From: Deltaproteobacteria bacterium
Lineage (GTDB): Bacteria; Myxococcota_A; Polyangia; JAAYKL01
NCBI GenBank assembly: GCA_030591725.1
Contig: JAUVAN010000001.1
Coordinates: 1-54,421 of the forward strand
Length of the DNA: 54,421 nt
Direction: 5' to 3'
The notes under the pieces: model-generated
Told to the model about the DNA's origin: nothing
The model's database searches: none
Seen by the model: the letters and a program-made list of their open reading frames with translations, nothing else
Made by a program: the position numbers and the translations under genes
In this document: piece by piece, positions 1 to 54,421 of the stretch
Numbering within the stretch: position 1 is the stretch's first letter
How the letters are laid out: each line of letters begins with the position of its first letter

Positions 1-35
1 CATGGAAGCCCGATTCAGATCGGCAGGTATCGTTG

Positions 36-55
36 CCGCGGTGTTTACACCGCGG
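36..55 (-). terminator. Candidate hairpin downstream of the phosphodiesterase gene
   Basis: Perfect 8-bp stem CCGCGGTG-TTTA-CACCGCGG lies 63 nt past the stop at 118-120. There is no clear U-tract. Confidence 0.3.
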
Positions 56-117
56 GCGGAGGCGGGCAGAATGTGTAGTGGATGGATGAGGCGCTATTTA
101 GATCCTGCGCGGGGATT

Positions 118-1506
118 CTAAAACCGGAGAACGGATCTCCCTACGGTTCCCTCGGGTGGGTCTATTCCGAGGGCGTCGAGGGCGGTGGCGAATACGTCGG
201 TGATTTGCAGGCCCTCCAGGCGTCCGCGCGGTTTGTTTTTACCTCCCCGCATCACAAAGATCCCGTCCGGATCGTGGTTGGCGTCGTCGGGCCCGGTGTC
301 GTTGACGGCGGTGTGGATCGCGCCGTGTCCGACGGTTCCCACGGAGCGACGGGATAGTGAGTCCCAGTAGACCGTGAGATCGGGAGGATAACCCGTGGGG
401 TTGTTGTAGAGCTGCGACGGGGTGAACACCCGATTGTCCATGGGCTCTCCGTTGGGGCCTTTGAGATCACGGAAGATCGACGTGAGTTCCAGAAGCTCTT
501 TTGGGACTTGCTGTGACGAAACTATGCCCTCGGGCTCCCTGCCCACAACGTTGAGGAACACCCGGGCGTGATAGCCGCCTTCTCCCCAGGCGCGCGTTCG
601 CGCCCAATCCACGCTGCAACCGCTCAGGGGAGTGGGCTCGTCGGGCATCTCCTTCAAGACGAGATATCCCTCCCTCAGAAGCAGCTCGTTGACGCATACC
701 GCCCCGAGTAGTGGGCGCACCCCATGGTCCGAGACTACCATCACAACAGTGTCAGGACCCGCGAGATCCAGAGTGGATGCGATCTCCGAGTCAAGCAGCT
801 CGTAGTAATCCCCGCCCGTTTTGGCGAATGGGCCGGCGGGATCGTGTCGGGGATGGGACGGCATGATGGCGGAAAGGAAGGCGTGATGGAACCTGTCCGG
901 GCCCAGATCCACGATCATGGCGAAGGCGGGCTCTCTCGTGGCGATCAGATGCCTCAAAATTCCAAAATGCTGGCGCGTCAGATCCCTGCAATCGCTCACG
1001 ATGTTTGTCTTGTCCTCGGTTCTGAAGCTCTCCACGTCCACGATGTACGGACCGAAACGATTCTCGAGATCCGACCGGAGGGATTCACTGGAGGCCCATC
1101 GGCTGTCGCTCGAAGGTGTGAGGAAGCAGCTCGTCATATCAATCTCGGGCGTGTCACACGGGGGATAGGTGAGGGGAACCGACACCACCGACGAGCGCAG
1201 ACCATCGGCGGCGGCCAGATCCCATAATCGCGGGTACTTCAGATCGTCGGGGGATACGAGGTCCAGGTCGTAGGAGCCCGGACAGCGCATCCTGAACCCG
1301 TAGATCCCCAGATTGCCCGGTTCCCGCCCGCTCGTCATCGTGACCCATGCGGGGATCGTGATCGGCGGATCCGTCGATCGCAACGGCCCCCAGGCGCCCT
1401 CGTCGCGCAACCGCGTGAGGCACGGCATCCGATCCGCGAACAGATCGAAGGCGAGGGCGGGGGGCAACGAATCGAGGCCTATGACGATTACTCGCGGGGG
1501 GATCAT
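118..1506 (-). CDS. Alkaline-phosphatase superfamily type I phosphodiesterase / nucleotide pyrophosphatase
   Basis: 462-aa ORF. Motifs seen: VIGLDSL (metal-binding Asp), PPITIPAWVTMTSG (nucleophile Thr region) and VVSDHG. Its ATG overlaps the upstream S41 gene stop in an ATGA overlap at 1503-1506. Confidence 0.8.
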   Translation of the reverse strand: MIPPRVIVIGLDSLPPALAFDLFADRMPCLTRLRDEGAWGPLRSTDPPITIPAWVTMTSGREPGNLGIYGFRMRCPGSYDLDLVSPDDLKYPRLWDLAAADGLRSSVVSVPLTYPPCDTPEIDMTSCFLTPSSDSRWASSESLRSDLENRFGPYIVDVESFRTEDKTNIVSDCRDLTRQHFGILRHLIATREPAFAMIVDLGPDRFHHAFLSAIMPSHPRHDPAGPFAKTGGDYYELLDSEIASTLDLAGPDTVVMVVSDHGVRPLLGAVCVNELLLREGYLVLKEMPDEPTPLSGCSVDWARTRAWGEGGYHARVFLNVVGREPEGIVSSQQVPKELLELTSIFRDLKGPNGEPMDNRVFTPSQLYNNPTGYPPDLTVYWDSLSRRSVGTVGHGAIHTAVNDTGPDDANHDPDGIFVMRGGKNKPRGRLEGLQITDVFATALDALGIDPPEGTVGRSVLRF

Positions 1507-2813
1507 GAGGACGGTTTACGCTTTGCAGCCCCGGCCTTTTTCAGGCGGGAGAGTCCCCGAAGCAACTGGAAGGCGGTCTTGAGTTGATAGTCGTCGATCT
1601 CTGGTTCGTCTTCCTCGAAAGGTTCCATGTCGGCGCTGTCCAGGTGGCCCGGTAGCTCGCGTTCCTCGGGCATCTTCTGGAGCAGCTGCGTTTCCTCGTC
1701 GGGCTCCGGGGCGTTGCGGGATCCCACCACCACGTCGGGGGTTACCCCCAAGGCCTGGATCGCGCGACCCCCCGGGGTGAAGTAGAGCGCAACCGTGAGC
1801 TTGAGACCCGATCCGTCAGCGAGCGGGTAGATGCTCTGGACCGATCCCTTGCCGAAGCTCCTGGTTCCCACTATGAGGCCGCGACCGTGATCCTGGATGG
1901 CTCCCGCGACAATCTCAGCCGCAGAGGCGCTGCCGCCGTCGATGAGCACCACCATCGGCACGTCCGCGATGGTTCCTCTCTTGTGGGCGCGATCCTCGTT
2001 GATGATGATATCGTCGCGCCCTCGTGTGCTCAGGATAATACCGGAGGAGAGAAAGAGGTCGCACACCCGTATCGCCTCTTCGACCGTGCCGCCGGGGTTT
2101 CGACGCAGGTCGAGGAGCACGCCGTCGAGACCCCCGCCCTCGACAGAAAGTCGATTGACGGCGTCCTTGACTTCGGAAGAGGTGCCGTCCTGGAAACCGC
2201 GAACGTGAATGTGGGGATATCCCGGCGCGATGAGATCCGCGACAACGCTGGTAATGTGAATGACATCCCGCACGAGGGTGACGTCGAACGGTTCCTTTTC
2301 ATCCGGCCTGCGGATGGTCACCGTCACCTCTGTTCCGATCTTTCCCCTCATGAGCAGGACCGCATCGTCGAGGCTCATGTTCTTGGTGGGTTTTCCCTCA
2401 ATTTTGAATATCTGATCTCCGGGTTGGAGTCCGGCTCTCTGCGCGGGGGAATCCGCGATGGGGGCGATGACGGTCATGATGTCGTCCTTGAACCCGACCT
2501 CCAGACCGACCCCCTCGAACTCCCCGCGCAGATCGGCGAGCAGCGCCCTGTGCTCGGCGGGAGTAAGGTACGTGGAATGTGGATCCAGGGTTCTGACCAT
2601 CCCCTTGACCGCGCCGACTATGATCTCTTCTCCGTTGACGGGTTTGACGTATCCTCGCTCTATGGTCGACAGGACCTGGGCAAACAACGAGAGCTTGTGA
2701 TAGGGGCTGGCCGAGCGCGGTGTGGCAGCCACCAGTGCGCAAACGACGCACACCCCGACGAACACCGTGGTTGCGGCTATCTTCCACATTTTCATTTCAG
2801 GCCGTTTCACCAT
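1503..2813 (-). CDS. S41 family C-terminal processing peptidase (Ctp/Prc-like)
   Basis: 436 aa. N-terminal hydrophobic anchor, PDZ-like segment GLQPGDQIFKIEGKP, and S41 core RNPGG ... GSASAAEIVAGAIQD ... SFGKGSVQ. An SD-like GGGAG precedes the ATG at 2813. Confidence 0.9.
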   Translation of the reverse strand: MVKRPEMKMWKIAATTVFVGVCVVCALVAATPRSASPYHKLSLFAQVLSTIERGYVKPVNGEEIIVGAVKGMVRTLDPHSTYLTPAEHRALLADLRGEFEGVGLEVGFKDDIMTVIAPIADSPAQRAGLQPGDQIFKIEGKPTKNMSLDDAVLLMRGKIGTEVTVTIRRPDEKEPFDVTLVRDVIHITSVVADLIAPGYPHIHVRGFQDGTSSEVKDAVNRLSVEGGGLDGVLLDLRRNPGGTVEEAIRVCDLFLSSGIILSTRGRDDIIINEDRAHKRGTIADVPMVVLIDGGSASAAEIVAGAIQDHGRGLIVGTRSFGKGSVQSIYPLADGSGLKLTVALYFTPGGRAIQALGVTPDVVVGSRNAPEPDEETQLLQKMPEERELPGHLDSADMEPFEEDEPEIDDYQLKTAFQLLRGLSRLKKAGAAKRKPSS

Positions 2814-2973
2814 GTCTTCTCCCTCAAGAAGAGACGGGAAGCTTACCCCGACGGTAGTTTTTCGACAAATGCACTAATTTCAATGTTTGTTCCGGTCGAC
2901 GAGAGATTGGGGTCACCGATGATTTATTAACGTTTGCTCTGTGATACGATAACGTGCTTGTAAAGAAGAAAAC

Positions 2974-5900
2974 ATGAAGCGACGTTTGAAGATCATAGGG
3001 AGCGACAGTGTAAAAGGCGGCGGGCCTTCGAAAGGTCCGCCCGTGGAACCCGAGAGTCCGGACAACGACGGATTCTCCATGCATTTTTCCGGCGGGCGCG
3101 GTGTACTGTGCCTCAACGGCGAAAAAATCTCCCCGGCGGTCACAGTGGACCTGTTGGAGATGAACATCCCGCAGATAGCATTTCCGTTTGATGTTTCCAG
3201 AGGTGTAAGAGGTCTTCGGGACCGACGGTTGAAACTGTCGAGGCTGGTGATGACCGTTAGCCTCGAGGGGTTGATGGAGATTCTTGGTACGAAGCTCCGT
3301 GGTCTGGACTGGATCGGCTCGCCCATAATTTCTTTCGAGGAAGATTGCATCAGCGTTCTGCTGGAATACGGTCCCGAAGGATCCCGCATCCCCTTCACTT
3401 TTCGTCTGTTGCCCTCCGGGGAGGAACGCTTGCCGTCTCTCCTGATGGACGAGCCGAGGGCGTACGGCCCGGTCCCCATGTCTCTTCTCCTGGTTGCGGG
3501 AACGGTGCTCCGGGAAGTGACGGGCGCCAGGCTCGAGGGAGTCGGGTTTCGCCCGCCGGATCCCCTGAAGGAGGCGCTGATGGCGATTCTTCCGGGGCGG
3601 GGCTGGCGGCTGCCGGACTACTCCGACGCGGCGCTTGTTCGACTGGATCTCGAGCCGGACCGGGTGGTCCTCGAATTCAACGGGGCCGACCTGCTGCGCG
3701 AGCGTGGCGACGCGGATGTGGGAGAGGTGGGAATGAGCCGCCTTCGAAGGCTGGAGGAGCTGAGGCTCACCCGGGACGGGGACAGGCTGCTGGGGGTCGG
3801 TGAGCTGGAAGAGGCACGCGCGTCCTATGCCCGACTCCTGGACCGGGAGCCGGAAAATCCGGTGGCGGCGGCTCGCCTCGCGATGATCGACGTGATGGAT
3901 CCGCAGATGAGGGATACGGCAAGGGCAGTGGCATCGGATGCGCTGGCCAGGCGGGGTCGCAGGACCGACGTCCTGGCTGTGATCGCTCACGGAGCGGCCC
4001 TGGAGGGAGACGTCGCGGCGGAGGTGAACGCGCTGGAGGCGCTTGAGGAGTCGTCCTTTCCCCTGGAGCGCCTGGCCGCAGGGCTCCGCCTCGGCGAGCT
4101 CGTAAGGAACGAAGATCCCGACCGCGCCATAATGTTCTTCGAGGGGGCTCTCGCCGCCAGACGGGAAGATCCGCGGGCGTTGATTGCTCTCATCGAGACC
4201 GGCGCCGCTGCGGGCAGGAAGGACATGGTCGACCGATTGATCTCCCGGTGGATCGCGGTGCACAGGACTCCTGCAGGCAGGGCCGAGGCTCACGCGAAGA
4301 TCGGTGAGCTCCTCCTTCAGAAACTGGGGGATCCCGCAGCTTCGGTGAAGCACCTGGAGCGCGCGGCCCTCGCGCAGCCTGGCAGCAAAGAGATCATGTG
4401 GGGGTTGGCGCAAGCCCTGGCCGGAGCGCGGGATGATCGCCGAGCCATCTCCAGGTTCGAGCGCCTGGAGAAGATCTCCATCGAGGCGGGAGATCAGGCG
4501 GGAGCGGCTCGAGCCATGGAGGCTATTGGAAAGATATGGATGCGCCGTGGCGAGCCGGAGCTGGCTATCCCACGGTTGCGGGAAGCGCTTGCCGCCTACG
4601 GAGAAACACGGCCGCCGGCGACGATGGTAAATCTGGCTACCGCGCTTGGAGCCCTGGGCCAGTTTGCCGATGCGGCGGATATGTTCGAGGCCGCCCTGTC
4701 GCGAGCGCGGCCGGCGGAAGCAGATTTTTCCTGGGGCGATACCGCGCTGGATCTGGCCCGCATATACTTCGAGGAGCTCGACGACGGGAAGGCTGCAGAG
4801 CAGTGGATCCGTGCGGCCATGAACCTCGAACAGAGCAAAGACTCCGCCGGCGCTCTCATGCGGGACATACTGAAGCGCCAGGGCAGATGGACGGAGTTGA
4901 CCAGATCTCTCGAGCGCGTACTCGTCTCCGAACCGTCCGTCGAGAACGTGCTGGCCCTGAACAGGGCGAGGATCAAGGCTGGCGAGGTGGAGGCGGCGGT
5001 GTCCACCCTGGAGACAGCCCTCGAACGGCACCCCGAGCGGGAGGATCTCCTCGACGCCTTCATCGAGGCGTGCCGTGAGGCTGGAGAGCGATCCCGGCTC
5101 AAGACGATATTGCAAAAGCGTTTCGAGACTTGTACGGAGCCCGCCAGAAGGGCGGCCATGGCCACGGAGATCGGGTCCCTCGAACTGACGGCCTTCGAAA
5201 ATCCGCAGGCCTCCGCACACTGGTTTCGGCAGGCGTTGGAGGATGACCAGAGTATCCTCGAGGCGAGGAAGGGGCTCGTGGACGCACTCGGGAGGCTCGG
5301 CGGTTCCGATGAGATGGAAGTGCAGATAGAGGCCCTCGAGCGCGATCTGTCGGCACTGGGCCGGCGTTCGGACGCGGCCGCCCTGATGGCTCGAAGGGCG
5401 GCGATCCTCGCGAAGGATGGCGAGTCGGGCCGCGCCGCAGACCTGATGAGGAAGGCCCTTCCTGATCTTCCCGGCGAGGACAGGTGCCGGGCGCTCATCG
5501 AGATGGCGACCCTTTACCAGAAGTCAGGAGACCACGCGACCGCGAGGGATCTCTACATCGCTGCAAGGAGAGAGCACGGGGCGGATGAAACGTACGTTGC
5601 CGCCCTCGGCGAGGCCGAGACCGCGCTCGAGATGAAGGATTATCCGGCTGCGCTGGAGGCAGCGACGATAGCGGGTTCAGGCCCGGTCGAGCTTCGAACG
5701 AGGGCTGCAATGGCTGCGGCAAGGTCTCTGGATCATCTGGAGCGGAGCACGGAGGCGGCCCGGATTCTGGAGCGGGTTGCCGAGAATGTCGATGCCCGGG
5801 ATTCCATCGAACTCCTCATGTTGGCGGCGCATATCTACGGGAACAAGGTAGGCGACAACGTAAACGCTCGCGAGATGCTCGAGCGCCTGCTGGAGATCAA

Positions 5901-8433
5901 CCCGCAACATGAAGAGGCGAGGAAAGCCCTGGTCGAAACTCTGGAGAGGTCCGGTGACAGGAGCGAGTTGGCCCGGGGACTCGTCCGGTTTGCGGAAGAA
6001 GGAGAGCTGGGAATAGCCGATCTCAAGAGGGCGGCGGATTTCTTTTCCGCCGAGGGCCTTCACGAGGACGCGGCTGCCGCGCTTCGAATCGCCCACGGGA
6101 TCTCTCCTGACCCGGAGTCTGCCCGGATGCTCGCCGGCGCCCTGAGGAGATGCGGCGCGTTCGAGGAGATGGTCGAGGTGTTGAAGGAGTTTGTGTCCAC
6201 TGACGACGCGTCGAGGAGGATGCTGGCGGTTCAACTGGAGGAAATGAGCCGGCACGGGGAGCTGGTCGAGTTACTGGGATCCGCGCAGGAGGAAGATGCA
6301 GATCGGGAGCGCGATCGGTTGGCAAAGCTGGCCGAGACCCTTGGTGATCATCTTGGAGATCGTCCGGGGGCGATCAACGCGCTTCTGGGAGTGCTGAATG
6401 TTACGGAGGACGCGCAGGATGGGCGCGATCTGGCCCGGAGAATCCTGGGGCTTGCGCGAGAAGAGGATGATCTTTCCCTGCTCGCGAGCTGCCTGGATCA
6501 GGTGGAGCGTTTCATGGCGCCCTCGCCAAGGGCGGGCGCCCTCTTTGAGCTGAGCGGGCTTCGCTGGATGTCGGGAGATCGGGAGGGATCGCGCGAGCCT
6601 CTGCGCAAGGGCCTCAAGCTTGCGCCGGACGATCTGCCGGCTCTGTTTGAGATGGCAAGGCGTTTCGACAAGTGCGACGTCTTGTTGAACGGCGCCGTGA
6701 AGCGGGCGATTCAATCCGAACAGTGGGAGATCGCCGACGAGATGCTGTCGCTGATCATCGATGCCTCCTCTGACGAGGATCGGCCCGGCCTGTTACGCAG
6801 GCGAGCGGCCATTCGGAGGGGAAGGCTGGGAGACGAGAAAGGCGCGGTCGAGGACATGTTGTCGACGCGGGCCGCAGGCGCGCTCCCCGAGGTGGAGATG
6901 GAGGAGCTCATCGACATGCTCGAGGCAAGGGGAGACGTGGGAACAGCCGCCGAGGTGGCCGCAGAGATCGCCCGGGGATCGATGAAGGACGGGAGGCGTC
7001 TCGCTCGTGCTGCCAAGCTTGCGCAGGAAGCGGGGAACCACGACAGTGCCGTGGAAATCTGGCGTCAGGCAATTGCTGTCAACCCGGATCCCGCAGGCAT
7101 CGTTTCCCTGGTCAAACTCCTGGATACCAAGAAGGACGGAGAGGAACTGGAGAAGCTGCTGGAAATGTTGAAGGGGCAGGAGGATCTGCTGGACATCCCG
7201 GATCACATGCTGATTCTGGAGGTGGTAGTGGATCTGGATCTTGCGCGGGGACAGGATCTCGACGCGGTGGAGGGGCTGGTGGCCATGATGGATCTGGATC
7301 CCGGCAAGGGGGATCCCTGGCAGAAGATGGTTCATATCCTGGAGCGCCGAGGAGAATGGGAGGCGCTGGTCAAGCGAATGGAGGAGCGGCTTACCCTTGC
7401 GGCCGGTCCGGACGACGTCGCGAGGACCGCCATGGCCCTCGGTCGTATTCTCGATGACAAGCTAGGCAATGAGGACGGCGCCGTCGCCGCCTTCGAGCGT
7501 GTTCTTTCCGTCATGCCGGAACATCCGGGCGCCAGCATGATGCTCGCGGCCATCGCCTTCAGAAGGCAGCGCTGGGACCAGCTGGACAAATATCTTTCGG
7601 TCATTGAAACCACAGAGTGGAACACGGAGGTCGAGCTGTGGCGTGCCCGGACGGCCGAGAACCTGGATCGTACCGAAGAAGCCGGATCCATCTTCGAGGA
7701 GATTGTGAGAAGGGAGCCGGGACAGGTGCGCGCAGTTGAGGGGCTCATGCGGGTTCTGACCGGTCCGAAGTACGACGTAAAGGTTATCGAGGTGGGGCGA
7801 AATCTCATCGAGGAGGTGGGTCGGGAAAAGATCAAGGCGTCGGTGCATCGACGGATAGGCCTTGCCCACAAACGTTCAAACGAGCCGGATGCGGCGATGG
7901 AGAGGCTCGAATACGCGGACAGGATCTCGGGCGGCGATCCCGAATCGTTGAAGTTGCTGGTTGATCTGCACGGTGAGGCGGGACGCCACGAGAAGCGTGC
8001 CGAGTTGTTGTGCAAGCTCGCTTATATGCTCGAGGGTCCCGACCGGGCTGCGCGCCTGGTTGAGGCATCGAGAATCTACCTGGAAAAGCTGTTCGACGAA
8101 AAGAGGGCCTACCATTGGTTGACGCGCGCCTCGGAGATGGCTCCGGATGAACCTGGTGTTCTGCTGGCCCTGGCTGATTGCGCCTGGGTCATGGAGGAGG
8201 CCGCGGTGGTGGTGAAAAGCCTCGAACGATACCGTCTGGTGGCGCCGCAGCATCCGGTGGGACCGAGTCGCACTTATCATCTGGCGGCGTCCCTCGCCGT
8301 GACCCGCGACTGGCCGATCGAGGATATCATCGAAACCCTCGAACAGGTCGTCGACCGACTCGATTCGGAGGAGCGACAGACCGCGAGGACACTCGTGGGC
8401 CGGCTGCGGGCCGAGCTGGAAAATAGCAAATGA
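2974..8433 (+). CDS. Giant (1819 aa) TPR/helical-repeat protein with a non-repeat N-terminal domain of about 250 aa
   Basis: Single uninterrupted ORF with Ala/Leu/Glu/Arg-rich 34-aa-type repeats throughout (for example GELEEARASYARLLDREPENP). No P-loop or catalytic motif found. Its stop overlaps the prmA ATG (ATGA at 8430-8433). Confidence 0.85.
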   Translation: MKRRLKIIGSDSVKGGGPSKGPPVEPESPDNDGFSMHFSGGRGVLCLNGEKISPAVTVDLLEMNIPQIAFPFDVSRGVRGLRDRRLKLSRLVMTVSLEGLMEILGTKLRGLDWIGSPIISFEEDCISVLLEYGPEGSRIPFTFRLLPSGEERLPSLLMDEPRAYGPVPMSLLLVAGTVLREVTGARLEGVGFRPPDPLKEALMAILPGRGWRLPDYSDAALVRLDLEPDRVVLEFNGADLLRERGDADVGEVGMSRLRRLEELRLTRDGDRLLGVGELEEARASYARLLDREPENPVAAARLAMIDVMDPQMRDTARAVASDALARRGRRTDVLAVIAHGAALEGDVAAEVNALEALEESSFPLERLAAGLRLGELVRNEDPDRAIMFFEGALAARREDPRALIALIETGAAAGRKDMVDRLISRWIAVHRTPAGRAEAHAKIGELLLQKLGDPAASVKHLERAALAQPGSKEIMWGLAQALAGARDDRRAISRFERLEKISIEAGDQAGAARAMEAIGKIWMRRGEPELAIPRLREALAAYGETRPPATMVNLATALGALGQFADAADMFEAALSRARPAEADFSWGDTALDLARIYFEELDDGKAAEQWIRAAMNLEQSKDSAGALMRDILKRQGRWTELTRSLERVLVSEPSVENVLALNRARIKAGEVEAAVSTLETALERHPEREDLLDAFIEACREAGERSRLKTILQKRFETCTEPARRAAMATEIGSLELTAFENPQASAHWFRQALEDDQSILEARKGLVDALGRLGGSDEMEVQIEALERDLSALGRRSDAAALMARRAAILAKDGESGRAADLMRKALPDLPGEDRCRALIEMATLYQKSGDHATARDLYIAARREHGADETYVAALGEAETALEMKDYPAALEAATIAGSGPVELRTRAAMAAARSLDHLERSTEAARILERVAENVDARDSIELLMLAAHIYGNKVGDNVNAREMLERLLEINPQHEEARKALVETLERSGDRSELARGLVRFAEEGELGIADLKRAADFFSAEGLHEDAAAALRIAHGISPDPESARMLAGALRRCGAFEEMVEVLKEFVSTDDASRRMLAVQLEEMSRHGELVELLGSAQEEDADRERDRLAKLAETLGDHLGDRPGAINALLGVLNVTEDAQDGRDLARRILGLAREEDDLSLLASCLDQVERFMAPSPRAGALFELSGLRWMSGDREGSREPLRKGLKLAPDDLPALFEMARRFDKCDVLLNGAVKRAIQSEQWEIADEMLSLIIDASSDEDRPGLLRRRAAIRRGRLGDEKGAVEDMLSTRAAGALPEVEMEELIDMLEARGDVGTAAEVAAEIARGSMKDGRRLARAAKLAQEAGNHDSAVEIWRQAIAVNPDPAGIVSLVKLLDTKKDGEELEKLLEMLKGQEDLLDIPDHMLILEVVVDLDLARGQDLDAVEGLVAMMDLDPGKGDPWQKMVHILERRGEWEALVKRMEERLTLAAGPDDVARTAMALGRILDDKLGNEDGAVAAFERVLSVMPEHPGASMMLAAIAFRRQRWDQLDKYLSVIETTEWNTEVELWRARTAENLDRTEEAGSIFEEIVRREPGQVRAVEGLMRVLTGPKYDVKVIEVGRNLIEEVGREKIKASVHRRIGLAHKRSNEPDAAMERLEYADRISGGDPESLKLLVDLHGEAGRHEKRAELLCKLAYMLEGPDRAARLVEASRIYLEKLFDEKRAYHWLTRASEMAPDEPGVLLALADCAWVMEEAAVVVKSLERYRLVAPQHPVGPSRTYHLAASLAVTRDWPIEDIIETLEQVVDRLDSEERQTARTLVGRLRAELENSK

Positions 8434-9293
8434 GAGAACAGAGGTTCCCCGGTCTCTCCATTATCGTCACGGAGGATCACGTCTCCCGGTTGATCTGGGC
8501 GCTGCAGGAGTTCGGGGCTACGGCGGTGGAGACAAGAGATGAAACCACGTTGACCTCCGCCGGAAAAGGACGCGTCGTGTTGATCGCCGGGTTTGCGGAT
8601 CCGATTGTCCGGAACCGAGCTTCGGAGGAGCTTCACAAGGAGTGGGGAGGTCTGGAGATCACGGCTTCGGATGTGTCCGACGATGGATGGAGCGCCGGCT
8701 GGAGATCGTTTTTCGAGCCGGTCGTGCTTGCGACCATACAGGTGATCACCCCGTGGATGAATCCGCGCGAGTCCGGCCTGACCACCATCGTGATCGATCC
8801 GGGGCAGGCTTTCGGGACAGGGGGGCACGCCACAACGCGGATGGTGTTGCGAATGCTGGAGTCAAGGGCGATGGAGGGGGTGTTGCCCTCTGAAATGGCG
8901 GATGTGGGCGTGGGTTCGGGGATCCTGTCGATCGCGGCCGTGAAGCTCGGTGTCGAAAAAGTGCTGGGGATCGACATCGAGGAGGAGTCAATGAACGCCA
9001 CGCGGGAAAACGCTGCGGCCAACGGCGTGGAAGGCGCAGTGGAGGTGTATCTGGGAACTCCGCGCGATATCAACGGGGAATGGCCGCTGGTGGTTGCCAA
9101 TATCGATCTTGCGGCCTTTCAACGGCACGCCGGGGATATTGCCGAGATCGTGGCTCCCGGTGGGGAGGTTCTGTTGAGTGGTTTGCTCGTCGATCAGCTG
9201 GAGGAGTGCGTGGGGCTCTGGCCGGGATTCGATCGCGGTGGGGTACTCGAGGACGACGGATGGGCGGCGGTCTCCCTGAGGCGTGTCACATGA
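8430..9293 (+). CDS. prmA: Ribosomal protein L11 methyltransferase
   Basis: 287 aa. Motifs GQAFGTGGHATTRM and the SAM-binding DVGVGSGILSIAA. Conserved pairing with rsmE. Confidence 0.9.
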   Translation: MREQRFPGLSIIVTEDHVSRLIWALQEFGATAVETRDETTLTSAGKGRVVLIAGFADPIVRNRASEELHKEWGGLEITASDVSDDGWSAGWRSFFEPVVLATIQVITPWMNPRESGLTTIVIDPGQAFGTGGHATTRMVLRMLESRAMEGVLPSEMADVGVGSGILSIAAVKLGVEKVLGIDIEEESMNATRENAAANGVEGAVEVYLGTPRDINGEWPLVVANIDLAAFQRHAGDIAEIVAPGGEVLLSGLLVDQLEECVGLWPGFDRGGVLEDDGWAAVSLRRVT

Positions 9294-10009
9294 CGCGGAT
9301 CTTCATCGAACAGGCTCTGAGCGGTCGTGTTGAAGTCAGCATTTCCGGACAGGAGCTGCACTACATCTCCCGTGTCAGGCGTCTCTCACCCGGGGACGAG
9401 GTCGAGCTCCGGGACGGGGAAGGCCGGGGCTTCCTGGCCAGGATCCGGGAGATCTCGAAGGACTCAGCGATCCTCGATATCACGGATGAGACCGAGCTCG
9501 AGCCCGACGAATTCACGGTCCGGCTGATTGTGGCTGTGCCAAAGAGGAATATCTTCGACGACGTTGTTCGCAAGCTCAGTGAGATAGGTGTTGCGCGGAT
9601 ACAGCCGGTGACAACCGAGCGATCGGTCGTCGAGCCGGGAGTCGGTCGCCTGGACAGGTGGCGTCGTATCGCCGCGGAGTCGGTGCGACAGTGCGGGCGG
9701 GGTAAGCCCGTCAGCGTCGAGGATGTTGTGTCTATTGAGCGCGCTCTGCGCGACGCGCCGCAGGGGACCAGGCTCATCCTTCACCCGGAGGGCTCAAAGG
9801 TGTCCCTGGCGGGGGCGCTCGGTGACAATGCGGCCGTTCCGATCACCGTTGCAGTCGGTCCCGAGGGCGGTTTTACGGAGGAAGAGATCGCGCTGGCCGT
9901 CGAACTGGGATTTACACCTGTCGGCGCAGGCAAATTGATCCTCAGAACAGAGACGGCTGCGATTGTGGCGGCTGTGGTATCGGTGGCCTCAACCGGAGGG
10001 TTTGAGTGA
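9290..10009 (+). CDS. rsmE: 16S rRNA (uracil1498-N3)-methyltransferase
   Basis: The start was moved to the ATG at 9290 (MTRIFIEQ...), which overlaps the prmA stop as ATGA. RsmE-like features: RVRRLSPGDEVEL, the C-terminal GPEGGFTEEE, and LGxxILRTETA. Confidence 0.85.
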   Translation: MTRIFIEQALSGRVEVSISGQELHYISRVRRLSPGDEVELRDGEGRGFLARIREISKDSAILDITDETELEPDEFTVRLIVAVPKRNIFDDVVRKLSEIGVARIQPVTTERSVVEPGVGRLDRWRRIAAESVRQCGRGKPVSVEDVVSIERALRDAPQGTRLILHPEGSKVSLAGALGDNAAVPITVAVGPEGGFTEEEIALAVELGFTPVGAGKLILRTETAAIVAAVVSVASTGGFE

Positions 10010-10024
10010 GCGGCTATATGTCAA

Positions 10025-10050
10025 GTGGAGGGTTTTGACTCCACATTTCT
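10025..10050 (+). terminator. Candidate intrinsic terminator after rsmE
   Basis: GTGGAG-ggttttga-CTCCAC (6-bp stem) followed by ATTTCT, 16 nt after the rsmE stop. Confidence 0.4.
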
Positions 10051-10474
10051 CCTGGCATTTCGAAATCGCGACTGGACGTTGCGGGCCAAAAACTGGGAAA
10101 AGAAAATTCTACGAGGCAGAGCCTGCCTTAGGGGCAATGAAAAACACTGCGTGACACTAAACTTTGCATGTAGAGAAAATGGCACTGTCAAAGCGAGCTT
10201 TGTAGATGCCCTGCCGCCGGATAATCTACAAGACGATGTGTTTCGATGGATAAAAAATTTGAAGCAATCATTTCAAAATCAGACATGTGCAACCGATGAC
10301 ATGATGAAATGGGTCTTGCAGCCGTTTGGATTTTCGTACTAACGAAAAGTTTCAGAGGGCTGGCGACGTGACGGGTCCGCCTTCTGACGTTTGTCCTGCT
10401 TCGCTCGCAAGCGAGCTTCGCAGGATGGCACGATCTTGGACTATCGAGGGTCAAACCTTTCGCCATCCGTTTGG

Positions 10475-10510
10475 AAAAAAGCAAGTAGCAAAAAAAGCAA
10501 GTAGCAAAAA
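10475..10510 (+). repeat. Tandem direct repeat, 16-bp period (A-tract + GCAAGTAGCA), two copies
   Basis: aaaaaaGCAAGTAGCAaaaaaaGCAAGTAGCAaaaa ends 29 nt upstream of the ATG at 10539. Confidence 0.9.
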
Positions 10511-10538
10511 GATTTCAGTACTATAAGCTAAAATTTCG

Positions 10539-13214
10539 ATGTCAGCGTTAAGCTCACTATTGGTTCAAGATCTAATCCTGAGCGTTAACCACGTGGAGCA
10601 AATTCTACAGCGTCAGGTGATCTACGGTGGTGACCTCGCCACAAACATTCTGGAGATGAACCTCGTCGATGAGGTAGTCCTCTCAAAATACCTCGGCCGC
10701 GTCGTGAGACTCCCCGTTTTTCCTTCGGAATACTTGCTTTCGACAGAGCCGAGCATCATCGAGAAGTTGCCCTGGAAGGTCGCCAATGAGCGGCGGGTGA
10801 TACCTGTACATATCAAAGACGACGTCGTAACGGTGGTCGCATCCGGCCCTGTTCCCCGGGGAACCCTGGATGAACTTTCCGAGTTGTTCGGAATGAAGGT
10901 CGAGCCGAATCTGGTTCTGGAGTTCCGCCTCGCGATGGCCCTCAATCGTTTTTACGGTATTCCCATGGTGGCCAGGTTGGCCGCGATACAGGCGAAGCTG
11001 GCACCCGAGTTCATGCAGGATCAGCCCTCGCTGGTGCCCGAGCCACCGGCTGATTCCAGTCCGATCGCCTCGACGCCGTCCGAAGACCAGACCACTTCTG
11101 TGGAGGCGGTTGACGAGGCGGAAGGTTGGGGGGAGGTGACCTGCCAGGAGCCCGCGCTGGTGATCGAATCCAAAAACGAGTCACTGCGCCCGGACGAATC
11201 CACCATGAAGTTCATTACCGGTTCAAGGGAGAGCACCCGGAAGGTCGTGGAGCTGGGTCATGCCTTTGATACGACCAGGCAAACCAGGAAACTCAAAAAG
11301 GACAAGCCTGTCTCGGCGCCCCCGAAGATCAGTTTCTCAAGGGCGACGGAGTTGTTGGAGGTTGCCAAGGGTCGGGACGAAATACTGGATATTTTCTTCT
11401 CCTTCGCGAGCCAGGCCTTCGAGTTCACCGCGTTGCTGCTGGTTCACGGCAAGATCGCGGAGGGACGAACGCTGGTTTTCAGGGGAAAAGAGCCGGAGCC
11501 GGCGGGTCATGTCCGTGTGTCGCTCGATCAGGATGGAATGTTTCAGAATGTCTTCGAAACCCAGGGGTTCCATCTCGGGCCCGCCGGGATTACGCAGGCC
11601 GACGTGGATCTGCTCTCCTTGCTCCGGCGCGATGCGCCCAAGAGCTGTGCGGTTATACCTATTTTTCTGCGCGGACGTGTGATCCTCATGCTTTATGGAG
11701 ATTCCGGCCAGCGGGGTGTTCGAGCCAACAGGATCACCAGGATCGCCGATTTCGGAAGGGTGGTGGGGCAGGCCTTCGAGAGGATTCTGCTGAAGCAGAA
11801 GTACAGCCAATACGAAAAGACCAGTACCTCCGATGATGGCAAGGTTCCGGCAGCCTCCGTCAAGGTGGAGCCTCGCAAGAAGGATTTTTCCGGATGGGCG
11901 AGCAGCACAAGCGCAGCCGACATCAAAAGTGAGCCGGAAAAGAGCGAGCCGGAGAAGAACGAGCCGGAAAAGAGCGAGCCGGAAAAGAGCGAGCCGGAAA
12001 AAGCGGTGGTCATGATAGCGCCCGCCAAGATGATCTCTGCCCCCACCGAGCCGGCGGGGCTGATTCCTCTGGCCGAGCGAACCACCGAGGCGCCTCTTGC
12101 GATAAACAATATTGCGCCTGTTTCTGCGCCGCCCGATCCCGATCTGGTGAAGAGGGTGGAAGTGATCGATTCCAGGAATGTAGTTCCTGCGGGGCTCGCC
12201 TCCGAAGACCCCATGCGGTTCGAGGAGCCCAAAAAAGTGCTGGACGTGGAGACGGTTCCCATCGAACAGCCCAAGCTGGTGGTCGATGTTACGAGCTTTC
12301 CGTCGCCCCTTCCCTCGTCCGTTCAGGTGGACATGCAGGAAGAGGTGGACAGACTGGTGGAGCGAGTGCTCTCGCTGGGAACTTTCGATGAGGTCGCCGC
12401 CGGGCTGCTTGTCGGGATCGGTGACGACGCCCTGCGTGTCCTTATCAAGCAATTTCCAGGACCGTTGAACTTCGATCGCTACCAGGGGACCAGCAAGTTG
12501 CGGTTGGTGGGCCAGCACGGTCCGTTGCTGCGGACGATGTTGATGTTCGGGAGATCCACCACGGCGCATTTGCTGCCGTTGCTGGACAGCCTGGATTCCG
12601 AGGTGCGTTTTTACACGGTGTTCCTGCTGACGGAGATCTCCATGCCCGAGGCGTTGTCCGGTCTGGCAAAGCGGATCTTCGACAACGACAGGCAGATCAG
12701 GGCCCTGGCCATCGATGCGATGAAAGGGCTTGCGTCTTTCCCCGAATACCGCTGGGCTGTCGTGGACGTGGCCTCGGTTTTGACGAGTTCTACGTCCACT
12801 CTCGAGAAGAAAAGGTTGGCGGCGGAGGCCCTCGGTGAGCTTCGCGATCCGGTGTCGATTCCGTCGCTGTCCGAGATGCTCGGTTCTGTTGACGGTGTTC
12901 TCGCGGAGCGATGTCAGAGATCTCTTGTAAATATCACGTTCACCGATTTCGGTTTTTCCGAGCGGCGATGGCTATCCTGGTGGCAGGCCAACAAGCGCAA
13001 GCATCGCATCGAGTGGGCCGTGGGCGCGCTCAATCACCGGGTCGAGGATATCAGGCGGGCGGCGCTGGAAGATCTGCACAAGATGGTCGATGGAGCTGTC
13101 GAGTGGCCCAGGGAGCCGCTCGATCACAAGCAGCGCCGAGAGTTGAAGAGAAGGTGCCTTCAATGGTGGGAGCGCGAGGGGCGCGCCCTGAATCAGGTAG
13201 TGGAAGTTGATTGA
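10539..13214 (+). CDS. 891-aa multidomain protein: T2SSE_N/MshEN-like N-domain, GAF-like core, (S/N)EPEK repeat linker, C-terminal HEAT-like repeats
   Basis: The N-terminal 140 aa have the MshEN/GspE-N pattern (two 24-aa hydrophobic heptad-like motifs 5 aa apart, then VIPVHIKDDVVTVVAS). Residues about 270-410 look GAF-like (AVIPIFLRGRVILMLYGD). The C-terminus has HEAT-type ALGELRDPVSIPSL. Confidence 0.8.
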   Translation: MSALSSLLVQDLILSVNHVEQILQRQVIYGGDLATNILEMNLVDEVVLSKYLGRVVRLPVFPSEYLLSTEPSIIEKLPWKVANERRVIPVHIKDDVVTVVASGPVPRGTLDELSELFGMKVEPNLVLEFRLAMALNRFYGIPMVARLAAIQAKLAPEFMQDQPSLVPEPPADSSPIASTPSEDQTTSVEAVDEAEGWGEVTCQEPALVIESKNESLRPDESTMKFITGSRESTRKVVELGHAFDTTRQTRKLKKDKPVSAPPKISFSRATELLEVAKGRDEILDIFFSFASQAFEFTALLLVHGKIAEGRTLVFRGKEPEPAGHVRVSLDQDGMFQNVFETQGFHLGPAGITQADVDLLSLLRRDAPKSCAVIPIFLRGRVILMLYGDSGQRGVRANRITRIADFGRVVGQAFERILLKQKYSQYEKTSTSDDGKVPAASVKVEPRKKDFSGWASSTSAADIKSEPEKSEPEKNEPEKSEPEKSEPEKAVVMIAPAKMISAPTEPAGLIPLAERTTEAPLAINNIAPVSAPPDPDLVKRVEVIDSRNVVPAGLASEDPMRFEEPKKVLDVETVPIEQPKLVVDVTSFPSPLPSSVQVDMQEEVDRLVERVLSLGTFDEVAAGLLVGIGDDALRVLIKQFPGPLNFDRYQGTSKLRLVGQHGPLLRTMLMFGRSTTAHLLPLLDSLDSEVRFYTVFLLTEISMPEALSGLAKRIFDNDRQIRALAIDAMKGLASFPEYRWAVVDVASVLTSSTSTLEKKRLAAEALGELRDPVSIPSLSEMLGSVDGVLAERCQRSLVNITFTDFGFSERRWLSWWQANKRKHRIEWAVGALNHRVEDIRRAALEDLHKMVDGAVEWPREPLDHKQRRELKRRCLQWWEREGRALNQVVEVD
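11928..12002 (+). repeat. 15-bp tandem repeat x5 encoding (S/N)EPEK
   Basis: AGTGAGCCGGAAAAG-type units encoding SEPEK SEPEK NEPEK SEPEK SEPEK, in frame within the 891-aa ORF. Confidence 0.95.
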
Positions 13215-16200
13215 GGAAATGAACGCCGTTCCTGACAGCGATGTGGCTGGATATTGGGCAGGGATCGTCTCCTGGCTCGCGAGGGAGTTGGAGACGGCGG
13301 ATGATCCGCAGGTTACTTCGCGCCTGAGGCACGCCCTTTTCAGGGTGCTCTTCGATCGTCAGGACAGGGCACGGGAGGCCGCGCAGCAGATCGATGCCGC
13401 TCTCCAGATGGAGAGCCAGTCGGCGGATATTGTATGGGACGCGTTGCGTGCGTCGACCGGCCGGGACTCCCGGACACAGGTCGAGGCCCTCGAAAGGTTG
13501 ATCCTGTTCCTGGATCGGCCCGGAGACATTGTCGCATGTCACCTGGATATTGCGCACATGAGGCAGCGGTTGCTCGACGATTCGCAAGGGGCTCGGATTT
13601 GCATGGAGGCGGCAAGGCTGGCCGATCCCGAGAACCGAGGAATCCTCTGGAGAGATCTCATCGACGCTCTCGCCTCGGATGATGATCCCGGTTTGTTGTC
13701 CTGCCTGGAGGCCATGGCAAAAGTAACCACGGATCCCGTGTGGGAGTCGACTCTCCTTGTTGAGCAGATCGTGGTTCGCAGGAGGATGGGAGACGAGGAC
13801 CAGGAACTCTCTGAGTTATTGAACCGCATTCTCGATCTTCCCGATCCCTGCTGGACGTCGGTGAACGAGGTGTTCAGGGTGAGCGGCGAACTGAGCAGCT
13901 GGGACGTGCATGTGCGCGCCCTTGAGATAATGGTGAGAGTAGCCCTCGAACCGGTCCCCGAGCCCGTATCTGGGAGGCCGGCCGGTCACGTCTTTGACGG
14001 TTTCGGCAGGGGAGAGCGATATGCCGCCGGTTTCTACTGGCTCCTTTCGGTCGTGAAGGAGCGCAGGCTGAACGACCCTGACGGAGCATTCGAGGCGCTG
14101 AATCACGCGCTTGAGCTTTTTCCGGACAATAACTTCCTGGCGATGGAGCGCGCACGGTTGCTACAGGTGATGGGCCGTTTCAATGAAGCGCTGGACGCCA
14201 TTCCCTACGGTGCTTCCGATGTATGGAAGGCGGAGATCGCGCTCGCTTCGGGCAGGAAAGACCTCGTGGCAGACTTCATCAGGGAAGTTGCGCGCATCGG
14301 GTCTTCCCTGTTGTACGGAGTGTTGGTGGAGATTGCCGGTGAGGGGAAAGGCAGGACGGACGAAGATGTCGATCCAAGGGATCCTGCCAGGTGGCTTCTC
14401 GCCAACCCCGCACATCCCAGAGCGCCTGACGTTGCCGCAAAGCTGATCGAGTCTGATGAGTATCTACCTGTGGCAGGCCTGATAGTTCAGGAATCAATGG
14501 ATCAGGGCGTCCGGTGGCCCACCGATGAGGACCGTCAGTTCGGCGAGAGCTGGGCGAAGGTTGTGGATGTAGTGACGGGGCCGAGACGAGGCGAATCATC
14601 CGCGTATCTCGATTGGGCGGACACCGTCGAGTCGCCCGACTTCGAGGCCGATCTGACGGCGATAGCGGCGCTGGCGGCGGAAGATAAAGGTGATCTGGAA
14701 AGGGCTCTCCAATTATGCGCCAACGCGAGGGAGAACCTGTCGGATTCTTCCGGCGTTGACAGGCAGATTGCCCGCCTGCTTCGTCGCATGGGCAAGTGGC
14801 GGGATCTGGTGGAGCATCTGGCGGTCGTATCAGCGGAGTCGGAGAATCCGGACAATAGCATTGCGGCGCTCCACGAACGCTCCATGGTTCTGGAGTTTGT
14901 GCTCAAGGAACCGGCGGCGGTTGCCGATAGCCTGCAAGAGCTCATTTCCCAGGATCCGGAGAATGTCCCGGTCCTGTGGTCCATGGTTCGTGTTGCCACG
15001 CGGCTGCTCGACTGGAACCAGGTTCTGGATCACCTGCGGAGTGTCGCTCAGGTGATGCCGGACGAGCGAGGAAGGCTGGATCTGCTTTGCGGTGAGATCA
15101 GTCTCTTTGCGCTCGGTGGAAGCGATGATGCAATCGCTTATCTTCAGAGCGCAAAAGGGAGTCTGAGTGGCCCGTTGTGCCGGACAGCGCAGTTGTATCT
15201 GGACCTGGCTTATCACTCCAGGGGAGATGTTCAGCCGCTGGTGCAGCTACTGGAAGAGCAACTCTCGCAGGGGGACGTCGGGCTTGTGGACCTGTGGTTT
15301 TGTGAGCTGCTCGAGTCGAGCCGCGCTACCAGCGGAAACGCGGCGCTAGCCCAGATCCTCGATAACGACCGGATACCCGAGGCGATCAGCAAACTGTGGA
15401 GTGTCATTCTCGGTGACGATTCGCGGCGCCCGTCAGGCGCTCAGGAGAGTTTCGCTGCGTTGACGTCTGTCCCCGGAGCCGTGGCCGGCGCCTGCAAGAT
15501 CGCTTCGGTGTTGCTGGACAAAGATATGAACGCCGGCGCCAAATTGGAGGAGACCGATCTCGAAGCGCCGGAGGCTCTCTGGCTCATGGCGGATCGTCTT
15601 TCCGACGACGCGGATCCGGATCATCGAATCGACATTTACGCGAAGTGTGTTGCGCTCACGCAAGGCGAAGATCTCGATGAATGGGCCGATTGGATTCTTT
15701 GCCTGGCCCAGGCGTATGAGGACAAGGAAGATCTCGAGGCTGCGGTCTCGAGCTTGAAGAAGGGTCTGGAGAAGCATCCGGATCACCCGGGACTCATGGA
15801 GTCACTGGCGCGCGTGGCGTTCGACGCGAAGCTGTTCCAGGATTCGGCGGACGCTCATGAGAAGCTGGCGGGTTACTACGCGTCCCCGCATGAAAAGGCG
15901 ACCCAGCTTGCCAGGGCCGCAACCATATTGCTCACACATCTCGATGATCCCAGGGGAGCCGAGGTAATCGCCCGTGAAGCGGTCAAACGTTCCGCCAATC
16001 ACGACGCGGCACACGAGATCCTCACGGTCATCCTGCGCGAGCAGCGCGATGACGATGCGCTCGTGCAGCAAATAGAGGAGAGGATCGGCGCCGAGCAGGA
16101 TGTGGACACCCTGGTGGAGTTGTACGAGGAGCAGGCGGACAGATTTTTCGCTGTGGACGACATGGAGGGGGCCCTCGACGCGGTGGAGAAGATACTGGAT

Positions 16201-17736
16201 CTCAAGCCAGATCACCTCACCTCAGACCGTACCAAGATCGATCTCCTGTTGGGCAACAAGGAGTTCGAGGATGCCGTTGGGACGATGATGGAGTTCACGT
16301 TCATCTGCGAGGATCCGGCGGAGAAGCGTTCAATGGTCTGGCGGGCAGCCGATGTGCTGTATGAAGATCAGGATGACCCACAGCAGGCGATCGAGGTGTT
16401 GACCGATCTCCTGAAAGAAGGTGACCGGCACCCACAGACCGAGCGACACATAGCAAAGATCGCGGGCGACAAGGGAATGTGGGATGAGGCCACGCAGGCC
16501 CTTTCGAGACTTGCCAATATGGTTACCGACCCTGAAAAAAGGGCGGAGGTCTTGACTGAACAGGCAAGGATTTTACTCGAGAAGATGTTCGATACCGACG
16601 CCGCGTCGGAGGTCATCGACAGTGCGTTGCAGGCCAATCCGTCCGCCGTGGATGCGATAAAGCTGACCCTGGAGTTCCGGGACGAGTCGGACGCCCAGCG
16701 GGTCCTCCACACGGCGCAGAAAAATCTGACAGGCAAGATCGATGAAAACCCCGTTGATCTGAAATCCATCACCGACCTCAAGGTGGTATCGAACCTTCTC
16801 AATGATGAGAATCAGGCTGCGATTTGCAGCGAAGGAATGGTGGTTCTACGCGGATCTCCCATGGAAAAGGGAGTTTCTTTTGCGTACGTGCCAGAGGAGC
16901 CCCCCGATCCTTCCGTGTTGATGAAGATGCTCAGGCACGATGGCGAGCAAGGTCAACCGGTTGCCGACATTGCCCTCATCGCTGCTCCGGTGACTGCTGA
17001 GGTGTACGCGCGTTCCGGACACATTCCGGATTTCGGTCGCTCGACCCTGGCGAGGAAGAAGAGCGCCGATCCGGTACTGGAATGGCTCCTGCCATGGGCA
17101 ACCGTGCTTGGAGTCAAGAAGTTCGAAGTTCATCGGGTGGGTCAGGATCCCCGAGGATCCAGACCTCTTCCGGCGTCGATCCCGGCCGTGGCGGTCAACG
17201 GCGATTTCTCCAACCTCGATCTCATCAGCGCGCGCTTCTTCATCGCACGGAACTTCTGGCGTTCCATGTTTGGATTGGGCTCCTTCGAGGAGGGTGACAC
17301 CGCGACGCCGATTCGATGGTTTCTGGCGCTCACCGCCGCGACACTAGGGGAGGATGCGAACCTGCCGATTTCCACGGATATGGACCTGGTTGTCAAGGCC
17401 AGGAAGGCGCTGTCCAGGAAGATACGCAAGGAACTGGTCGCTCCGTGCACCGCGCTCTTGTCCTGTAGTGCCATGGAGATTCGTACATGGGTGGCGGCGA
17501 CGTCCTTCTCGGCGGACAGGTTCGGTTTGCTGGCGGCGGGCGATCTTTCAGAGGTCATTCCCCTGATGGTAGAGGAATCGGCAGGCCCGCCAGGGTTGAG
17601 ACGACTTGCCGAGAATGCGAGCGATGCACTCTCGAAGGTACCCAGATGCACGGAGTTGATGAGATTTGCGCTTTGTGGCCCATACCTGGAGACGAGACGA
17701 ATTATCGGGTTGAGCGAGGTGAGCAACAGTGGATAG
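13207..17736 (+). CDS. Giant (1509 aa) helical-repeat (TPR-like) protein with a C-terminal non-repeat domain of about 260 aa
   Basis: Uninterrupted ORF. The TTG at 13207 overlaps the upstream stop by 8 nt; an alternative ATG lies at 13219. No enzymatic motif found. The C-domain is paralogous to that of the next gene. Confidence 0.85.
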   Translation: MIEEMNAVPDSDVAGYWAGIVSWLARELETADDPQVTSRLRHALFRVLFDRQDRAREAAQQIDAALQMESQSADIVWDALRASTGRDSRTQVEALERLILFLDRPGDIVACHLDIAHMRQRLLDDSQGARICMEAARLADPENRGILWRDLIDALASDDDPGLLSCLEAMAKVTTDPVWESTLLVEQIVVRRRMGDEDQELSELLNRILDLPDPCWTSVNEVFRVSGELSSWDVHVRALEIMVRVALEPVPEPVSGRPAGHVFDGFGRGERYAAGFYWLLSVVKERRLNDPDGAFEALNHALELFPDNNFLAMERARLLQVMGRFNEALDAIPYGASDVWKAEIALASGRKDLVADFIREVARIGSSLLYGVLVEIAGEGKGRTDEDVDPRDPARWLLANPAHPRAPDVAAKLIESDEYLPVAGLIVQESMDQGVRWPTDEDRQFGESWAKVVDVVTGPRRGESSAYLDWADTVESPDFEADLTAIAALAAEDKGDLERALQLCANARENLSDSSGVDRQIARLLRRMGKWRDLVEHLAVVSAESENPDNSIAALHERSMVLEFVLKEPAAVADSLQELISQDPENVPVLWSMVRVATRLLDWNQVLDHLRSVAQVMPDERGRLDLLCGEISLFALGGSDDAIAYLQSAKGSLSGPLCRTAQLYLDLAYHSRGDVQPLVQLLEEQLSQGDVGLVDLWFCELLESSRATSGNAALAQILDNDRIPEAISKLWSVILGDDSRRPSGAQESFAALTSVPGAVAGACKIASVLLDKDMNAGAKLEETDLEAPEALWLMADRLSDDADPDHRIDIYAKCVALTQGEDLDEWADWILCLAQAYEDKEDLEAAVSSLKKGLEKHPDHPGLMESLARVAFDAKLFQDSADAHEKLAGYYASPHEKATQLARAATILLTHLDDPRGAEVIAREAVKRSANHDAAHEILTVILREQRDDDALVQQIEERIGAEQDVDTLVELYEEQADRFFAVDDMEGALDAVEKILDLKPDHLTSDRTKIDLLLGNKEFEDAVGTMMEFTFICEDPAEKRSMVWRAADVLYEDQDDPQQAIEVLTDLLKEGDRHPQTERHIAKIAGDKGMWDEATQALSRLANMVTDPEKRAEVLTEQARILLEKMFDTDAASEVIDSALQANPSAVDAIKLTLEFRDESDAQRVLHTAQKNLTGKIDENPVDLKSITDLKVVSNLLNDENQAAICSEGMVVLRGSPMEKGVSFAYVPEEPPDPSVLMKMLRHDGEQGQPVADIALIAAPVTAEVYARSGHIPDFGRSTLARKKSADPVLEWLLPWATVLGVKKFEVHRVGQDPRGSRPLPASIPAVAVNGDFSNLDLISARFFIARNFWRSMFGLGSFEEGDTATPIRWFLALTAATLGEDANLPISTDMDLVVKARKALSRKIRKELVAPCTALLSCSAMEIRTWVAATSFSADRFGLLAAGDLSEVIPLMVEESAGPPGLRRLAENASDALSKVPRCTELMRFALCGPYLETRRIIGLSEVSNSG

Positions 17737-20700
17737 AAACGGCACAGAGACCCCGACCTCCACGATTCTGCGGCAATCGGAGTTCTTTTCTACGATCGCC
17801 ACCATCGGTGTGTATGGAGAGCCGCCGACGCGGCTCGTGGAAATGGACGCGGACTCCGAAGAGGTATCGGACTATGTGCGTGGGAGAGTGGGAGCCCTGG
17901 TCGAGAACGCGAAGCTGAACGCCGAAAAATTGCCCGAGATCGCGGCCGGTTGTCTTCACCAGGCGGGTCGCTTTCTCGACAACAAGGCGAAGAGGCCGTC
18001 GGAGGCGTGGAGATGTCATGGGGGCGCCCTTACGATTCTGCCGGGGTATCGTCCGGCTCTGGCAGCCATGCGGCGTCTGGCCCGACGCGGCGGGGAGTCC
18101 GATAAGCTGGGAGTGGCGCTCAATGCCTGCATCGAGGTACCCGGCTTGCCGGCGGAAACAGTCACTTCGCTTTGCGAAAAAAGTGTAGTGGATCTCAAGT
18201 CGGGCAGCGACGCGAGCACTCTTGATTCTCTTCGGGAGGCCGTGCGCGTATCCCCCGACTCCATTCTCCCGCACCTGCTCAAGCTCGGGCCGGCCGCAAG
18301 GGAGGGTGATGACCACGAATTGATCGAGTCTCTCCACGCGGTGGCTGATCGCTGTCCTGACCAGAGAGTATCAATTGTGGCGCGGATGGCTCTGGTTCTC
18401 GTGGAAGAGCGTCTCGGAAACCTGGATGCGGCCCTGGAGCGCCTCGCGGAGATAGAGCCGGACGAGCAAAACAAGACGGCGCTGGCGTGGCTCAAGGTGA
18501 GACTGCAGATCCGGACGGGGGCTCTCGACGAGGCAGCGAGGACTCTCGGAGATCTTCGCGACGGATCCGGTTCTGAAGAGTTTTCCCTGGCCGTCGATCG
18601 AATCAGGAAGGCGATCAATGCGCTGTCGCTCGGTGAGCGGGAGACTGATGGGTCTACCGTGGATTCTTCGTGGGATATCGATTTACTTTGCCGTTGGAAG
18701 AGCGACGATTTTGGGGCGGAGGTGAAGGCGGCAGGGGCAGCGGTGGACTTTGTGTCGTCCGATACGATGAAGGCGGCGCTTTTCGAGAACACCCTCCTGG
18801 CTGCGATCGACGACGATTCAGGGGCGGAAAAGATACCGAAGGACGTGGATCGAAGCACACCTCGGGGGAGGGCTCTCGCGCTGGCCCTTCGAGAGGTCGA
18901 CAAGGACGACGCGACGGCGCTGCTCGCCGATCCGGAGGTCGACCCGCTGGGTTGTCTCCATGCAGCCCTCACTCATGGTGAGGACGCCGTGGTGATCAAC
19001 GCGCTTGAAGCCCTTGGAAGCAAGGCGGAGGGGGAGACGGATCGTTGGGATATCCTGGTAGCCAGGGCGGCTGTCATGCGCGACGCCGGAACCGAGCCGG
19101 TAAAAGCGCTGGAGGTCCTCAAAAACGAGGCGAACCGGATTCACAAGAGGCCCCTGGCCTCGCTCGTCAGGCTTCACGACCGGACTCCCGAAAGCCTCGC
19201 TTCACTCGCACTCTCACAGGCGGGTGACGTGAAGAACCCGGACGAAAAGGCCGATATGCTGTCCTTTGCAGCAACTCATTTTGAGAAGTTCGACCCGGCC
19301 CGGGCAGCCGAGCTTCATCGCGAGGCGTTATCATTGTGCCCCACTTGCCTCATGGCGCTGTTCGCGCTCGAGCGGGAGGGTAGTGATCATTCCAGCATAG
19401 CTATTGCCCTGGCTGCGGCAGCCGAGTCCTCCATTGACGAGAGGGATCGAGCGGTGAGCTTTGTCAAGTCCGGCGTGCACCACCTCGCTTCAGGGGTGAC
19501 GTCGCGGGCGCTTGAGTCGTTTATAAAGGCCCTCAAAGTGGCTCCCGGGGACGAGGAGCTGCGTGACTCGATTCTCCGTCTGGCGGCGTGTCATCCGGAT
19601 CTCCTGGAAGACATGGACTTGCTACAACCGCAGGATCTCGAGAATTTCTCACTGGAAAGAGTGCTGTCTCTTGGGGCGTTGGCGTTCGGCCTGGACGCGG
19701 TTGCGGCGACCAGGTTGTTTGGAAAAGCGATCGAGATAGATCCAGAAGACCCGGTAGCGGTGGTGGGTTTCACCGAGTCGGCACTGAAGAGTGGCCGCAA
19801 GAGCGAGGAATCCAGCCGATTGTTGTCGCTTCTGCGAGATGCCTCGTCGCCCCAGGAGGAGGCGTGGGTCTACCTCAGGATCGCACAGGTGGATGAGCGT
19901 TATGGCCAAGATGTGGGCGCTGCGATGTTGTCCCTCATGACGCTGGAGGAGAAGCTGCCGGGCCACAGGCCCACCCTCGGTCGACTCGCCATGTATTACG
20001 CAAGGCAAAAGCGGTTACAAGATCTGACCTGGGTCGTCCATGCCCTGTCGAACAGCCTGAACGACGATGAAGATGCGGCCTGTGCGGCAATGGTCGCATG
20101 GCGGGAGTCGATGGTCGACATCGAGCCGCTCAAGATTGCAGTATCGCGACAACCGACTTCGGTTCTCCATCTGGCCTATCTGGAGGCGCGCACCGGGGAT
20201 AAGGGGGAGCAGCGTGCTTGCCTCGAGAGCATTGTTCGACAACTTGGTGAATCGGTTGTGCACGTGTCTCGACTTGCCGACCTCCTCGAAGAGGGCGGCG
20301 AGGCACAAGCGGCATTGGAGTTGCGGAGACAGGCTCTGGAAAACAGCCCCGACTCACTTCTCGATCTCCTGGGCATAGAGCGGATCCAGGAGCGCGAGCA
20401 GGATTATCCGGCATTGATCGAGACCCTGATCCGGATCGCGGGCACCAGCAAGGTAAAGGAATTCCAGATTGCAAAGCTCCTTTTCGCCGCCCGGTTGGCC
20501 CAGGAGCAGATGAATGATCCACAGCGGGCGGCCAGGCTCTGCCTCGAGGTGTTGCAAAAGGATCCGGTCAACGAGGAAGCATTTGATCGCGGAAAGGCGA
20601 TCCTCGAAAATGTGGGGGATTCGATCATGATGGGCCGGTTCCTTTCTGCGAGAGTAGAAGGGGTGACCGACCCGGCGCGGAAGCATCAACTGCTTATCGA

Positions 20701-22270
20701 TATAGCCAATACTCGGTTGAGCAACGATGACAGGGAGGGCGCCAAGTCGAGCCTGGCGCAAGCGCTCGAACTCTTTCCATCGGATCTGGAAACCCACAGG
20801 TGGATGGCTTCCTTGCGAATGCAGGACGAGGAGTGGGAGGAGGCGATACACCACCTGATGGAGGCCGCGAAGAACGTCAAGGATCCGGAGACGGGGATGG
20901 AGGTGTTCTACGATCTTGGTGTGCTGTACATGGATCGGAGCGAGAGAAAGGACCTTGCGGAGAAGAGCTTTGTCAAGGTGCTGGGGTGGAGCCGCGATCA
21001 TTTCCTCGCCATGGAGCGATTGGGCGTGCTCTACATGTCGATAGGAAACTGGGGCCGCGCCGCGCAGGCGCTCGAGCGCGTCATCATGCTGGCGACGGAA
21101 ACGGAGATCAAGACAGCCAAGATGGTTGATCTGGCGCACGTCCTGGAAACCAATCTGAACAGGTCCAAGGACGCGGAGAGGGTTCTTTCCGAAGCGCGGC
21201 GAATCGATCCGTTGGACATCAGACCGGTGGAATATCTGGCGGGGATGTATACGCGGCAAAAAGACCCCATGGCCCTGAACGTTCTGCTGGATCAGGCGCT
21301 CACCACGCAAGCCTCGGCGATTGTCAAGAACCCGGACAACGGCGTTTTCTATTCCAACATGCTCTTCTTGTTGGCCCTGAAGTCGCAGGATGAGGTCGCG
21401 TCGCTGGCGGCGGCAGCCATGCGTATAGTCGGCGCCGAGCCGACGGAGCATTCAAAAACTGCGTCCGTGGAAAGCACATGGGAACTGGGAGCGAGGATAA
21501 GCGACCCGGTTGTAGAGGGGTACATCTGCCCCAAACACGTGCCCATCGGGATGAGGGCGACACTCCAGGCTGTCGAGGAACCCGTGGCAAAACTCTTCGG
21601 GTTCAGCGCCAAGCAGTTGGGGCTTGGTCGCGATGCTCGCGTGGACCGAAAGCTTCCGTTGCCCATGGCGATTGCCGAGCTGGCAACCACTTTTGGAATC
21701 AAACCCGAACCCGTAGTTTATGCGGGCGACGACAACGATATCCGTGTCATACCAGGATCTCCCTTCGCGGTGGTCGTGCCGACACATGTGGTCGGGTCCA
21801 CCGAGGATAACGTTGTCAGATTTGCAGCTACCTTTGCCGTGACGTCCATCAGGTGGGGAATTTCCCTCGCCACGATTCTCACGGAGCAGCAGCTACAGCA
21901 GGCCATCGGCGGCCTGGTCAGGTTGTTCGTTCCGGATTTCGCACCGACCGGCATGGACCCCTCCGTTCTTGTGAGCGTTTCGCAGAACCTCGATAAGGTT
22001 CTGACGGCGAAGATCAAGACGATCGTTCAGCCTTTTGCGTTCGACTGCGCCAGGGTGGTGGAAGTGGGCGATGTTCGCGAGAATATAGTCACCATGAGCC
22101 ACCGTGCCGGATTCCTGTCCACCGGTTCGCTCACGGGGTCCGTCGAGGCGCTTCGTGCAATTACCGGTAATCCGTCGGCGACGCTCGCTCAGTTGCCGGT
22201 GGTGGGTCGCATGATGGCATTCATCTTCAGCAAGGATCATCTGGAGCTGCGCAAGCGGATGGGCATCTAG
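17729..22270 (+). CDS. Giant (1513 aa) helical-repeat (TPR-like) protein with a paralogous C-terminal domain
   Basis: Uninterrupted ORF. The GTG at 17729 overlaps the upstream stop (17734-17736); an alternative ATG lies at 17843. TPR-like segments are present (for example WEEAIHHLMEAAKNVKDPE, GNWGRAAQALERVI). Confidence 0.85.
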   Translation: MDRNGTETPTSTILRQSEFFSTIATIGVYGEPPTRLVEMDADSEEVSDYVRGRVGALVENAKLNAEKLPEIAAGCLHQAGRFLDNKAKRPSEAWRCHGGALTILPGYRPALAAMRRLARRGGESDKLGVALNACIEVPGLPAETVTSLCEKSVVDLKSGSDASTLDSLREAVRVSPDSILPHLLKLGPAAREGDDHELIESLHAVADRCPDQRVSIVARMALVLVEERLGNLDAALERLAEIEPDEQNKTALAWLKVRLQIRTGALDEAARTLGDLRDGSGSEEFSLAVDRIRKAINALSLGERETDGSTVDSSWDIDLLCRWKSDDFGAEVKAAGAAVDFVSSDTMKAALFENTLLAAIDDDSGAEKIPKDVDRSTPRGRALALALREVDKDDATALLADPEVDPLGCLHAALTHGEDAVVINALEALGSKAEGETDRWDILVARAAVMRDAGTEPVKALEVLKNEANRIHKRPLASLVRLHDRTPESLASLALSQAGDVKNPDEKADMLSFAATHFEKFDPARAAELHREALSLCPTCLMALFALEREGSDHSSIAIALAAAAESSIDERDRAVSFVKSGVHHLASGVTSRALESFIKALKVAPGDEELRDSILRLAACHPDLLEDMDLLQPQDLENFSLERVLSLGALAFGLDAVAATRLFGKAIEIDPEDPVAVVGFTESALKSGRKSEESSRLLSLLRDASSPQEEAWVYLRIAQVDERYGQDVGAAMLSLMTLEEKLPGHRPTLGRLAMYYARQKRLQDLTWVVHALSNSLNDDEDAACAAMVAWRESMVDIEPLKIAVSRQPTSVLHLAYLEARTGDKGEQRACLESIVRQLGESVVHVSRLADLLEEGGEAQAALELRRQALENSPDSLLDLLGIERIQEREQDYPALIETLIRIAGTSKVKEFQIAKLLFAARLAQEQMNDPQRAARLCLEVLQKDPVNEEAFDRGKAILENVGDSIMMGRFLSARVEGVTDPARKHQLLIDIANTRLSNDDREGAKSSLAQALELFPSDLETHRWMASLRMQDEEWEEAIHHLMEAAKNVKDPETGMEVFYDLGVLYMDRSERKDLAEKSFVKVLGWSRDHFLAMERLGVLYMSIGNWGRAAQALERVIMLATETEIKTAKMVDLAHVLETNLNRSKDAERVLSEARRIDPLDIRPVEYLAGMYTRQKDPMALNVLLDQALTTQASAIVKNPDNGVFYSNMLFLLALKSQDEVASLAAAAMRIVGAEPTEHSKTASVESTWELGARISDPVVEGYICPKHVPIGMRATLQAVEEPVAKLFGFSAKQLGLGRDARVDRKLPLPMAIAELATTFGIKPEPVVYAGDDNDIRVIPGSPFAVVVPTHVVGSTEDNVVRFAATFAVTSIRWGISLATILTEQQLQQAIGGLVRLFVPDFAPTGMDPSVLVSVSQNLDKVLTAKIKTIVQPFAFDCARVVEVGDVRENIVTMSHRAGFLSTGSLTGSVEALRAITGNPSATLAQLPVVGRMMAFIFSKDHLELRKRMGI

Positions 22271-22293
22271 AAGGAGCGGTACAGGACCAACCA

Positions 22294-22848
22294 ATGCGCA
22301 TCGGAGTATTCGGCGGCACGTTCGATCCACCACACATGGGACACCTGGAGCTTGCCTCGATCGCCCTGGAGTCGGGTCTTATCGACCGGGTCATGTTCGT
22401 GCCGTGTTTGAGGCATGCGCTTGGAAAAACCCCTGCCGGGTTCGAGCATCGGTTTGCCATGTGCAAGGCGCTCGTGGGAGGTAAGGACAACATGGAGGCG
22501 TCGGACATCGAGAGCAGGTTGGATACAGGGGGAAGGACACTGGATCTCCTGAACGCGCTTGGGCATGAGTTTTCCGATGGCAATCTGCGCCTGCTTGCGG
22601 GGACCGACATCTATCACGAGCGCGATCGCTGGTATCGGTTCGATGAGGTGGCCCGGCTCGCGCCGCCCATTTACGTCGAGCGGCTCGGAGCGGACCCCAT
22701 CCCCCACAAGACGTTGGCGGCGCCGCGCATGGTAAGCTCGCGCGAGATTCGAAGGGTCGTCTCGGAAGGGCGCGTCCCGAAGGAGTGGATCACCGAGGCC
22801 GTTGCGGCGTATATCACACGGCATCACCTGTATGGGTACGGGACATGA
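22294..22848 (+). CDS. nadD: Nicotinate-nucleotide adenylyltransferase
   Basis: MRIGVFGGTFDPPHMGHL (the (H/T)xGH motif). 184 aa. AAGGAG SD upstream. Confidence 0.9.
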   Translation: MRIGVFGGTFDPPHMGHLELASIALESGLIDRVMFVPCLRHALGKTPAGFEHRFAMCKALVGGKDNMEASDIESRLDTGGRTLDLLNALGHEFSDGNLRLLAGTDIYHERDRWYRFDEVARLAPPIYVERLGADPIPHKTLAAPRMVSSREIRRVVSEGRVPKEWITEAVAAYITRHHLYGYGT

Positions 22849-23723
22849 ACGACAGAGTTTTCATCATCGGTTGCGGAGCTGTGGGCGCTTCACTGGCCGG
22901 CGCGATTTCACAGACCGGCCTCCGCATATCCGGGGTGTTCGACCTGCGTGAAGATCGCTCCACAGAGTTGGCCTTGCAGATCGGTGGCTCGGCCCATTTC
23001 GGGGCGCTGCCGGAGATAACGGCCCACGCACGAATTGTCATCGTCGCCGTGCCGGATGGGTCGATAGGTGACGTGGCCGCGCGGGCGGCGGCGGATGGGA
23101 TCTGTTCGAGAGATCAGGTCTGGCTGCACTGTTCGGGGCAGTTCGGCGCGGATGCCCTCGCGCCCCTCGATGATCTGGTAGCTGGAACGGGAACGCTGCA
23201 CCCGGCGCTGGTCTTTCCCCCAGGCGCCGTCCGGGAAATACCTTTCGGAACGCACTTCGCCGTCGACGGAAACAATCGGGCGGTCGCGGCTGCGCAAGAA
23301 CTGGCGGAGCTTCTGCGAGGTTCATCGGTAGTAGTTCCGGCCGGTGCGCGACCGGGTTATCACGCGGCAACGGTGATTGCCAGCAACTATGTGGTGACGC
23401 TTATGGCCGAGGCGAGGAAGATCCTCGAGGCCCAGGGAATGGACGCCGATGTGGCGCAGAGCCTGCTGACGAATCTGACATCCAGCGCGGTGGAGGCCGC
23501 GTCGGCAAGGGGAATAGAGGCTTCCCTGAGCGGACCCGTCAGGCGGGGTGATACGGACACCGTCGAGCGGCACATCGATGCCCTCTCATCACTTCCCAAA
23601 ACCGGGGAACTGTATCGATTTTTGGGAGCGCGGACGATCGACCTGGTCCGGTCTCTCGCAGAACTCGATCCCGAAAAGATCCGCGAGATGGAGAACAAAT
23701 TGGGGTCAAAACCCTCCACTTGA
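22845..23723 (+). CDS. Rossmann-like / DUF2520 domain oxidoreductase-like protein
   Basis: The ATG at 22845 overlaps the nadD stop (ATGA). N-terminal IIGCGAVGASLA dinucleotide fold; C-terminal HAATVIASNY ... LSGPVRRGD pattern typical of DUF2520. Confidence 0.7.
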   Translation: MNDRVFIIGCGAVGASLAGAISQTGLRISGVFDLREDRSTELALQIGGSAHFGALPEITAHARIVIVAVPDGSIGDVAARAAADGICSRDQVWLHCSGQFGADALAPLDDLVAGTGTLHPALVFPPGAVREIPFGTHFAVDGNNRAVAAAQELAELLRGSSVVVPAGARPGYHAATVIASNYVVTLMAEARKILEAQGMDADVAQSLLTNLTSSAVEAASARGIEASLSGPVRRGDTDTVERHIDALSSLPKTGELYRFLGARTIDLVRSLAELDPEKIREMENKLGSKPST

Positions 23724-23773
23724 CATATAGAGGAACAAATTGGGGTCAAAACCCTCCACTTGACATATAGAGG
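23693..23773. repeat. Perfect 40-bp tandem duplication (2 copies + 1 nt)
   Basis: GAACAAATTGGGGTCAAAACCCTCCACTTGACATATAGAG occurs twice with no mismatch. Copy 1 contains the last codons and stop (23721-23723) of the DUF2520 gene. Copy 2 ends exactly at the stop of the convergent lipoprotein gene (23774). Confidence 0.95.
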
Positions 23774-24259
23774 CTAGTCGTTCAGGCAGCACCAGCCGTT
23801 GTCGGGGCAGCCGATCTGGGGCTTGGGGGAGCTGGCGCACTCGGTATCGCTGCACACCGCGTCTCCGGAGGTGACGGACTCGCACTGGTCGGTGAAGAAG
23901 CAACAGACTTCGCCGTCAACCGTGCAGTCCTCGGAGGGTTTGGTCCCCCCGGGGCAGTCGGAGGACTCCGCCTGACAGGTCCCGTCGAAAGTGTAAGCGA
24001 ACTGAAGGACCTCCGCCGAGCACGACGTTCCAGGGTCGGAGTCGGTGTCGGTGTCAGCGTCTGTGTCAGTGTCGGAATCGGAATCCGAGTCGGAATCGGA
24101 ATCCGAGTCGGAATCAGAATCGGAATCCGAGTCGGTGTCCGAGTCGGTGTTGGAGTCCGTTCCCGCGTCGATGTTAGATGGAGAGCTTTTGTCGCAAGAG
24201 GTGATCGAGGCGGCGAGTAGCATCGAAATAAGAAGCATGTTGATTCTGGGATTGGTCAT
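23774..24259 (-). CDS. Small lipoprotein: lipobox, poly(Ser/Thr-Asp) linker, 12-Cys C-terminal domain
   Basis: Start placed at MTNPRINMLLISMLLAASITSC (lipobox ITSC). About 42 aa of (S/T)D repeats follow, then an 83-aa domain with 12 Cys including two x-G-x-CC motifs (DGEVCC, DNGWCC). Confidence 0.75.
   Translation of the reverse strand: MTNPRINMLLISMLLAASITSCDKSSPSNIDAGTDSNTDSDTDSDSDSDSDSDSDSDSDSDSDTDTDADTDTDSDPGTSCSAEVLQFAYTFDGTCQAESSDCPGGTKPSEDCTVDGEVCCFFTDQCESVTSGDAVCSDTECASSPKPQIGCPDNGWCCLND
24035..24160 (-). repeat. Hexanucleotide-type coding microsatellite encoding (Ser/Thr-Asp)n
   Basis: Plus strand reads GAGTCGGAATCGGAATCC... for about 125 nt. Confidence 0.9.
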
Positions 24260-24391
24260 GGCTTGTGAACCTTGTTTCTGAGAGTTTATCGAGTTTGTAG
24301 ACAATAAGTTGTTTTCGAGGGAAAAAAAAGGCCTAAAAAGGAGCGCGAAGAGGCGACCAATGCGGCGAACGCCGGCGACGGCGGACAATCG

Positions 24392-25222
24392 TCAAAAACG
24401 TTTGACCGCGGGCTTTGCCGGGGTTCCGTCGATCATGGAGAGGTCGGGGACTCTTTCAAGGAAGACCTCGGAGTCGATCTCATTGTTCATGTACGCTATT
24501 CCCGCCTGGATATACTCCACGCAAAGCAAGATCGCCCGGTCCGCCAGCTCCACTGAAAGCTCCAACAGTCGGGGATCATCAGCGGGCAACGTCTTGACCC
24601 ACGGTACGAGACCCGTGGAACTGCCTGCTCCGAAGAGCGCGAGGTTCCTCAGCCAGGAACGAAGTCTCCAGGCTGTAGGCGTCGAGCCGTGGATTTGAAA
24701 GAAGGCGTCTCGAACCATGTCCTCCCACCCTGCAGACGGGCGCAGCCATAGCGATCGGCGGCAGTACGGGGTTCCCATTCCGCTGTGAGAGAGCAGATGG
24801 TAATGGCAATGAAGATCCATTTGATCTTCGATACGTTTGTGAACCGCATCCGGATCGGTGGTTCCGTCGGCGTCGGCAAGTACTCGCTTTACGATCTCCG
24901 GGTGAAAGATCAGGTCTACCGCCTGGTGGGTTAACGCTCCCAATGCCACGGCGCGTCTTTCCGGTGTTTTTGCCCGGTCGAGGAGGGCAAGACACAGTCC
25001 GCTGGGAGATCTCTGGTGAACGAGCGTGCCCCACGGGTTGAAGTTCAGGGGTTGTCTCGCCAGCATCTTCAGACCGGTGAGCCAGAGTTTGTCGTAGTAC
25101 GGAAGATCAACGAGCACCGCGCCGAGTCGGAAATCGTCACGGCTATTCAGGATCCCGGCCCCATCGTCGATCCTGCTCAGGGCGGCGTCGGCCAGGGTAG
25201 TATGGAGCAGGGTTCCAGCCAT
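24392..25222 (-). CDS. Zinc-dependent phospholipase C-like / His-rich metal-dependent hydrolase family protein (tentative)
   Basis: 276 aa. N-terminal GTLLHTTLADAAL, DLPYYD, LTHQAVDLIFHPEI and HCHYHLLSH His clusters resemble the bacterial PLC-like (PF00882-type) family. Not verified by search. Confidence 0.45.
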   Translation of the reverse strand: MAGTLLHTTLADAALSRIDDGAGILNSRDDFRLGAVLVDLPYYDKLWLTGLKMLARQPLNFNPWGTLVHQRSPSGLCLALLDRAKTPERRAVALGALTHQAVDLIFHPEIVKRVLADADGTTDPDAVHKRIEDQMDLHCHYHLLSHSGMGTPYCRRSLWLRPSAGWEDMVRDAFFQIHGSTPTAWRLRSWLRNLALFGAGSSTGLVPWVKTLPADDPRLLELSVELADRAILLCVEYIQAGIAYMNNEIDSEVFLERVPDLSMIDGTPAKPAVKRF

Positions 25223-25226
25223 TGTT

Positions 25227-25475
25227 CTACAACGGTGGCTTCGGGGGCACGGGCACTCGGGTCAGGCCGATTTCAAGGGAGATTGCGTCGAGGAGCTCGT
25301 CCAGCTCCTCCACGAAGTCCGGCGCAACCATCAGGTCGACAATATCGTCCGCGCCCTCTCTCGTCGTGGGTGTGGCCATGCCGTCGTGGGATTCCAATAG
25401 CCATTTGAGGTAGCCGATGTGCTCGCGTCCGACCTTGACGGATCGCAGGATCATGGATCTTGGGGTAGTAGACAT
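25227..25475 (-). CDS. DUF4911-like small protein
   Basis: 82 aa. IGYLKWLLESHDGMATPTT ... VDLMVAPDF pattern. It lies 4 nt upstream of the PLC-like gene, so the two look like an operon. Confidence 0.45.
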   Translation of the reverse strand: MSTTPRSMILRSVKVGREHIGYLKWLLESHDGMATPTTREGADDIVDLMVAPDFVEELDELLDAISLEIGLTRVPVPPKPPL

Positions 25476-25601
25476 CCTCTTCCTTCTAACATGTGTCCCA
25501 GTGGTCGGTCTTCCGGGTCAGGTCGTTTTTTTGACCGCGTGTAGTATAAACACCTACAATGATTCTGGAGCACCTGTTTTGTGTTCCCAGAGGTGAACCG
25601 G

Positions 25602-26540
25602 ATGAATGCAATAAAAGTACGTTCTGGACCTTTCCACCAATTCACATTCATCGCCGTGAGTCTGCTCATGGTTGTGTCTTCGGGGTGTTCGAACGGCAAG
25701 GAAGCCCTGACAAAAACCATCGACGATCTCAATCGAGAGCTGTTGATGGCCAGGGCCGGCAAGCTCAATCTGACCGCGAGGAACGTCGCTCTGGACGACA
25801 AGGTGCTGCTTCTGGAAAAACAGATCGAGAAGTGCCAGTCCGAGGAGGACGAGAAACGGCTCCGGGTCGTGACACTGACCACGAGTCCGAAAGTCGAATC
25901 CGAGCCGCCGGTAGCCGAGGAGATTATCTGGAAAGATCAGGAAGTCCCCAGGAAAAACGACGATAAAAAGCGACCCGTGCTCACCATCGTTGGTGAAAGA
26001 CGCCCGTCGGCCGGCGCCGGATCATCGCATTCTTCCGGCGGTCCCGTCGTTCCTGCTCTCATCGTCGGAGGCGACAATCTCGGAGTGGTGGATGCCGCCG
26101 GCGAGGGAAGCCCTGCTCTCGGGCCGATGGACGATTTCCACAAGGCCTATCGCGCCTACTCCAACAAGAACTTCACAGTAGCCCTGGAGATGTTTTCCAT
26201 GTTCGTCAAGGAATACCCGGGCAATGAATACGCGGACAACGCCATGTACTGGAAGGGCGAGTGTTTCTTCGGCCAGGGGAAGATGCTGAAGGCCATAGGA
26301 GAGTACGAGCGTCTGCTGAGGCGATATCCGCGTTCGGAGAAGACCGCGTCCACGCTGTATCGAATCGGCTTCATTTACGACAAGCTCCATGATCGTCAGA
26401 GGGCTCGGGAGTATTATTTCAAGGTGGTCGAAGTGCATCCCGGGACACAGGCGGCTCGAAAGGCAAGCCTGCGTGTTGCTGCGATTCGGGAGGAGAAGGG
26501 CGCCTCCATGAGTTTGCTGCCGACATCCGTGAAAAGGTGA
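25602..26540 (+). CDS. ybgF: Tol-Pal system protein YbgF/CpoB-like lipoprotein
   Basis: The ATG at 25602 follows SD AGAGGTG. Lipobox VSSGC, a coiled-coil segment, then the YbgF-type TPR block (YRAYSNKNFTVALEMF ... YWKGECFFGQGK ... YRIGFIYDKL). Confidence 0.75.
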   Translation: MNAIKVRSGPFHQFTFIAVSLLMVVSSGCSNGKEALTKTIDDLNRELLMARAGKLNLTARNVALDDKVLLLEKQIEKCQSEEDEKRLRVVTLTTSPKVESEPPVAEEIIWKDQEVPRKNDDKKRPVLTIVGERRPSAGAGSSHSSGGPVVPALIVGGDNLGVVDAAGEGSPALGPMDDFHKAYRAYSNKNFTVALEMFSMFVKEYPGNEYADNAMYWKGECFFGQGKMLKAIGEYERLLRRYPRSEKTASTLYRIGFIYDKLHDRQRAREYYFKVVEVHPGTQAARKASLRVAAIREEKGASMSLLPTSVKR

Positions 26541-27694
26541 TAGACATGATCAGCATGAAAAGAATGATCTGGGTCGCGTTGATTTTGTTTGGAGGCGTAT
26601 CGTACGGTGTGCCGGCGACTGCTCAGGACGAGTACCAATCCGACATCAAGCCGGGGTTGAACATCCATGCACAGAAGGGGGGGCCGTCGTTGCTGTCCCA
26701 GGCTGCCCGCGACGGGGTTTCCGTGGTTATCTCCGAGGATGGAGAGAAGGTGGCGGGTCGTAGTGTGAATTCGCAGACGGAAACGTACAACGTCAAGGAA
26801 GGCGACACCCTCTGGGATATCTGCACGAGATTTTTTTCCGATCCATACGTGTGGCCGCGCATCTGGTCGTACAACAATAAGATCACCAACCCCCACTGGA
26901 TCTATCCCGGCGATATGCTCTGGCTTGTTCCCCCGAGGGCTATTCCCGCCGCAATTTCGATGTCGTCTGCGCCGGCTGCCGCCGTGGCCCAGCCCAGGCC
27001 CAGGGCCATCCTGGTGAGAAATCGGGGGTTTGTGGACACGGAGACCCTCAAGCAGTCCGGAACCCTGATCGGATCAAAAAAAGAGATGATGATGCTGTCC
27101 CAGTACGACGAGGCATATGTCCAGTTCCCGGACGCCAGGGAGATACGGGCGGGTGACGAGTTTTCCATCTTCGAGGTGCTCAGGGATGTCGATTCCGTTG
27201 AGGATCCCGGATCGGAGATGGGCAAGCTGGTGGAGATACTCGGAGTGGTCCGGGTCACCCAGTATGACAGGAACAAGGATCTCGCAAAAGTGATCATCGA
27301 CGAGTCGTTCAGGCCCATAGAGCGGGGCTCCATGGTGGGGCCGGTTCACAGGCGATTCGACCTCGTGTCTCCGGTGGTGAACGAGCAGGAACTCAAGGGG
27401 TACGTGATCGCTTTCCTCGATCCGGGCATCATTGCCGCGGCTCACAACATCGTCTTTGTCGATAAGGGTTCGGAGCAGGGGGTCAAGGTAGGCAACAGGT
27501 TCTTCGTGGTGGAGAAGCGCGACAATTATCGCAAGAGCCTTGACGAAGAAGACGACGACGAGAGCTATCCTTTCGAGGTGCTCTCGGAGATGCGGGTTAT
27601 CGAGGCGAGACCCAACACGTCAACCTGCATCGTTACCGCGACCGTCAAGGAATTGATGGTCGGGGTTCAGGTTGAGATGGTGAAGGGCTACTGA
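26537..27694 (+). CDS. LysM peptidoglycan-binding domain protein (secreted)
   Basis: LysM motif YNVKEGDTLWDICTRFF ... ITNPHWIYPGDMLWL and a signal peptide. The GTG at 26537 overlaps the ybgF stop (GTGA). ATG alternatives lie at 26546 and 26555. Confidence 0.8.
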   Translation: MIDMISMKRMIWVALILFGGVSYGVPATAQDEYQSDIKPGLNIHAQKGGPSLLSQAARDGVSVVISEDGEKVAGRSVNSQTETYNVKEGDTLWDICTRFFSDPYVWPRIWSYNNKITNPHWIYPGDMLWLVPPRAIPAAISMSSAPAAAVAQPRPRAILVRNRGFVDTETLKQSGTLIGSKKEMMMLSQYDEAYVQFPDAREIRAGDEFSIFEVLRDVDSVEDPGSEMGKLVEILGVVRVTQYDRNKDLAKVIIDESFRPIERGSMVGPVHRRFDLVSPVVNEQELKGYVIAFLDPGIIAAAHNIVFVDKGSEQGVKVGNRFFVVEKRDNYRKSLDEEDDDESYPFEVLSEMRVIEARPNTSTCIVTATVKELMVGVQVEMVKGY

Positions 27695-27729
27695 TAAGCA
27701 GTCCGATTTTCTTTTTTTCCAAAACAAAC

Positions 27730-27759
27730 TTGACGGTGAGTAGGTACCCTCTCTATTAC
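27730..27759 (+). promoter_or_regulatory. Candidate sigma70-type promoter upstream of dprA-topA
   Basis: TTGACG-N18-TATTAC in the 108-nt gap. It is followed by the hairpin GGTCCT-N13-AGGACC (27763-27787) and SD GGAGG. Confidence 0.3.
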
Positions 27760-27802
27760 TCTGGTCCTTCAGAAACATGAAACAGGACCGGAGGCCGATA
27801 CT

Positions 27803-28726
27803 TTGTCCCGATCTCCAATGCCGGTTGAGATGGTGGAGCTGGATCGCGGGGATCCCGGATTCCCCGAGCGCCTCGAAATGCTCGGCGACACGCCTGAGCG
27901 TCTGTTCGTGATCGGGCAGATCCCTTCGGCGCCCATGGTGGCGTTAGTGGGTTCCCGGGACGCCGATCGGGGAATGATTCGATATACGGCGGATCTGGCA
28001 GCAGACCTGGTCGCAAGGGGGTTGACGGTGCTCTCAGGGGGCGCTGCCGGGATTGACACGGCGGCCCATCGTGGAGCGCTGGATGCCGGCGGATCCACCG
28101 TGGCGATCATCGGATCGGGCTTCGATCACATGTACCCGCCCTCCAACCGGGAACTGTTTTCCGAGATATCGCAATCCGGAGCTCTGATCTCCGAATTCGA
28201 GCCCGGCACCCCGCCTACCCGCTGGACTTTTCCAAAGAGAAACAGGTTGGTGGCGGCCATGGCCAGCGCGGTGGTTGTGATCCAGGCATCCGCACGCTCC
28301 GGGGCGCTCATCACCGCCCGTATCGCACGTGGCCTCGAGGTGCCGGTGGGCGCGGTTCCAGGGACAGTGAGCGAGTCGAAAAGCCGGGGCGCCAACGGGC
28401 TCATCCGCGACGGTGCGGCCCTCATAGAGGATGCCTCCGATGTGATGAGGCTCGTGGACGGATCCGCAAGTACCGGACAACTTAACTTGCCCGAAATGAA
28501 TTCGCGAGGTAAGGAGACTGCGTTATCGGCTCCGGTTCCGGTCGGAATCAGTGAGAATGAGGCCCGGGTGTTCGATGTCCTTGGTGAAACACCCATGCAC
28601 ATCGACGATGTCGCGTCGACGATCGGGCTGGGCGCGTCGGAGACCGGCGCCTCTCTCATGAGCCTGGAACTATCGGGATTCGTGGAGGACCGGGGCGGGA
28701 AGTATTTCGTGAGAAGCACGGGTTAG
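27803..28726 (+). CDS. dprA: DNA-processing protein DprA (Smf)
   Basis: LSGGAAGIDTAAHRGAL ... FPKRNRLVAAMA ... SGALITA. A TTG start lies 9 nt after GGAGG. Confidence 0.9.
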   Translation: MSRSPMPVEMVELDRGDPGFPERLEMLGDTPERLFVIGQIPSAPMVALVGSRDADRGMIRYTADLAADLVARGLTVLSGGAAGIDTAAHRGALDAGGSTVAIIGSGFDHMYPPSNRELFSEISQSGALISEFEPGTPPTRWTFPKRNRLVAAMASAVVVIQASARSGALITARIARGLEVPVGAVPGTVSESKSRGANGLIRDGAALIEDASDVMRLVDGSASTGQLNLPEMNSRGKETALSAPVPVGISENEARVFDVLGETPMHIDDVASTIGLGASETGASLMSLELSGFVEDRGGKYFVRSTG

Positions 28727-28747
28727 TCAGGAGGAGTGGTACAAGGC

Positions 28748-31015
28748 ATGCCGAAATCTCTAGTTATAGTCGAATCACCTGCCAAGGCGCGCACCATCAG
28801 GAAGTACCTGGGAAATTCGTTCTCCGTGAAGGCCTCGCTCGGTCATGTGAAAGATCTGCCGAAGTCCAAGATAGGAGTGGCCGTCGATGATGGTTTCAAA
28901 CCCGAGTACCAGGTCATTCCGGGCAAGAAGAAAGTCCTGAGGGACCTGATCAAGTCCGCGCAGCAGGCGCAGGATATCTATCTGGCGCTCGATCCGGATC
29001 GCGAGGGAGAGGCCATCGCGTGGCACATCGCCGAGGAACTGGGTATCGACAAGGATCGCATACGCCGCATCCTGTTCAACGAGATAACCAAGAAGGGAAT
29101 CACCGAGGGTCTGGAAAACCCCCTGCCGATCAACAGCAGACGGTTCGAGTCGCAGCAGGCCCGAAGAATTCTGGACAGATTGGTGGGCTACGAGATCTCT
29201 CCGATTCTCTGGAAGAAGGTCAGGAGGGGGCTCTCGGCGGGACGTGTTCAGTCTGTTGCCCTGAGGCTGGTCGTGGACAGGGAAGCCGAGATCAATGCTT
29301 TCAAGCCCCGGGAGTACTGGAAGATCGGGGTTCAGGTCGAGGGCGCCGAGCCGCCGGTGTTCAACGCCGCGTATTACGGCGCTCACGGCAAGAAGGTCGC
29401 GGTCGGGGACGAGAAGACGGCTACCGGGATCACGAACGATCTTCGCGAGGCCACGTTCACGGTTGCAAAGATCGATCGCAAGGAGAGGCGCAGGGCCGCG
29501 CTTCCGCCGTTCATCACCAGTCGTCTGCAGCAGGAGATGGCCAGGAGATTCCGTTTCACCGCAAAGCGCACCATGGTGGTGGCGCAACAGCTCTACGAGG
29601 GAGTGGATCTGGGCTCCGAGGGCAGTGTGGGTCTCATCACGTACATGAGGACCGATTCGGTGCGGTTGTCCGATGACTCGGTCGCGGAGGCGAGGGAGTT
29701 CATCGGTGAGAGGTTCGGCGCCAAGGCGGTTCCGGCCAAGCCGAATGTGTACAAGAGCAGGAAGAGCGCCCAGGATGCCCATGAGGCTATCCGCCCCACA
29801 TCGATACGATTTCTGCCGAAAGAGGTGGGCAAGTACCTGACCTCGGATCAGCGCAAGCTCTATCGTGTAGTTTGGGAACGTTTTACGGCCAGCCAGATGA
29901 AGCCAGCCGTTTACGACAGGACATCCGTGCAGATCAACGCGGGCGATCACAGCCTCAGGGCGTCGGGCTCGGTGCTCAAGTTCAAGGGTTGGCTCGAGGT
30001 GATGGAAGATTCCGCTCCCGCCAACGGAAAGAACGGATCCGGTGACGCAGATGACGATCTGACGGTGCTCCCGCAGCTCAACGAGGGCGATATTCTCAAG
30101 ATGACCGGTGAGGGAGTCACGGCGCAGCAGAAGTTCACGCAGCCGCCTGCTCGTTTTACCGAGGGTACGCTCATCAGAGATCTCGAGGAGCGTGGAATCG
30201 GTCGTCCATCCACCTACGCAACCATCCTCACGACCATCCAGGACAGAAAGTACGTAAAAAAAGAGGAGGGCAAGCTCGCCCCGTCCGAGCTGGGCGAGAT
30301 AGTGACGGAGCGTCTCGTGCTCCATTTCCCGCGAATCCTCGACATCGACTTCACCGCGTCCATGGAGGAGTCGCTGGACAGGATCGAAGACGGAACCCAG
30401 GACTGGGTCGAGCTGCTCAGGGATTTCTACGAACCCTTCAAGATCGAAGTGCAAAAGGCGCTTCGTGAGATGAAGGGCGTGCGCGACCTGACTGAGAAAT
30501 CCGACGAGAAGTGCGATAGCTGCGGCAAGCCCATGGTGATCAAGTGGGGACGCAACGGGCGTTTCCTCGCCTGTTCGGGCTATCCCGATTGTCGCAATAC
30601 CAGGGAACTCGAGTCCGCCAAGGGTGCAGTGCAAGCGGCGCCGGTGGACATCAAGTGCGACGAGTGCGGCAAGCAGATGGTGCGCAAGCGCGGGCGCTTC
30701 GGTGATTTTCTCGCCTGTTCGGGGTATCCGGATTGTAAAGCCACCCGGTCCATGCCCACGGGGATAGATTGCCCCAAGGAGAATTGCAAGGGCGAGCTCG
30801 TGGAGCGACGCACACGCAAGGGACGGGTTTTCTACGGGTGCAGCGAGTACAAGAAGACCGCCTGCGATTTTGTGGTGTGGGGCACTCCCGCCAAGGAGAA
30901 GTGTCCAAACTGCGGAGCCGGGTTCCTGGTAGTGTCCGCCCGCGCGAAGGGCGCGAGGGAGCTCAAGTGCATAGCAGAGGGTTGTGGATTCAAGAAGACT
31001 GAAACCCCGTCTTGA
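28748..31015 (+). CDS. topA: DNA topoisomerase I
   Basis: MPKSLVIVESPAKA Toprim N-terminus, DPDREGEAI, and four C-terminal Zn-ribbon motifs (CDSCGK ... CSGYPDC and others). An upstream GTG at 28736 overlaps the SD and was therefore disfavoured. Confidence 0.95.
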   Translation: MPKSLVIVESPAKARTIRKYLGNSFSVKASLGHVKDLPKSKIGVAVDDGFKPEYQVIPGKKKVLRDLIKSAQQAQDIYLALDPDREGEAIAWHIAEELGIDKDRIRRILFNEITKKGITEGLENPLPINSRRFESQQARRILDRLVGYEISPILWKKVRRGLSAGRVQSVALRLVVDREAEINAFKPREYWKIGVQVEGAEPPVFNAAYYGAHGKKVAVGDEKTATGITNDLREATFTVAKIDRKERRRAALPPFITSRLQQEMARRFRFTAKRTMVVAQQLYEGVDLGSEGSVGLITYMRTDSVRLSDDSVAEAREFIGERFGAKAVPAKPNVYKSRKSAQDAHEAIRPTSIRFLPKEVGKYLTSDQRKLYRVVWERFTASQMKPAVYDRTSVQINAGDHSLRASGSVLKFKGWLEVMEDSAPANGKNGSGDADDDLTVLPQLNEGDILKMTGEGVTAQQKFTQPPARFTEGTLIRDLEERGIGRPSTYATILTTIQDRKYVKKEEGKLAPSELGEIVTERLVLHFPRILDIDFTASMEESLDRIEDGTQDWVELLRDFYEPFKIEVQKALREMKGVRDLTEKSDEKCDSCGKPMVIKWGRNGRFLACSGYPDCRNTRELESAKGAVQAAPVDIKCDECGKQMVRKRGRFGDFLACSGYPDCKATRSMPTGIDCPKENCKGELVERRTRKGRVFYGCSEYKKTACDFVVWGTPAKEKCPNCGAGFLVVSARAKGARELKCIAEGCGFKKTETPS

Positions 31016-31024
31016 GCTTGATTG

Positions 31025-32359
31025 ATGCGCCGAACGCCGAGCGTCACAGTCGTGGGAGGGGGACTCGCGGGCTGCGAGGCGGCATGGCAGCTCGCGCAGC
31101 GTGATATCCAGGTAACACTTCTGGAGATGAAGCCGCGGGATCGATCACCCGCGCATTCTGGTGACAATATGGCGGAGCTCGTGTGCTCCAATTCCCTGAG
31201 GGGCGCCTCCCTGTCCGGGGCCGTTGGCCTTCTCAAGGAGGAGTTGCGCTGTCTCGGATCGCTGCTCATGCGCTGCGCCGACGAGACCGCGATTCCCGCC
31301 GGAGGGGCTCTGGCCGTGGATCGGGATAGGTTTTCCGGGGCGGTGGATGAGGCGGTGAATACCCATCCCCTGATCTCAGTTGAAAGAAAACGCCTCGATG
31401 TGCTTCCGGCCGATGAGAGGGTGGTCGTTGCCACCGGGCCCCTGACGGATGGCGCGCTCCTTCAATCCTTGCGTGAACACGGCGCCGTCCTCAACTATCA
31501 CGATGCCATCGCGCCGTTGATCTCGGCGGAGAGCATCGATCGTACGGTGGTGTTCAGGGCCGATCGATACGAGGAAACCGGCGACGGCGCTGCGTATCTG
31601 AATTGTCCGTTCGACGAGAAGAGTTACATGGAGTTCGTGCGGGAGTTGGTCGGGGCAGACAAGACGCCCCTGCACGAGTTCGAGACCGCGCCGTTCTTCG
31701 AAGGGTGTCTTCCCATCGAGGAGATGGCGGCGCGGGGACCCCTGACCCCGGCCCACGGTCCCATGAAGCCCGTCGGTCTCATCGATCCGCGTTTCGGCAA
31801 CCGGCCCTTTGCGGTTGTCCAGCTTCGCCCGGAGGACGCGGCCTGCACGTCATACAATCTGGTGGGTTTCCAGACCCGGCTCACGCGGGGCGAGCAGGGG
31901 AGGGTCCTCAAGATGATCCCGGGCCTGGAAAACGCGGTCTTCGAGAGGTACGGCGCGGTGCACAGGAATACTTTCGTGGACGCGCCGAGGGTGCTCGACG
32001 ATCGGATGCGCATTGTCCGCACGCCCCATGTTTCCCTGGCCGGGCAGATCACCGGGGTGGAAGGGTACGTTGAGTCCATCGCTTCGGGCCTGTTCGTGGG
32101 GATGTCCATGTCTGCCGAGTTGCGGGGCCTGGACCAGGCTATGCCCCCGCCCACTACCGCCATCGGCGGGTTGATCCGTCACACCCGGAAGACCGCCGGG
32201 AATTACCAGCCCTCCAACGTCGTGTGGGCAATGATCGACCATCCGAGAAAAAAACGGGGAGTCAAGAAGAGAGACCACCGCCTCAGCGCGGCAAACACGG
32301 CCCTGGAGAACCTGAAAACCTGGATGGCGTCCGCTCCTTCTGTCGAGACTGTGGTATAG
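31025..32359 (+). CDS. trmFO: Methylenetetrahydrofolate--tRNA-(uracil54-C5)-methyltransferase
   Basis: VTVVGGGLAGCEAAWQ FAD fold, ELVCSNSLR and GQITGVEGY. An alternative TTG lies at 31022. Confidence 0.9.
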   Translation: MRRTPSVTVVGGGLAGCEAAWQLAQRDIQVTLLEMKPRDRSPAHSGDNMAELVCSNSLRGASLSGAVGLLKEELRCLGSLLMRCADETAIPAGGALAVDRDRFSGAVDEAVNTHPLISVERKRLDVLPADERVVVATGPLTDGALLQSLREHGAVLNYHDAIAPLISAESIDRTVVFRADRYEETGDGAAYLNCPFDEKSYMEFVRELVGADKTPLHEFETAPFFEGCLPIEEMAARGPLTPAHGPMKPVGLIDPRFGNRPFAVVQLRPEDAACTSYNLVGFQTRLTRGEQGRVLKMIPGLENAVFERYGAVHRNTFVDAPRVLDDRMRIVRTPHVSLAGQITGVEGYVESIASGLFVGMSMSAELRGLDQAMPPPTTAIGGLIRHTRKTAGNYQPSNVVWAMIDHPRKKRGVKKRDHRLSAANTALENLKTWMASAPSVETVV

Positions 32360-32390
32360 TCAAAAAAGAACCCTGGGAAGGAGAAACACC

Positions 32391-32609
32391 ATGGAGTTGC
32401 CTTTGCCGCTCGAGAATATGACGACAGCGGACAAGCTACGCGCGCTCGAACAGATCTGGGAGGATCTCTGCCGTACGGCCGAAAGCATTCCGTCCCCGGC
32501 CTGGCACGCCGATGTTCTCCACGCTCGAGAGAATCGGGTTGCAGACGGCTCGTCTCAATTTACCGACTGGACGCAAGCGAAACAGAAAATCAGAGATTCG
32601 GCCAAATGA
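32391..32609 (+). CDS. Addiction-module antitoxin component (TIGR02574-like)
   Basis: 72 aa. ADKLRALEQIWEDL ... PAWHADVL pattern. Its stop overlaps the toxin ATG (ATGA). Confidence 0.7.
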   Translation: MELPLPLENMTTADKLRALEQIWEDLCRTAESIPSPAWHADVLHARENRVADGSSQFTDWTQAKQKIRDSAK

Positions 32610-32896
32610 AGGTTCAGATCCTCGATGAGGCCCGCCAGGACCTCGTTGACGGCTTTCGGTTCTACGAAAGCCAATCCGAAGATCTTGGCGATTACTTCCT
32701 CGATTCACTTTTTTCCGACATCGACTCGTTACAGCTCTATGCCGGTATTCACGCCGTATACTTCGGTTGCCACCGGCTTCTTTCTAAACGATTTCCCTTC
32801 GCCGTATACTATCGTGTGGAGAACGAAACAGCTCGGGTTTATGCCGTACTGGATTGCCGGCGGAATCCGGATTGGATCCAAGCCCGGCTGACATGA
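32606..32896 (+). CDS. parE: Type II toxin, ParE/RelE superfamily
   Basis: 96 aa. EARQDLVDGFRFY ... RFPFAVYYRVENETARVYAVLDCRRNP is typical ParE-like. Confidence 0.8.
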   Translation: MKVQILDEARQDLVDGFRFYESQSEDLGDYFLDSLFSDIDSLQLYAGIHAVYFGCHRLLSKRFPFAVYYRVENETARVYAVLDCRRNPDWIQARLT

Positions 32897-32901
32897 AACC
32901 G

Positions 32902-32917
32902 ACCGAATACGTTCGGT
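32902..32917. terminator. Candidate bidirectional hairpin between convergent genes
   Basis: ACCGAA-TACG-TTCGGT in the 39-nt convergent gap. No U-tract. Confidence 0.3.
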
Positions 32918-32935
32918 GCCTCGAACGAAGACAAT

Positions 32936-34051
32936 CTACGGGCAGCTGGCCGGAACCGGCGTACAAGAATCATTTAGGTTACTAAAGACACTTGTAAATG
33001 TGGGTCCGCTGGTGAGCTGGTCCAGAAGATCGCACGCCTCGCAGTCGGGCAAGGTGGTGTTCCCATAGATGTACAATGTCAAACCCACCGAAGTGAGTAC
33101 GTCAATGCTGTCTAGGTTGGTGAGGGTAACGTTTTCGTGGATGAACACTCCCCCGCCCACTGCGGTGAGGGCACCCAGCCCGTTAAGGCTGGTGAGGACT
33201 TCGTTGAGGCCGATAACTAAATCCTCACCCACCGAAGAGATGCCGTTCAGGCCTGTCAAGTCAGTGAGGGCGTTGTTGTTTTCGATATGCAATTCTCCAC
33301 CCACCGAGGTGATGCCGCATAGACTGGTCAAGTCATTGAGGACATCGTTCTCAACGATTATCAAGTTTCCGGTTATCGAGGTAAGAGCGCTCAGGCCATC
33401 CAGGTTGTTGAGGATGGGGTTGCCGCACATGAACAAATATCCGCCCAACGAGCCGGTGATACCGCTCAGCCAGTCCAGGTTGGTGATGACGGGGTTGTAC
33501 CCGATGTACAGGTGTTCACCCACTGAAGTGATCCCGCTCAGCCCATCTAGGTTGCTGAGGACGTCGTTGTCTATAACAACCAAGCCCCCACCCACCGAGG
33601 AGATCCCGCTCAGTCCGTCTAGATTGCTGATGACTTCGTTGTGTCCGATAACTAAATCCTCACCCACCGTGGTGAGGCAATCCAGATCGCTCAAGTCGGT
33701 GCATGAATCGCAGAAATGGATAAACAAGCTGCCCGAGATCGAGGTGTGTCCCGCGAGGGTTGCGACGTCCGATTGCGTGTCTATAGTGAAATCGCCGGTG
33801 TACTCTCCTAGAGGACAATCAGTGTCTGTGCCGGTGTCGGTATCCGTATCGGTATCTGTATCGGTGTCTGTATCGGTATCGGTACCGGTGTCTGTATCGG
33901 TATCGGTGTCAGTGTCAGTGTCGGTATCGGTATCAGTGTCGGTGTCAGTGTCGGTGGTTCCACCGCCAGGGTCACCGGATGAGCTTTTCGAGCAGCCGGC
34001 GGCTGCTACGGCTAGCACCAGACTCGGTAAAAGGAATTTAATAGCCATCAT
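32936..34051 (-). CDS. Lipoprotein with a poly(Thr-Asp) linker and about 10 leucine-rich repeats of 24 aa
   Basis: Lipobox AAAGC. 47 aa of (TD)n with a few TG interruptions. Repeats are of the form LSGITSVGxxLxIxxNxxLxNLDG. The C-terminus is Cys-containing. Confidence 0.85.
   Translation of the reverse strand: MMAIKFLLPSLVLAVAAAGCSKSSSGDPGGGTTDTDTDTDTDTDTDTDTDTDTDTGTDTDTDTDTDTDTDTDTGTDTDCPLGEYTGDFTIDTQSDVATLAGHTSISGSLFIHFCDSCTDLSDLDCLTTVGEDLVIGHNEVISNLDGLSGISSVGGGLVVIDNDVLSNLDGLSGITSVGEHLYIGYNPVITNLDWLSGITGSLGGYLFMCGNPILNNLDGLSALTSITGNLIIVENDVLNDLTSLCGITSVGGELHIENNNALTDLTGLNGISSVGEDLVIGLNEVLTSLNGLGALTAVGGGVFIHENVTLTNLDSIDVLTSVGLTLYIYGNTTLPDCEACDLLDQLTSGPTFTSVFSNLNDSCTPVPASCP
33818..33958 (-). 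repeat. Hexanucleotide coding microsatellite encoding (Thr-Asp)n
   Basis: Plus strand reads GTGTCGGTATCGGTATCTGTATC... for about 140 nt. Confidence 0.9.
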
Positions 34052-34200
34052 TTTAACTCACATCCATCTGCTGAGACGATCATATCATCAGTTCACCGTA
34101 CTTGGTTCTGAAAATGAGGCGCCTGTACTCTGAACCTGGATGGCGCATTCTTGATCGTTTCCGACATTGGGTTCATATACAATTTATCGTGACGCAAATC

Positions 34201-35163
34201 ATGGACCAGGCGACAGCTCTCTACCTCACGTATATCGAGCACGAACGGCGATTCTCTCACCGGACGGTGGAGGCCTACGGTAGCGCGCTTCGGGAGTTCA
34301 GTCGTTTTCTCAACGAGAAAGACCTGCCTGACGACCTCGCCGGGATTGACTCGACCCATATTCGTGCATACCTTGCCGGCCTGTATGGGAGAAACAGACC
34401 TGCGAGCATGGCCGCAAAACTGGCGGCGCTTCGAGGGTTCTTTTCGTATTTGAAAAAAACGGGACTGATCGACAGCAGCCCGGCCGCGGCGGTCCGCACA
34501 CCAAGGGTCAAGAGAAAGATGCCGGGTTTCGTTTCGGTGGACGAGGCGTCGCGCCTCGCGGACGTTGACTGGGAAGACAGCCCCGCAGGGGTGCGGGACA
34601 GGGCGATGGTCGAGGTGCTCTACGGGAGCGGATTGCGCGTGAGCGAGCTCTGTGCGCTGGATCTGGACTCGATCAACCTGGACTCTAAAAGCGTTCGGGT
34701 GAAGGGGAAGGGCGGCAAGGAGAGGCTCGTTCCCCTGGGGAGAAAAGCCGTGGAGGCGCTCGATAGCCATCTTCGGCAAAGAGAGGCGGTGGTGGTAGTG
34801 AAGAACAAGGTGGCTCACCCCGAGGCGCTCTTCCTCAACAGAAGCGGCGGGAGATTGTCTGTTCGATCGGTTCAGCGTATGGTCGCTCGGCGGGGGATCC
34901 AGTTGGCAACCAGGGAGGCCGTGCATCCCCACTCGCTTCGTCACTCGTGCGCGACGCACATGCTCGATGGGGGCGCCGATCTTCGCGTCATCCAGGAATT
35001 ACTCGGTCATGCGAGCCTCTCCACCACACAGCGATATACTCATGTGAGCATCGACGGCCTCATGGAGGTGTACGACAAGGCTCATCCCAAGGCCCGGCAA
35101 ACAGATGGGAAAAAACGAGAAAAAGAGGGCGCGGAAAAAACCCGCCTGAGAGAGAAAAAATGA
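34201..35163 (+). CDS. xerC: Tyrosine recombinase XerC/XerD (CodV-like)
   Basis: Start placed at the ATG at 34201 ([16 protein letters not shown]). Catalytic elements: [17 protein letters not shown] and [14 protein letters not shown]. About 25 aa of Lys/Glu/Arg-rich C-terminal tail. The stop overlaps the hslV ATG. Confidence 0.85.
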
Positions 35164-35705
35164 ACGAGAACAACCAGAAAATCAGGTCCACCACGATCAT
35201 CGCTGTGCGGAAGGACGGCAAGGTGGCCCTGGCGGGGGATGGCCAGGTTACGATGGGCCAGACGGTGATGAAAATGTCGGCCCGCAAGGTCAGGAGGCTG
35301 GCCGGCGGCAATGTCATCGCCGGTTTTGCCGGCGCAACGGCGGACGCGTTTACCCTTTTCGGGCGCCTCGAGCAGAAGCTGGAGGAGTACAACAACAACC
35401 TGTTGCGCGCCTCGGTGGAGCTGGCCAAGGACTGGCGAACCGATCGCATGCTTCGGCGTCTGGAGGCGTTGCTCATCGCCGTGGATGCGAAGAGCTCGTT
35501 GTTGATCTCGGGCACAGGGGACATCATCGAGCCGGACGAGGGGGTGCTGGCCATCGGGTCGGGCGGCACCTTCGCCCAGGCGGCGGCCATGGCGCTCCTG
35601 AACAACACCGATCTCGCGGCCGACGAGATCGCATTGGAATCGTTGAAGATCGCACAGTCGATCTGCATCTACTCGGGCGGCGAGATCATGCTGGAAACAA
35701 TATGA
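35160..35705 (+). CDS. hslV: ATP-dependent protease subunit HslV (with a 10-aa N-terminal extension)
   Basis: [10 protein letters not shown] precedes [21 protein letters not shown] ... [14 protein letters not shown] overlap with xerC. Confidence 0.9.
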
Positions 35706-35726
35706 GCCCGGTAATTCGGAGGATTT

Positions 35727-37109
35727 ATGACTGATCCAGAAAAACTGCCGGTGGCGGCGACCTTTACACCTAGAGAGATCGTTTCCGAGCTCGACCGCTA
35801 CATTATCGGGCAGAACAAGGCCAAGCGCGCGGTGGCCATTGCCTTGCGGAATCGCTGGAGGCGACAGCAGGTGGCGGGGGATCTTCGCGAGGAGATCTCG
35901 CCCAAGAACATCATCATGATCGGGCCCACCGGCGTCGGAAAGACCGAGATCGCCCGTCGGCTGGCCAAGCTCGCCCAGGCGCCATTCGTCAAGGTGGAGG
36001 CTTCCAAGTTCACCGAGGTCGGCTACGTGGGGCGGGATGTGGATTCCATCGTGAGGGACCTCGTCGAGGCATCCGTGTCGCTCGTGCGGCGCGAGGAGGA
36101 GGAGCGAATAAGGACCAAGGCGAAGGACATGGCCGAGGACAGAGTGCTGGAGATAATCGCGAGGGAGGAGAAGCCAGCTGTCACAGGGCCGTCGTACGAG
36201 ATGCCGGACCAGGCCGAGAAGGTCGTTACAGTCGAGGAGCTGCGGCCCAGGTTGCGGGCCGGAGAGTTCGATAAGCGATACATTGAGATGGAAGTAGCGG
36301 ACACGAACATGCCGATGGTCGAGGTGTTCAGCGCGGCCGGGCTCGAGGACATCAACCTCAAGGACATGTTCCAGAACCTCCCCGGGTTCAAGGATCGGAA
36401 GAAGAGGCGCAAGGTCAAGGTTCCCGAGGCGCTGGAGCTGTTCACCGGCCAGGAGGCCGAGAAGCTGATCGACATGGACGCGGTCCAGCAGGAGGGCCGT
36501 ACCCGCGCCGAGCAAACCGGAATAGTGTTCATCGACGAGATAGACAAGATCGTCGGGCGTAGCCGCAGTTCGGAAGGTCATGGACCGGACGTCTCACGGG
36601 AAGGCGTGCAAAGAGATCTCCTGCCCATGGTGGAGGGTTCCACGATCAACACGAAGTACGGTCCGGTCAAGACCGATCACGTGTTGTTCATCGCGGCGGG
36701 AGCGTTTCATGTGAGCAAACCGTCCGACATGGTGCCCGAACTGCAGGGCAGGTTTCCCATTCGTGTGGAGCTCGACTCCCTGGGCGCCGACGAATTTGTA
36801 CGAATTCTCACCGAGCCGAAGAACGCGCTGATCAAGCAGTACGTGGCGCTGATGGAAACCGAGGGCCTTTCGCTGAAGTTCGGGAAGGACGGTATCAACG
36901 AGGTTGCCCAGATAGCGGCCCGGGTCAACGACACCATGGAAAACATCGGCGCCCGGCGGCTGTACACGGTCCTGGAAAAACTCCTCGAGGAAATTTCGTT
37001 CAATGCCCCCGAGATGGGTGGACAAACGGTTGAAATCGATGCCGGAAAGGTTCAGGAATCGTTGTCCGGTACTCTGGAGAGCGAGGATCTGACGAGGTTC
37101 ATTCTCTGA
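35727..37109 (+). CDS. hslU: ATP-dependent protease ATPase subunit HslU
   Basis: [16 protein letters not shown], Walker [26 protein letters not shown], and C-terminal DLTRFIL. Confidence 0.95.
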
Positions 37110-37123
37110 TTTTAAATGGGGCA

Positions 37124-37159
37124 ATTGGCACAAATGTTTCTCTTGCCTATGCTTTTTTT
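37124..37159 (+). terminator. Candidate intrinsic terminator after hslU
   Basis: ATTGGCA-N13-TGCCTAT (one T-T mismatch) followed by GC + T7 (37153-37159). Confidence 0.4.
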
Positions 37160-37252
37160 CAGCCTAGAATAGTGTTTTCGAAAGACAAGCATGGGGTATT
37201 GGTATTTCAAGATGAATTTCAGTGATAGGCGCGTCCATATGACGAGGTTCGT

Positions 37253-38665
37253 ATGAAGTTGCCGGAATGTCGCCTGGTTCCCCGGGTTACAGAAACCGGT
37301 GATTCCGGCTCGTTGGACGTGATGGCCTCGCTTGTATTGTCCATGACTGATGGCAAGGCAACCATCTCAGAATTGGGTGAAATGTGTGGAATGGGTGACG
37401 AGTTGGCGCAGAAAATAGTCGCCAATCTCGTGAGCAAAGATCTGGTCAAAGTTCCCGGTTTTGGCGAAGACCGGCAAGACGCGGAACAACATAATAAGAT
37501 GTCCGAGGTTGACGCCCTTCTCGCGCGCATCGACGGGATGACTTTCTACGACATCCTGAGTGTCGCGCCGGATGCGAACCGAAAAGAGATGCGATCGTCC
37601 TACTTTTCGCTGTCCAAGAAGTTTCATCCCGACAGGGTCTTCGGCGACAAGAGCGGTAAGCAAAAGCGAAAAATGGAGATTGCTTTTGGGCGCATCACAC
37701 GAGCGTACGACACCCTGTCCAATAGCGACCAGCGAGCCGAATACGACGAGTACATCGCAGATCAGATCAAGTTGTGGAAAATAGAAAAACAACTCAAGGA
37801 CGCACTCGGCAAGGACGAGCCAAAAGAGAAGGATCGCCCGGAACCCAGGCCCATACCCAGGTCCTCGAGTCGCACTCCCACCAGACCGATCCAGATGAAT
37901 ACTATTGCGCCCAGGAGAATCCCACCCCGCTCCAGGCCGACCAACGTGCCTGCGTCTGTCGAAAGAGTTTCGTCCAAACCGCCCATAAGGAGACCTGCGA
38001 GAACATCGAACCCGCCCCAAAAGAAAGAGGGAAGCGGGTCCAATCCTGATCTGAACGCCCGAAGGGATCAGTTGAAACGAGAGCGCCTGTCTCGGGCTCT
38101 GGACCGGTCGCTATCCGAGAAGCCAAAGGATCAGAGGGCTCCGGTTATCGACAGGAAGATGGTTGAAAACAAGATGAATCACGCCCGGATTGCCCTGGAG
38201 CAACGAGAGTTTACGGATGCCGTCACTATTTTTGGAGAGATCCTGGCGCTGGATGGACGAAACGCAGAGGCGGCGGATCTGCTGGAGCAGGCCAAGGTCG
38301 GAGCACGACAAGCCATCGCCAAGGGCTATCTTCGCCAGGGGCGGTACGAGCGCAAGAACGGTGATTTCAGGCAGGCGAAAAGCCATTTCGACAAGGCCCT
38401 CCAGTCCGATCCGGAAAACCTGGAAGCGCGTCATCTACTTTCGCAGACTCTACTGGATCTGCGGTCCGAACTTCCGCGAGCTCTGGTGCTGTGCAGGGAG
38501 TTGACCCGCATGGGTGGACAGAAGGGTAGATATTTCGCTACTCTGGGGGAGCTTTTATTGTTGGCCAAGGAAAACGCGAAGGCCTGCGATGCTTTCGAGC
38601 AGGCGTTGCTGCTGGAACCGGACAACAGAGATTACAAGAAGCGTTACAAAACCTGTAAGGGCTGA
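37253..38665 (+). CDS. J-domain (DnaJ-like) protein with an N-terminal about 48-aa module, a basic/Pro-rich linker and C-terminal TPRs
   Basis: J-domain FYDILSVAPDANRKEMRSSYFSLSKKFHPDRV (HPD present). C-terminal TPR-like GDFRQAKSHFDKALQSDPEN and AKACDAFEQALLLEPDN. The start is uncertain. Confidence 0.8.
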   Translation: MKLPECRLVPRVTETGDSGSLDVMASLVLSMTDGKATISELGEMCGMGDELAQKIVANLVSKDLVKVPGFGEDRQDAEQHNKMSEVDALLARIDGMTFYDILSVAPDANRKEMRSSYFSLSKKFHPDRVFGDKSGKQKRKMEIAFGRITRAYDTLSNSDQRAEYDEYIADQIKLWKIEKQLKDALGKDEPKEKDRPEPRPIPRSSSRTPTRPIQMNTIAPRRIPPRSRPTNVPASVERVSSKPPIRRPARTSNPPQKKEGSGSNPDLNARRDQLKRERLSRALDRSLSEKPKDQRAPVIDRKMVENKMNHARIALEQREFTDAVTIFGEILALDGRNAEAADLLEQAKVGARQAIAKGYLRQGRYERKNGDFRQAKSHFDKALQSDPENLEARHLLSQTLLDLRSELPRALVLCRELTRMGGQKGRYFATLGELLLLAKENAKACDAFEQALLLEPDNRDYKKRYKTCKG

Positions 38666-38695
38666 CGTCGGCGCAAACAGGAAGAGGGAAATCGA

Positions 38696-40519
38696 ATGGA
38701 AAAAGTGATCGGCATCGATCTGGGGACCACAAACTCCTGCGTAGCAGTGGTTGAGGGAGATACACCGTCGGTTGTTCCCAATCGTGGTGGATACAAGACG
38801 ACGCCCTCAATGATTGCGGTAACAGAGGCCGAGAAGAGGCTCGTTGGTCACATCGCAAAACGTCAGGCGATCACCAACGCGGAAAACACGGTCTACGCAT
38901 CCAAGCGCCTGATCGGAAGAAAGTGGCAGTCTCCGCCGGTTATGGCAGCCAAGGAATCGGCTCCTTACAAGGTGTCGGAGGGGCCCCACGACGACGTGCG
39001 CATTGAGCTGAGGGGCAAGCTCTACTCCATTCCCGAGATCTCCGCGATGATCCTTCAGGAGATGAAGATAGTTGCAGAGGATTATCTCGGCGAGTTGGCA
39101 GAGAAGGCCGTGGTTACGGTTCCGGCTTATTTCAACGACAACCAGCGTCAGGCGACGCGTGATGCAGGACTCATCGCCGGGCTCGAGGTTATTCGCATCA
39201 TCAACGAGCCGACCGCCGCGGCGCTGGCATATGGCTTCGGCAAGAAGATCGATCGGCTGGTGGCCATTTACGACCTGGGCGGAGGAACGTTTGATATTTC
39301 CATATTGGAGATCGGTTCCAACGAAGTGTTCAAGGTCATCTCCACCGCAGGGGACACCTTCCTCGGAGGTGAGGATTTCGATACCCGGATCATGGACTGG
39401 CTGGTTCAGGGCTTCATGGATGATCACGGCGTCGATCTTCGGCAGGACAAGATGGCCCTTCAGCGCCTGAAAGATGCAGCGGAGAAGGCCAAGATCGAGC
39501 TGTCCGGCCAGAACGAGGTCGAGATCAATCTTCCGTTCATCATCTCGGTGGGCCAGAATGAGGCGCTTCATCTCCAGCGGTCGCTTCGGCGCGAGTCTTT
39601 CGAGGAGCTGTGCGTGGATCTCATTTCACGCACCGTCGATATCTGCGCCGCCACTCTGAGGGAGTCCGGGCTCGACAAGGGCGAGATAGAGGACGTCATC
39701 CTGGTCGGCGGCATGACAAGAGTGCCCGCCGTGCAAAAAGCCGTTTCGGAATTTTTCGGCCGTGAACCGTGCAAGGGTGTTCATCCCGATGAAGTAGTTG
39801 CCCTTGGAGCGGCCATTCAGGCTGTCGCACTTGTGGACGAGGGAAGCGAGATGCTTCTCCTCGACGTCACGCCGCACACGCTGGGCATCATGATCGTGGG
39901 AGGATATTTCGAGGAGTTGATCCCGCAGAACTCCACGGTTCCCACCGAGAGATCCAAGATCTTCACCACGGTGCGCGACAACCAGACTGCGGTCAAGATC
40001 CTTGTGTTGCAGGGCGAGAGCGAGCGTGCGGAGGAGAACGAGCTTCTCGGCGAGTTTGTCCTTACGGGGCTTCGCAAGGCTCCAAAGGGTCAGATTGAGG
40101 TGGAGGTGACGTTTGAAATAAACGCCGACGGGATCGTGAGCGTATCTGCCAAGGACCTCGAGACCGGGCTCAAACAATCCATCAATGTGACCGCTTCTTC
40201 AGGCCTGACTCCGGACGAGATCAAGGACATGGTGGAGGATAGCAAGGACTACCTTGTCGACCGTCGTTCCACGGAAGAATTCGATACTGCGAGGCAGGAT
40301 GCCGAGAAGATCATCCGTGAGCTGGACAGGATGTTCTCCAAGGTGGAGGAAATGGTGACGGGCTCCGAGTTTGGGCAGGAGGCGCTGGCAAAGGCCAAGG
40401 ATCTGATCGAACGTTCCCATAAGGCCATCGAGGCCAGAGACCTGCAGATGGTGCTGGAATCTATCGAGATCCTGAAACGAACCCAGAAAATGTTCAAGGG
40501 AGTACTGGCGCGGAGTTGA
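38696..40519 (+). CDS. Hsp70 family chaperone (DnaK paralogue)
   Basis: 607 aa. [25 protein letters not shown] and [10 protein letters not shown], plus a complete substrate-binding domain. It lacks the usual Gly/acidic DnaK tail, and there is no adjacent grpE. Confidence 0.9.
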
Positions 40520-40546
40520 TCAGTACCTCTTCATATCGGTGGAACG

Positions 40547-41401
40547 ATGAGCGAAGAGAAGAAGAACAACAAGTGGGCCAAGGTGCTCGACGAGGCTGGA
40601 CTTCTCGAAGATATTGAAGAAGGCTGGAGTATCCACGAGAGCTCGGTGGCTGGATCTACCATCACCGTGAAGAGTTCGGGATCCGACGCCATCCCGACCA
40701 CGGTTGCTCCTCCCAGACACAAGATGAAACGCAAGGATCACGAACTTGTCAGTGATTCCAGGCAGCCGGCGGCGGCGCAAAGCGGGCCCCCTCAACCGTA
40801 CATCGATGTTTCCAGCGCCAAGGAGACCAAGGTGGGGCTCTCGGACGCTTTGGCCCATGACTCCGACCCGGCGGAGGCAATCCCGATGCGGGAGCGGATC
40901 TCCAATGTGGGATCGGCGCGGATATCCGTTATCCCGGAGGCTGGCGAACCAATCATGTCCGGTCGGCCGGAGGCCATAGTAGATGAACCGGTGACGGAGG
41001 AAAGGCCGGCCCTCGATACTGATACATATCCCCCCAGAGATCTGCGGCGGGAGATGCGCGAATGCTACGAGGCGGGGGACTATTCCGGCGCCCTCGATCT
41101 GGCGGAGCGTATCCTCGTTGAATTTCCCGACGACGTAAACGTTTTACGGAGCAGGATGAATTTCCGCGACGTGCTCATCAAGATGTACGAGTCCACGATC
41201 GGTTCCTTCGATCGGGTTCCGAGGGCGGTGGTTTCCGATCGCGAGATAATCTGGCGAAACCTGGATTCCGCCGCCGGGTTCATACTGTCTCGGATCGACG
41301 GGACGATCTCGTTCGAGGACATCATAGATATTTCCGGGTTTCCCCGATTCGAGACCTGCAGGATACTCAGCCGACTGCTCAAAGACGGCATCATATCGTA
41401 G
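40547..41401 (+). CDS. Hypothetical 284-aa protein: acidic/low-complexity N-half, one TPR-like unit, and a C-terminal module shared with the J-protein
   Basis: Starts 27 nt after the Hsp70 stop. The C-terminal LDSAAGFILSRIDGTISFEDIIDISGFPRFETCRILSRLLKDGII aligns with J-protein residues 19-67. Confidence 0.65.
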   Translation: MSEEKKNNKWAKVLDEAGLLEDIEEGWSIHESSVAGSTITVKSSGSDAIPTTVAPPRHKMKRKDHELVSDSRQPAAAQSGPPQPYIDVSSAKETKVGLSDALAHDSDPAEAIPMRERISNVGSARISVIPEAGEPIMSGRPEAIVDEPVTEERPALDTDTYPPRDLRREMRECYEAGDYSGALDLAERILVEFPDDVNVLRSRMNFRDVLIKMYESTIGSFDRVPRAVVSDREIIWRNLDSAAGFILSRIDGTISFEDIIDISGFPRFETCRILSRLLKDGIIS

Positions 41402-41404
41402 AAA

Positions 41405-42451
41405 TTGAAATTGAGAGAACCAGTAGTTTGGGCTGTCGCGCTGATCGTATTGGTCGGAGGATGGGGTTCCGTTGCCGTGGGGGAGGACGACGGGGTGCCT
41501 TCGATCATTGTCGTTCGCATGAGAGTAATCGTCCTTCGTGGCTCACCCGGACGGGCGCCCATCGTCGGTGGTGATGAAGCCGGTGTCTGGGAGGTGATTC
41601 GACATCAGGTCGAGGTGGTGAATCAGGTGATGTCCCAGTGTCACATTCGGGTGGGGGGGCCGGATGAGGTGGATATTGTGATCGCCGATCCGCCGGGTCC
41701 TTGCCTGCTCTCGGTGGGAGAAAAGTACGGGTTGCCATCTTCCGGGGGCGAGGTGAGGTTGATGCTCGATGGGGAAAAGCTGGGCCCCTGGAATATCGCC
41801 GGCGACTTGACTCCCGAGCAGACGGCCCGGGTTCTCTTTCGATACATCGAGGATGCCGGATTCAAACCCGATCTGACCGTCGGAATCAGGGGCCCCTCCG
41901 ACGCGTTTGCGCGAGCGGATCTGCTGGTGCGGCGCGTAGATGGGACGCTGGCCGAGATCGAACGGTGGCCACACGAACCGCTAACAACGGATTCGATGCA
42001 ATCCATTGACATTGGGATGGTTCGGCTGGACGACGGGCTCGAGTCATACGGGGTGAACGAGATTAACATTGGCACCCTCGAGGAGCGAACGCTTCTGAGG
42101 GCGTTGTCCAGCAAGGAGCCTGGAACCGTGGAGATCTTTATAGTCAATCGGTTCGCAGGATCACACAAGCAGGGAGAGTCGTTCATCGCTTCGTCCGCCG
42201 GGACTCTCGGGGACGCCGCCATCCTCGATTGGCGCGCCCTGGGGCGTGCGCGAACAGCGTATACGTTTGCTCACGAACTCGGGCACTTGTTGCTCGGGGA
42301 TCTTTCGCACCCTGATTCAAGGGGCGACCGAAGGACGTGGTTGCTCATGCACTCGCGCGCCAGTTCCGCAGTGGGGGGACCTGCGCGGATCACCGAAGAG
42401 CAGTGCACGAGAATGAGGGAGAGATGGGGGGAAATTAGAGCTTCTTTTTGA
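41405..42451 (+). CDS. Secreted HExxH-motif protein (putative zinc metallopeptidase)
   Basis: TTG start 3 nt after the previous stop. Signal-like N-terminus VVWAVALIVLVGGWGSVAVG. FAHELGHLLLGDLSHPD near the C-terminus. Confidence 0.6.
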   Translation: MKLREPVVWAVALIVLVGGWGSVAVGEDDGVPSIIVVRMRVIVLRGSPGRAPIVGGDEAGVWEVIRHQVEVVNQVMSQCHIRVGGPDEVDIVIADPPGPCLLSVGEKYGLPSSGGEVRLMLDGEKLGPWNIAGDLTPEQTARVLFRYIEDAGFKPDLTVGIRGPSDAFARADLLVRRVDGTLAEIERWPHEPLTTDSMQSIDIGMVRLDDGLESYGVNEINIGTLEERTLLRALSSKEPGTVEIFIVNRFAGSHKQGESFIASSAGTLGDAAILDWRALGRARTAYTFAHELGHLLLGDLSHPDSRGDRRTWLLMHSRASSAVGGPARITEEQCTRMRERWGEIRASF

Positions 42452-43025
42452 ACTTGAATGGCTTGTCGAAAACGGCGCGACCTCCTTCGGGTGCGGGGAA
42501 CTTCCATTTTCTTATAGTGCTCTTTACGCAGCCGGTCATGGTCGAATCGCCGACCGTATCTTTGTTCACGCCGATGCCCGTCACCTTGCCCTTCGGGGAG
42601 ATGGCGATGCGAAGATCGAGAGTACCTTCCAGCATGGGGTTCAGTTTGAGACGCCGTTCGTAACATGCTCTCACCTGGCTGAATCGCGAGTTGATGAATA
42701 CCTTGACCTGGCGCGCGTCGATCTTGCCCATTGGTTCCGATGCTTGACCCCTGGGGCGATTTCCCTTTGGGGGTTGTGGAACCTCGATAGCCACTGTCGA
42801 TCCGGCGTCCTGTGGCTTCTGTTCTATTGGATTCATATTGTCCGAAATTACGAGCGGGGCCGGCATTTCGATCGGCTCATCAATCACCGGAGGCGCATCT
42901 TTACGCCCGGTCGGAGCGGAGCGTTGCATGAAGAAAACCACGCCGGCGATTATCAGTATAATGACACCACCTGCGAGTAGGAGAACTATACCTTTGCTTC
43001 CTTGCGAACCTTGATTGTCAGCCAT
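42435..43025 (-). CDS. Membrane-anchored protein with an AgmX/PglI-type (TonB-C-like) C-terminal domain
   Basis: N-terminal TM IVLLLAGGVIILIIAGVVFF, a Pro-rich spacer, and C-terminal VRACYERRLKLNPMLEGTLDLRIAISPKGKV ... CVKSTIRKWKFP. Confidence 0.6.
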   Translation of the reverse strand: MADNQGSQGSKGIVLLLAGGVIILIIAGVVFFMQRSAPTGRKDAPPVIDEPIEMPAPLVISDNMNPIEQKPQDAGSTVAIEVPQPPKGNRPRGQASEPMGKIDARQVKVFINSRFSQVRACYERRLKLNPMLEGTLDLRIAISPKGKVTGIGVNKDTVGDSTMTGCVKSTIRKWKFPAPEGGRAVFDKPFKFKKKL

Positions 43026-43231
43026 CTATATACCTCCGAAAGGAGAAGTGTAGCACACACCCGAACCTAAACAATATTTCTACTGGCAACCCGTCAAATT
43101 TCAATTTGCGAGATACCTGCCCATCTTTTCCCACTGCTATAACATGTCAATATTAAACAAAGAATTTAAGAAAAAGATAATGCCGCAATAATATGCCGTT
43201 GTGCTGTAACATGTGGAAGATACAAAAAAAA

Positions 43232-43261
43232 TTGACAATTTCAATGACATATGTCTATTTG
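43232..43261 (+). promoter_or_regulatory. Candidate dcw (Pmra-like) promoter
   Basis: Perfect -35 TTGACA (43232-43237) with a weak -10 (TATTTG at N18) in a very AT-rich 270-nt gap. An alternative is TTAAAC-N17-GATAAT at 43153-43181. Confidence 0.3.
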
Positions 43262-43274
43262 GAAATAATCAGAA

Positions 43275-43290
43275 GTGGGAAAAAGTGGGA
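43275..43290 (+). promoter_or_regulatory. Two GTGGGA boxes at 10-bp spacing: putative MraZ operator
   Basis: aaGTGGGAaaaaGTGGGAtag lies immediately upstream of the mraZ ATG (43298). MraZ operators elsewhere are direct GTGG(G/T) repeats with 10-bp phasing. Confidence 0.45.
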
Positions 43291-43297
43291 TAGGTAC

Positions 43298-43750
43298 ATG
43301 TTCAAGGGACGATATGATCATGCGGTAGACCTGAAGGGGAGGGCGAGCTTGCCATCGCGTTTTCGCGAGAATATCGCCGGCCTCCACGATGATCGCGTCG
43401 TTCTGACCTTTGCCCTCGATGCCGAGTATCCGCATCTCGATGTGTTTCCGTATACCGCCTGGCGGGAGTTCGAGCAAAAACTCGCCCAAAAACCTATCTT
43501 CGATCCGAGTGTCACCATGCTCAAGAGACTTTACGTGGCCGACGCTGTGGAATGTCAGATCGATAGCCACGGTCGCATACTCATCCCGCAATTTCACAGG
43601 GCGCGCGCCGAGATCGTCAAGGAGGTCGTGTGGCTCGGGATGAACAGGATAATGGAGATATGGGAGCCAAGGCGCTGGCAGGCAGCGCAAGACGAGGCAA
43701 GTAGCCGAATTCAGGATGTGCGCCGCGAGCTTGCGGGGTTTGACCTCTAG
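43298..43750 (+). CDS. mraZ: Transcriptional regulator MraZ
   Basis: MFKGRYDHAVDLKGRASLPSRFRE and a second SpoVT/AbrB-like half with GRILIPQ. 150 aa from the ATG at 43298. Confidence 0.9.
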   Translation: MFKGRYDHAVDLKGRASLPSRFRENIAGLHDDRVVLTFALDAEYPHLDVFPYTAWREFEQKLAQKPIFDPSVTMLKRLYVADAVECQIDSHGRILIPQFHRARAEIVKEVVWLGMNRIMEIWEPRRWQAAQDEASSRIQDVRRELAGFDL

Positions 43751-43764
43751 TAGGTGTTTTTGCG

Positions 43765-44703
43765 ATGAACGTTCATTTCGAACACAAGCCGGTACTTTTG
43801 CAAGAGGTGATGGAACTGCTCTCGCCTGTGCCTGGAGGCGTGTACTGCGATGCGACGGTGGGTGGCGGCGGCCATGCGGAGACTCTTCTGGAAATGACCT
43901 CTCCGGACGGTCGTGTCGTGGGAATCGACAGGGATATGGATGCGGTCGCCGCAGCTCGAAGTAGACTCGCACGCTTCGGGGATCGGGTATCGATTCATCA
44001 CGGTCGTTTCTCTCAGATTGACGAGCTCCTTTCGAACGTGGGTATCTCCAGGCTTGACGGGCTCCTGCTGGATCTCGGGATCTCTTCTCATCAGGTGGAT
44101 CTTGCGAGCAGGGGATTTTCCTTCATGCGGGCGGGGCCGCTCGACATGCGAATGGACGCGTCTGCGGGAGAGACTGCGGCCGGTTTGCTCAACAGGACGA
44201 GTGAGGACGATCTGGCGGACACCATTTACAAGTTTGGCGGAGAGCGGTTGTCCAGGAAAGTTGCCAGATCTATCAAGCGTATGGAGGCCGACGGGAACCT
44301 GGCCACCACCGCCGATCTGGCAGTGGCCGTGAGAAGAGTTGTTGGTCGGAGCAAAAAGGGCGGCATTGATCCCGCGACCCGCACGTTTCAGGCGATAAGG
44401 ATAGCGGTCAACGATGAGCTCGGTGAGCTGGAGACGTTGCTCGATCTCCTGCCGGAGCCCCTGGCGGTGGGAGGCACTGTTGTGATCATAACGTTTCATT
44501 CGCTGGAAGACAGAATGGTAAAACGTCGATTCGCCCAACTTGCCGATCCCTGCGAGTGTCCTCCCGGGATGCCCGTGTGCAACTGCCCCGCGCCTCTGGT
44601 CGAGTATGTCACGCGCAGATCGGTGCGCATCAGCGCGGCGAAGGTAAAAGAAAACCAGAGAGCGCGCAGCGCAAAAGCTCGGGCCGTGCGGAGGGTACGG
44701 TGA
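43765..44703 (+). CDS. rsmH: 16S rRNA (cytosine1402-N4)-methyltransferase
   Basis: HKPVLLQEV ... DATVGGGGHAE ... DLGISSHQ ... SFHSLEDR. Confidence 0.95.
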   Translation: MNVHFEHKPVLLQEVMELLSPVPGGVYCDATVGGGGHAETLLEMTSPDGRVVGIDRDMDAVAAARSRLARFGDRVSIHHGRFSQIDELLSNVGISRLDGLLLDLGISSHQVDLASRGFSFMRAGPLDMRMDASAGETAAGLLNRTSEDDLADTIYKFGGERLSRKVARSIKRMEADGNLATTADLAVAVRRVVGRSKKGGIDPATRTFQAIRIAVNDELGELETLLDLLPEPLAVGGTVVIITFHSLEDRMVKRRFAQLADPCECPPGMPVCNCPAPLVEYVTRRSVRISAAKVKENQRARSAKARAVRRVR

Positions 44704-45164
44704 GCGGTCGCAGGCGCCAGGGGCCTTATGCGCATCCGGGTGCGAAGGGCACCGGTATACTGTCCGGGCTCATGCGAAAACCTGCGCGCCCTGCGCGGAA
44801 CGCTGGCCAGTCGTTCGTATCTCGGGACGGGGTTCGAAAGGTCGATTCGCCTGGTATGAGCATTCTTTACGTTCTCATGATGACCGTGGTGATTGCGATT
44901 GTCTGCGGAGCGTTCATCTTTCATCTGAGCGTTCGCTTCGAAGGTGTCCGGCTGGGTTACGAGACCAGCAAGGCGCGTTCTGCCAAGACGAGGTTGTTGC
45001 TGGAGCGCCGAGAGCTGCGCCTGGAATTGGCATCCCTGAAGGCCCCGGAGCGTGTGGAGGTCGATGCCCGGGAGAAGCTCGGTATGGAAGTGCCGGATCA
45101 TAGCCGGATCGTGCCGATCGATCGCAAGCGTAAAGTGGTTTCGGTTTCCGGAGGAGCTCTGTAG
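44700..45164 (+). CDS. ftsL: Cell division protein FtsL-like
   Basis: Single TM MSILYVLMMTVVIAIVCGAFIF followed by a coiled coil (LLLERRELRLELASL). The start is uncertain. The GTG at 44700 has SD GGAGGG 4 nt upstream and overlaps the rsmH stop (GTGA). ATG alternatives lie at 44772 and 44856. Confidence 0.65.
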   Translation: MSGRRRQGPYAHPGAKGTGILSGLMRKPARPARNAGQSFVSRDGVRKVDSPGMSILYVLMMTVVIAIVCGAFIFHLSVRFEGVRLGYETSKARSAKTRLLLERRELRLELASLKAPERVEVDAREKLGMEVPDHSRIVPIDRKRKVVSVSGGAL

Positions 45165-45166
45165 CC

Positions 45167-47254
45167 GTGGTTTCCCTACCCTCGGGAAGGGATCAGTGGA
45201 TCCGGGTGCGGATCATGCTCCTCGTGATTGTGATGATGGCGGGAGCTGCCGCTGTCGCCCACGGGGCGTGGCAGCTCGGCGTGACCCGAGCGCAGGAACT
45301 TACCAATCTGGCCGCAGAGCAGTACACCCGCAGGATCAAGATCTCTGCCCATCGGGGCATGATCACGGACCGGCACGGGGAAGAGCTGGCGGTCGAGATC
45401 GAGGTCAAGTCCGTGTACGCGGATCCCCGGAAGATCAACAACCCGCAGATAGTCGCGGCGACTCTGGCGCCGTTGCTGGGCAAGGACGCGCAGAAGATGG
45501 AGTCCAGGCTCGGATCCGATCGTCATTTTGTCTGGCTGAAGCGTCGGGTATCGCCACCGGTTGCGCAAGCGGTCGAGAAGCTCGGTTTCCCCGGCGTTTC
45601 TCTCGTGGACGAGAGCAAGCGTTTCTATCCGAATCGAAGCCTCGGCTCCCACATAGTCGGATTCGCAGGTATTGACTCCAAAGGGCTCGAGGGGGTGGAG
45701 CTGAAGTTCGACGGGGTGCTGCAGGGCAACACGGAAGCGGCAACCGGCCTGAGTGATGCTCGTGGGAGGATGGTGTTCTCGGATAGTGTATTCGGATCTG
45801 ACGGAATCGTCGGCCGAAGTGTGGAACTCACCATCGACAGGACGTTGCAGTACATCGTGGAACAGGAACTCTTGAACGCGATACGTGTCTTCGAGGCCAA
45901 GGCCGGCCACATTATCATGATGGATCCATCCACCGGCGAGATCCTGGCCCTGGCAAACTATCCCACTTTCAATCCCAACAGACTCAACAAGTCGACGGCC
46001 GAAAATCGCCGAAACCGCGCCGTGCTCGATGTCTTCGAACCGGGATCCACCTTCAAGGTTTTCACCCTGGCAGCGGCGCTCAACGCCGGGAAGCTGCGAC
46101 CAAACCAGAAGACGTTTTGCGAGAGAGGGCGCATGGAAATATTCGACGTGGTGATCCACGATGATCATCGCGACGGCTGGCTCAATCCCACCGATTGCCT
46201 CAAGCGATCGAGCAATATCTGTTTTGCCAAGATCGCTGCGGGACTCAGCAAGAAGCGCCTGTACCACTACATTCGCAGGTTCGGGTTTGGCGAGAGGACG
46301 CATATACAGCTTCCGTTCGAGATGCGTGGGACCCTCAATCACCACAAGAAATGGTACGACATCGACACGGCCACCACCTCCTTCGGCCAGGGCATTGGCG
46401 TGACCGGGATACAGATGGTCACTGCGTTGAGCGCCATCGCCAACGGCGGGAAGCTAATGAAGCCGCTCATTGTCAGGCGGGTCATCGGTCAGAGTGGTGA
46501 GACCGAGCGAAGTTTTGCGCCCCAGGTGAGAAGGCGAGTGATCAGTCGCTACACGGCGCGGATGGTCGCCGACATGATGACGGCGGTCACGGAGGAGGGT
46601 GGCACCGGCACGCAGGCAGCCCTCAACGGCTACCTGGTGGCGGGCAAGACGGGTACGGCTCAAAAATCCGAGGGTTCGAAGGGCTACGCCAAGGACAAGT
46701 GGATTGCTTCCTTCTTCGGATTCGTGCCGGCAGACCGACCGAGGCTGGCAATATCAATAGTGATCGATGAGCCGCTCATCAACCACTACGGGGGGACAGT
46801 GGCGGGGCCGGTCTTCAAGCGAATAGCGGATCAATCTCTGCGGTACCTGGGAGTTTCGCCGCGCTTTTCGGAAAGATCCGGGGCCTCCGGGAAGAAAAAG
46901 AACGCCCGGGCGGCCAGGGAAGAGCGGGAGCGACAGGATCCCGCGAAAGAATCGCGTGATAACGAGACGGGACCGTCCAGTGTTTTTGCGGATATGCTCG
47001 AGCTCGGTCCGGGACAGGTCAGGACGCCGCACCTGGTGGGGATGAGCATGATTGATGCCATGGAAATCCTCTCGTCGCAGGGCTTGAGACCGCTGTTCAT
47101 GGGAACGGGGATCGCGGCCGAGCAAATCCCGCAGCCGGACGAGCCGGTCGACAAGGGAGAGTTCGTGCAGGTCAATTTTATGCCGCTGCGCGAACAAGGC
47201 ACATTGAGTGAGGAAGATGCCGACACTGGCACAGATAGCCAGGGCGTTCCCTGA
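45167..47254 (+). CDS. ftsI: Peptidoglycan D,D-transpeptidase FtsI (PBP3) with a C-terminal PASTA domain
   Basis: The GTG start follows GGAGGAG. Transpeptidase motifs STFK, SSN and KTGT. PASTA-like VRTPHLVGMSMIDAMEILSSQGL ... at 47018-47179. Confidence 0.9.
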   Translation: MVSLPSGRDQWIRVRIMLLVIVMMAGAAAVAHGAWQLGVTRAQELTNLAAEQYTRRIKISAHRGMITDRHGEELAVEIEVKSVYADPRKINNPQIVAATLAPLLGKDAQKMESRLGSDRHFVWLKRRVSPPVAQAVEKLGFPGVSLVDESKRFYPNRSLGSHIVGFAGIDSKGLEGVELKFDGVLQGNTEAATGLSDARGRMVFSDSVFGSDGIVGRSVELTIDRTLQYIVEQELLNAIRVFEAKAGHIIMMDPSTGEILALANYPTFNPNRLNKSTAENRRNRAVLDVFEPGSTFKVFTLAAALNAGKLRPNQKTFCERGRMEIFDVVIHDDHRDGWLNPTDCLKRSSNICFAKIAAGLSKKRLYHYIRRFGFGERTHIQLPFEMRGTLNHHKKWYDIDTATTSFGQGIGVTGIQMVTALSAIANGGKLMKPLIVRRVIGQSGETERSFAPQVRRRVISRYTARMVADMMTAVTEEGGTGTQAALNGYLVAGKTGTAQKSEGSKGYAKDKWIASFFGFVPADRPRLAISIVIDEPLINHYGGTVAGPVFKRIADQSLRYLGVSPRFSERSGASGKKKNARAAREERERQDPAKESRDNETGPSSVFADMLELGPGQVRTPHLVGMSMIDAMEILSSQGLRPLFMGTGIAAEQIPQPDEPVDKGEFVQVNFMPLREQGTLSEEDADTGTDSQGVP

Positions 47255-48749
47255 TACTCGGGTGACGGGAAACCCTGAAGTCATGGTGACAGGCGCGACC
47301 CACGATTCGCGGCAGGTGCGCCCGGGGTTTCTCTTCGCTGCCATGGCCGGTGACCTGACCGATGGTCGCAGGTTTATCGATGACGCAATGACGCGAGGGG
47401 CGGTCGCGTTGTTGGTTGGCGCCGGGGTGCCCAACAACTTGCCTCAGATTGTGACGGCTGATGTCAGGAAGGCTCTCGGTCCGATATCAGCGGCTTGCTA
47501 TTCGCATCCAACCAGGGAACTGGCCCTTGTGGGGATAACCGGAACAAACGGCAAGACGACCATCACCTATATGGTAGAGGCGATGCTGGATGAGGCCGGT
47601 TGCCGCCCGGGCGTGATGGGGACCGTGGCCCATCGCTTCAAGGGGCGGATATGGAATGACGAACACACCACACCAGAAGCGCCGGTGATCCAATCTATAG
47701 TTCGTGCGATGGTGGATGAGGGAGCCTCTCATATGCTCATGGAGGTATCGTCCCACGGCCTCGCTCTTCACAGGCTCAAGGGGTGCGCGTTCGATGTAGT
47801 GGCGTTCACGAACCTCACCCAGGACCATCTCGATTTTCACGGGGACATGGAGGAGTACGCCGCGGCCAAGTTGTTGCTCTTCACGGATGCCGTTGAGAAT
47901 AATCCGGATGCAAGAGCGGTGATCAATATCGACGATCCGTTCTCTGTTGTGATTCTTGAGAGGCTAAAGAGGCCGGCGTTGACCGTGTCCTGCGATCCGT
48001 CGAGCAATGCTGATATCAGGCCCGTGGACAAACCCGGCTACGATATCGAGGGAATCAACGCGAGGATCCATACTCCCTCCGGTATCTTCGATCTATCGTC
48101 GCCCTTGCTCGGGCCCCACAATATGAACAACATCCTCGTATCCATGGGGATTTGTATGCAGCTGCGCGTGGACATCGCAAAGGCAATGGTCGGGCTCGAG
48201 CGTTTCGATGCGGTGCCCGGGAGACTTCAGAGAGTACCTTGCAATCGGGGTTTTACGGTGCTCGTAGATTACGCGCACACACCGGACGCGCTCGTCAGCG
48301 TGCTGGAGGCCCTCAAACCCATCACAGCGGGTCGCCTGATCTGTGTTTTCGGCTGCGGCGGCGATCGCGATCATGGCAAGAGACCCTTGATGGGAGGCGC
48401 GGTCGCGCGGGGCGCCGATGTTGCTATCGTGACATCCGACAACCCGAGAACCGAGGATCCCGATAGGATAGTGGAGATGATCCTGCCGGGAGTGGACGGC
48501 GGAGGCCAGTCCAGGATTACGCAGCGTGAACTGCGCGAAGCGAGCAGCGGCTATGTGGTAGAGGTTGATCGGGGTCTTGCGATATCCATGTCCCTGCAGT
48601 GCGCTGCGGCCGGGGATACCGTGCTCATCGCGGGCAAGGGACACGAGGACTATCAGATTCTCGGCAGGAGCAAGATACACTTCGATGACAGGGAGCACGC
48701 AGCGGCAGCCATCGCTTCCCTCGAGAGGAAGGAGGGCGACCATGCCTGA
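47208..48749 (+). CDS. murE: UDP-N-acetylmuramoyl-L-alanyl-D-glutamate--2,6-diaminopimelate ligase
   Basis: GITGTNGKTT, and the DNPR motif (meso-DAP type) in TSDNPRTEDP. An alternative ATG lies at 47217. Confidence 0.9.
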   Translation: MRKMPTLAQIARAFPDTRVTGNPEVMVTGATHDSRQVRPGFLFAAMAGDLTDGRRFIDDAMTRGAVALLVGAGVPNNLPQIVTADVRKALGPISAACYSHPTRELALVGITGTNGKTTITYMVEAMLDEAGCRPGVMGTVAHRFKGRIWNDEHTTPEAPVIQSIVRAMVDEGASHMLMEVSSHGLALHRLKGCAFDVVAFTNLTQDHLDFHGDMEEYAAAKLLLFTDAVENNPDARAVINIDDPFSVVILERLKRPALTVSCDPSSNADIRPVDKPGYDIEGINARIHTPSGIFDLSSPLLGPHNMNNILVSMGICMQLRVDIAKAMVGLERFDAVPGRLQRVPCNRGFTVLVDYAHTPDALVSVLEALKPITAGRLICVFGCGGDRDHGKRPLMGGAVARGADVAIVTSDNPRTEDPDRIVEMILPGVDGGGQSRITQRELREASSGYVVEVDRGLAISMSLQCAAAGDTVLIAGKGHEDYQILGRSKIHFDDREHAAAAIASLERKEGDHA

Positions 48750-50124
48750 CCTTTCGTGGGATGTTGCGGGGATTGCGCGGATAGTGAGCGGAAAGCTCAT
48801 GGGCGAAGGGTCGGTTTTCCCTCGAGGCGTTTGCATAGATTCGAGAGAGGCGACCGCCGGATGCCTCTTCGTGGCCCTGAAGGGGGAGCGGCTGGACGGG
48901 CACGATTTTGCACAACAGGCGGCGCGGGACGGCGCCGCAGGATTGATTGCCGAGCGTGAGATCGAAGGGGTTGCGTGCTCGCAGATTATGGTGAACGACT
49001 CGCTCGAAGCCTTGCAGATCCTGGGCCATGCGGCGAGGGTGTCCTTTGGGGGCAAGGTGGCGGCGATCACAGGATCCAGCGGAAAAACAACCACCCGAAG
49101 GATCCTTGCCTCCATCCTCGGGCAACAAGGCAAGACACATCAGCCAAAGAAGAACTTCAACAACCACATCGGAGTGCCGTTGACCTTGATGGAACTGAAC
49201 GAATCCTTCGAGGCGGCCGTGTTCGAGCTCGGTTGTTCAGATTTTGGGGAGATCGAGTTGTTGACGCGACTGGTCGAACCCGACGTCGCGCTGGTCACCA
49301 ATGTGGGTCCGGCGCATCTGGAAAAACTCGGGGATCTCGACGGCGTGGCGCGTGCGAAGGGAGAGCTGTTCGCCGGGTTGCGGCGCGATGCCGTGGCAGT
49401 GGTCAACCTGGACGATCCCAGGGTTGCGAAAATGAAGACTTCGGCGAAGCGGCGGATCACTTACGGCACGGCGCAAGGAGCGCAGGTCAGACTCGAGTCG
49501 TGTGTGCAGATGGGAGCGCAGGGGCAATCGCTGGAGATGACGGTCGAGGGAGAGAGCGTATCGGCTCGTCTCCCACTTCCCGGGAAGCACAACGCGGCCA
49601 ATGTGCTCGCCGCCACGGCAGCCGCCGTTGGAATGGGTATCGATCTGGCGCACATATCGCCGGGTATCGAGTCGGTGAGTCAGTTTGCCGGACGCCTCGA
49701 ATTGAAGACAGGTCCGCGCGGATCGCTGATCATTGATGATACGTACAACGCCAACCCTGAGTCCATGAAGGCCGCTCTGGAGGTTCTCGTGGAGGTTGCG
49801 GGAGAGGGGCGCAGGTTCGCGGCGATCTCGGACATGCTCGAACTGGGGAGCGCATCACGAGAAGCCCACGAGAATCTCGGCGGGCCGGTGACGGCAGCCG
49901 GGCTGACGATGCTGGTGACCCTGGGTGAAGGAGGATCTGCGGTCGGTCGCAGTGCGATCGAGGCCGGGATGCCTCCGGATCGCCTGAAACATGCTGATGG
50001 CCACGAGGACGCGGCACGGATCTTGAGCGAAATTCTGGAGAAAGGCGACGCGTTACTGGTAAAGGGATCGAGAGGGATGCAAATGGAGCGAATTGTGACC
50101 AACCTGATGAGGGACGAATCCTAG
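48742..50124 (+). CDS. murF: UDP-N-acetylmuramoyl-tripeptide--D-alanyl-D-alanine ligase
   Basis: Start placed at the ATG at 48742 (MPDLSWDVAGIA), overlapping the murE end by 8 nt. ITGSSGKTTT and DDTYNANP. Confidence 0.9.
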   Translation: MPDLSWDVAGIARIVSGKLMGEGSVFPRGVCIDSREATAGCLFVALKGERLDGHDFAQQAARDGAAGLIAEREIEGVACSQIMVNDSLEALQILGHAARVSFGGKVAAITGSSGKTTTRRILASILGQQGKTHQPKKNFNNHIGVPLTLMELNESFEAAVFELGCSDFGEIELLTRLVEPDVALVTNVGPAHLEKLGDLDGVARAKGELFAGLRRDAVAVVNLDDPRVAKMKTSAKRRITYGTAQGAQVRLESCVQMGAQGQSLEMTVEGESVSARLPLPGKHNAANVLAATAAAVGMGIDLAHISPGIESVSQFAGRLELKTGPRGSLIIDDTYNANPESMKAALEVLVEVAGEGRRFAAISDMLELGSASREAHENLGGPVTAAGLTMLVTLGEGGSAVGRSAIEAGMPPDRLKHADGHEDAARILSEILEKGDALLVKGSRGMQMERIVTNLMRDES

Positions 50125-51252
50125 ATGTTGTACGAACTGCTTTTTCCTTTGCGTCTGGAGGTGGAGTGGCTCAGCTGGCTCAACGTGCTGCGCTACGTTC
50201 CGTTCAGGGTGATCATGAGCATGTTGACCGCCATGTTCATTTGCTTCGCAGTTTCTCCCTGGTTCATCAGGCGCATGCAGCAGCGTCATGTTGGTCAGTC
50301 GGTCCGGGGAGACGGACCCGAGACGCACTTTTCCAAGCAAGGCACGCCTACAATGGGAGGATCGCTCATCCTGTTTGCGGTGGTGATGTCGACCGTGCTC
50401 TGGTCCGATCTTCGCAACCACTTCATCTGGTTGATATTGGCGTTGACCGTGGGCTACGGGTTGATCGGGTTCATCGATGACTACCTCAAGATTCGGTACG
50501 AGAACTCCACGGGTATGCCGGGGAAATTCAAGCTCCTTTTTCAGTTTTCCCTTGCGGGCGTTATTTTTCTCTACCTGTTCATGGATTCCGGCCTTCCCTC
50601 TGAATGGCTCGAAATGCGTCACAGGTTGGCCATTCCCTTCGTTGCTTTTGGAAAGCACCCCATCGAGTTGCCGGCCTGGCTGTATGTGATTTTCGCAACA
50701 TTTGTGGTTGTAGCCATGTCCAACGCGGTGAACCTGACCGACGGACTCGACGGGCTGGCCATAGGCCCGGTCATGGTAAACACGGTTACTTACTTGATCC
50801 TGGCCTACATCGCCGGCCTCTCCTTCTTCGGGATAAATATCGCCGAGTACCTGGACATTCCGTCGGTTCCGATGGCGAGCGAGCTGACCATCTTCTGCGC
50901 GGCGGTGTTCGGCGCCGGAGTAGGGTTCCTCTGGTACAACACGTTCCCCGCCCAGGTGTTCATGGGAGACGTGGGCTCCCTGGCCCTGGGAGGCGCTATC
51001 GGGATGCTGGCGATATTGACGAAGAACGAGTTCCTGTCTGTCATTCTCGGTGGGGTATTCGTCCTCGAGGCTGTTTCGGTAGTGACCCAGGTGGCCTCTT
51101 TCAAGCTGACGGGCAAGCGCATATTCAGGATGGCGCCCATCCACCATCACTTCGAGTTGAAGGGTTGGGCCGAGCCCAAGATAATCGTGCGTTTCTGGAT
51201 CATTTCTTTGATGTTGGCGTTGGTTGCGCTGAGCTCTCTCAAGCTCAGGTAG
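50125..51252 (+). CDS. mraY: Phospho-N-acetylmuramoyl-pentapeptide transferase
   Basis: GTPTMGG, NAVNLTDGLDGLA, and HHHFEL near the C-terminus. Multi-TM protein. Confidence 0.95.
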   Translation: MLYELLFPLRLEVEWLSWLNVLRYVPFRVIMSMLTAMFICFAVSPWFIRRMQQRHVGQSVRGDGPETHFSKQGTPTMGGSLILFAVVMSTVLWSDLRNHFIWLILALTVGYGLIGFIDDYLKIRYENSTGMPGKFKLLFQFSLAGVIFLYLFMDSGLPSEWLEMRHRLAIPFVAFGKHPIELPAWLYVIFATFVVVAMSNAVNLTDGLDGLAIGPVMVNTVTYLILAYIAGLSFFGINIAEYLDIPSVPMASELTIFCAAVFGAGVGFLWYNTFPAQVFMGDVGSLALGGAIGMLAILTKNEFLSVILGGVFVLEAVSVVTQVASFKLTGKRIFRMAPIHHHFELKGWAEPKIIVRFWIISLMLALVALSSLKLR

Positions 51253-51268
51253 CCGAGGGAAGAACTGG

Positions 51269-52483
51269 ATGAACGATACAGCTACAACCACTGAAGAGAG
51301 AGGCCATATAGATCGGCCACTCTTTGTGGCCGTGATGCTGCTCGTCGCATTCGGAATAGTGATGGTCTATTCGGCGTCTGCCGTGATGGCCACGCATCAT
51401 ATGGATAACTCAACCTACTTTCTCGGAAGGCAGGTTGTGTACGCCATTATCGGTATCGTGATCATGATGATAGTTTCGAGAATTGACTATCACATCTTTC
51501 AAAATAGCGCCGTCGTCTGGGCGATTCTGGGGATCTCGTTTGCGGGGTTGCTTCTCTGCCACACGCCTCTGGGTGCGACGATAAACGGGGCGTCGCGCTG
51601 GATCAGGCTGGGTCCCATAACCGTGCAGCCCGCAGAGGCAGTGAAGGTGACGCTGATCATCTGGCTCTCCTATTCGCTCGCCAAAAAGAGCAGTCGGATC
51701 AAGTCTTTTTCCATAGGTTTCCTTCCACACCTGCTGGTGCCGGGCGTCCTGATGTTCGCGTGTATGCTCCAGCCGGATTTTGGGACGACAGTTGTCATCG
51801 CGTTGCTGACCTTCTCACTTCTGTTCATTGCCGGTGCGAAGGTGGGATACATCATGGTCGCCGGCATCGTGGCCGCCCCCATTACATATCTTCTGGCAAC
51901 CGGGTCGGAGTACCGCTTCAGAAGGTTGTTGACGTTCCTGGATCCCCTGGCGACGCGTTATGGTGATGGGTATCAGCTGACCCAATCTCTCTTCGGCTTC
52001 GGGTCCGGCGGGCTGACGGGAGTTGGAATCGGGGACGGGCTTCAGAAGTTTCTATTTCTCCCGGAGGCCCACAACGATTTCATAAGCTCGATCATTGCGG
52101 AGGAACTCGGTGTGATCGGGATCTGGATGACGATGCTGCTGTGTGCGGTCGTTGTCGGTCGAGGCATACTGATCGGTTTTCGTGCCAGAGATGAGTTCGG
52201 ATCATTCATCGCTTCGGGCTTAAGCATCCTCCTCGGGATTCAGGTTCTGGCAAATATGGGCGTGGCAATGGGGCTGCTTCCCACCAAGGGTCTCAATCTT
52301 CCATTTGTCAGCTTCGGTGGCTCCGCCCTGGTGTTCTCCCTGGCGGCCATCGGTGTGCTCCTGAGTATTTCGAGAGGGGGCCGTGTTCGCCAGTCGCAGG
52401 AAATGGAGACGTCGCAGAGTAATTGGTCGAGCAAGGGGAACGTCAGGAAGGCCGACAGGGTCGGCAGTGAAGGGGTCGTTTGA
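51269..52483 (+). CDS. ftsW: Peptidoglycan glycosyltransferase FtsW (SEDS family)
   Basis: QPAEAVK, PDFGT, EAHNDFI and LPFVSFGGSA. It starts 16 nt after mraY, with no murD between them. Confidence 0.9.
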   Translation: MNDTATTTEERGHIDRPLFVAVMLLVAFGIVMVYSASAVMATHHMDNSTYFLGRQVVYAIIGIVIMMIVSRIDYHIFQNSAVVWAILGISFAGLLLCHTPLGATINGASRWIRLGPITVQPAEAVKVTLIIWLSYSLAKKSSRIKSFSIGFLPHLLVPGVLMFACMLQPDFGTTVVIALLTFSLLFIAGAKVGYIMVAGIVAAPITYLLATGSEYRFRRLLTFLDPLATRYGDGYQLTQSLFGFGSGGLTGVGIGDGLQKFLFLPEAHNDFISSIIAEELGVIGIWMTMLLCAVVVGRGILIGFRARDEFGSFIASGLSILLGIQVLANMGVAMGLLPTKGLNLPFVSFGGSALVFSLAAIGVLLSISRGGRVRQSQEMETSQSNWSSKGNVRKADRVGSEGVV

Positions 52484-53577
52484 TGAGCGATCATTCCCTT
52501 AAAATCATTCTGGCGGGTGGCGGCACGGGTGGTCACGTGATTCCCGCCATAGCCATAGCTGACGAGGCGGCGAATCGCGGCAACAATGTGAGCTTTGTCG
52601 GGACCAGCGACAAAATAGAGGCCAGGCTCGTTCCGGGTGCGGGATACAAGATCGATTTCATCGCAGTGAGCCCGCTTGCGGGAGGGGGAGTGGGCAGAAA
52701 GATCAAGGGGCTCGCTCACGCTCCGGTATCGGTGATCAGCTCCATGAAATTACTAAAGAGATTGGCCCCCGACGCGGTGATCGGTGTGGGAGGTTACGTT
52801 GCCGGGCCGGTGGTGCTCGGCGCCAAGTTGATGGGGATCCCCACCGCCCTTCTGGAGCAGAACGCCACAGTAGGGCTCTCCAACAAGATTCTCGCAAGGC
52901 TGGTGAGACGAGCATTTGTTTCATACGAGAGCACCATGCAGGCGTTCCCAGAAAAGCGAGTGGAGTTGACCGGCAATCCGGTGAAGAGATCGATCCTCGA
53001 GGCGGCGGGCAAGCCCAGGGTGCCGGGCCGGGGAAAAGTCAGAGTGTTGGTCATGGGAGGTAGTCAGGGCGCGCTCGCAATTGACTCAATGATCCCGCAG
53101 GCAATATCCGCCGCCCGGCTTGGCGGCGAGGTACAGGTGCTGCACCAGTGTTCAAAGGGACGCGCCGACAAGGTCAAGAGCGAGTATGCGCAGGCGGGCG
53201 TGACGGTCGAAGTCGTGGACTTCATCGATGACACAGCCTCGGCGTTTTTGAACACGGATCTGGTTGTCGCACGGGCTGGCGCCACTACTGTGAGCGAGCT
53301 GACCGTGATGGGGTTGCCGGCGGTGTTTCTTCCGTACCCGCATCACGCGGATCTTCAGCAGGAAAAAAATGCGGCGCCCATGAGCGCTGCGGGCGCGGCG
53401 GTCATCTTCAGGGAGAAGGAGACGGAGCCGCAGGAGCTGGCTGATGCCATCGCTCGATTCGTCAGGGACTCAGACTACCGGCAGCGGGCGGCGAAGGCTT
53501 CCCTGGATCTGGGGCGGCCTGACGCGGCCAGGAGGGTGGTTGATGGACTGATGAAGATTGCGAGGGGGGACGCATGA
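52483..53577 (+). CDS. murG: UDP-N-acetylglucosamine--N-acetylmuramyl-(pentapeptide) pyrophosphoryl-undecaprenol GlcNAc transferase
   Basis: ILAGGGTGGHVIPAIAIA, GGSQGA, and ARAGATTVSELT. The ATG overlaps the ftsW TGA by 1 nt. A TTG lies at 52480. Confidence 0.9.
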   Translation: MSDHSLKIILAGGGTGGHVIPAIAIADEAANRGNNVSFVGTSDKIEARLVPGAGYKIDFIAVSPLAGGGVGRKIKGLAHAPVSVISSMKLLKRLAPDAVIGVGGYVAGPVVLGAKLMGIPTALLEQNATVGLSNKILARLVRRAFVSYESTMQAFPEKRVELTGNPVKRSILEAAGKPRVPGRGKVRVLVMGGSQGALAIDSMIPQAISAARLGGEVQVLHQCSKGRADKVKSEYAQAGVTVEVVDFIDDTASAFLNTDLVVARAGATTVSELTVMGLPAVFLPYPHHADLQQEKNAAPMSAAGAAVIFREKETEPQELADAIARFVRDSDYRQRAAKASLDLGRPDAARRVVDGLMKIARGDA

Positions 53578-54421
53578 AGCTGTTTCGCAAGAGCGAGCGT
53601 CCGTCAGCGCCCAATCGCAGGCGATCGGGGTCCAGCCCGGGGAACACCAAGCGAGCCGGTCGAGGCGACGACGGATCCCGAAACAAAAAAACCGATGCCT
53701 CCGAGGAGAAGAACACGGGGACGGGCAGGGGGCTGCGAATAGCCGGGACTGCGCTCCGGTTCATGGTGGCCGTTGCGGTGACCGGGTTGACCGTCTGGGG
53801 CGGGATATCCGCGTACCGCCATGCCACCACCTCCGAATACTTCGAGGTGCGGGAGATGAGCGTAGACGGGGCACAGAGGTTGTCAAAAAAGGACGTCGAG
53901 GAGGCGGGTGGCGTAGAGGAAGGGATGAATATCTTCTCCCTGGATGTTTCGAACATCGCGAGGAAACTCAAGAGTCACCCGTGGATCTGCTCGGCATCGG
54001 TAGCCAAAAAGTTACCCCGCACGTTGATCATGGAGATCGAGGAATGCAAGCCGGAGATGATCGTCCTGTTTGACGTGCCGTATCTGGTTGACGATTCGGG
54101 GGAGATTTTCAAACGATGGACGCTCGGTGATCCGGTGTCCATGGCCGTGCTGTCGGGGCTCGACCGGGAGCTCCTGTTCACTGACGAGGAGGGGACGAGA
54201 GAGGTGGTCAAGAGCGCCATCTCGCTGGCCAGGAGATACAGATCGTCCGGGCTGGAGAGGACCGCGCCCCTGTCCGAGATCCACTGGGAGGCGGACGGCG
54301 AATTTTCCATGACAGTGGGGAGGGATCCCTTCTACATTCGCTTCGGCAAGGGTCCCTATCGCGCCAAGCTAAAGAGACTGTCTACCCTTCTTTCGAGGAT
54401 GAGACGCGACGGCGAGCGGCC
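53574..54421 (+). CDS. ftsQ: Cell division protein FtsQ (5' part; runs off the window)
   Basis: Not in the ORF track because it has no stop in the window. My own translation from the ATG at 53574 (ATGA overlap with murG) gives a basic tail, TM ALRFMVAVAVTGLTVWGGI, then POTRA-like YFEVREMSVDGAQRLSKKDVEEA ... NIFSLDVSNIARKLKSHPWICSASVAKKLPRTLIMEIEE. Confidence 0.8.
   Translation, partial: MKLFRKSERPSAPNRRRSGSSPGNTKRAGRGDDGSRNKKTDASEEKNTGTGRGLRIAGTALRFMVAVAVTGLTVWGGISAYRHATTSEYFEVREMSVDGAQRLSKKDVEEAGGVEEGMNIFSLDVSNIARKLKSHPWICSASVAKKLPRTLIMEIEECKPEMIVLFDVPYLVDDSGEIFKRWTLGDPVSMAVLSGLDRELLFTDEEGTREVVKSAISLARRYRSSGLERTAPLSEIHWEADGEFSMTVGRDPFYIRFGKGPYRAKLKRLSTLLSRMRRDGER

Follow-up and report, generated by a model that had tools for sequence, protein, structure and literature searches.

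A candidate scaffold module joining a FrgA-family protein to two giant TPR proteins in a Polyangia-like myxobacterium

FrgA of Myxococcus xanthus has been known genetically since 2000, with no mechanism assigned. Genetics in M. xanthus ties it to swarming, aggregation and motility regulation, and its mutants have swarming defects. The protein was also found in the MglA proximity set and shows a frz-like Tn-seq pattern. It is encoded by MXAN_1130, its listed architecture is MshEN-UNK-HEAT, and it is listed separately from those M. xanthus proteins in which the c-di-GMP motif is kept. PMC2129111 gives 'FrgA' as MXAN_3225, a polysaccharide export gene, which we took as a naming slip since it conflicts with the MXAN_1130 given by two other sources. 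In MshEN receptors (MshE and the N-terminal domains of PilB/PilF), the canonical motif is a tandem of the 24-residue pattern RLGxx(L/V/I)(L/V/I)xxG(L/V/I)(L/V/I)xxxxLxxxLxxQ with a 5-residue spacer; according to Wang et al., c-di-GMP binding does not always need a perfect motif.

In the 54,421-nucleotide stretch analysed here (the window), three + strand genes, A, B and C, stand back to back and encode proteins of 891, ~1505 and 1513 aa; nadD follows. The three consecutive ORFs of the preliminary description were recovered where it had placed them (10539-13214, 13207-17736 and 17729-22270). With their neighbours, the genes are:

2974..8433, + strand: 1819-aa TPR protein (Pfam: TPR alone), member of a conserved gene string
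8430..9293, + strand: prmA, ribosomal protein L11 methyltransferase (Pfam PrmA, E 5e-50)
9080..10009, + strand: rsmE, 16S rRNA methyltransferase (Pfam PUA_4 and Methyltrans_RNA); coordinates are those of the ORF, the true start lying probably near 9300
10539..13214, + strand: gene A, predicted FrgA-family protein (MshEN-like, GAF, linker, HEAT), 891 aa, ATG start
13219..17736, + strand: gene B, B-type giant TPR-CT protein, ~1505 aa from a conserved Met; the alternative start TTG 13207 gives 1509 aa
17729..22270, + strand: gene C, C-type giant TPR-CT protein, 1513 aa, GTG start
22294..22848, + strand: nadD-like cytidylyltransferase, conserved downstream neighbour, ATG 22294
22785..23723, + strand: DUF2520/Rossmann-like protein, kept after nadD

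The conserved backbone across loci reads TPR1819–prmA–rsmE–[A]–[B–C]–nadD–DUF2520, and the A-B-C module is chromosomal and placed within a housekeeping gene string. Upstream of A, prmA is found in 16 loci and rsmE immediately precedes it in 11. The gene for the 1819-aa TPR protein, which ends in a 4-nt overlap with the start of prmA, also lies upstream of prmA in L006, L007, L012, L014, L017 and L021. Together with A, B and C it accounts for ~17.2 of the 54.4 kb of the window, in line with the earlier estimate of about 17 of 54 kb for giant repeat proteins.

Both junctions within the module had been described as 8-nt overlaps, which is correct for B/C and most likely wrong for A/B. At the B/C junction, GTG 17729 overlaps the TAG at 17734-17736 by 8 nt, is preceded 9 nt upstream by GAGG and is the sole ATG/GTG/TTG start upstream of the block conserved in C orthologues. 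At the A/B junction, A ends with TGA at 13212-13214 and an 8-nt overlap needs TTG 13207 as the start of B. Because the conserved Met of B corresponds to ATG 13219 in 8/8 aligned orthologues, sequence comparison makes a 4-nt gap the most likely actual junction, still a tight coupling. A motif search found no Walker A, HExxH or other catalytic motif in A, B or C, as had been noted, and no transmembrane segment either. All three proteins are acidic, B carrying a net charge of about -107. We considered an anti-phage defence system or a STAND NTPase with a TPR sensor and rejected both, given the absence of a PADLOC model (save for one 13-bit TPR-level match) and of Walker A, and the housekeeping neighbourhood.

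Protein A resolves into four parts:

10539..11006, + strand: MshEN/PilB-N-terminal-like domain (A residues 1-156), canonical c-di-GMP motif lost
11328..11813, + strand: GAF domain (A residues 264-425)
11931..12005, + strand: linker repeat, a 15-nt tandem repeat x5.1 encoding (SEPEK)5
12321..13211, + strand: C-terminal HEAT module, rich in Trp (A residues 595-891; Pfam HEAT_2)

The N-terminal domain scores 36.6 bits against Pfam PF05157 (cut-off 23.1) and matches PilB N-terminal structures in the PDB (E 6e-6). Pfam GAF had no match in A; the middle domain was recognised by a profile search against the PDB (3oov, E 0.004) and by its AlphaFold2 model (pLDDT 92), which has 287 Foldseek PDB matches at E<=1e-3. 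The 50 matches listed all have probability 1.00 and are all GAF domains or GAF-containing, with TM up to 0.7. At the level of the predicted structure, the middle domain is thereby confirmed as a genuine GAF domain, and the initial reading of A as a degenerate MshEN domain, a GAF-like core and HEAT repeats holds throughout. The linker is disordered and variable; in orthologue alignments it is unalignable, and the HEAT module is strongly conserved, with dense invariant columns. A literature search for the MshEN, GAF and HEAT combination found no report. A shares its fold with GAF sensors such as the cNMP-binding GAFs of PDEs and those of sigma-54 activators and chemoreceptors, but its output side is a HEAT module instead of an enzyme or a DNA-binding domain.

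Does the MshEN domain of A still bind c-di-GMP in the canonical way? Like MshEN receptors, A keeps the two 24-residue helical motifs, their hydrophobic positions and the 5-residue spacer (VIYGG). Unlike them, it lacks an ATPase domain and has its R, G, G and Q positions replaced, the key Arg, Gly and Gln reading A/S/L in motif I and D/A/V in motif II. Among 25 A orthologues, the strict motif had 0 matches, a tandem pair was found in none, and the relaxed motif of Wang et al. matched in 1/25 and failed in 24/25; against the NCBIfam c-di-GMP_motif model, A scores 13 bits (cut-off 38). The region is nearly invariant across orthologues despite this loss. Judged by its residues, A thus has an MshEN-like four-helix/PilB-N domain from which the c-di-GMP motif has been lost.

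The resemblance to PilB could point to a role of the A-B-C module in regulating type IV pili or type II secretion. The swarming defects of FrgA mutants would fit such a role, and so would the prepilin peptidase gene (pilD) upstream of A in L003. That neighbour is present in this one locus alone, however, pil and gsp genes are absent from the window, and A has neither the ATPase domain nor the c-di-GMP motif; we consider this reading highly improbable.

By architecture and via an intermediate homologue, P0071, A is classed as a FrgA family member. Its order of MshEN, GAF and HEAT is that of FrgA, whose listed middle domain is unknown. The sequence link consists of a 74-residue FrgA fragment and P0071: (i) over FrgA residues 1-74, P0071 shares 61% identity with FrgA, and its locus, with rsmE upstream and an overlapping HisKA kinase downstream, resembles frgA-frgB, making it a probable orthologue of M. 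xanthus FrgA; (ii) each of the three modules of A aligns, in the same order, with its counterpart in P0071 (E 9e-13, 7e-16 and 7e-25) at 25-28% identity. Compared directly with a profile of the A N-terminus, the FrgA fragment reaches 13-17 bits, under MXAN_4436 and MXAN_2924, and pattern scans of metagenomes for peptides of FrgA found none. FrgA is set apart from the c-di-GMP-motif proteins and A, too, lacks the motif; rsmE lies upstream of both A and P0071. The preliminary description could assign none of the three proteins to a characterised system and named such kinship as the finding that would count against it; for A alone that statement falls, as its relative FrgA is genetically characterised.

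The partners of A differ from those of FrgA. In place of FrgB (a histidine kinase) and FrgC (an NtrC-type regulator), A is followed by two giant TPR-CT proteins and then nadD; neither a histidine kinase nor a bEBP gene lies close by in the window. Elsewhere, A homologues are linked to such genes, with HisKA at P0071 and a bEBP in some Sandaracinaceae loci. For the FrgA family, these data turn the 'unknown' middle domain into a GAF domain, show an MshEN motif that is systematically degenerate yet highly conserved, and suggest that downstream partners are swapped by lineage between FrgBC, a Ser/Thr kinase with a bEBP, and giant TPR-CT pairs. The three together yield testable hypotheses on what FrgA-type proteins connect to.

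B and C each consist of a ~1200-aa TPR solenoid, its TPRs recognised by Pfam, followed by a ~320-aa non-TPR C-terminal domain (CT):

16738..17712, + strand: CT domain of B (CT HMM 245.8 bits)
21317..22267, + strand: CT domain of C (CT HMM 357 bits)

The two proteins are 22% identical over ~690 aa, CT included, and by this similarity are ancient paralogues, here called B-type and C-type. The earlier account of TPR solenoids sharing a private C-terminal domain is accurate as to the TPRs and the sharing; private the domain is not, for the CT family has 6230 cluster representatives (50% identity clusters). CT stood at the C-terminus in 150/150 matches listed, mostly in proteins of 1500-2450 aa; short matches were contig fragments, and some CT giants carry an N-terminal Pkinase domain. 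In a tree, the C-type CT domains of all lineages group as a single clade. In L003 and L011, B is without CT, the domain having been lost. The 1819-aa TPR protein had no match to the CT HMM and, with similarity at the TPR level alone, was rejected as a third paralogue of B and C. With more than 6,000 clusters and no Pfam annotation, CT is an obvious candidate for domain curation and structural study.

Large TPR scaffolds are also found in described myxobacterial systems (SgmX, GltD/GltE, Tgl/PilW/PilF), and B and C, which adjoin a FrgA-type motility-associated gene, resemble them in this respect. The similarity is however confined to the TPR level, and no such match covers CT. NCBIfam returned for B and C only TPR models below threshold, none of them covering CT; identity with GltE, PilW, PrsT and LapB was rejected at bits/cut-off values of 26/225, 40/154, 91/312 and 47/363, respectively.

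What is CT? Pfam had no match to any of 24 CT domains, and the sequences in the PDB had none to a CT profile. The AlphaFold2 model of the C CT (pLDDT 92.8) is alpha/beta-plus-helical, with the order helix, three strands, a helix bearing the sole invariant residue F170 (in RFxxxRAL) and a helical bundle, which could be read as that of a zincin core. Foldseek on the predicted models, the check initially proposed, gave significant neighbours for the A GAF domain and none for CT, whose top PDB neighbours are BepA (6ait/6sar), BlaR1 (8exs), Ste24 (4il3) and selecase (4qhi), non-significant with a best E of 0.11. As these are M48/M56 metallopeptidases and TPRs are known to occur together with M48 domains, CT might be a degenerate zincin (M48/M56-like) pseudo-protease, and B and C TPR-guided substrate-capture or quality-control adaptors following a BepA-like logic instead of signalling scaffolds. 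Like BepA-type proteins, B and C combine TPRs with a domain nearest (non-significantly) to M48/M56 zincins. They differ from BepA in having no HExxH and no signal peptide, in the reversed domain order with CT C-terminal, and in being cytoplasmic, three to five times larger and paired. The structural matches moreover have E 0.1-0.7, TM 0.16-0.35 and rmsd >10 Å, HxxEH is absent from A, B and C as well, and the 24 members had no Pfam peptidase match. No M48 peptidase was found among the retrieved loci. On balance we regard the pseudo-protease reading as rather improbable.

The gene order bears on whether A, B and C act together. In ~15 loci, whose identity ranges from 35 to 90%, the next gene downstream of an A homologue is a B homologue, 4 nt away or overlapping, and C is present wherever the contig reaches. 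The B-type then C-type tandem was found in the window and in L002, L006-L008, L012 and L059-L064; all six lineages inspected have it, four of them with adjacent and mostly coupled genes and two with one small gene separating B from C. In five distant lineages (L059/L060, L061, L062, L063 and L064), the pair, both members with CT, occurs without A. Conversely, Sorangium, Sandaracinaceae and Polyangiales have a solo A. Where B/C is missing, the neighbours of A are nadD, Ser/Thr kinases or the two-component genes frgBC. Thus, of the co-conserved three-gene unit that had been put forward, the A-B(-C) linkage stands and its indivisibility does not. Ser/Thr kinases lie beside some B/C pairs and beside solo A, a neighbourhood that could be chance in kinase-rich genomes.

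The separability of A and B/C raises the possibility that they are neighbours without partnership, with independent functions in an old housekeeping string (prmA-rsmE ... nadD-DUF2520), and adjacent in one clade. L016-L018, L020 and L021 have nadD right after A, with no B/C between them; L059/L060 and L064 have nadD after a B/C pair that lacks A; and the prmA-rsmE-A synteny is far wider than the triad. Yet the tight A-B spacing persists across ~15 loci of widely ranging identity, and an ancestral A-B-C-nadD order with later losses is the simplest history for the A-nadD and B-C-nadD adjacencies. We find mere neighbourhood unlikely, though it deserves to be taken seriously.

We favour, at a probability of roughly 0.45, the reading that A, B and C may form a cytoplasmic, non-enzymatic signalling or scaffold module of an uncultured Polyangia-like myxobacterium, made of a B/C heteromer and a FrgA-type sensor/adaptor. 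The preliminary description had proposed tightly coupled, non-enzymatic scaffold-type proteins with a GAF/MshEN input, and the present analysis supports it in this. B and C would assemble into a hetero-oligomeric platform, and we regard them as non-redundant partners because their tandem order, tight coupling and two distinct CT types are retained. A would dock on this platform via its HEAT module, a small ligand on the GAF domain could make the assembly responsive, and the degenerate MshEN domain might serve as a protein-interaction or non-canonical ligand module. The output would probably be the recruitment or organisation of signalling clients, tied to Ser/Thr-kinase and FrgA-type motility or polarity regulation, and not catalysis.

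A bolder version, which we hold to be quite improbable, is that B-/C-type TPR-CT pairs are cytoplasmic signalling hubs of a kind so far overlooked and common across Polyangia, in which CT would be a dead zincin-like fold (conserved Arg/Arg/Ser/Phe) that reads Ser/Thr-kinase signals or binds peptides, the hub, instead of FrgBC, being connected here with a GAF sensor of FrgA type. If true, it would provide the first biochemical handle on the FrgA branch of motility and aggregation control. Practical impact is limited, as the hosts are uncultured and function is read from sequence.

Finally, the flanks of the module were compared with those of its closest relatives. The nadD start, ATG 22294, lies 23 nt past the C stop, and nadD is translationally coupled to C in relatives. 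A scan for promoters and terminators gave counts not above those in shuffled sequence, and Rfam found no RNA family in the window or in the spacer upstream of A. That AT-rich spacer of 530 bp and the 23-nt distance to nadD, both reported before, are real; as a conserved operon boundary, the spacer fails. In the closest relatives, A begins ~65 nt past rsmE, and ~470 nt of the spacer (roughly 10026-10490) are missing. By alignment, the spacer is thus an insertion specific to this genome. No inverted repeats and no convincing ORF were found in it that would mark it as a mobile element. The final ~50 nt, common to the closest relatives, are a conserved leader of A. Two features mark the region:

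10010..10538, no strand: AT-rich spacer, compared by alignment with L006 and L007
10475..10506, no strand: perfect 16-nt tandem duplication, AAAAAAGCAAGTAGCA x2, present in relatives as a single copy

The three large + strand ORFs of the preliminary description, here called A, B and C, are present, and a further giant TPR gene lies upstream of them:

10539-13214, + strand, gene A, ORF of 891 aa
13207-17736 (from TTG 13207), + strand, gene B, ORF of 1509 aa
17729-22270, + strand, gene C, ORF of 1513 aa
2974-8433, gene for TPR1819, an 1819-aa TPR protein, overlapping the prmA start by 4 nt

Both internal junctions had been read as 8-nt overlaps. At B/C this reading stands: GTG 17729 overlaps the B stop codon (TAG 17734-17736), follows a GAGG by 9 nt and is the sole listed start (ATG, GTG or TTG) upstream of the block conserved in C orthologues. 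The A/B overlap is present if TTG 13207 is used; the orthologues argue against it, since a Met matching ATG 13219 is common to all eight aligned B orthologues, so that a 4-nt gap after the A stop codon (TGA 13212-13214) is likely. As had been noted, nadD starts 23 nt past the C stop; in relatives nadD and C overlap by 4 nt. A motif scan of A, B and C confirmed the absence of Walker A and HExxH and found no HxxEH either, and none of the three has a transmembrane segment. Both B and C are strongly acidic (net charge about -107 and about -60).

The 530-bp AT-rich spacer before A had been cited in favour of a single transcription unit. In the two closest relatives, L006 and L007 (83–89% protein identity; L-numbers denote the related loci compared), A starts ~65 nt after rsmE, and the ~470 extra AT-rich nt found between these genes in the window (10026-10490) are absent. 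Thus, the spacer is not a conserved operon boundary. The insert carries a perfect 16-nt tandem duplication, AAAAAAGCAAGTAGCA, at its 3' edge (10475-10506); Rfam gave no match for it, and it contains neither inverted repeats nor a convincing ORF. Relatives may transcribe A-B-C together with prmA-rsmE.

Alignment of 25 A orthologues revealed three conserved modules joined by unalignable linkers, with the C-terminal HEAT, Trp-rich module conserved best. Pfam detected MshEN (36.6 bits, cut-off 23.1) and HEAT_2, and the N-terminus of A matched PilB N-terminal structures. The "GAF-like core" (residues 264-434) proved to be a real GAF domain, because it gave a profile match to the GAF structure 3oov (E 0.004) and its AlphaFold2 model (pLDDT 92) had 287 Foldseek matches in the PDB at E<=1e-3, the 50 listed all being GAF domains or GAF-containing proteins. 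In the disordered linker, which is unalignable over its entire length, a tandem repeat (15 nt x 5.1 copies, 11931-12005) encodes (SEPEK)5. In the published MshEN c-di-GMP motif, a 5-residue spacer joins two 24-residue repeats; A retains this layout, with the spacer VIYGG, and key residues are replaced. None of the 25 orthologues matched the strict motif and only one had a single match to a relaxed form. Since the region is nearly invariant despite this loss, it is under constraint for another role.

Does A belong to a named family? Supplementary Table 4 of Wang et al. 2016 gives "MshEN - UNK - HEAT" as the architecture of Myxococcus xanthus FrgA (MXAN_1130), and the supplement prints the first 74 residues of FrgA. 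The N-terminus of one of the A homologues found, P0071, is 61% identical to FrgA residues 1-74 (E 1.6e-25), and each of the three modules of A aligned, in colinear order, with its counterpart in P0071 (N-terminal, 28%, E 9e-13; GAF, 25%, E 7e-16; HEAT, 28%, E 7e-25). On the P0071 contig, rsmE lies upstream and a HisKA histidine kinase gene overlaps P0071 by 4 nt, an arrangement that matches M. xanthus frgA-frgB (MXAN_1130 and MXAN_1129, the latter published as a histidine kinase). The gene directly upstream of A is rsmE in 11 loci, the window included. The FrgA fragment alone scored weakly against the A profile. Colinearity with P0071, the rsmE gene upstream of both and the kinase gene beside P0071 thus argue, indirectly, through P0071 and the 74-residue fragment, that A is a FrgA-family protein; it is probably the positional counterpart of FrgA, and the earlier view of the system as unassignable is not supported. 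A published MglA proximity-labelling set includes FrgA, and its reported Tn-seq pattern is similar to that of frz genes. A table in PMC2129111 gives "FrgA" as MXAN_3225, "polysaccharide export", at odds with Wang et al. 2016 and with the locus tags MXAN_1129/1128 of frgB/frgC; this entry is probably a naming slip.

B and C are TPR proteins (Pfam, NCBIfam) and paralogues, with 22% identity over ~690 residues, non-TPR tail included. Their ~320-aa C-terminal domain, CT, had no Pfam match in 24 members, and its profile had no PDB sequence match. The AlphaFold2 model (pLDDT 92.8) runs from a helix through three strands and a helix with F170 to a helical bundle; F170, the only invariant residue, lies within a conserved RFxxxRAL stretch. 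Foldseek found no significant PDB structural neighbour of the model, the best weak matches being M48/M56 zincins (BepA, BlaR1, Ste24 and selecase; E 0.1–4, TM <=0.35), and a degenerate zincin fold is offered as a lead only. CT is far from private to B and C: among 1.84 billion representatives its profile matched 6230 proteins at E<=1e-3, of which 1969 passed E<=1e-30. It was C-terminal in 150 of the 150 matches listed (of 6230), most of those 1500–2450 aa long; short matches were fragments on ~1-kb contigs. Where the sources name CT proteins, they label them as Polyangia, Sandaracinaceae or further MAGs of Myxococcota, or in broader terms. An N-terminal Ser/Thr kinase domain is fused to some giant TPR homologues of C (P0114, P0130, P0133, P0138, P0141, P0145 and P0174), with CT confirmed in P0130, P0133, P0141 and P0145.

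The A-B-C order recurs in L002, L006, L007, L008, L012-L015 and on the P0013 contig; in L009, L010 and L019 it is also present, truncated where the contig ends. In L003 (6976-9828) and L011 (12429-15809), CT is gone from the B homologue (~950–1130 aa) and retained by C. Distant CT giants are also tandem, B-type then C-type (the two paralogue classes), with CT in both; the genes overlap or abut in L059/L060, L061 and L062 and are separated by one small gene in L063 and L064. Because all C-type copies form one clade in the CT tree, apart from B-type copies, we place the duplication before these lineages. A and the pair are separable: A is absent upstream of the pairs in all of these distant loci (L059/L060, L061, L062, L063, L064), and nadD directly follows A, with no B/C, in L016-L018, L020 and L021. 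It also follows the pair in L059/L060 and L064. A is solo in Sorangium; in loci of Sandaracinaceae and Polyangiales it adjoins genes for Ser/Thr kinases and for a sigma-54 activator.

How are A and B/C connected? prmA-rsmE precedes A in 11–16 loci, and in six related loci, among them the clade without B/C, prmA is itself preceded by the gene for TPR1819, a protein lacking CT. With A and B-C variable, this synteny defines a conserved backbone, TPR1819-prmA-rsmE-[A]-[B-C]-nadD-DUF2520, in which the bracketed genes are optional. The main rival explanation is that A and B/C share nothing more than adjacent positions in an old housekeeping string. We favour a reading that keeps part of the scaffold idea: B and C would assemble into a heteromeric platform in the cytoplasm, with A as a ligand-responsive adaptor whose downstream partner varies by lineage (FrgBC, a kinase plus bEBP, or B/C), the module possibly feeding motility, polarity or Ser/Thr-kinase signalling. 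The domain types (MshEN, GAF, HEAT, TPR) and the named relative of A were already known; the CT family is new, as are the paired giants and the way they are coupled to a FrgA-type protein.

The remaining window is housekeeping (dprA, topA, xerC, hslVU, dnaK, dcw cluster); these surroundings and PADLOC ruled out a mobile or defence element and indicate a core chromosomal feature. Directly upstream of dnaK (Hsp70), 37253-40519 encodes a DnaJ-domain protein with C-terminal TPRs, unrelated to A-B-C.

Ser/Thr kinases are encoded beside B/C pairs (L061 18347-22097; L062 14882-16381) and beside solo A genes (L024, L026, L031, L035). These kinase associations, the fusions included, could be functional or coincidental, the genomes being rich in kinases. 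Histidine-utilisation genes and B/C pairs show recurrent synteny in four distant lineages: hutH aromatic lyase and/or urocanase genes adjoin the pairs (L059 2715-4265; L061 1573-4847; L063 4800-6437; L064 2327-3874), hutH, where present, lying next to the pair or one small gene away. A 198–207-aa protein, absent from the window and with no Pfam match, is encoded between the C-type giant and nadD in L059 (16736-17332) and L064 (13471-14094), with 42% identity between lineages. Proteins of 350–400 aa limited to two modules of A, the MshEN-like and the GAF-like one, are encoded in L042 (9989-11062) and L049 (9962-11023), and such short proteins also occur in L034, L038, L051-L053, L055, L056 and L058; their hosts are MAGs labelled Nitrospirota, "Proteobacteria"/Pseudomonadota or "bacterium". 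In both loci checked, tatA/B-tatC directly precedes the gene.

Follow-up and report, generated by a model that had tools for sequence, protein, structure and literature searches.

The closest described relatives of the locus analysed here come from Myxococcus xanthus, in which a class C J-protein of 453 aa (MXAN_3015) and a non-canonical Hsp70 annotated as 'cl35085 but not PRK00290' (MXAN_3016) have been reported (PMC8265645, PMC11019930). The MXAN_3016 protein has no C-terminal tail, and M. xanthus has two canonical DnaKs besides it. The gene is dispensable, expressed weakly and without heat induction, and does not rescue E. coli dnaK; deletion mutants sporulate less and are less resistant to H2O2, but swarm and prey like the wild type (PMC8265645). 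MXAN_3015 co-purifies with MxDnaK1 (PMC11019930), so that this J-protein may also serve an Hsp70 other than its neighbour. In these studies MXAN_3015 and MXAN_3016 were treated separately, a third gene went unmentioned, and DnaK1 and DnaK2 were stated to have no neighbouring J-protein (PMC8265645, PMC11019930). The DnaK1 and DnaK2 of M. xanthus share 58% and 62% identity with E. coli DnaK, respectively (PMC11019930).

E. coli offers a comparable arrangement, HscC–DjlB/DjlC (with YbeT, which is Sel1/TPR-like, and YbeU), in which, as in the locus studied here, a specialised Hsp70 comes with dedicated class C J-proteins plus a TPR-like protein and no grpE lies in the cluster. In eukaryotes, the J-proteins DNAJC3/p58IPK and DNAJC7 pair a J-domain with a TPR domain that binds clients or partners. 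Here we analyse a Polyangia contig stretch of 54,421 nucleotides (the window) and compare its Hsp70 locus with these systems.

Results

A conserved three-gene module

A preliminary description of the window reported four plus-strand genes separated by 30, 27 and 3 nt, and the open reading frame coordinates give the same values. The genes encode a J-protein (37253-38665, + strand, 470 aa), an Hsp70 (38696-40519, +, 607 aa), an MXAN_3017-type partner protein (40547-41401, +, 284 aa) and a HELGH protein, hereafter gene 4 (41405-42451, +, 348 aa, TTG start). Co-conservation of all four had been expected; it holds for the first three genes and fails for the fourth. The J-protein, Hsp70 and partner genes occur together on one strand in 69/71 GTDB species-level loci and in 31 of the 32 metagenome loci that include both flanks, with a median Hsp70-to-partner gap of 18–25 nt, whereas gene 4 accompanies this triad in 5/63 GTDB and 0/29 metagenome loci, all from the window's own lineage. 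The conserved unit is three genes, not four. The triad is spread over Polyangia, Myxococcus-like lineages and the window's lineage, in Myxococcota with names as well as in unclassified 'Deltaproteobacteria/Proteobacteria' MAGs, and it sits in several genomic contexts: downstream of hslVU and an aminotransferase gene in one locus (L088), beside ilvD and a helicase gene in another (L003), and beside mrdA/rodA in Minicystis rosea (L006).

Several observations tie the triad to the M. xanthus genes. The J-domain of L088 is 93% identical to that of MXAN_3015, and the same J-plus-TPR architecture is found in the L088 J-protein. The L088 Hsp70 begins MAEPEPL and the next gene begins MSSQR, exactly as encoded by the primers that were published for MXAN_3016 and for the knockout junction downstream of it. 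A profile HMM of the partner matches the downstream genes of L088 (E 6e-31) and L089 (E 7e-31). Among 13 published M. xanthus J-domains, the best match for the J-domain of the window is MXAN_3015 (134, next 112), which also ranks first of the 13 with each of the triad J-proteins compared. Gene order, the protein termini read from primers and the best J-domain hit, all of them sequence comparisons, show that the locus is the window lineage's copy of a module corresponding to MXAN_3015 (J), MXAN_3016 (Hsp70) and MXAN_3017 (partner). The window shares with MXAN_3015-3017 the order J, Hsp70, partner, the short gaps and hslVU upstream; with MXAN_3016 a tailless Hsp70 of the same monophyletic group; and with MXAN_3015 a J-domain carrying an HPDRxFG-type insertion. 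The window Hsp70 is only 54% identical to the Myxococcus type; unlike it, the window Hsp70 has a conserved [10 protein letters not shown]-terminus and passes the NF001413 cut-off, and the partner begins with a degenerate helix in place of a clear TPR.

The J-protein and its partner

Domain searches and composition agree with the anatomy first proposed for the J-protein, namely an HPD J-domain, an N-terminal module, a basic Pro/Arg/Ser-rich linker and C-terminal TPRs. The module occupies aa 14-66 (nt 37292-37450) and the DnaJ domain aa 98-165 (nt 37544-37747, HPD at 125); the linker (aa 171-315) has a net charge of +20 and is 48% P/R/S/K, and the TPR domain covers aa ~328-466 (nt 38234-38650). 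The DnaJ domain is the only DnaJ-family match, the remainder being TPR, which places the protein in class C.

The partner starts with a helix or degenerate TPR motif (aa 1-30) followed by a segment with pLDDT below 50 (aa 32-161); about half of the protein is predicted to be disordered, and its N-terminal 160 residues carry a net charge of -11. A TPR-like hairpin (aa ~163-218) then leads to the module held in common with the J-protein (aa ~231-284, nt 41237-41398). Pairwise BLASTP alone detects this relationship marginally (E 0.036); hhalign aligns the ~53 aa of J-protein residues 14-66 and partner residues ~231-284 with a probability of 97.7% (E 2e-12), and the AlphaFold model is of low confidence across the shared part. 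The proposal of an acidic disordered half and a module shared with the J-protein is therefore borne out by low pLDDT, charge and profile alignment. The opposite charges recur across the family, with a net positive J-protein linker in 97/104 loci and a net negative partner linker in 95/104. No Pfam or NCBIfam family matched the partner at threshold, no Pfam or PDB relative of the family was found, and the literature searched holds no description of the partner or the shared module. Of the components, the Hsp70 and J-protein are partly known already.

The J/Hsp70 pair could instead have the partner as its dedicated client and control the assembly, localisation or turnover of this protein. Its extensive predicted disorder and its fast evolution (35–50% identity) next to a constrained Hsp70 are compatible with such a role, and Hsp70s with a single client exist, HscA with IscU being a precedent. 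However, a module in common with the J-protein fits pairing or co-targeting better than it fits a substrate, and the conserved parts of the partner are modelled as folded TPR-like helices, not as an exposed Hsp70-binding peptide, so that we regard this explanation as possible and rather unlikely. Client and co-chaperone roles for the partner are not mutually exclusive.

Gene 4 lies outside the conserved unit

The fourth protein was described as having a signal peptide and a C-terminal HELGH motif; the motif is present, and the N-terminus resembles a signal peptide in that K/R precedes a hydrophobic stretch (11-25). Seven homologues all keep HELGH (aa 290-294, nt 42272-42286) and a further histidine (H302); LLMxS is also conserved. 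The Pfam M78 score is 13.1, under the cut-off of 22 (one homologue reaches 25.0), and matches to ADAMTS-5 and IrrE have E values of 0.16–0.29. Gene 4 is a predicted secreted zincin-like, lineage-specific neighbour outside the conserved unit.

We consider it improbable that the four genes form one machine in which a cytosolic Hsp70 system serves the folding, export or control of this secreted HExxH protein. The 3-nt gap between partner and gene 4, the presence of gene 4 beside the triad in eight related loci (34–87% identity) and the invariant HExxH and further histidine speak for it, but the gene is missing from 58/63 GTDB and 29/29 metagenome triad loci. The triad thus works without it in Polyangiaceae and Myxococcus-like genomes. 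Furthermore, the predicted compartments differ, and the form in the window has lost ~150 N-terminal residues seen in homologues. Coupling of a chaperone to an exported metalloprotease, as initially suggested, is not a conserved feature, since the two are co-located only in the window's lineage.

A non-canonical DnaK-like Hsp70

The Pfam HSP70 family spans residues 4-592 of the Hsp70 (E 3e-209; profile positions 1-585 of 599), and alignment with E. coli DnaK likewise agrees with the earlier claim of complete ATPase and substrate-binding domains without the DnaK tail. In E. coli DnaK numbering, the catalytic residues D8, K70, E171, D194, T199 and D201 are all conserved, as are the J-contact residues R167, N170 and T173 and the DnaK-type exchange-control elements (length of loop 28-34, K55, R56, E267). 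The LLLDVTP interdomain linker, an SBD-beta beginning with VTPHTLGI and the helical lid are present, the C-terminal RTQKMFKGV motif is conserved, and the protein stops at the point from which the tail of E. coli DnaK extends. The substrate-binding arch carries changes (E402M, T403I, M404V, A429V, giving V at both arch positions, 404 and 429), and the canonical LSLGIET.GG segment is replaced by [10 protein letters not shown]. Identity is 48% to E. coli DnaK, 38% to HscA and 31% to HscC. In a neighbour-joining tree the Hsp70 is monophyletic with MXAN_3016-like sequences and apart from DnaK, HscA and HscC; this covers the DnaK, HscA and HscC part of the phylogeny originally proposed, and the separation from MxDnaK1 and MxDnaK2 (SglK) is taken from published identities and short primer-derived segments. 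On these sequence features, the Hsp70 is a non-canonical DnaK-like chaperone and not canonical DnaK, SglK, HscA or HscC.

Could this Hsp70 nevertheless be the housekeeping DnaK of its genome, displaced from grpE and dnaJ and with incidental neighbours? Like the DnaK of the canonical DnaK-DnaJ-GrpE system, it has a full NBD, linker, SBD-beta and lid with intact J-contact and exchange-control residues, and unlike in that system neither grpE nor a class A dnaJ lies nearby; it scores 758.8 against NF001413 (PRK00290; cut-off 648), its identity within Polyangia is very high (71–98%, far above that of its co-chaperones), and public records label the entire clade 'molecular chaperone DnaK'. We nonetheless find this very unlikely. 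It is tailless, its arch is altered, its TIGR02350 score is 733.8 against a cut-off of 822.55, and its identity to E. coli DnaK is below that of both DnaK1 and DnaK2 of M. xanthus (PMC11019930). In addition, it groups with the MXAN_3016 type, which is dispensable and fails to replace E. coli dnaK (PMC8265645), and the J-protein and partner are co-located with it in ~97% of loci, in different contexts.

Upstream and downstream context

The genes hslV (35160-35705, +) and hslU (35727-37109, +), named from their translations, form an upstream synteny anchor outside the module. In the window's lineage the triad follows xerC-hslV-hslU, and hslVU lies 1.3–1.4 kb upstream in Myxococcus-like loci. The terminator-like element reported after hslU stands in part: an imperfect hairpin with U7 is present (~37119-37160, +), but its fold z of -0.5 is no better than shuffled sequence and a terminator scan made no call on it. 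It overlaps a promoter-like TTGCCT-16-TAGAAT found by sequence scan (37143-37170, +), whose -35 hexamer is unchanged in the close relatives L007 and L008 and whose -10 reads TAGAAT in L008 and TAAAAT in L007; the hslU-to-J-protein intergenic region is 92% conserved in both. Downstream, a convergent context gene (42435-43025, - strand), which encodes a membrane-anchored protein with an AgmX/PglI-type TonB-C domain (NF033768, 87.7 bits, cut-off 40), overlaps the end of gene 4 by 17 nt and is kept in five related loci (L001, L002, L005, L007, L008). As first noted for the locus, GrpE is absent: neither the 54-kb window nor the flanks of ~160 related loci contain a homologue. PADLOC defence-system models returned only two marginal matches (E 0.005–0.009).

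The position of hslU, directly or 1.3–4.7 kb upstream in the window's, Myxococcus-like and some Polyangiales loci, would suit a triad that feeds substrates to the HslVU protease. That too is very improbable, as Sorangium, Chondromyces, Minicystis and Labilithrix no longer have the two linked, an aminotransferase gene intervenes in L088, the triad has its own promoter-like site, and adjacency may be mere ancestral gene order. A resemblance to the stk/sgl loci, with an SglK/StkA-type Hsp70 controlling EPS, fibrils and social motility in what the AgmX/PglI domain marks as a myxobacterial organism, is scarcely credible despite the likewise tailless SglK, since SglK (DnaK2) belongs to the PRK00290 DnaKs, can replace E. 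coli dnaK and shares a transcript with the grpE homologue GrpS (PMC11019930), its primer-derived SBD-beta start is VTPLSLGV where the window has VTPHTLGI and no grpE, and swarming and predation are unaffected by MXAN_3016 deletion (PMC8265645); the counterpart here is MXAN_3015-3016-3017.

Discussion

Our analysis favours, as the probable reading, a specialised Hsp70 system of three components, the chaperone having its own J-protein and partner. The client-specific Hsp70 machine proposed in the preliminary description thereby survives in its specialised Hsp70, dedicated J-protein and third partner, but not as a four-gene unit. The system differs from the HscC cluster, in which the J-proteins are membrane-anchored, the Hsp70 is without the DnaK-type exchange elements kept in the window, and no homologue of the partner or the shared module occurs. 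It combines a J-domain and TPRs in one co-chaperone as DNAJC3 and DNAJC7 do; however, the J-domain precedes the TPRs in the window, a reversed order, the homology is limited to generic domains, and the Hsp70 has no EEVD motif.

A model in keeping with these features is that the HPD J-domain would bring the class C J-protein onto its cognate Hsp70, in which R167, N170, T173, every ATPase residue and the interdomain linker are kept, and so trigger ATP hydrolysis and client capture. Client choice would be narrowed by the altered Hsp70 arch and the C-terminal TPR domain of the J-protein. An adaptor or regulator role is probable for the partner, through association with the J-protein or with a target common to both, and the oppositely charged disordered linkers may aid pairing; alternatively, the partner would be the dedicated client discussed above. 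Nucleotide exchange would probably be supplied in trans by the housekeeping GrpE, given that the DnaK-type exchange-control elements are retained. For the same reason, the absence of a nearby grpE would not support GrpE independence.

Identity between the window-type Hsp70 and the MXAN_3016 type is only 54–57%. This divergence, together with strong conservation in Polyangia and the NF001413 score, suggests that the role of the Hsp70 could be broader than in M. xanthus. Extrapolating by analogy from the MXAN_3016 phenotypes, we believe that the module may serve auxiliary proteostasis during development and oxidative stress rather than general housekeeping folding.

Results

Four plus-strand open reading frames follow one another in the window, encoding a J-domain/TPR protein (J-protein; 37253-38665, 470 aa), an Hsp70 (38696-40519, 607 aa), a partner protein (40547-41401, 284 aa) and a predicted secreted HExxH protein (gene 4; 41405-42451, 348 aa), and their coordinates give the intergenic gaps of 30, 27 and 3 nt reported in the preliminary description. 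They are preceded by xerC, hslV (35160-35705) and hslU (35727-37109) and followed by a convergent AgmX/PglI-type TonB-C gene and then mraZ, rsmH, ftsL and ftsI. The 54-kb window encodes neither GrpE nor another Hsp70 nor a class A DnaJ, and grpE is also absent from the examined flanks of ~160 related loci, so the lack of GrpE first noticed here holds beyond the window.

The conserved unit comprises the J-protein, Hsp70 and partner genes (the triad) and not the four genes initially proposed. An Hsp70 scan of GTDB species genomes recovered 80 loci at 70–98% identity, including Sorangium, Chondromyces, Labilithrix, Byssovorax, Sandaracinaceae and many MAGs. Open reading frames were called and scored by phmmer and hmmsearch, and in 69 of the 71 loci with both flanks, to which the triad count was restricted, the J-protein gene lay upstream and the partner gene downstream on the same strand, with a median Hsp70-to-partner gap of 25 nt. 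The triad was also present in 31 of 32 metagenome loci with both flanks, found with the J-domain of the Myxococcus xanthus J-protein MXAN_3015. For the partner, a word-indexed search returned 51 matches, all hypothetical proteins of Deltaproteobacteria, Myxococcales or Polyangia MAGs, and a profile search returned 3,089 representative clusters, nearly all aligning through the C-terminal ~125 residues; at the loci inspected, the J-protein and Hsp70 genes were directly upstream of the partner relatives on their contigs. Of the 63 GTDB loci whose downstream sequence was long enough, by contrast, only 5 had a homologue of gene 4, and these 5 all belong to the window's own lineage; none of the triad-bearing loci from the metagenome scan had one. 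The three-gene unit is thus conserved across the myxobacterial lineages sampled, with identities of 71–98% for the Hsp70, 27–92% for the J-protein and 35–90% for the partner.

At two related loci (L001 and L005) the triad occupies a window-like xerC-hslVU...mraZ setting; it also occurs in unrelated settings, adjoining ilvD and a helicase gene in an anaerobic-digester Myxococcales MAG (L003) and mrdA/rodA in the complete Minicystis rosea genome (L006). In Myxococcus-like loci hslU and the triad are separated by a class III aminotransferase gene (5157-6539 in the metagenome locus L088), and the xerC-hslVU anchor therefore seems ancestral, with the position of the triad slightly remodelled in Myxococcus-like genomes.

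The hslU-to-J intergenic region (window 37107-37255) is 92% identical among the window and two related loci, L007 and L008. The terminator-like element previously placed after hslU survives in part: an imperfect hairpin followed by U7 is present, but its fold is no more stable than that of shuffled sequence (z -0.5), and it was not called by a terminator scan. Overlapping the hairpin is a promoter-like TTGCCT-16-TAGAAT (37143-37170), whose -35 hexamer is the same in all three loci and whose -10 element reads TAGAAT in L008 and TAAAAT in L007. In this region of the three loci no element of the heat-shock type was recognised, and a sigma-54 reading of TGGCAC...TTGC 5' of the J-protein gene was rejected by eye, its spacing being 11 nt rather than 5 nt. 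Rfam identified no RNA element in the window, and PADLOC gave no defence-system match.

Further genes were noted in other parts of the window. A 371-aa lipoprotein-like ORF on the minus strand (32936-34051), between trmFO and xerC, contains a (TD)n run of ~30 repeats and leucine-rich-type repeats of ~23 residues and has no Pfam match; at this position, related loci show either no gene or one for an FHA protein. Three giant TPR proteins (2974-8433, 13207-17736 and 17729-22270; 1819, 1509 and 1513 aa) flank an 891-aa protein with MshEN and HEAT domains (10539-13214), and these genes may form a large conserved myxobacterial cluster.

The window triad corresponds to MXAN_3015 (J-protein), MXAN_3016 (Hsp70) and MXAN_3017 (partner) of M. 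xanthus, on the evidence of gene order, primer-derived termini and J-domain best matches. Published primers show that MXAN_3016 starts with MAEPEPL, that the gene upstream stops 12 nt before it and that the gene after it starts with MSSQR. Among the J-domains of 13 M. xanthus J-proteins (Data Set S4, PMC11019930), MXAN_3015, a class C protein of 453 aa, was the best match of every triad J-protein tested, scoring 134 against 112 for the next best with the window protein and 162–174 against at most 125 for the others with Polyangia J-proteins. Among the loci from the metagenome scan with this J-domain are the Myxococcus-like L088 and L089, at 93% and 90% identity. Their genes follow the order xerC, transporter, hslV, hslU, aminotransferase, J/TPR (447 aa), Hsp70 (613 aa) and partner (292 aa; partner HMM E 6e-31), the Hsp70 beginning with MAEPEPLIGIDLG and the partner with MSSQR. 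A word-indexed protein search with the same 72-aa J-domain gave no candidate, whereas the metagenome scan reached 93%, so absence should not be concluded when that index returns nothing.

The Hsp70 is complete (Pfam HSP70, E 3e-209) and, as had been described, lacks the DnaK tail, its C-terminal end coinciding with the point where the tail of E. coli DnaK begins. It is 71% identical to the Sorangium triad Hsp70, 54% to an MXAN_3016-like protein, 51% to an alphaproteobacterial DnaK, 48% to E. coli DnaK, 38% to HscA and 31% to HscC. The idea of a DnaK paralogue holds in that the protein is separate from E. coli-type DnaK, HscA and HscC; the neighbour-joining tree, in which the triad Hsp70s form one clade sister to the canonical DnaKs, was built without StkA, MxDnaK1 (MXAN_3192) and MxDnaK2 (MXAN_6671). 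The window protein scores above the NCBIfam cut-off of NF001413 but below that of TIGR02350. NCBI and JGI records name all members of the clade 'molecular chaperone DnaK', probably because the NF001413 cut-off is passed; this label, likely a systematic over-annotation of a distinct paralogue, can mislead DnaK copy counts.

Relative to E. coli DnaK, the window Hsp70 conserves the catalytic residues, R167/N170/T173 and the linker, and keeps the elements of GrpE dependence (loop 28-34 has the same length, K55, R56 and E267 are present, and L257M and E264D are conservative changes). It differs in the substrate-binding segment and arch (LSLGIET to HTLGIMI, M404V, A429V and T437K). From these residues we infer an Hsp70 that would be J-responsive and exchange-factor-dependent, with an altered client preference. 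Most Hsp70s of the clade end in the motif RTQ(K/R)MFKGV (window 40490-40516). In the form RTQ(K/R)MFKGV(V/L) it is conserved in window-type and Polyangia-type proteins (L003-L086), weaker at two further related loci (L096 and L102) and lost in the Myxococcus-like L088 and L089; it may serve in docking, for instance of the TPR domain.

The J-protein has the architecture first outlined for it, with a Pfam DnaJ domain (aa 98-165, HPD at 125), a basic linker (residues 171-315; net charge +20, 48% P/R/S/K) and C-terminal TPRs (aa ~328-466). The partner has no Pfam or NCBIfam family at threshold, and its alignments resolve four parts. The N-terminus holds a conserved helix, seen as a clear single TPR in the Myxococcus-like proteins and, in Polyangiaceae, as an acidic motif containing Trp. 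A disordered linker of variable and mostly acidic sequence follows, then a TPR-like hairpin and, last, a segment of ~55 residues. The acidic disordered half seen in the window protein recurs across the family, and the disordered linkers of the two proteins are oppositely charged, the partner linker (window aa 31-160) being net negative in 95/104 loci and the J-protein linker (window aa 171-315) net positive in 97/104. The J-protein and the partner share a module, as the window sequence had suggested: when a profile of 124 J-protein N-termini was compared with one of 101 partner C-termini, 53 columns aligned with 97.7% probability (E 2e-12). AlphaFold modelled the TPR-like hairpin of the partner confidently and the shared module poorly, and the full-length model was mostly of low confidence. 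Foldseek with an improved model of the C-terminal domain found only short TPR matches (E >0.39), and a PDB sequence-profile search with the partner gave TPR-like matches only.

The gene 4 product likewise has no Pfam or NCBIfam family at threshold; it falls below the cut-off of Pfam M78, which a single homologue exceeds, and motif-level PDB profile matches to ADAMTS-5 and IrrE were not significant. The HExxH is kept in seven homologues (30–85% identity), as are an LLMxS segment and another histidine, which lies eight residues further along; this bears out the metalloprotease-like motif noticed earlier, but the reported signal peptide amounts to a signal-peptide-like N-terminus. The window protein lacks ~150 N-terminal residues that follow the signal peptide in homologues of 477–517 aa (L001, L005, L009, L010 and L014). 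A secreted zincin-like protein is plausible. The coupling of a chaperone to an exported metalloprotease-like protein is not borne out, as the restriction of gene 4 to the window's lineage argues against a conserved link.

Discussion

We rate the triad as a specialised Hsp70/J-protein system. Hsp70 paralogues that have dedicated J-proteins are known from bacteria, few of them with a defined client or a third component. The Hsp70 and J-protein of this group have already been described gene by gene in M. xanthus; in the literature searched, we came across no account of the triad as a unit, of the partner family or of the module that partner and J-protein have in common.

Two M. xanthus Hsp70s are canonical members of PRK00290 and share 58% and 62% identity with E. 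coli DnaK: MXAN_3192 (DnaK1), which is essential, heat-induced and has the C-terminal tail, and MXAN_6671 (SglK, DnaK2), which lacks the tail and is co-transcribed with a grpE homologue (PMC8265645, PMC11019930). MXAN_3016 and MXAN_2747 were classed as 'cl35085 but not PRK00290', yet are named DnaK by NCBI (PMC8265645, PMC11019930). MXAN_3016 is not essential, is not heat-induced and does not rescue E. coli dnaK; its deletion lowers sporulation and H2O2 resistance (PMC8265645), and by analogy the window triad may have a similar role. MXAN_3015 co-purified with MxDnaK1 (PMC11019930), and the J-protein may therefore not be exclusive to its neighbouring Hsp70.

A working model is that the J-protein would drive the neighbouring Hsp70, with the partner pairing with the J-protein or sharing its target, as an adaptor, regulator or client. 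The absence of grpE at ~160 loci, together with the predicted exchange-factor dependence of the Hsp70, suggests that the housekeeping GrpE would act in trans; the partner may also have a role in nucleotide exchange. A bolder and still doubtful reading is that partner and J-protein are an undescribed two-part co-chaperone, joined or co-targeted through the ~53-aa module; the partner would then be indispensable as a third component and would determine client specificity or regulate the ATPase or nucleotide cycle of a myxobacteria-wide Hsp70. If true, bacteria would have here an Hsp70 system of three components, including a new domain family with ~3,000 sequence clusters and without a relative in Pfam or the PDB.

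In all myxobacterial lineages sampled, an Hsp70 under very strong constraint (71–98%) is accompanied by two fast-evolving co-factors whose architecture is kept, which makes the triad a good system for studying how specificity is built around an Hsp70 core. For M. xanthus, MXAN_3017 provides a concrete, testable partner for the unexplained published phenotypes of MXAN_3016 and MXAN_3015.
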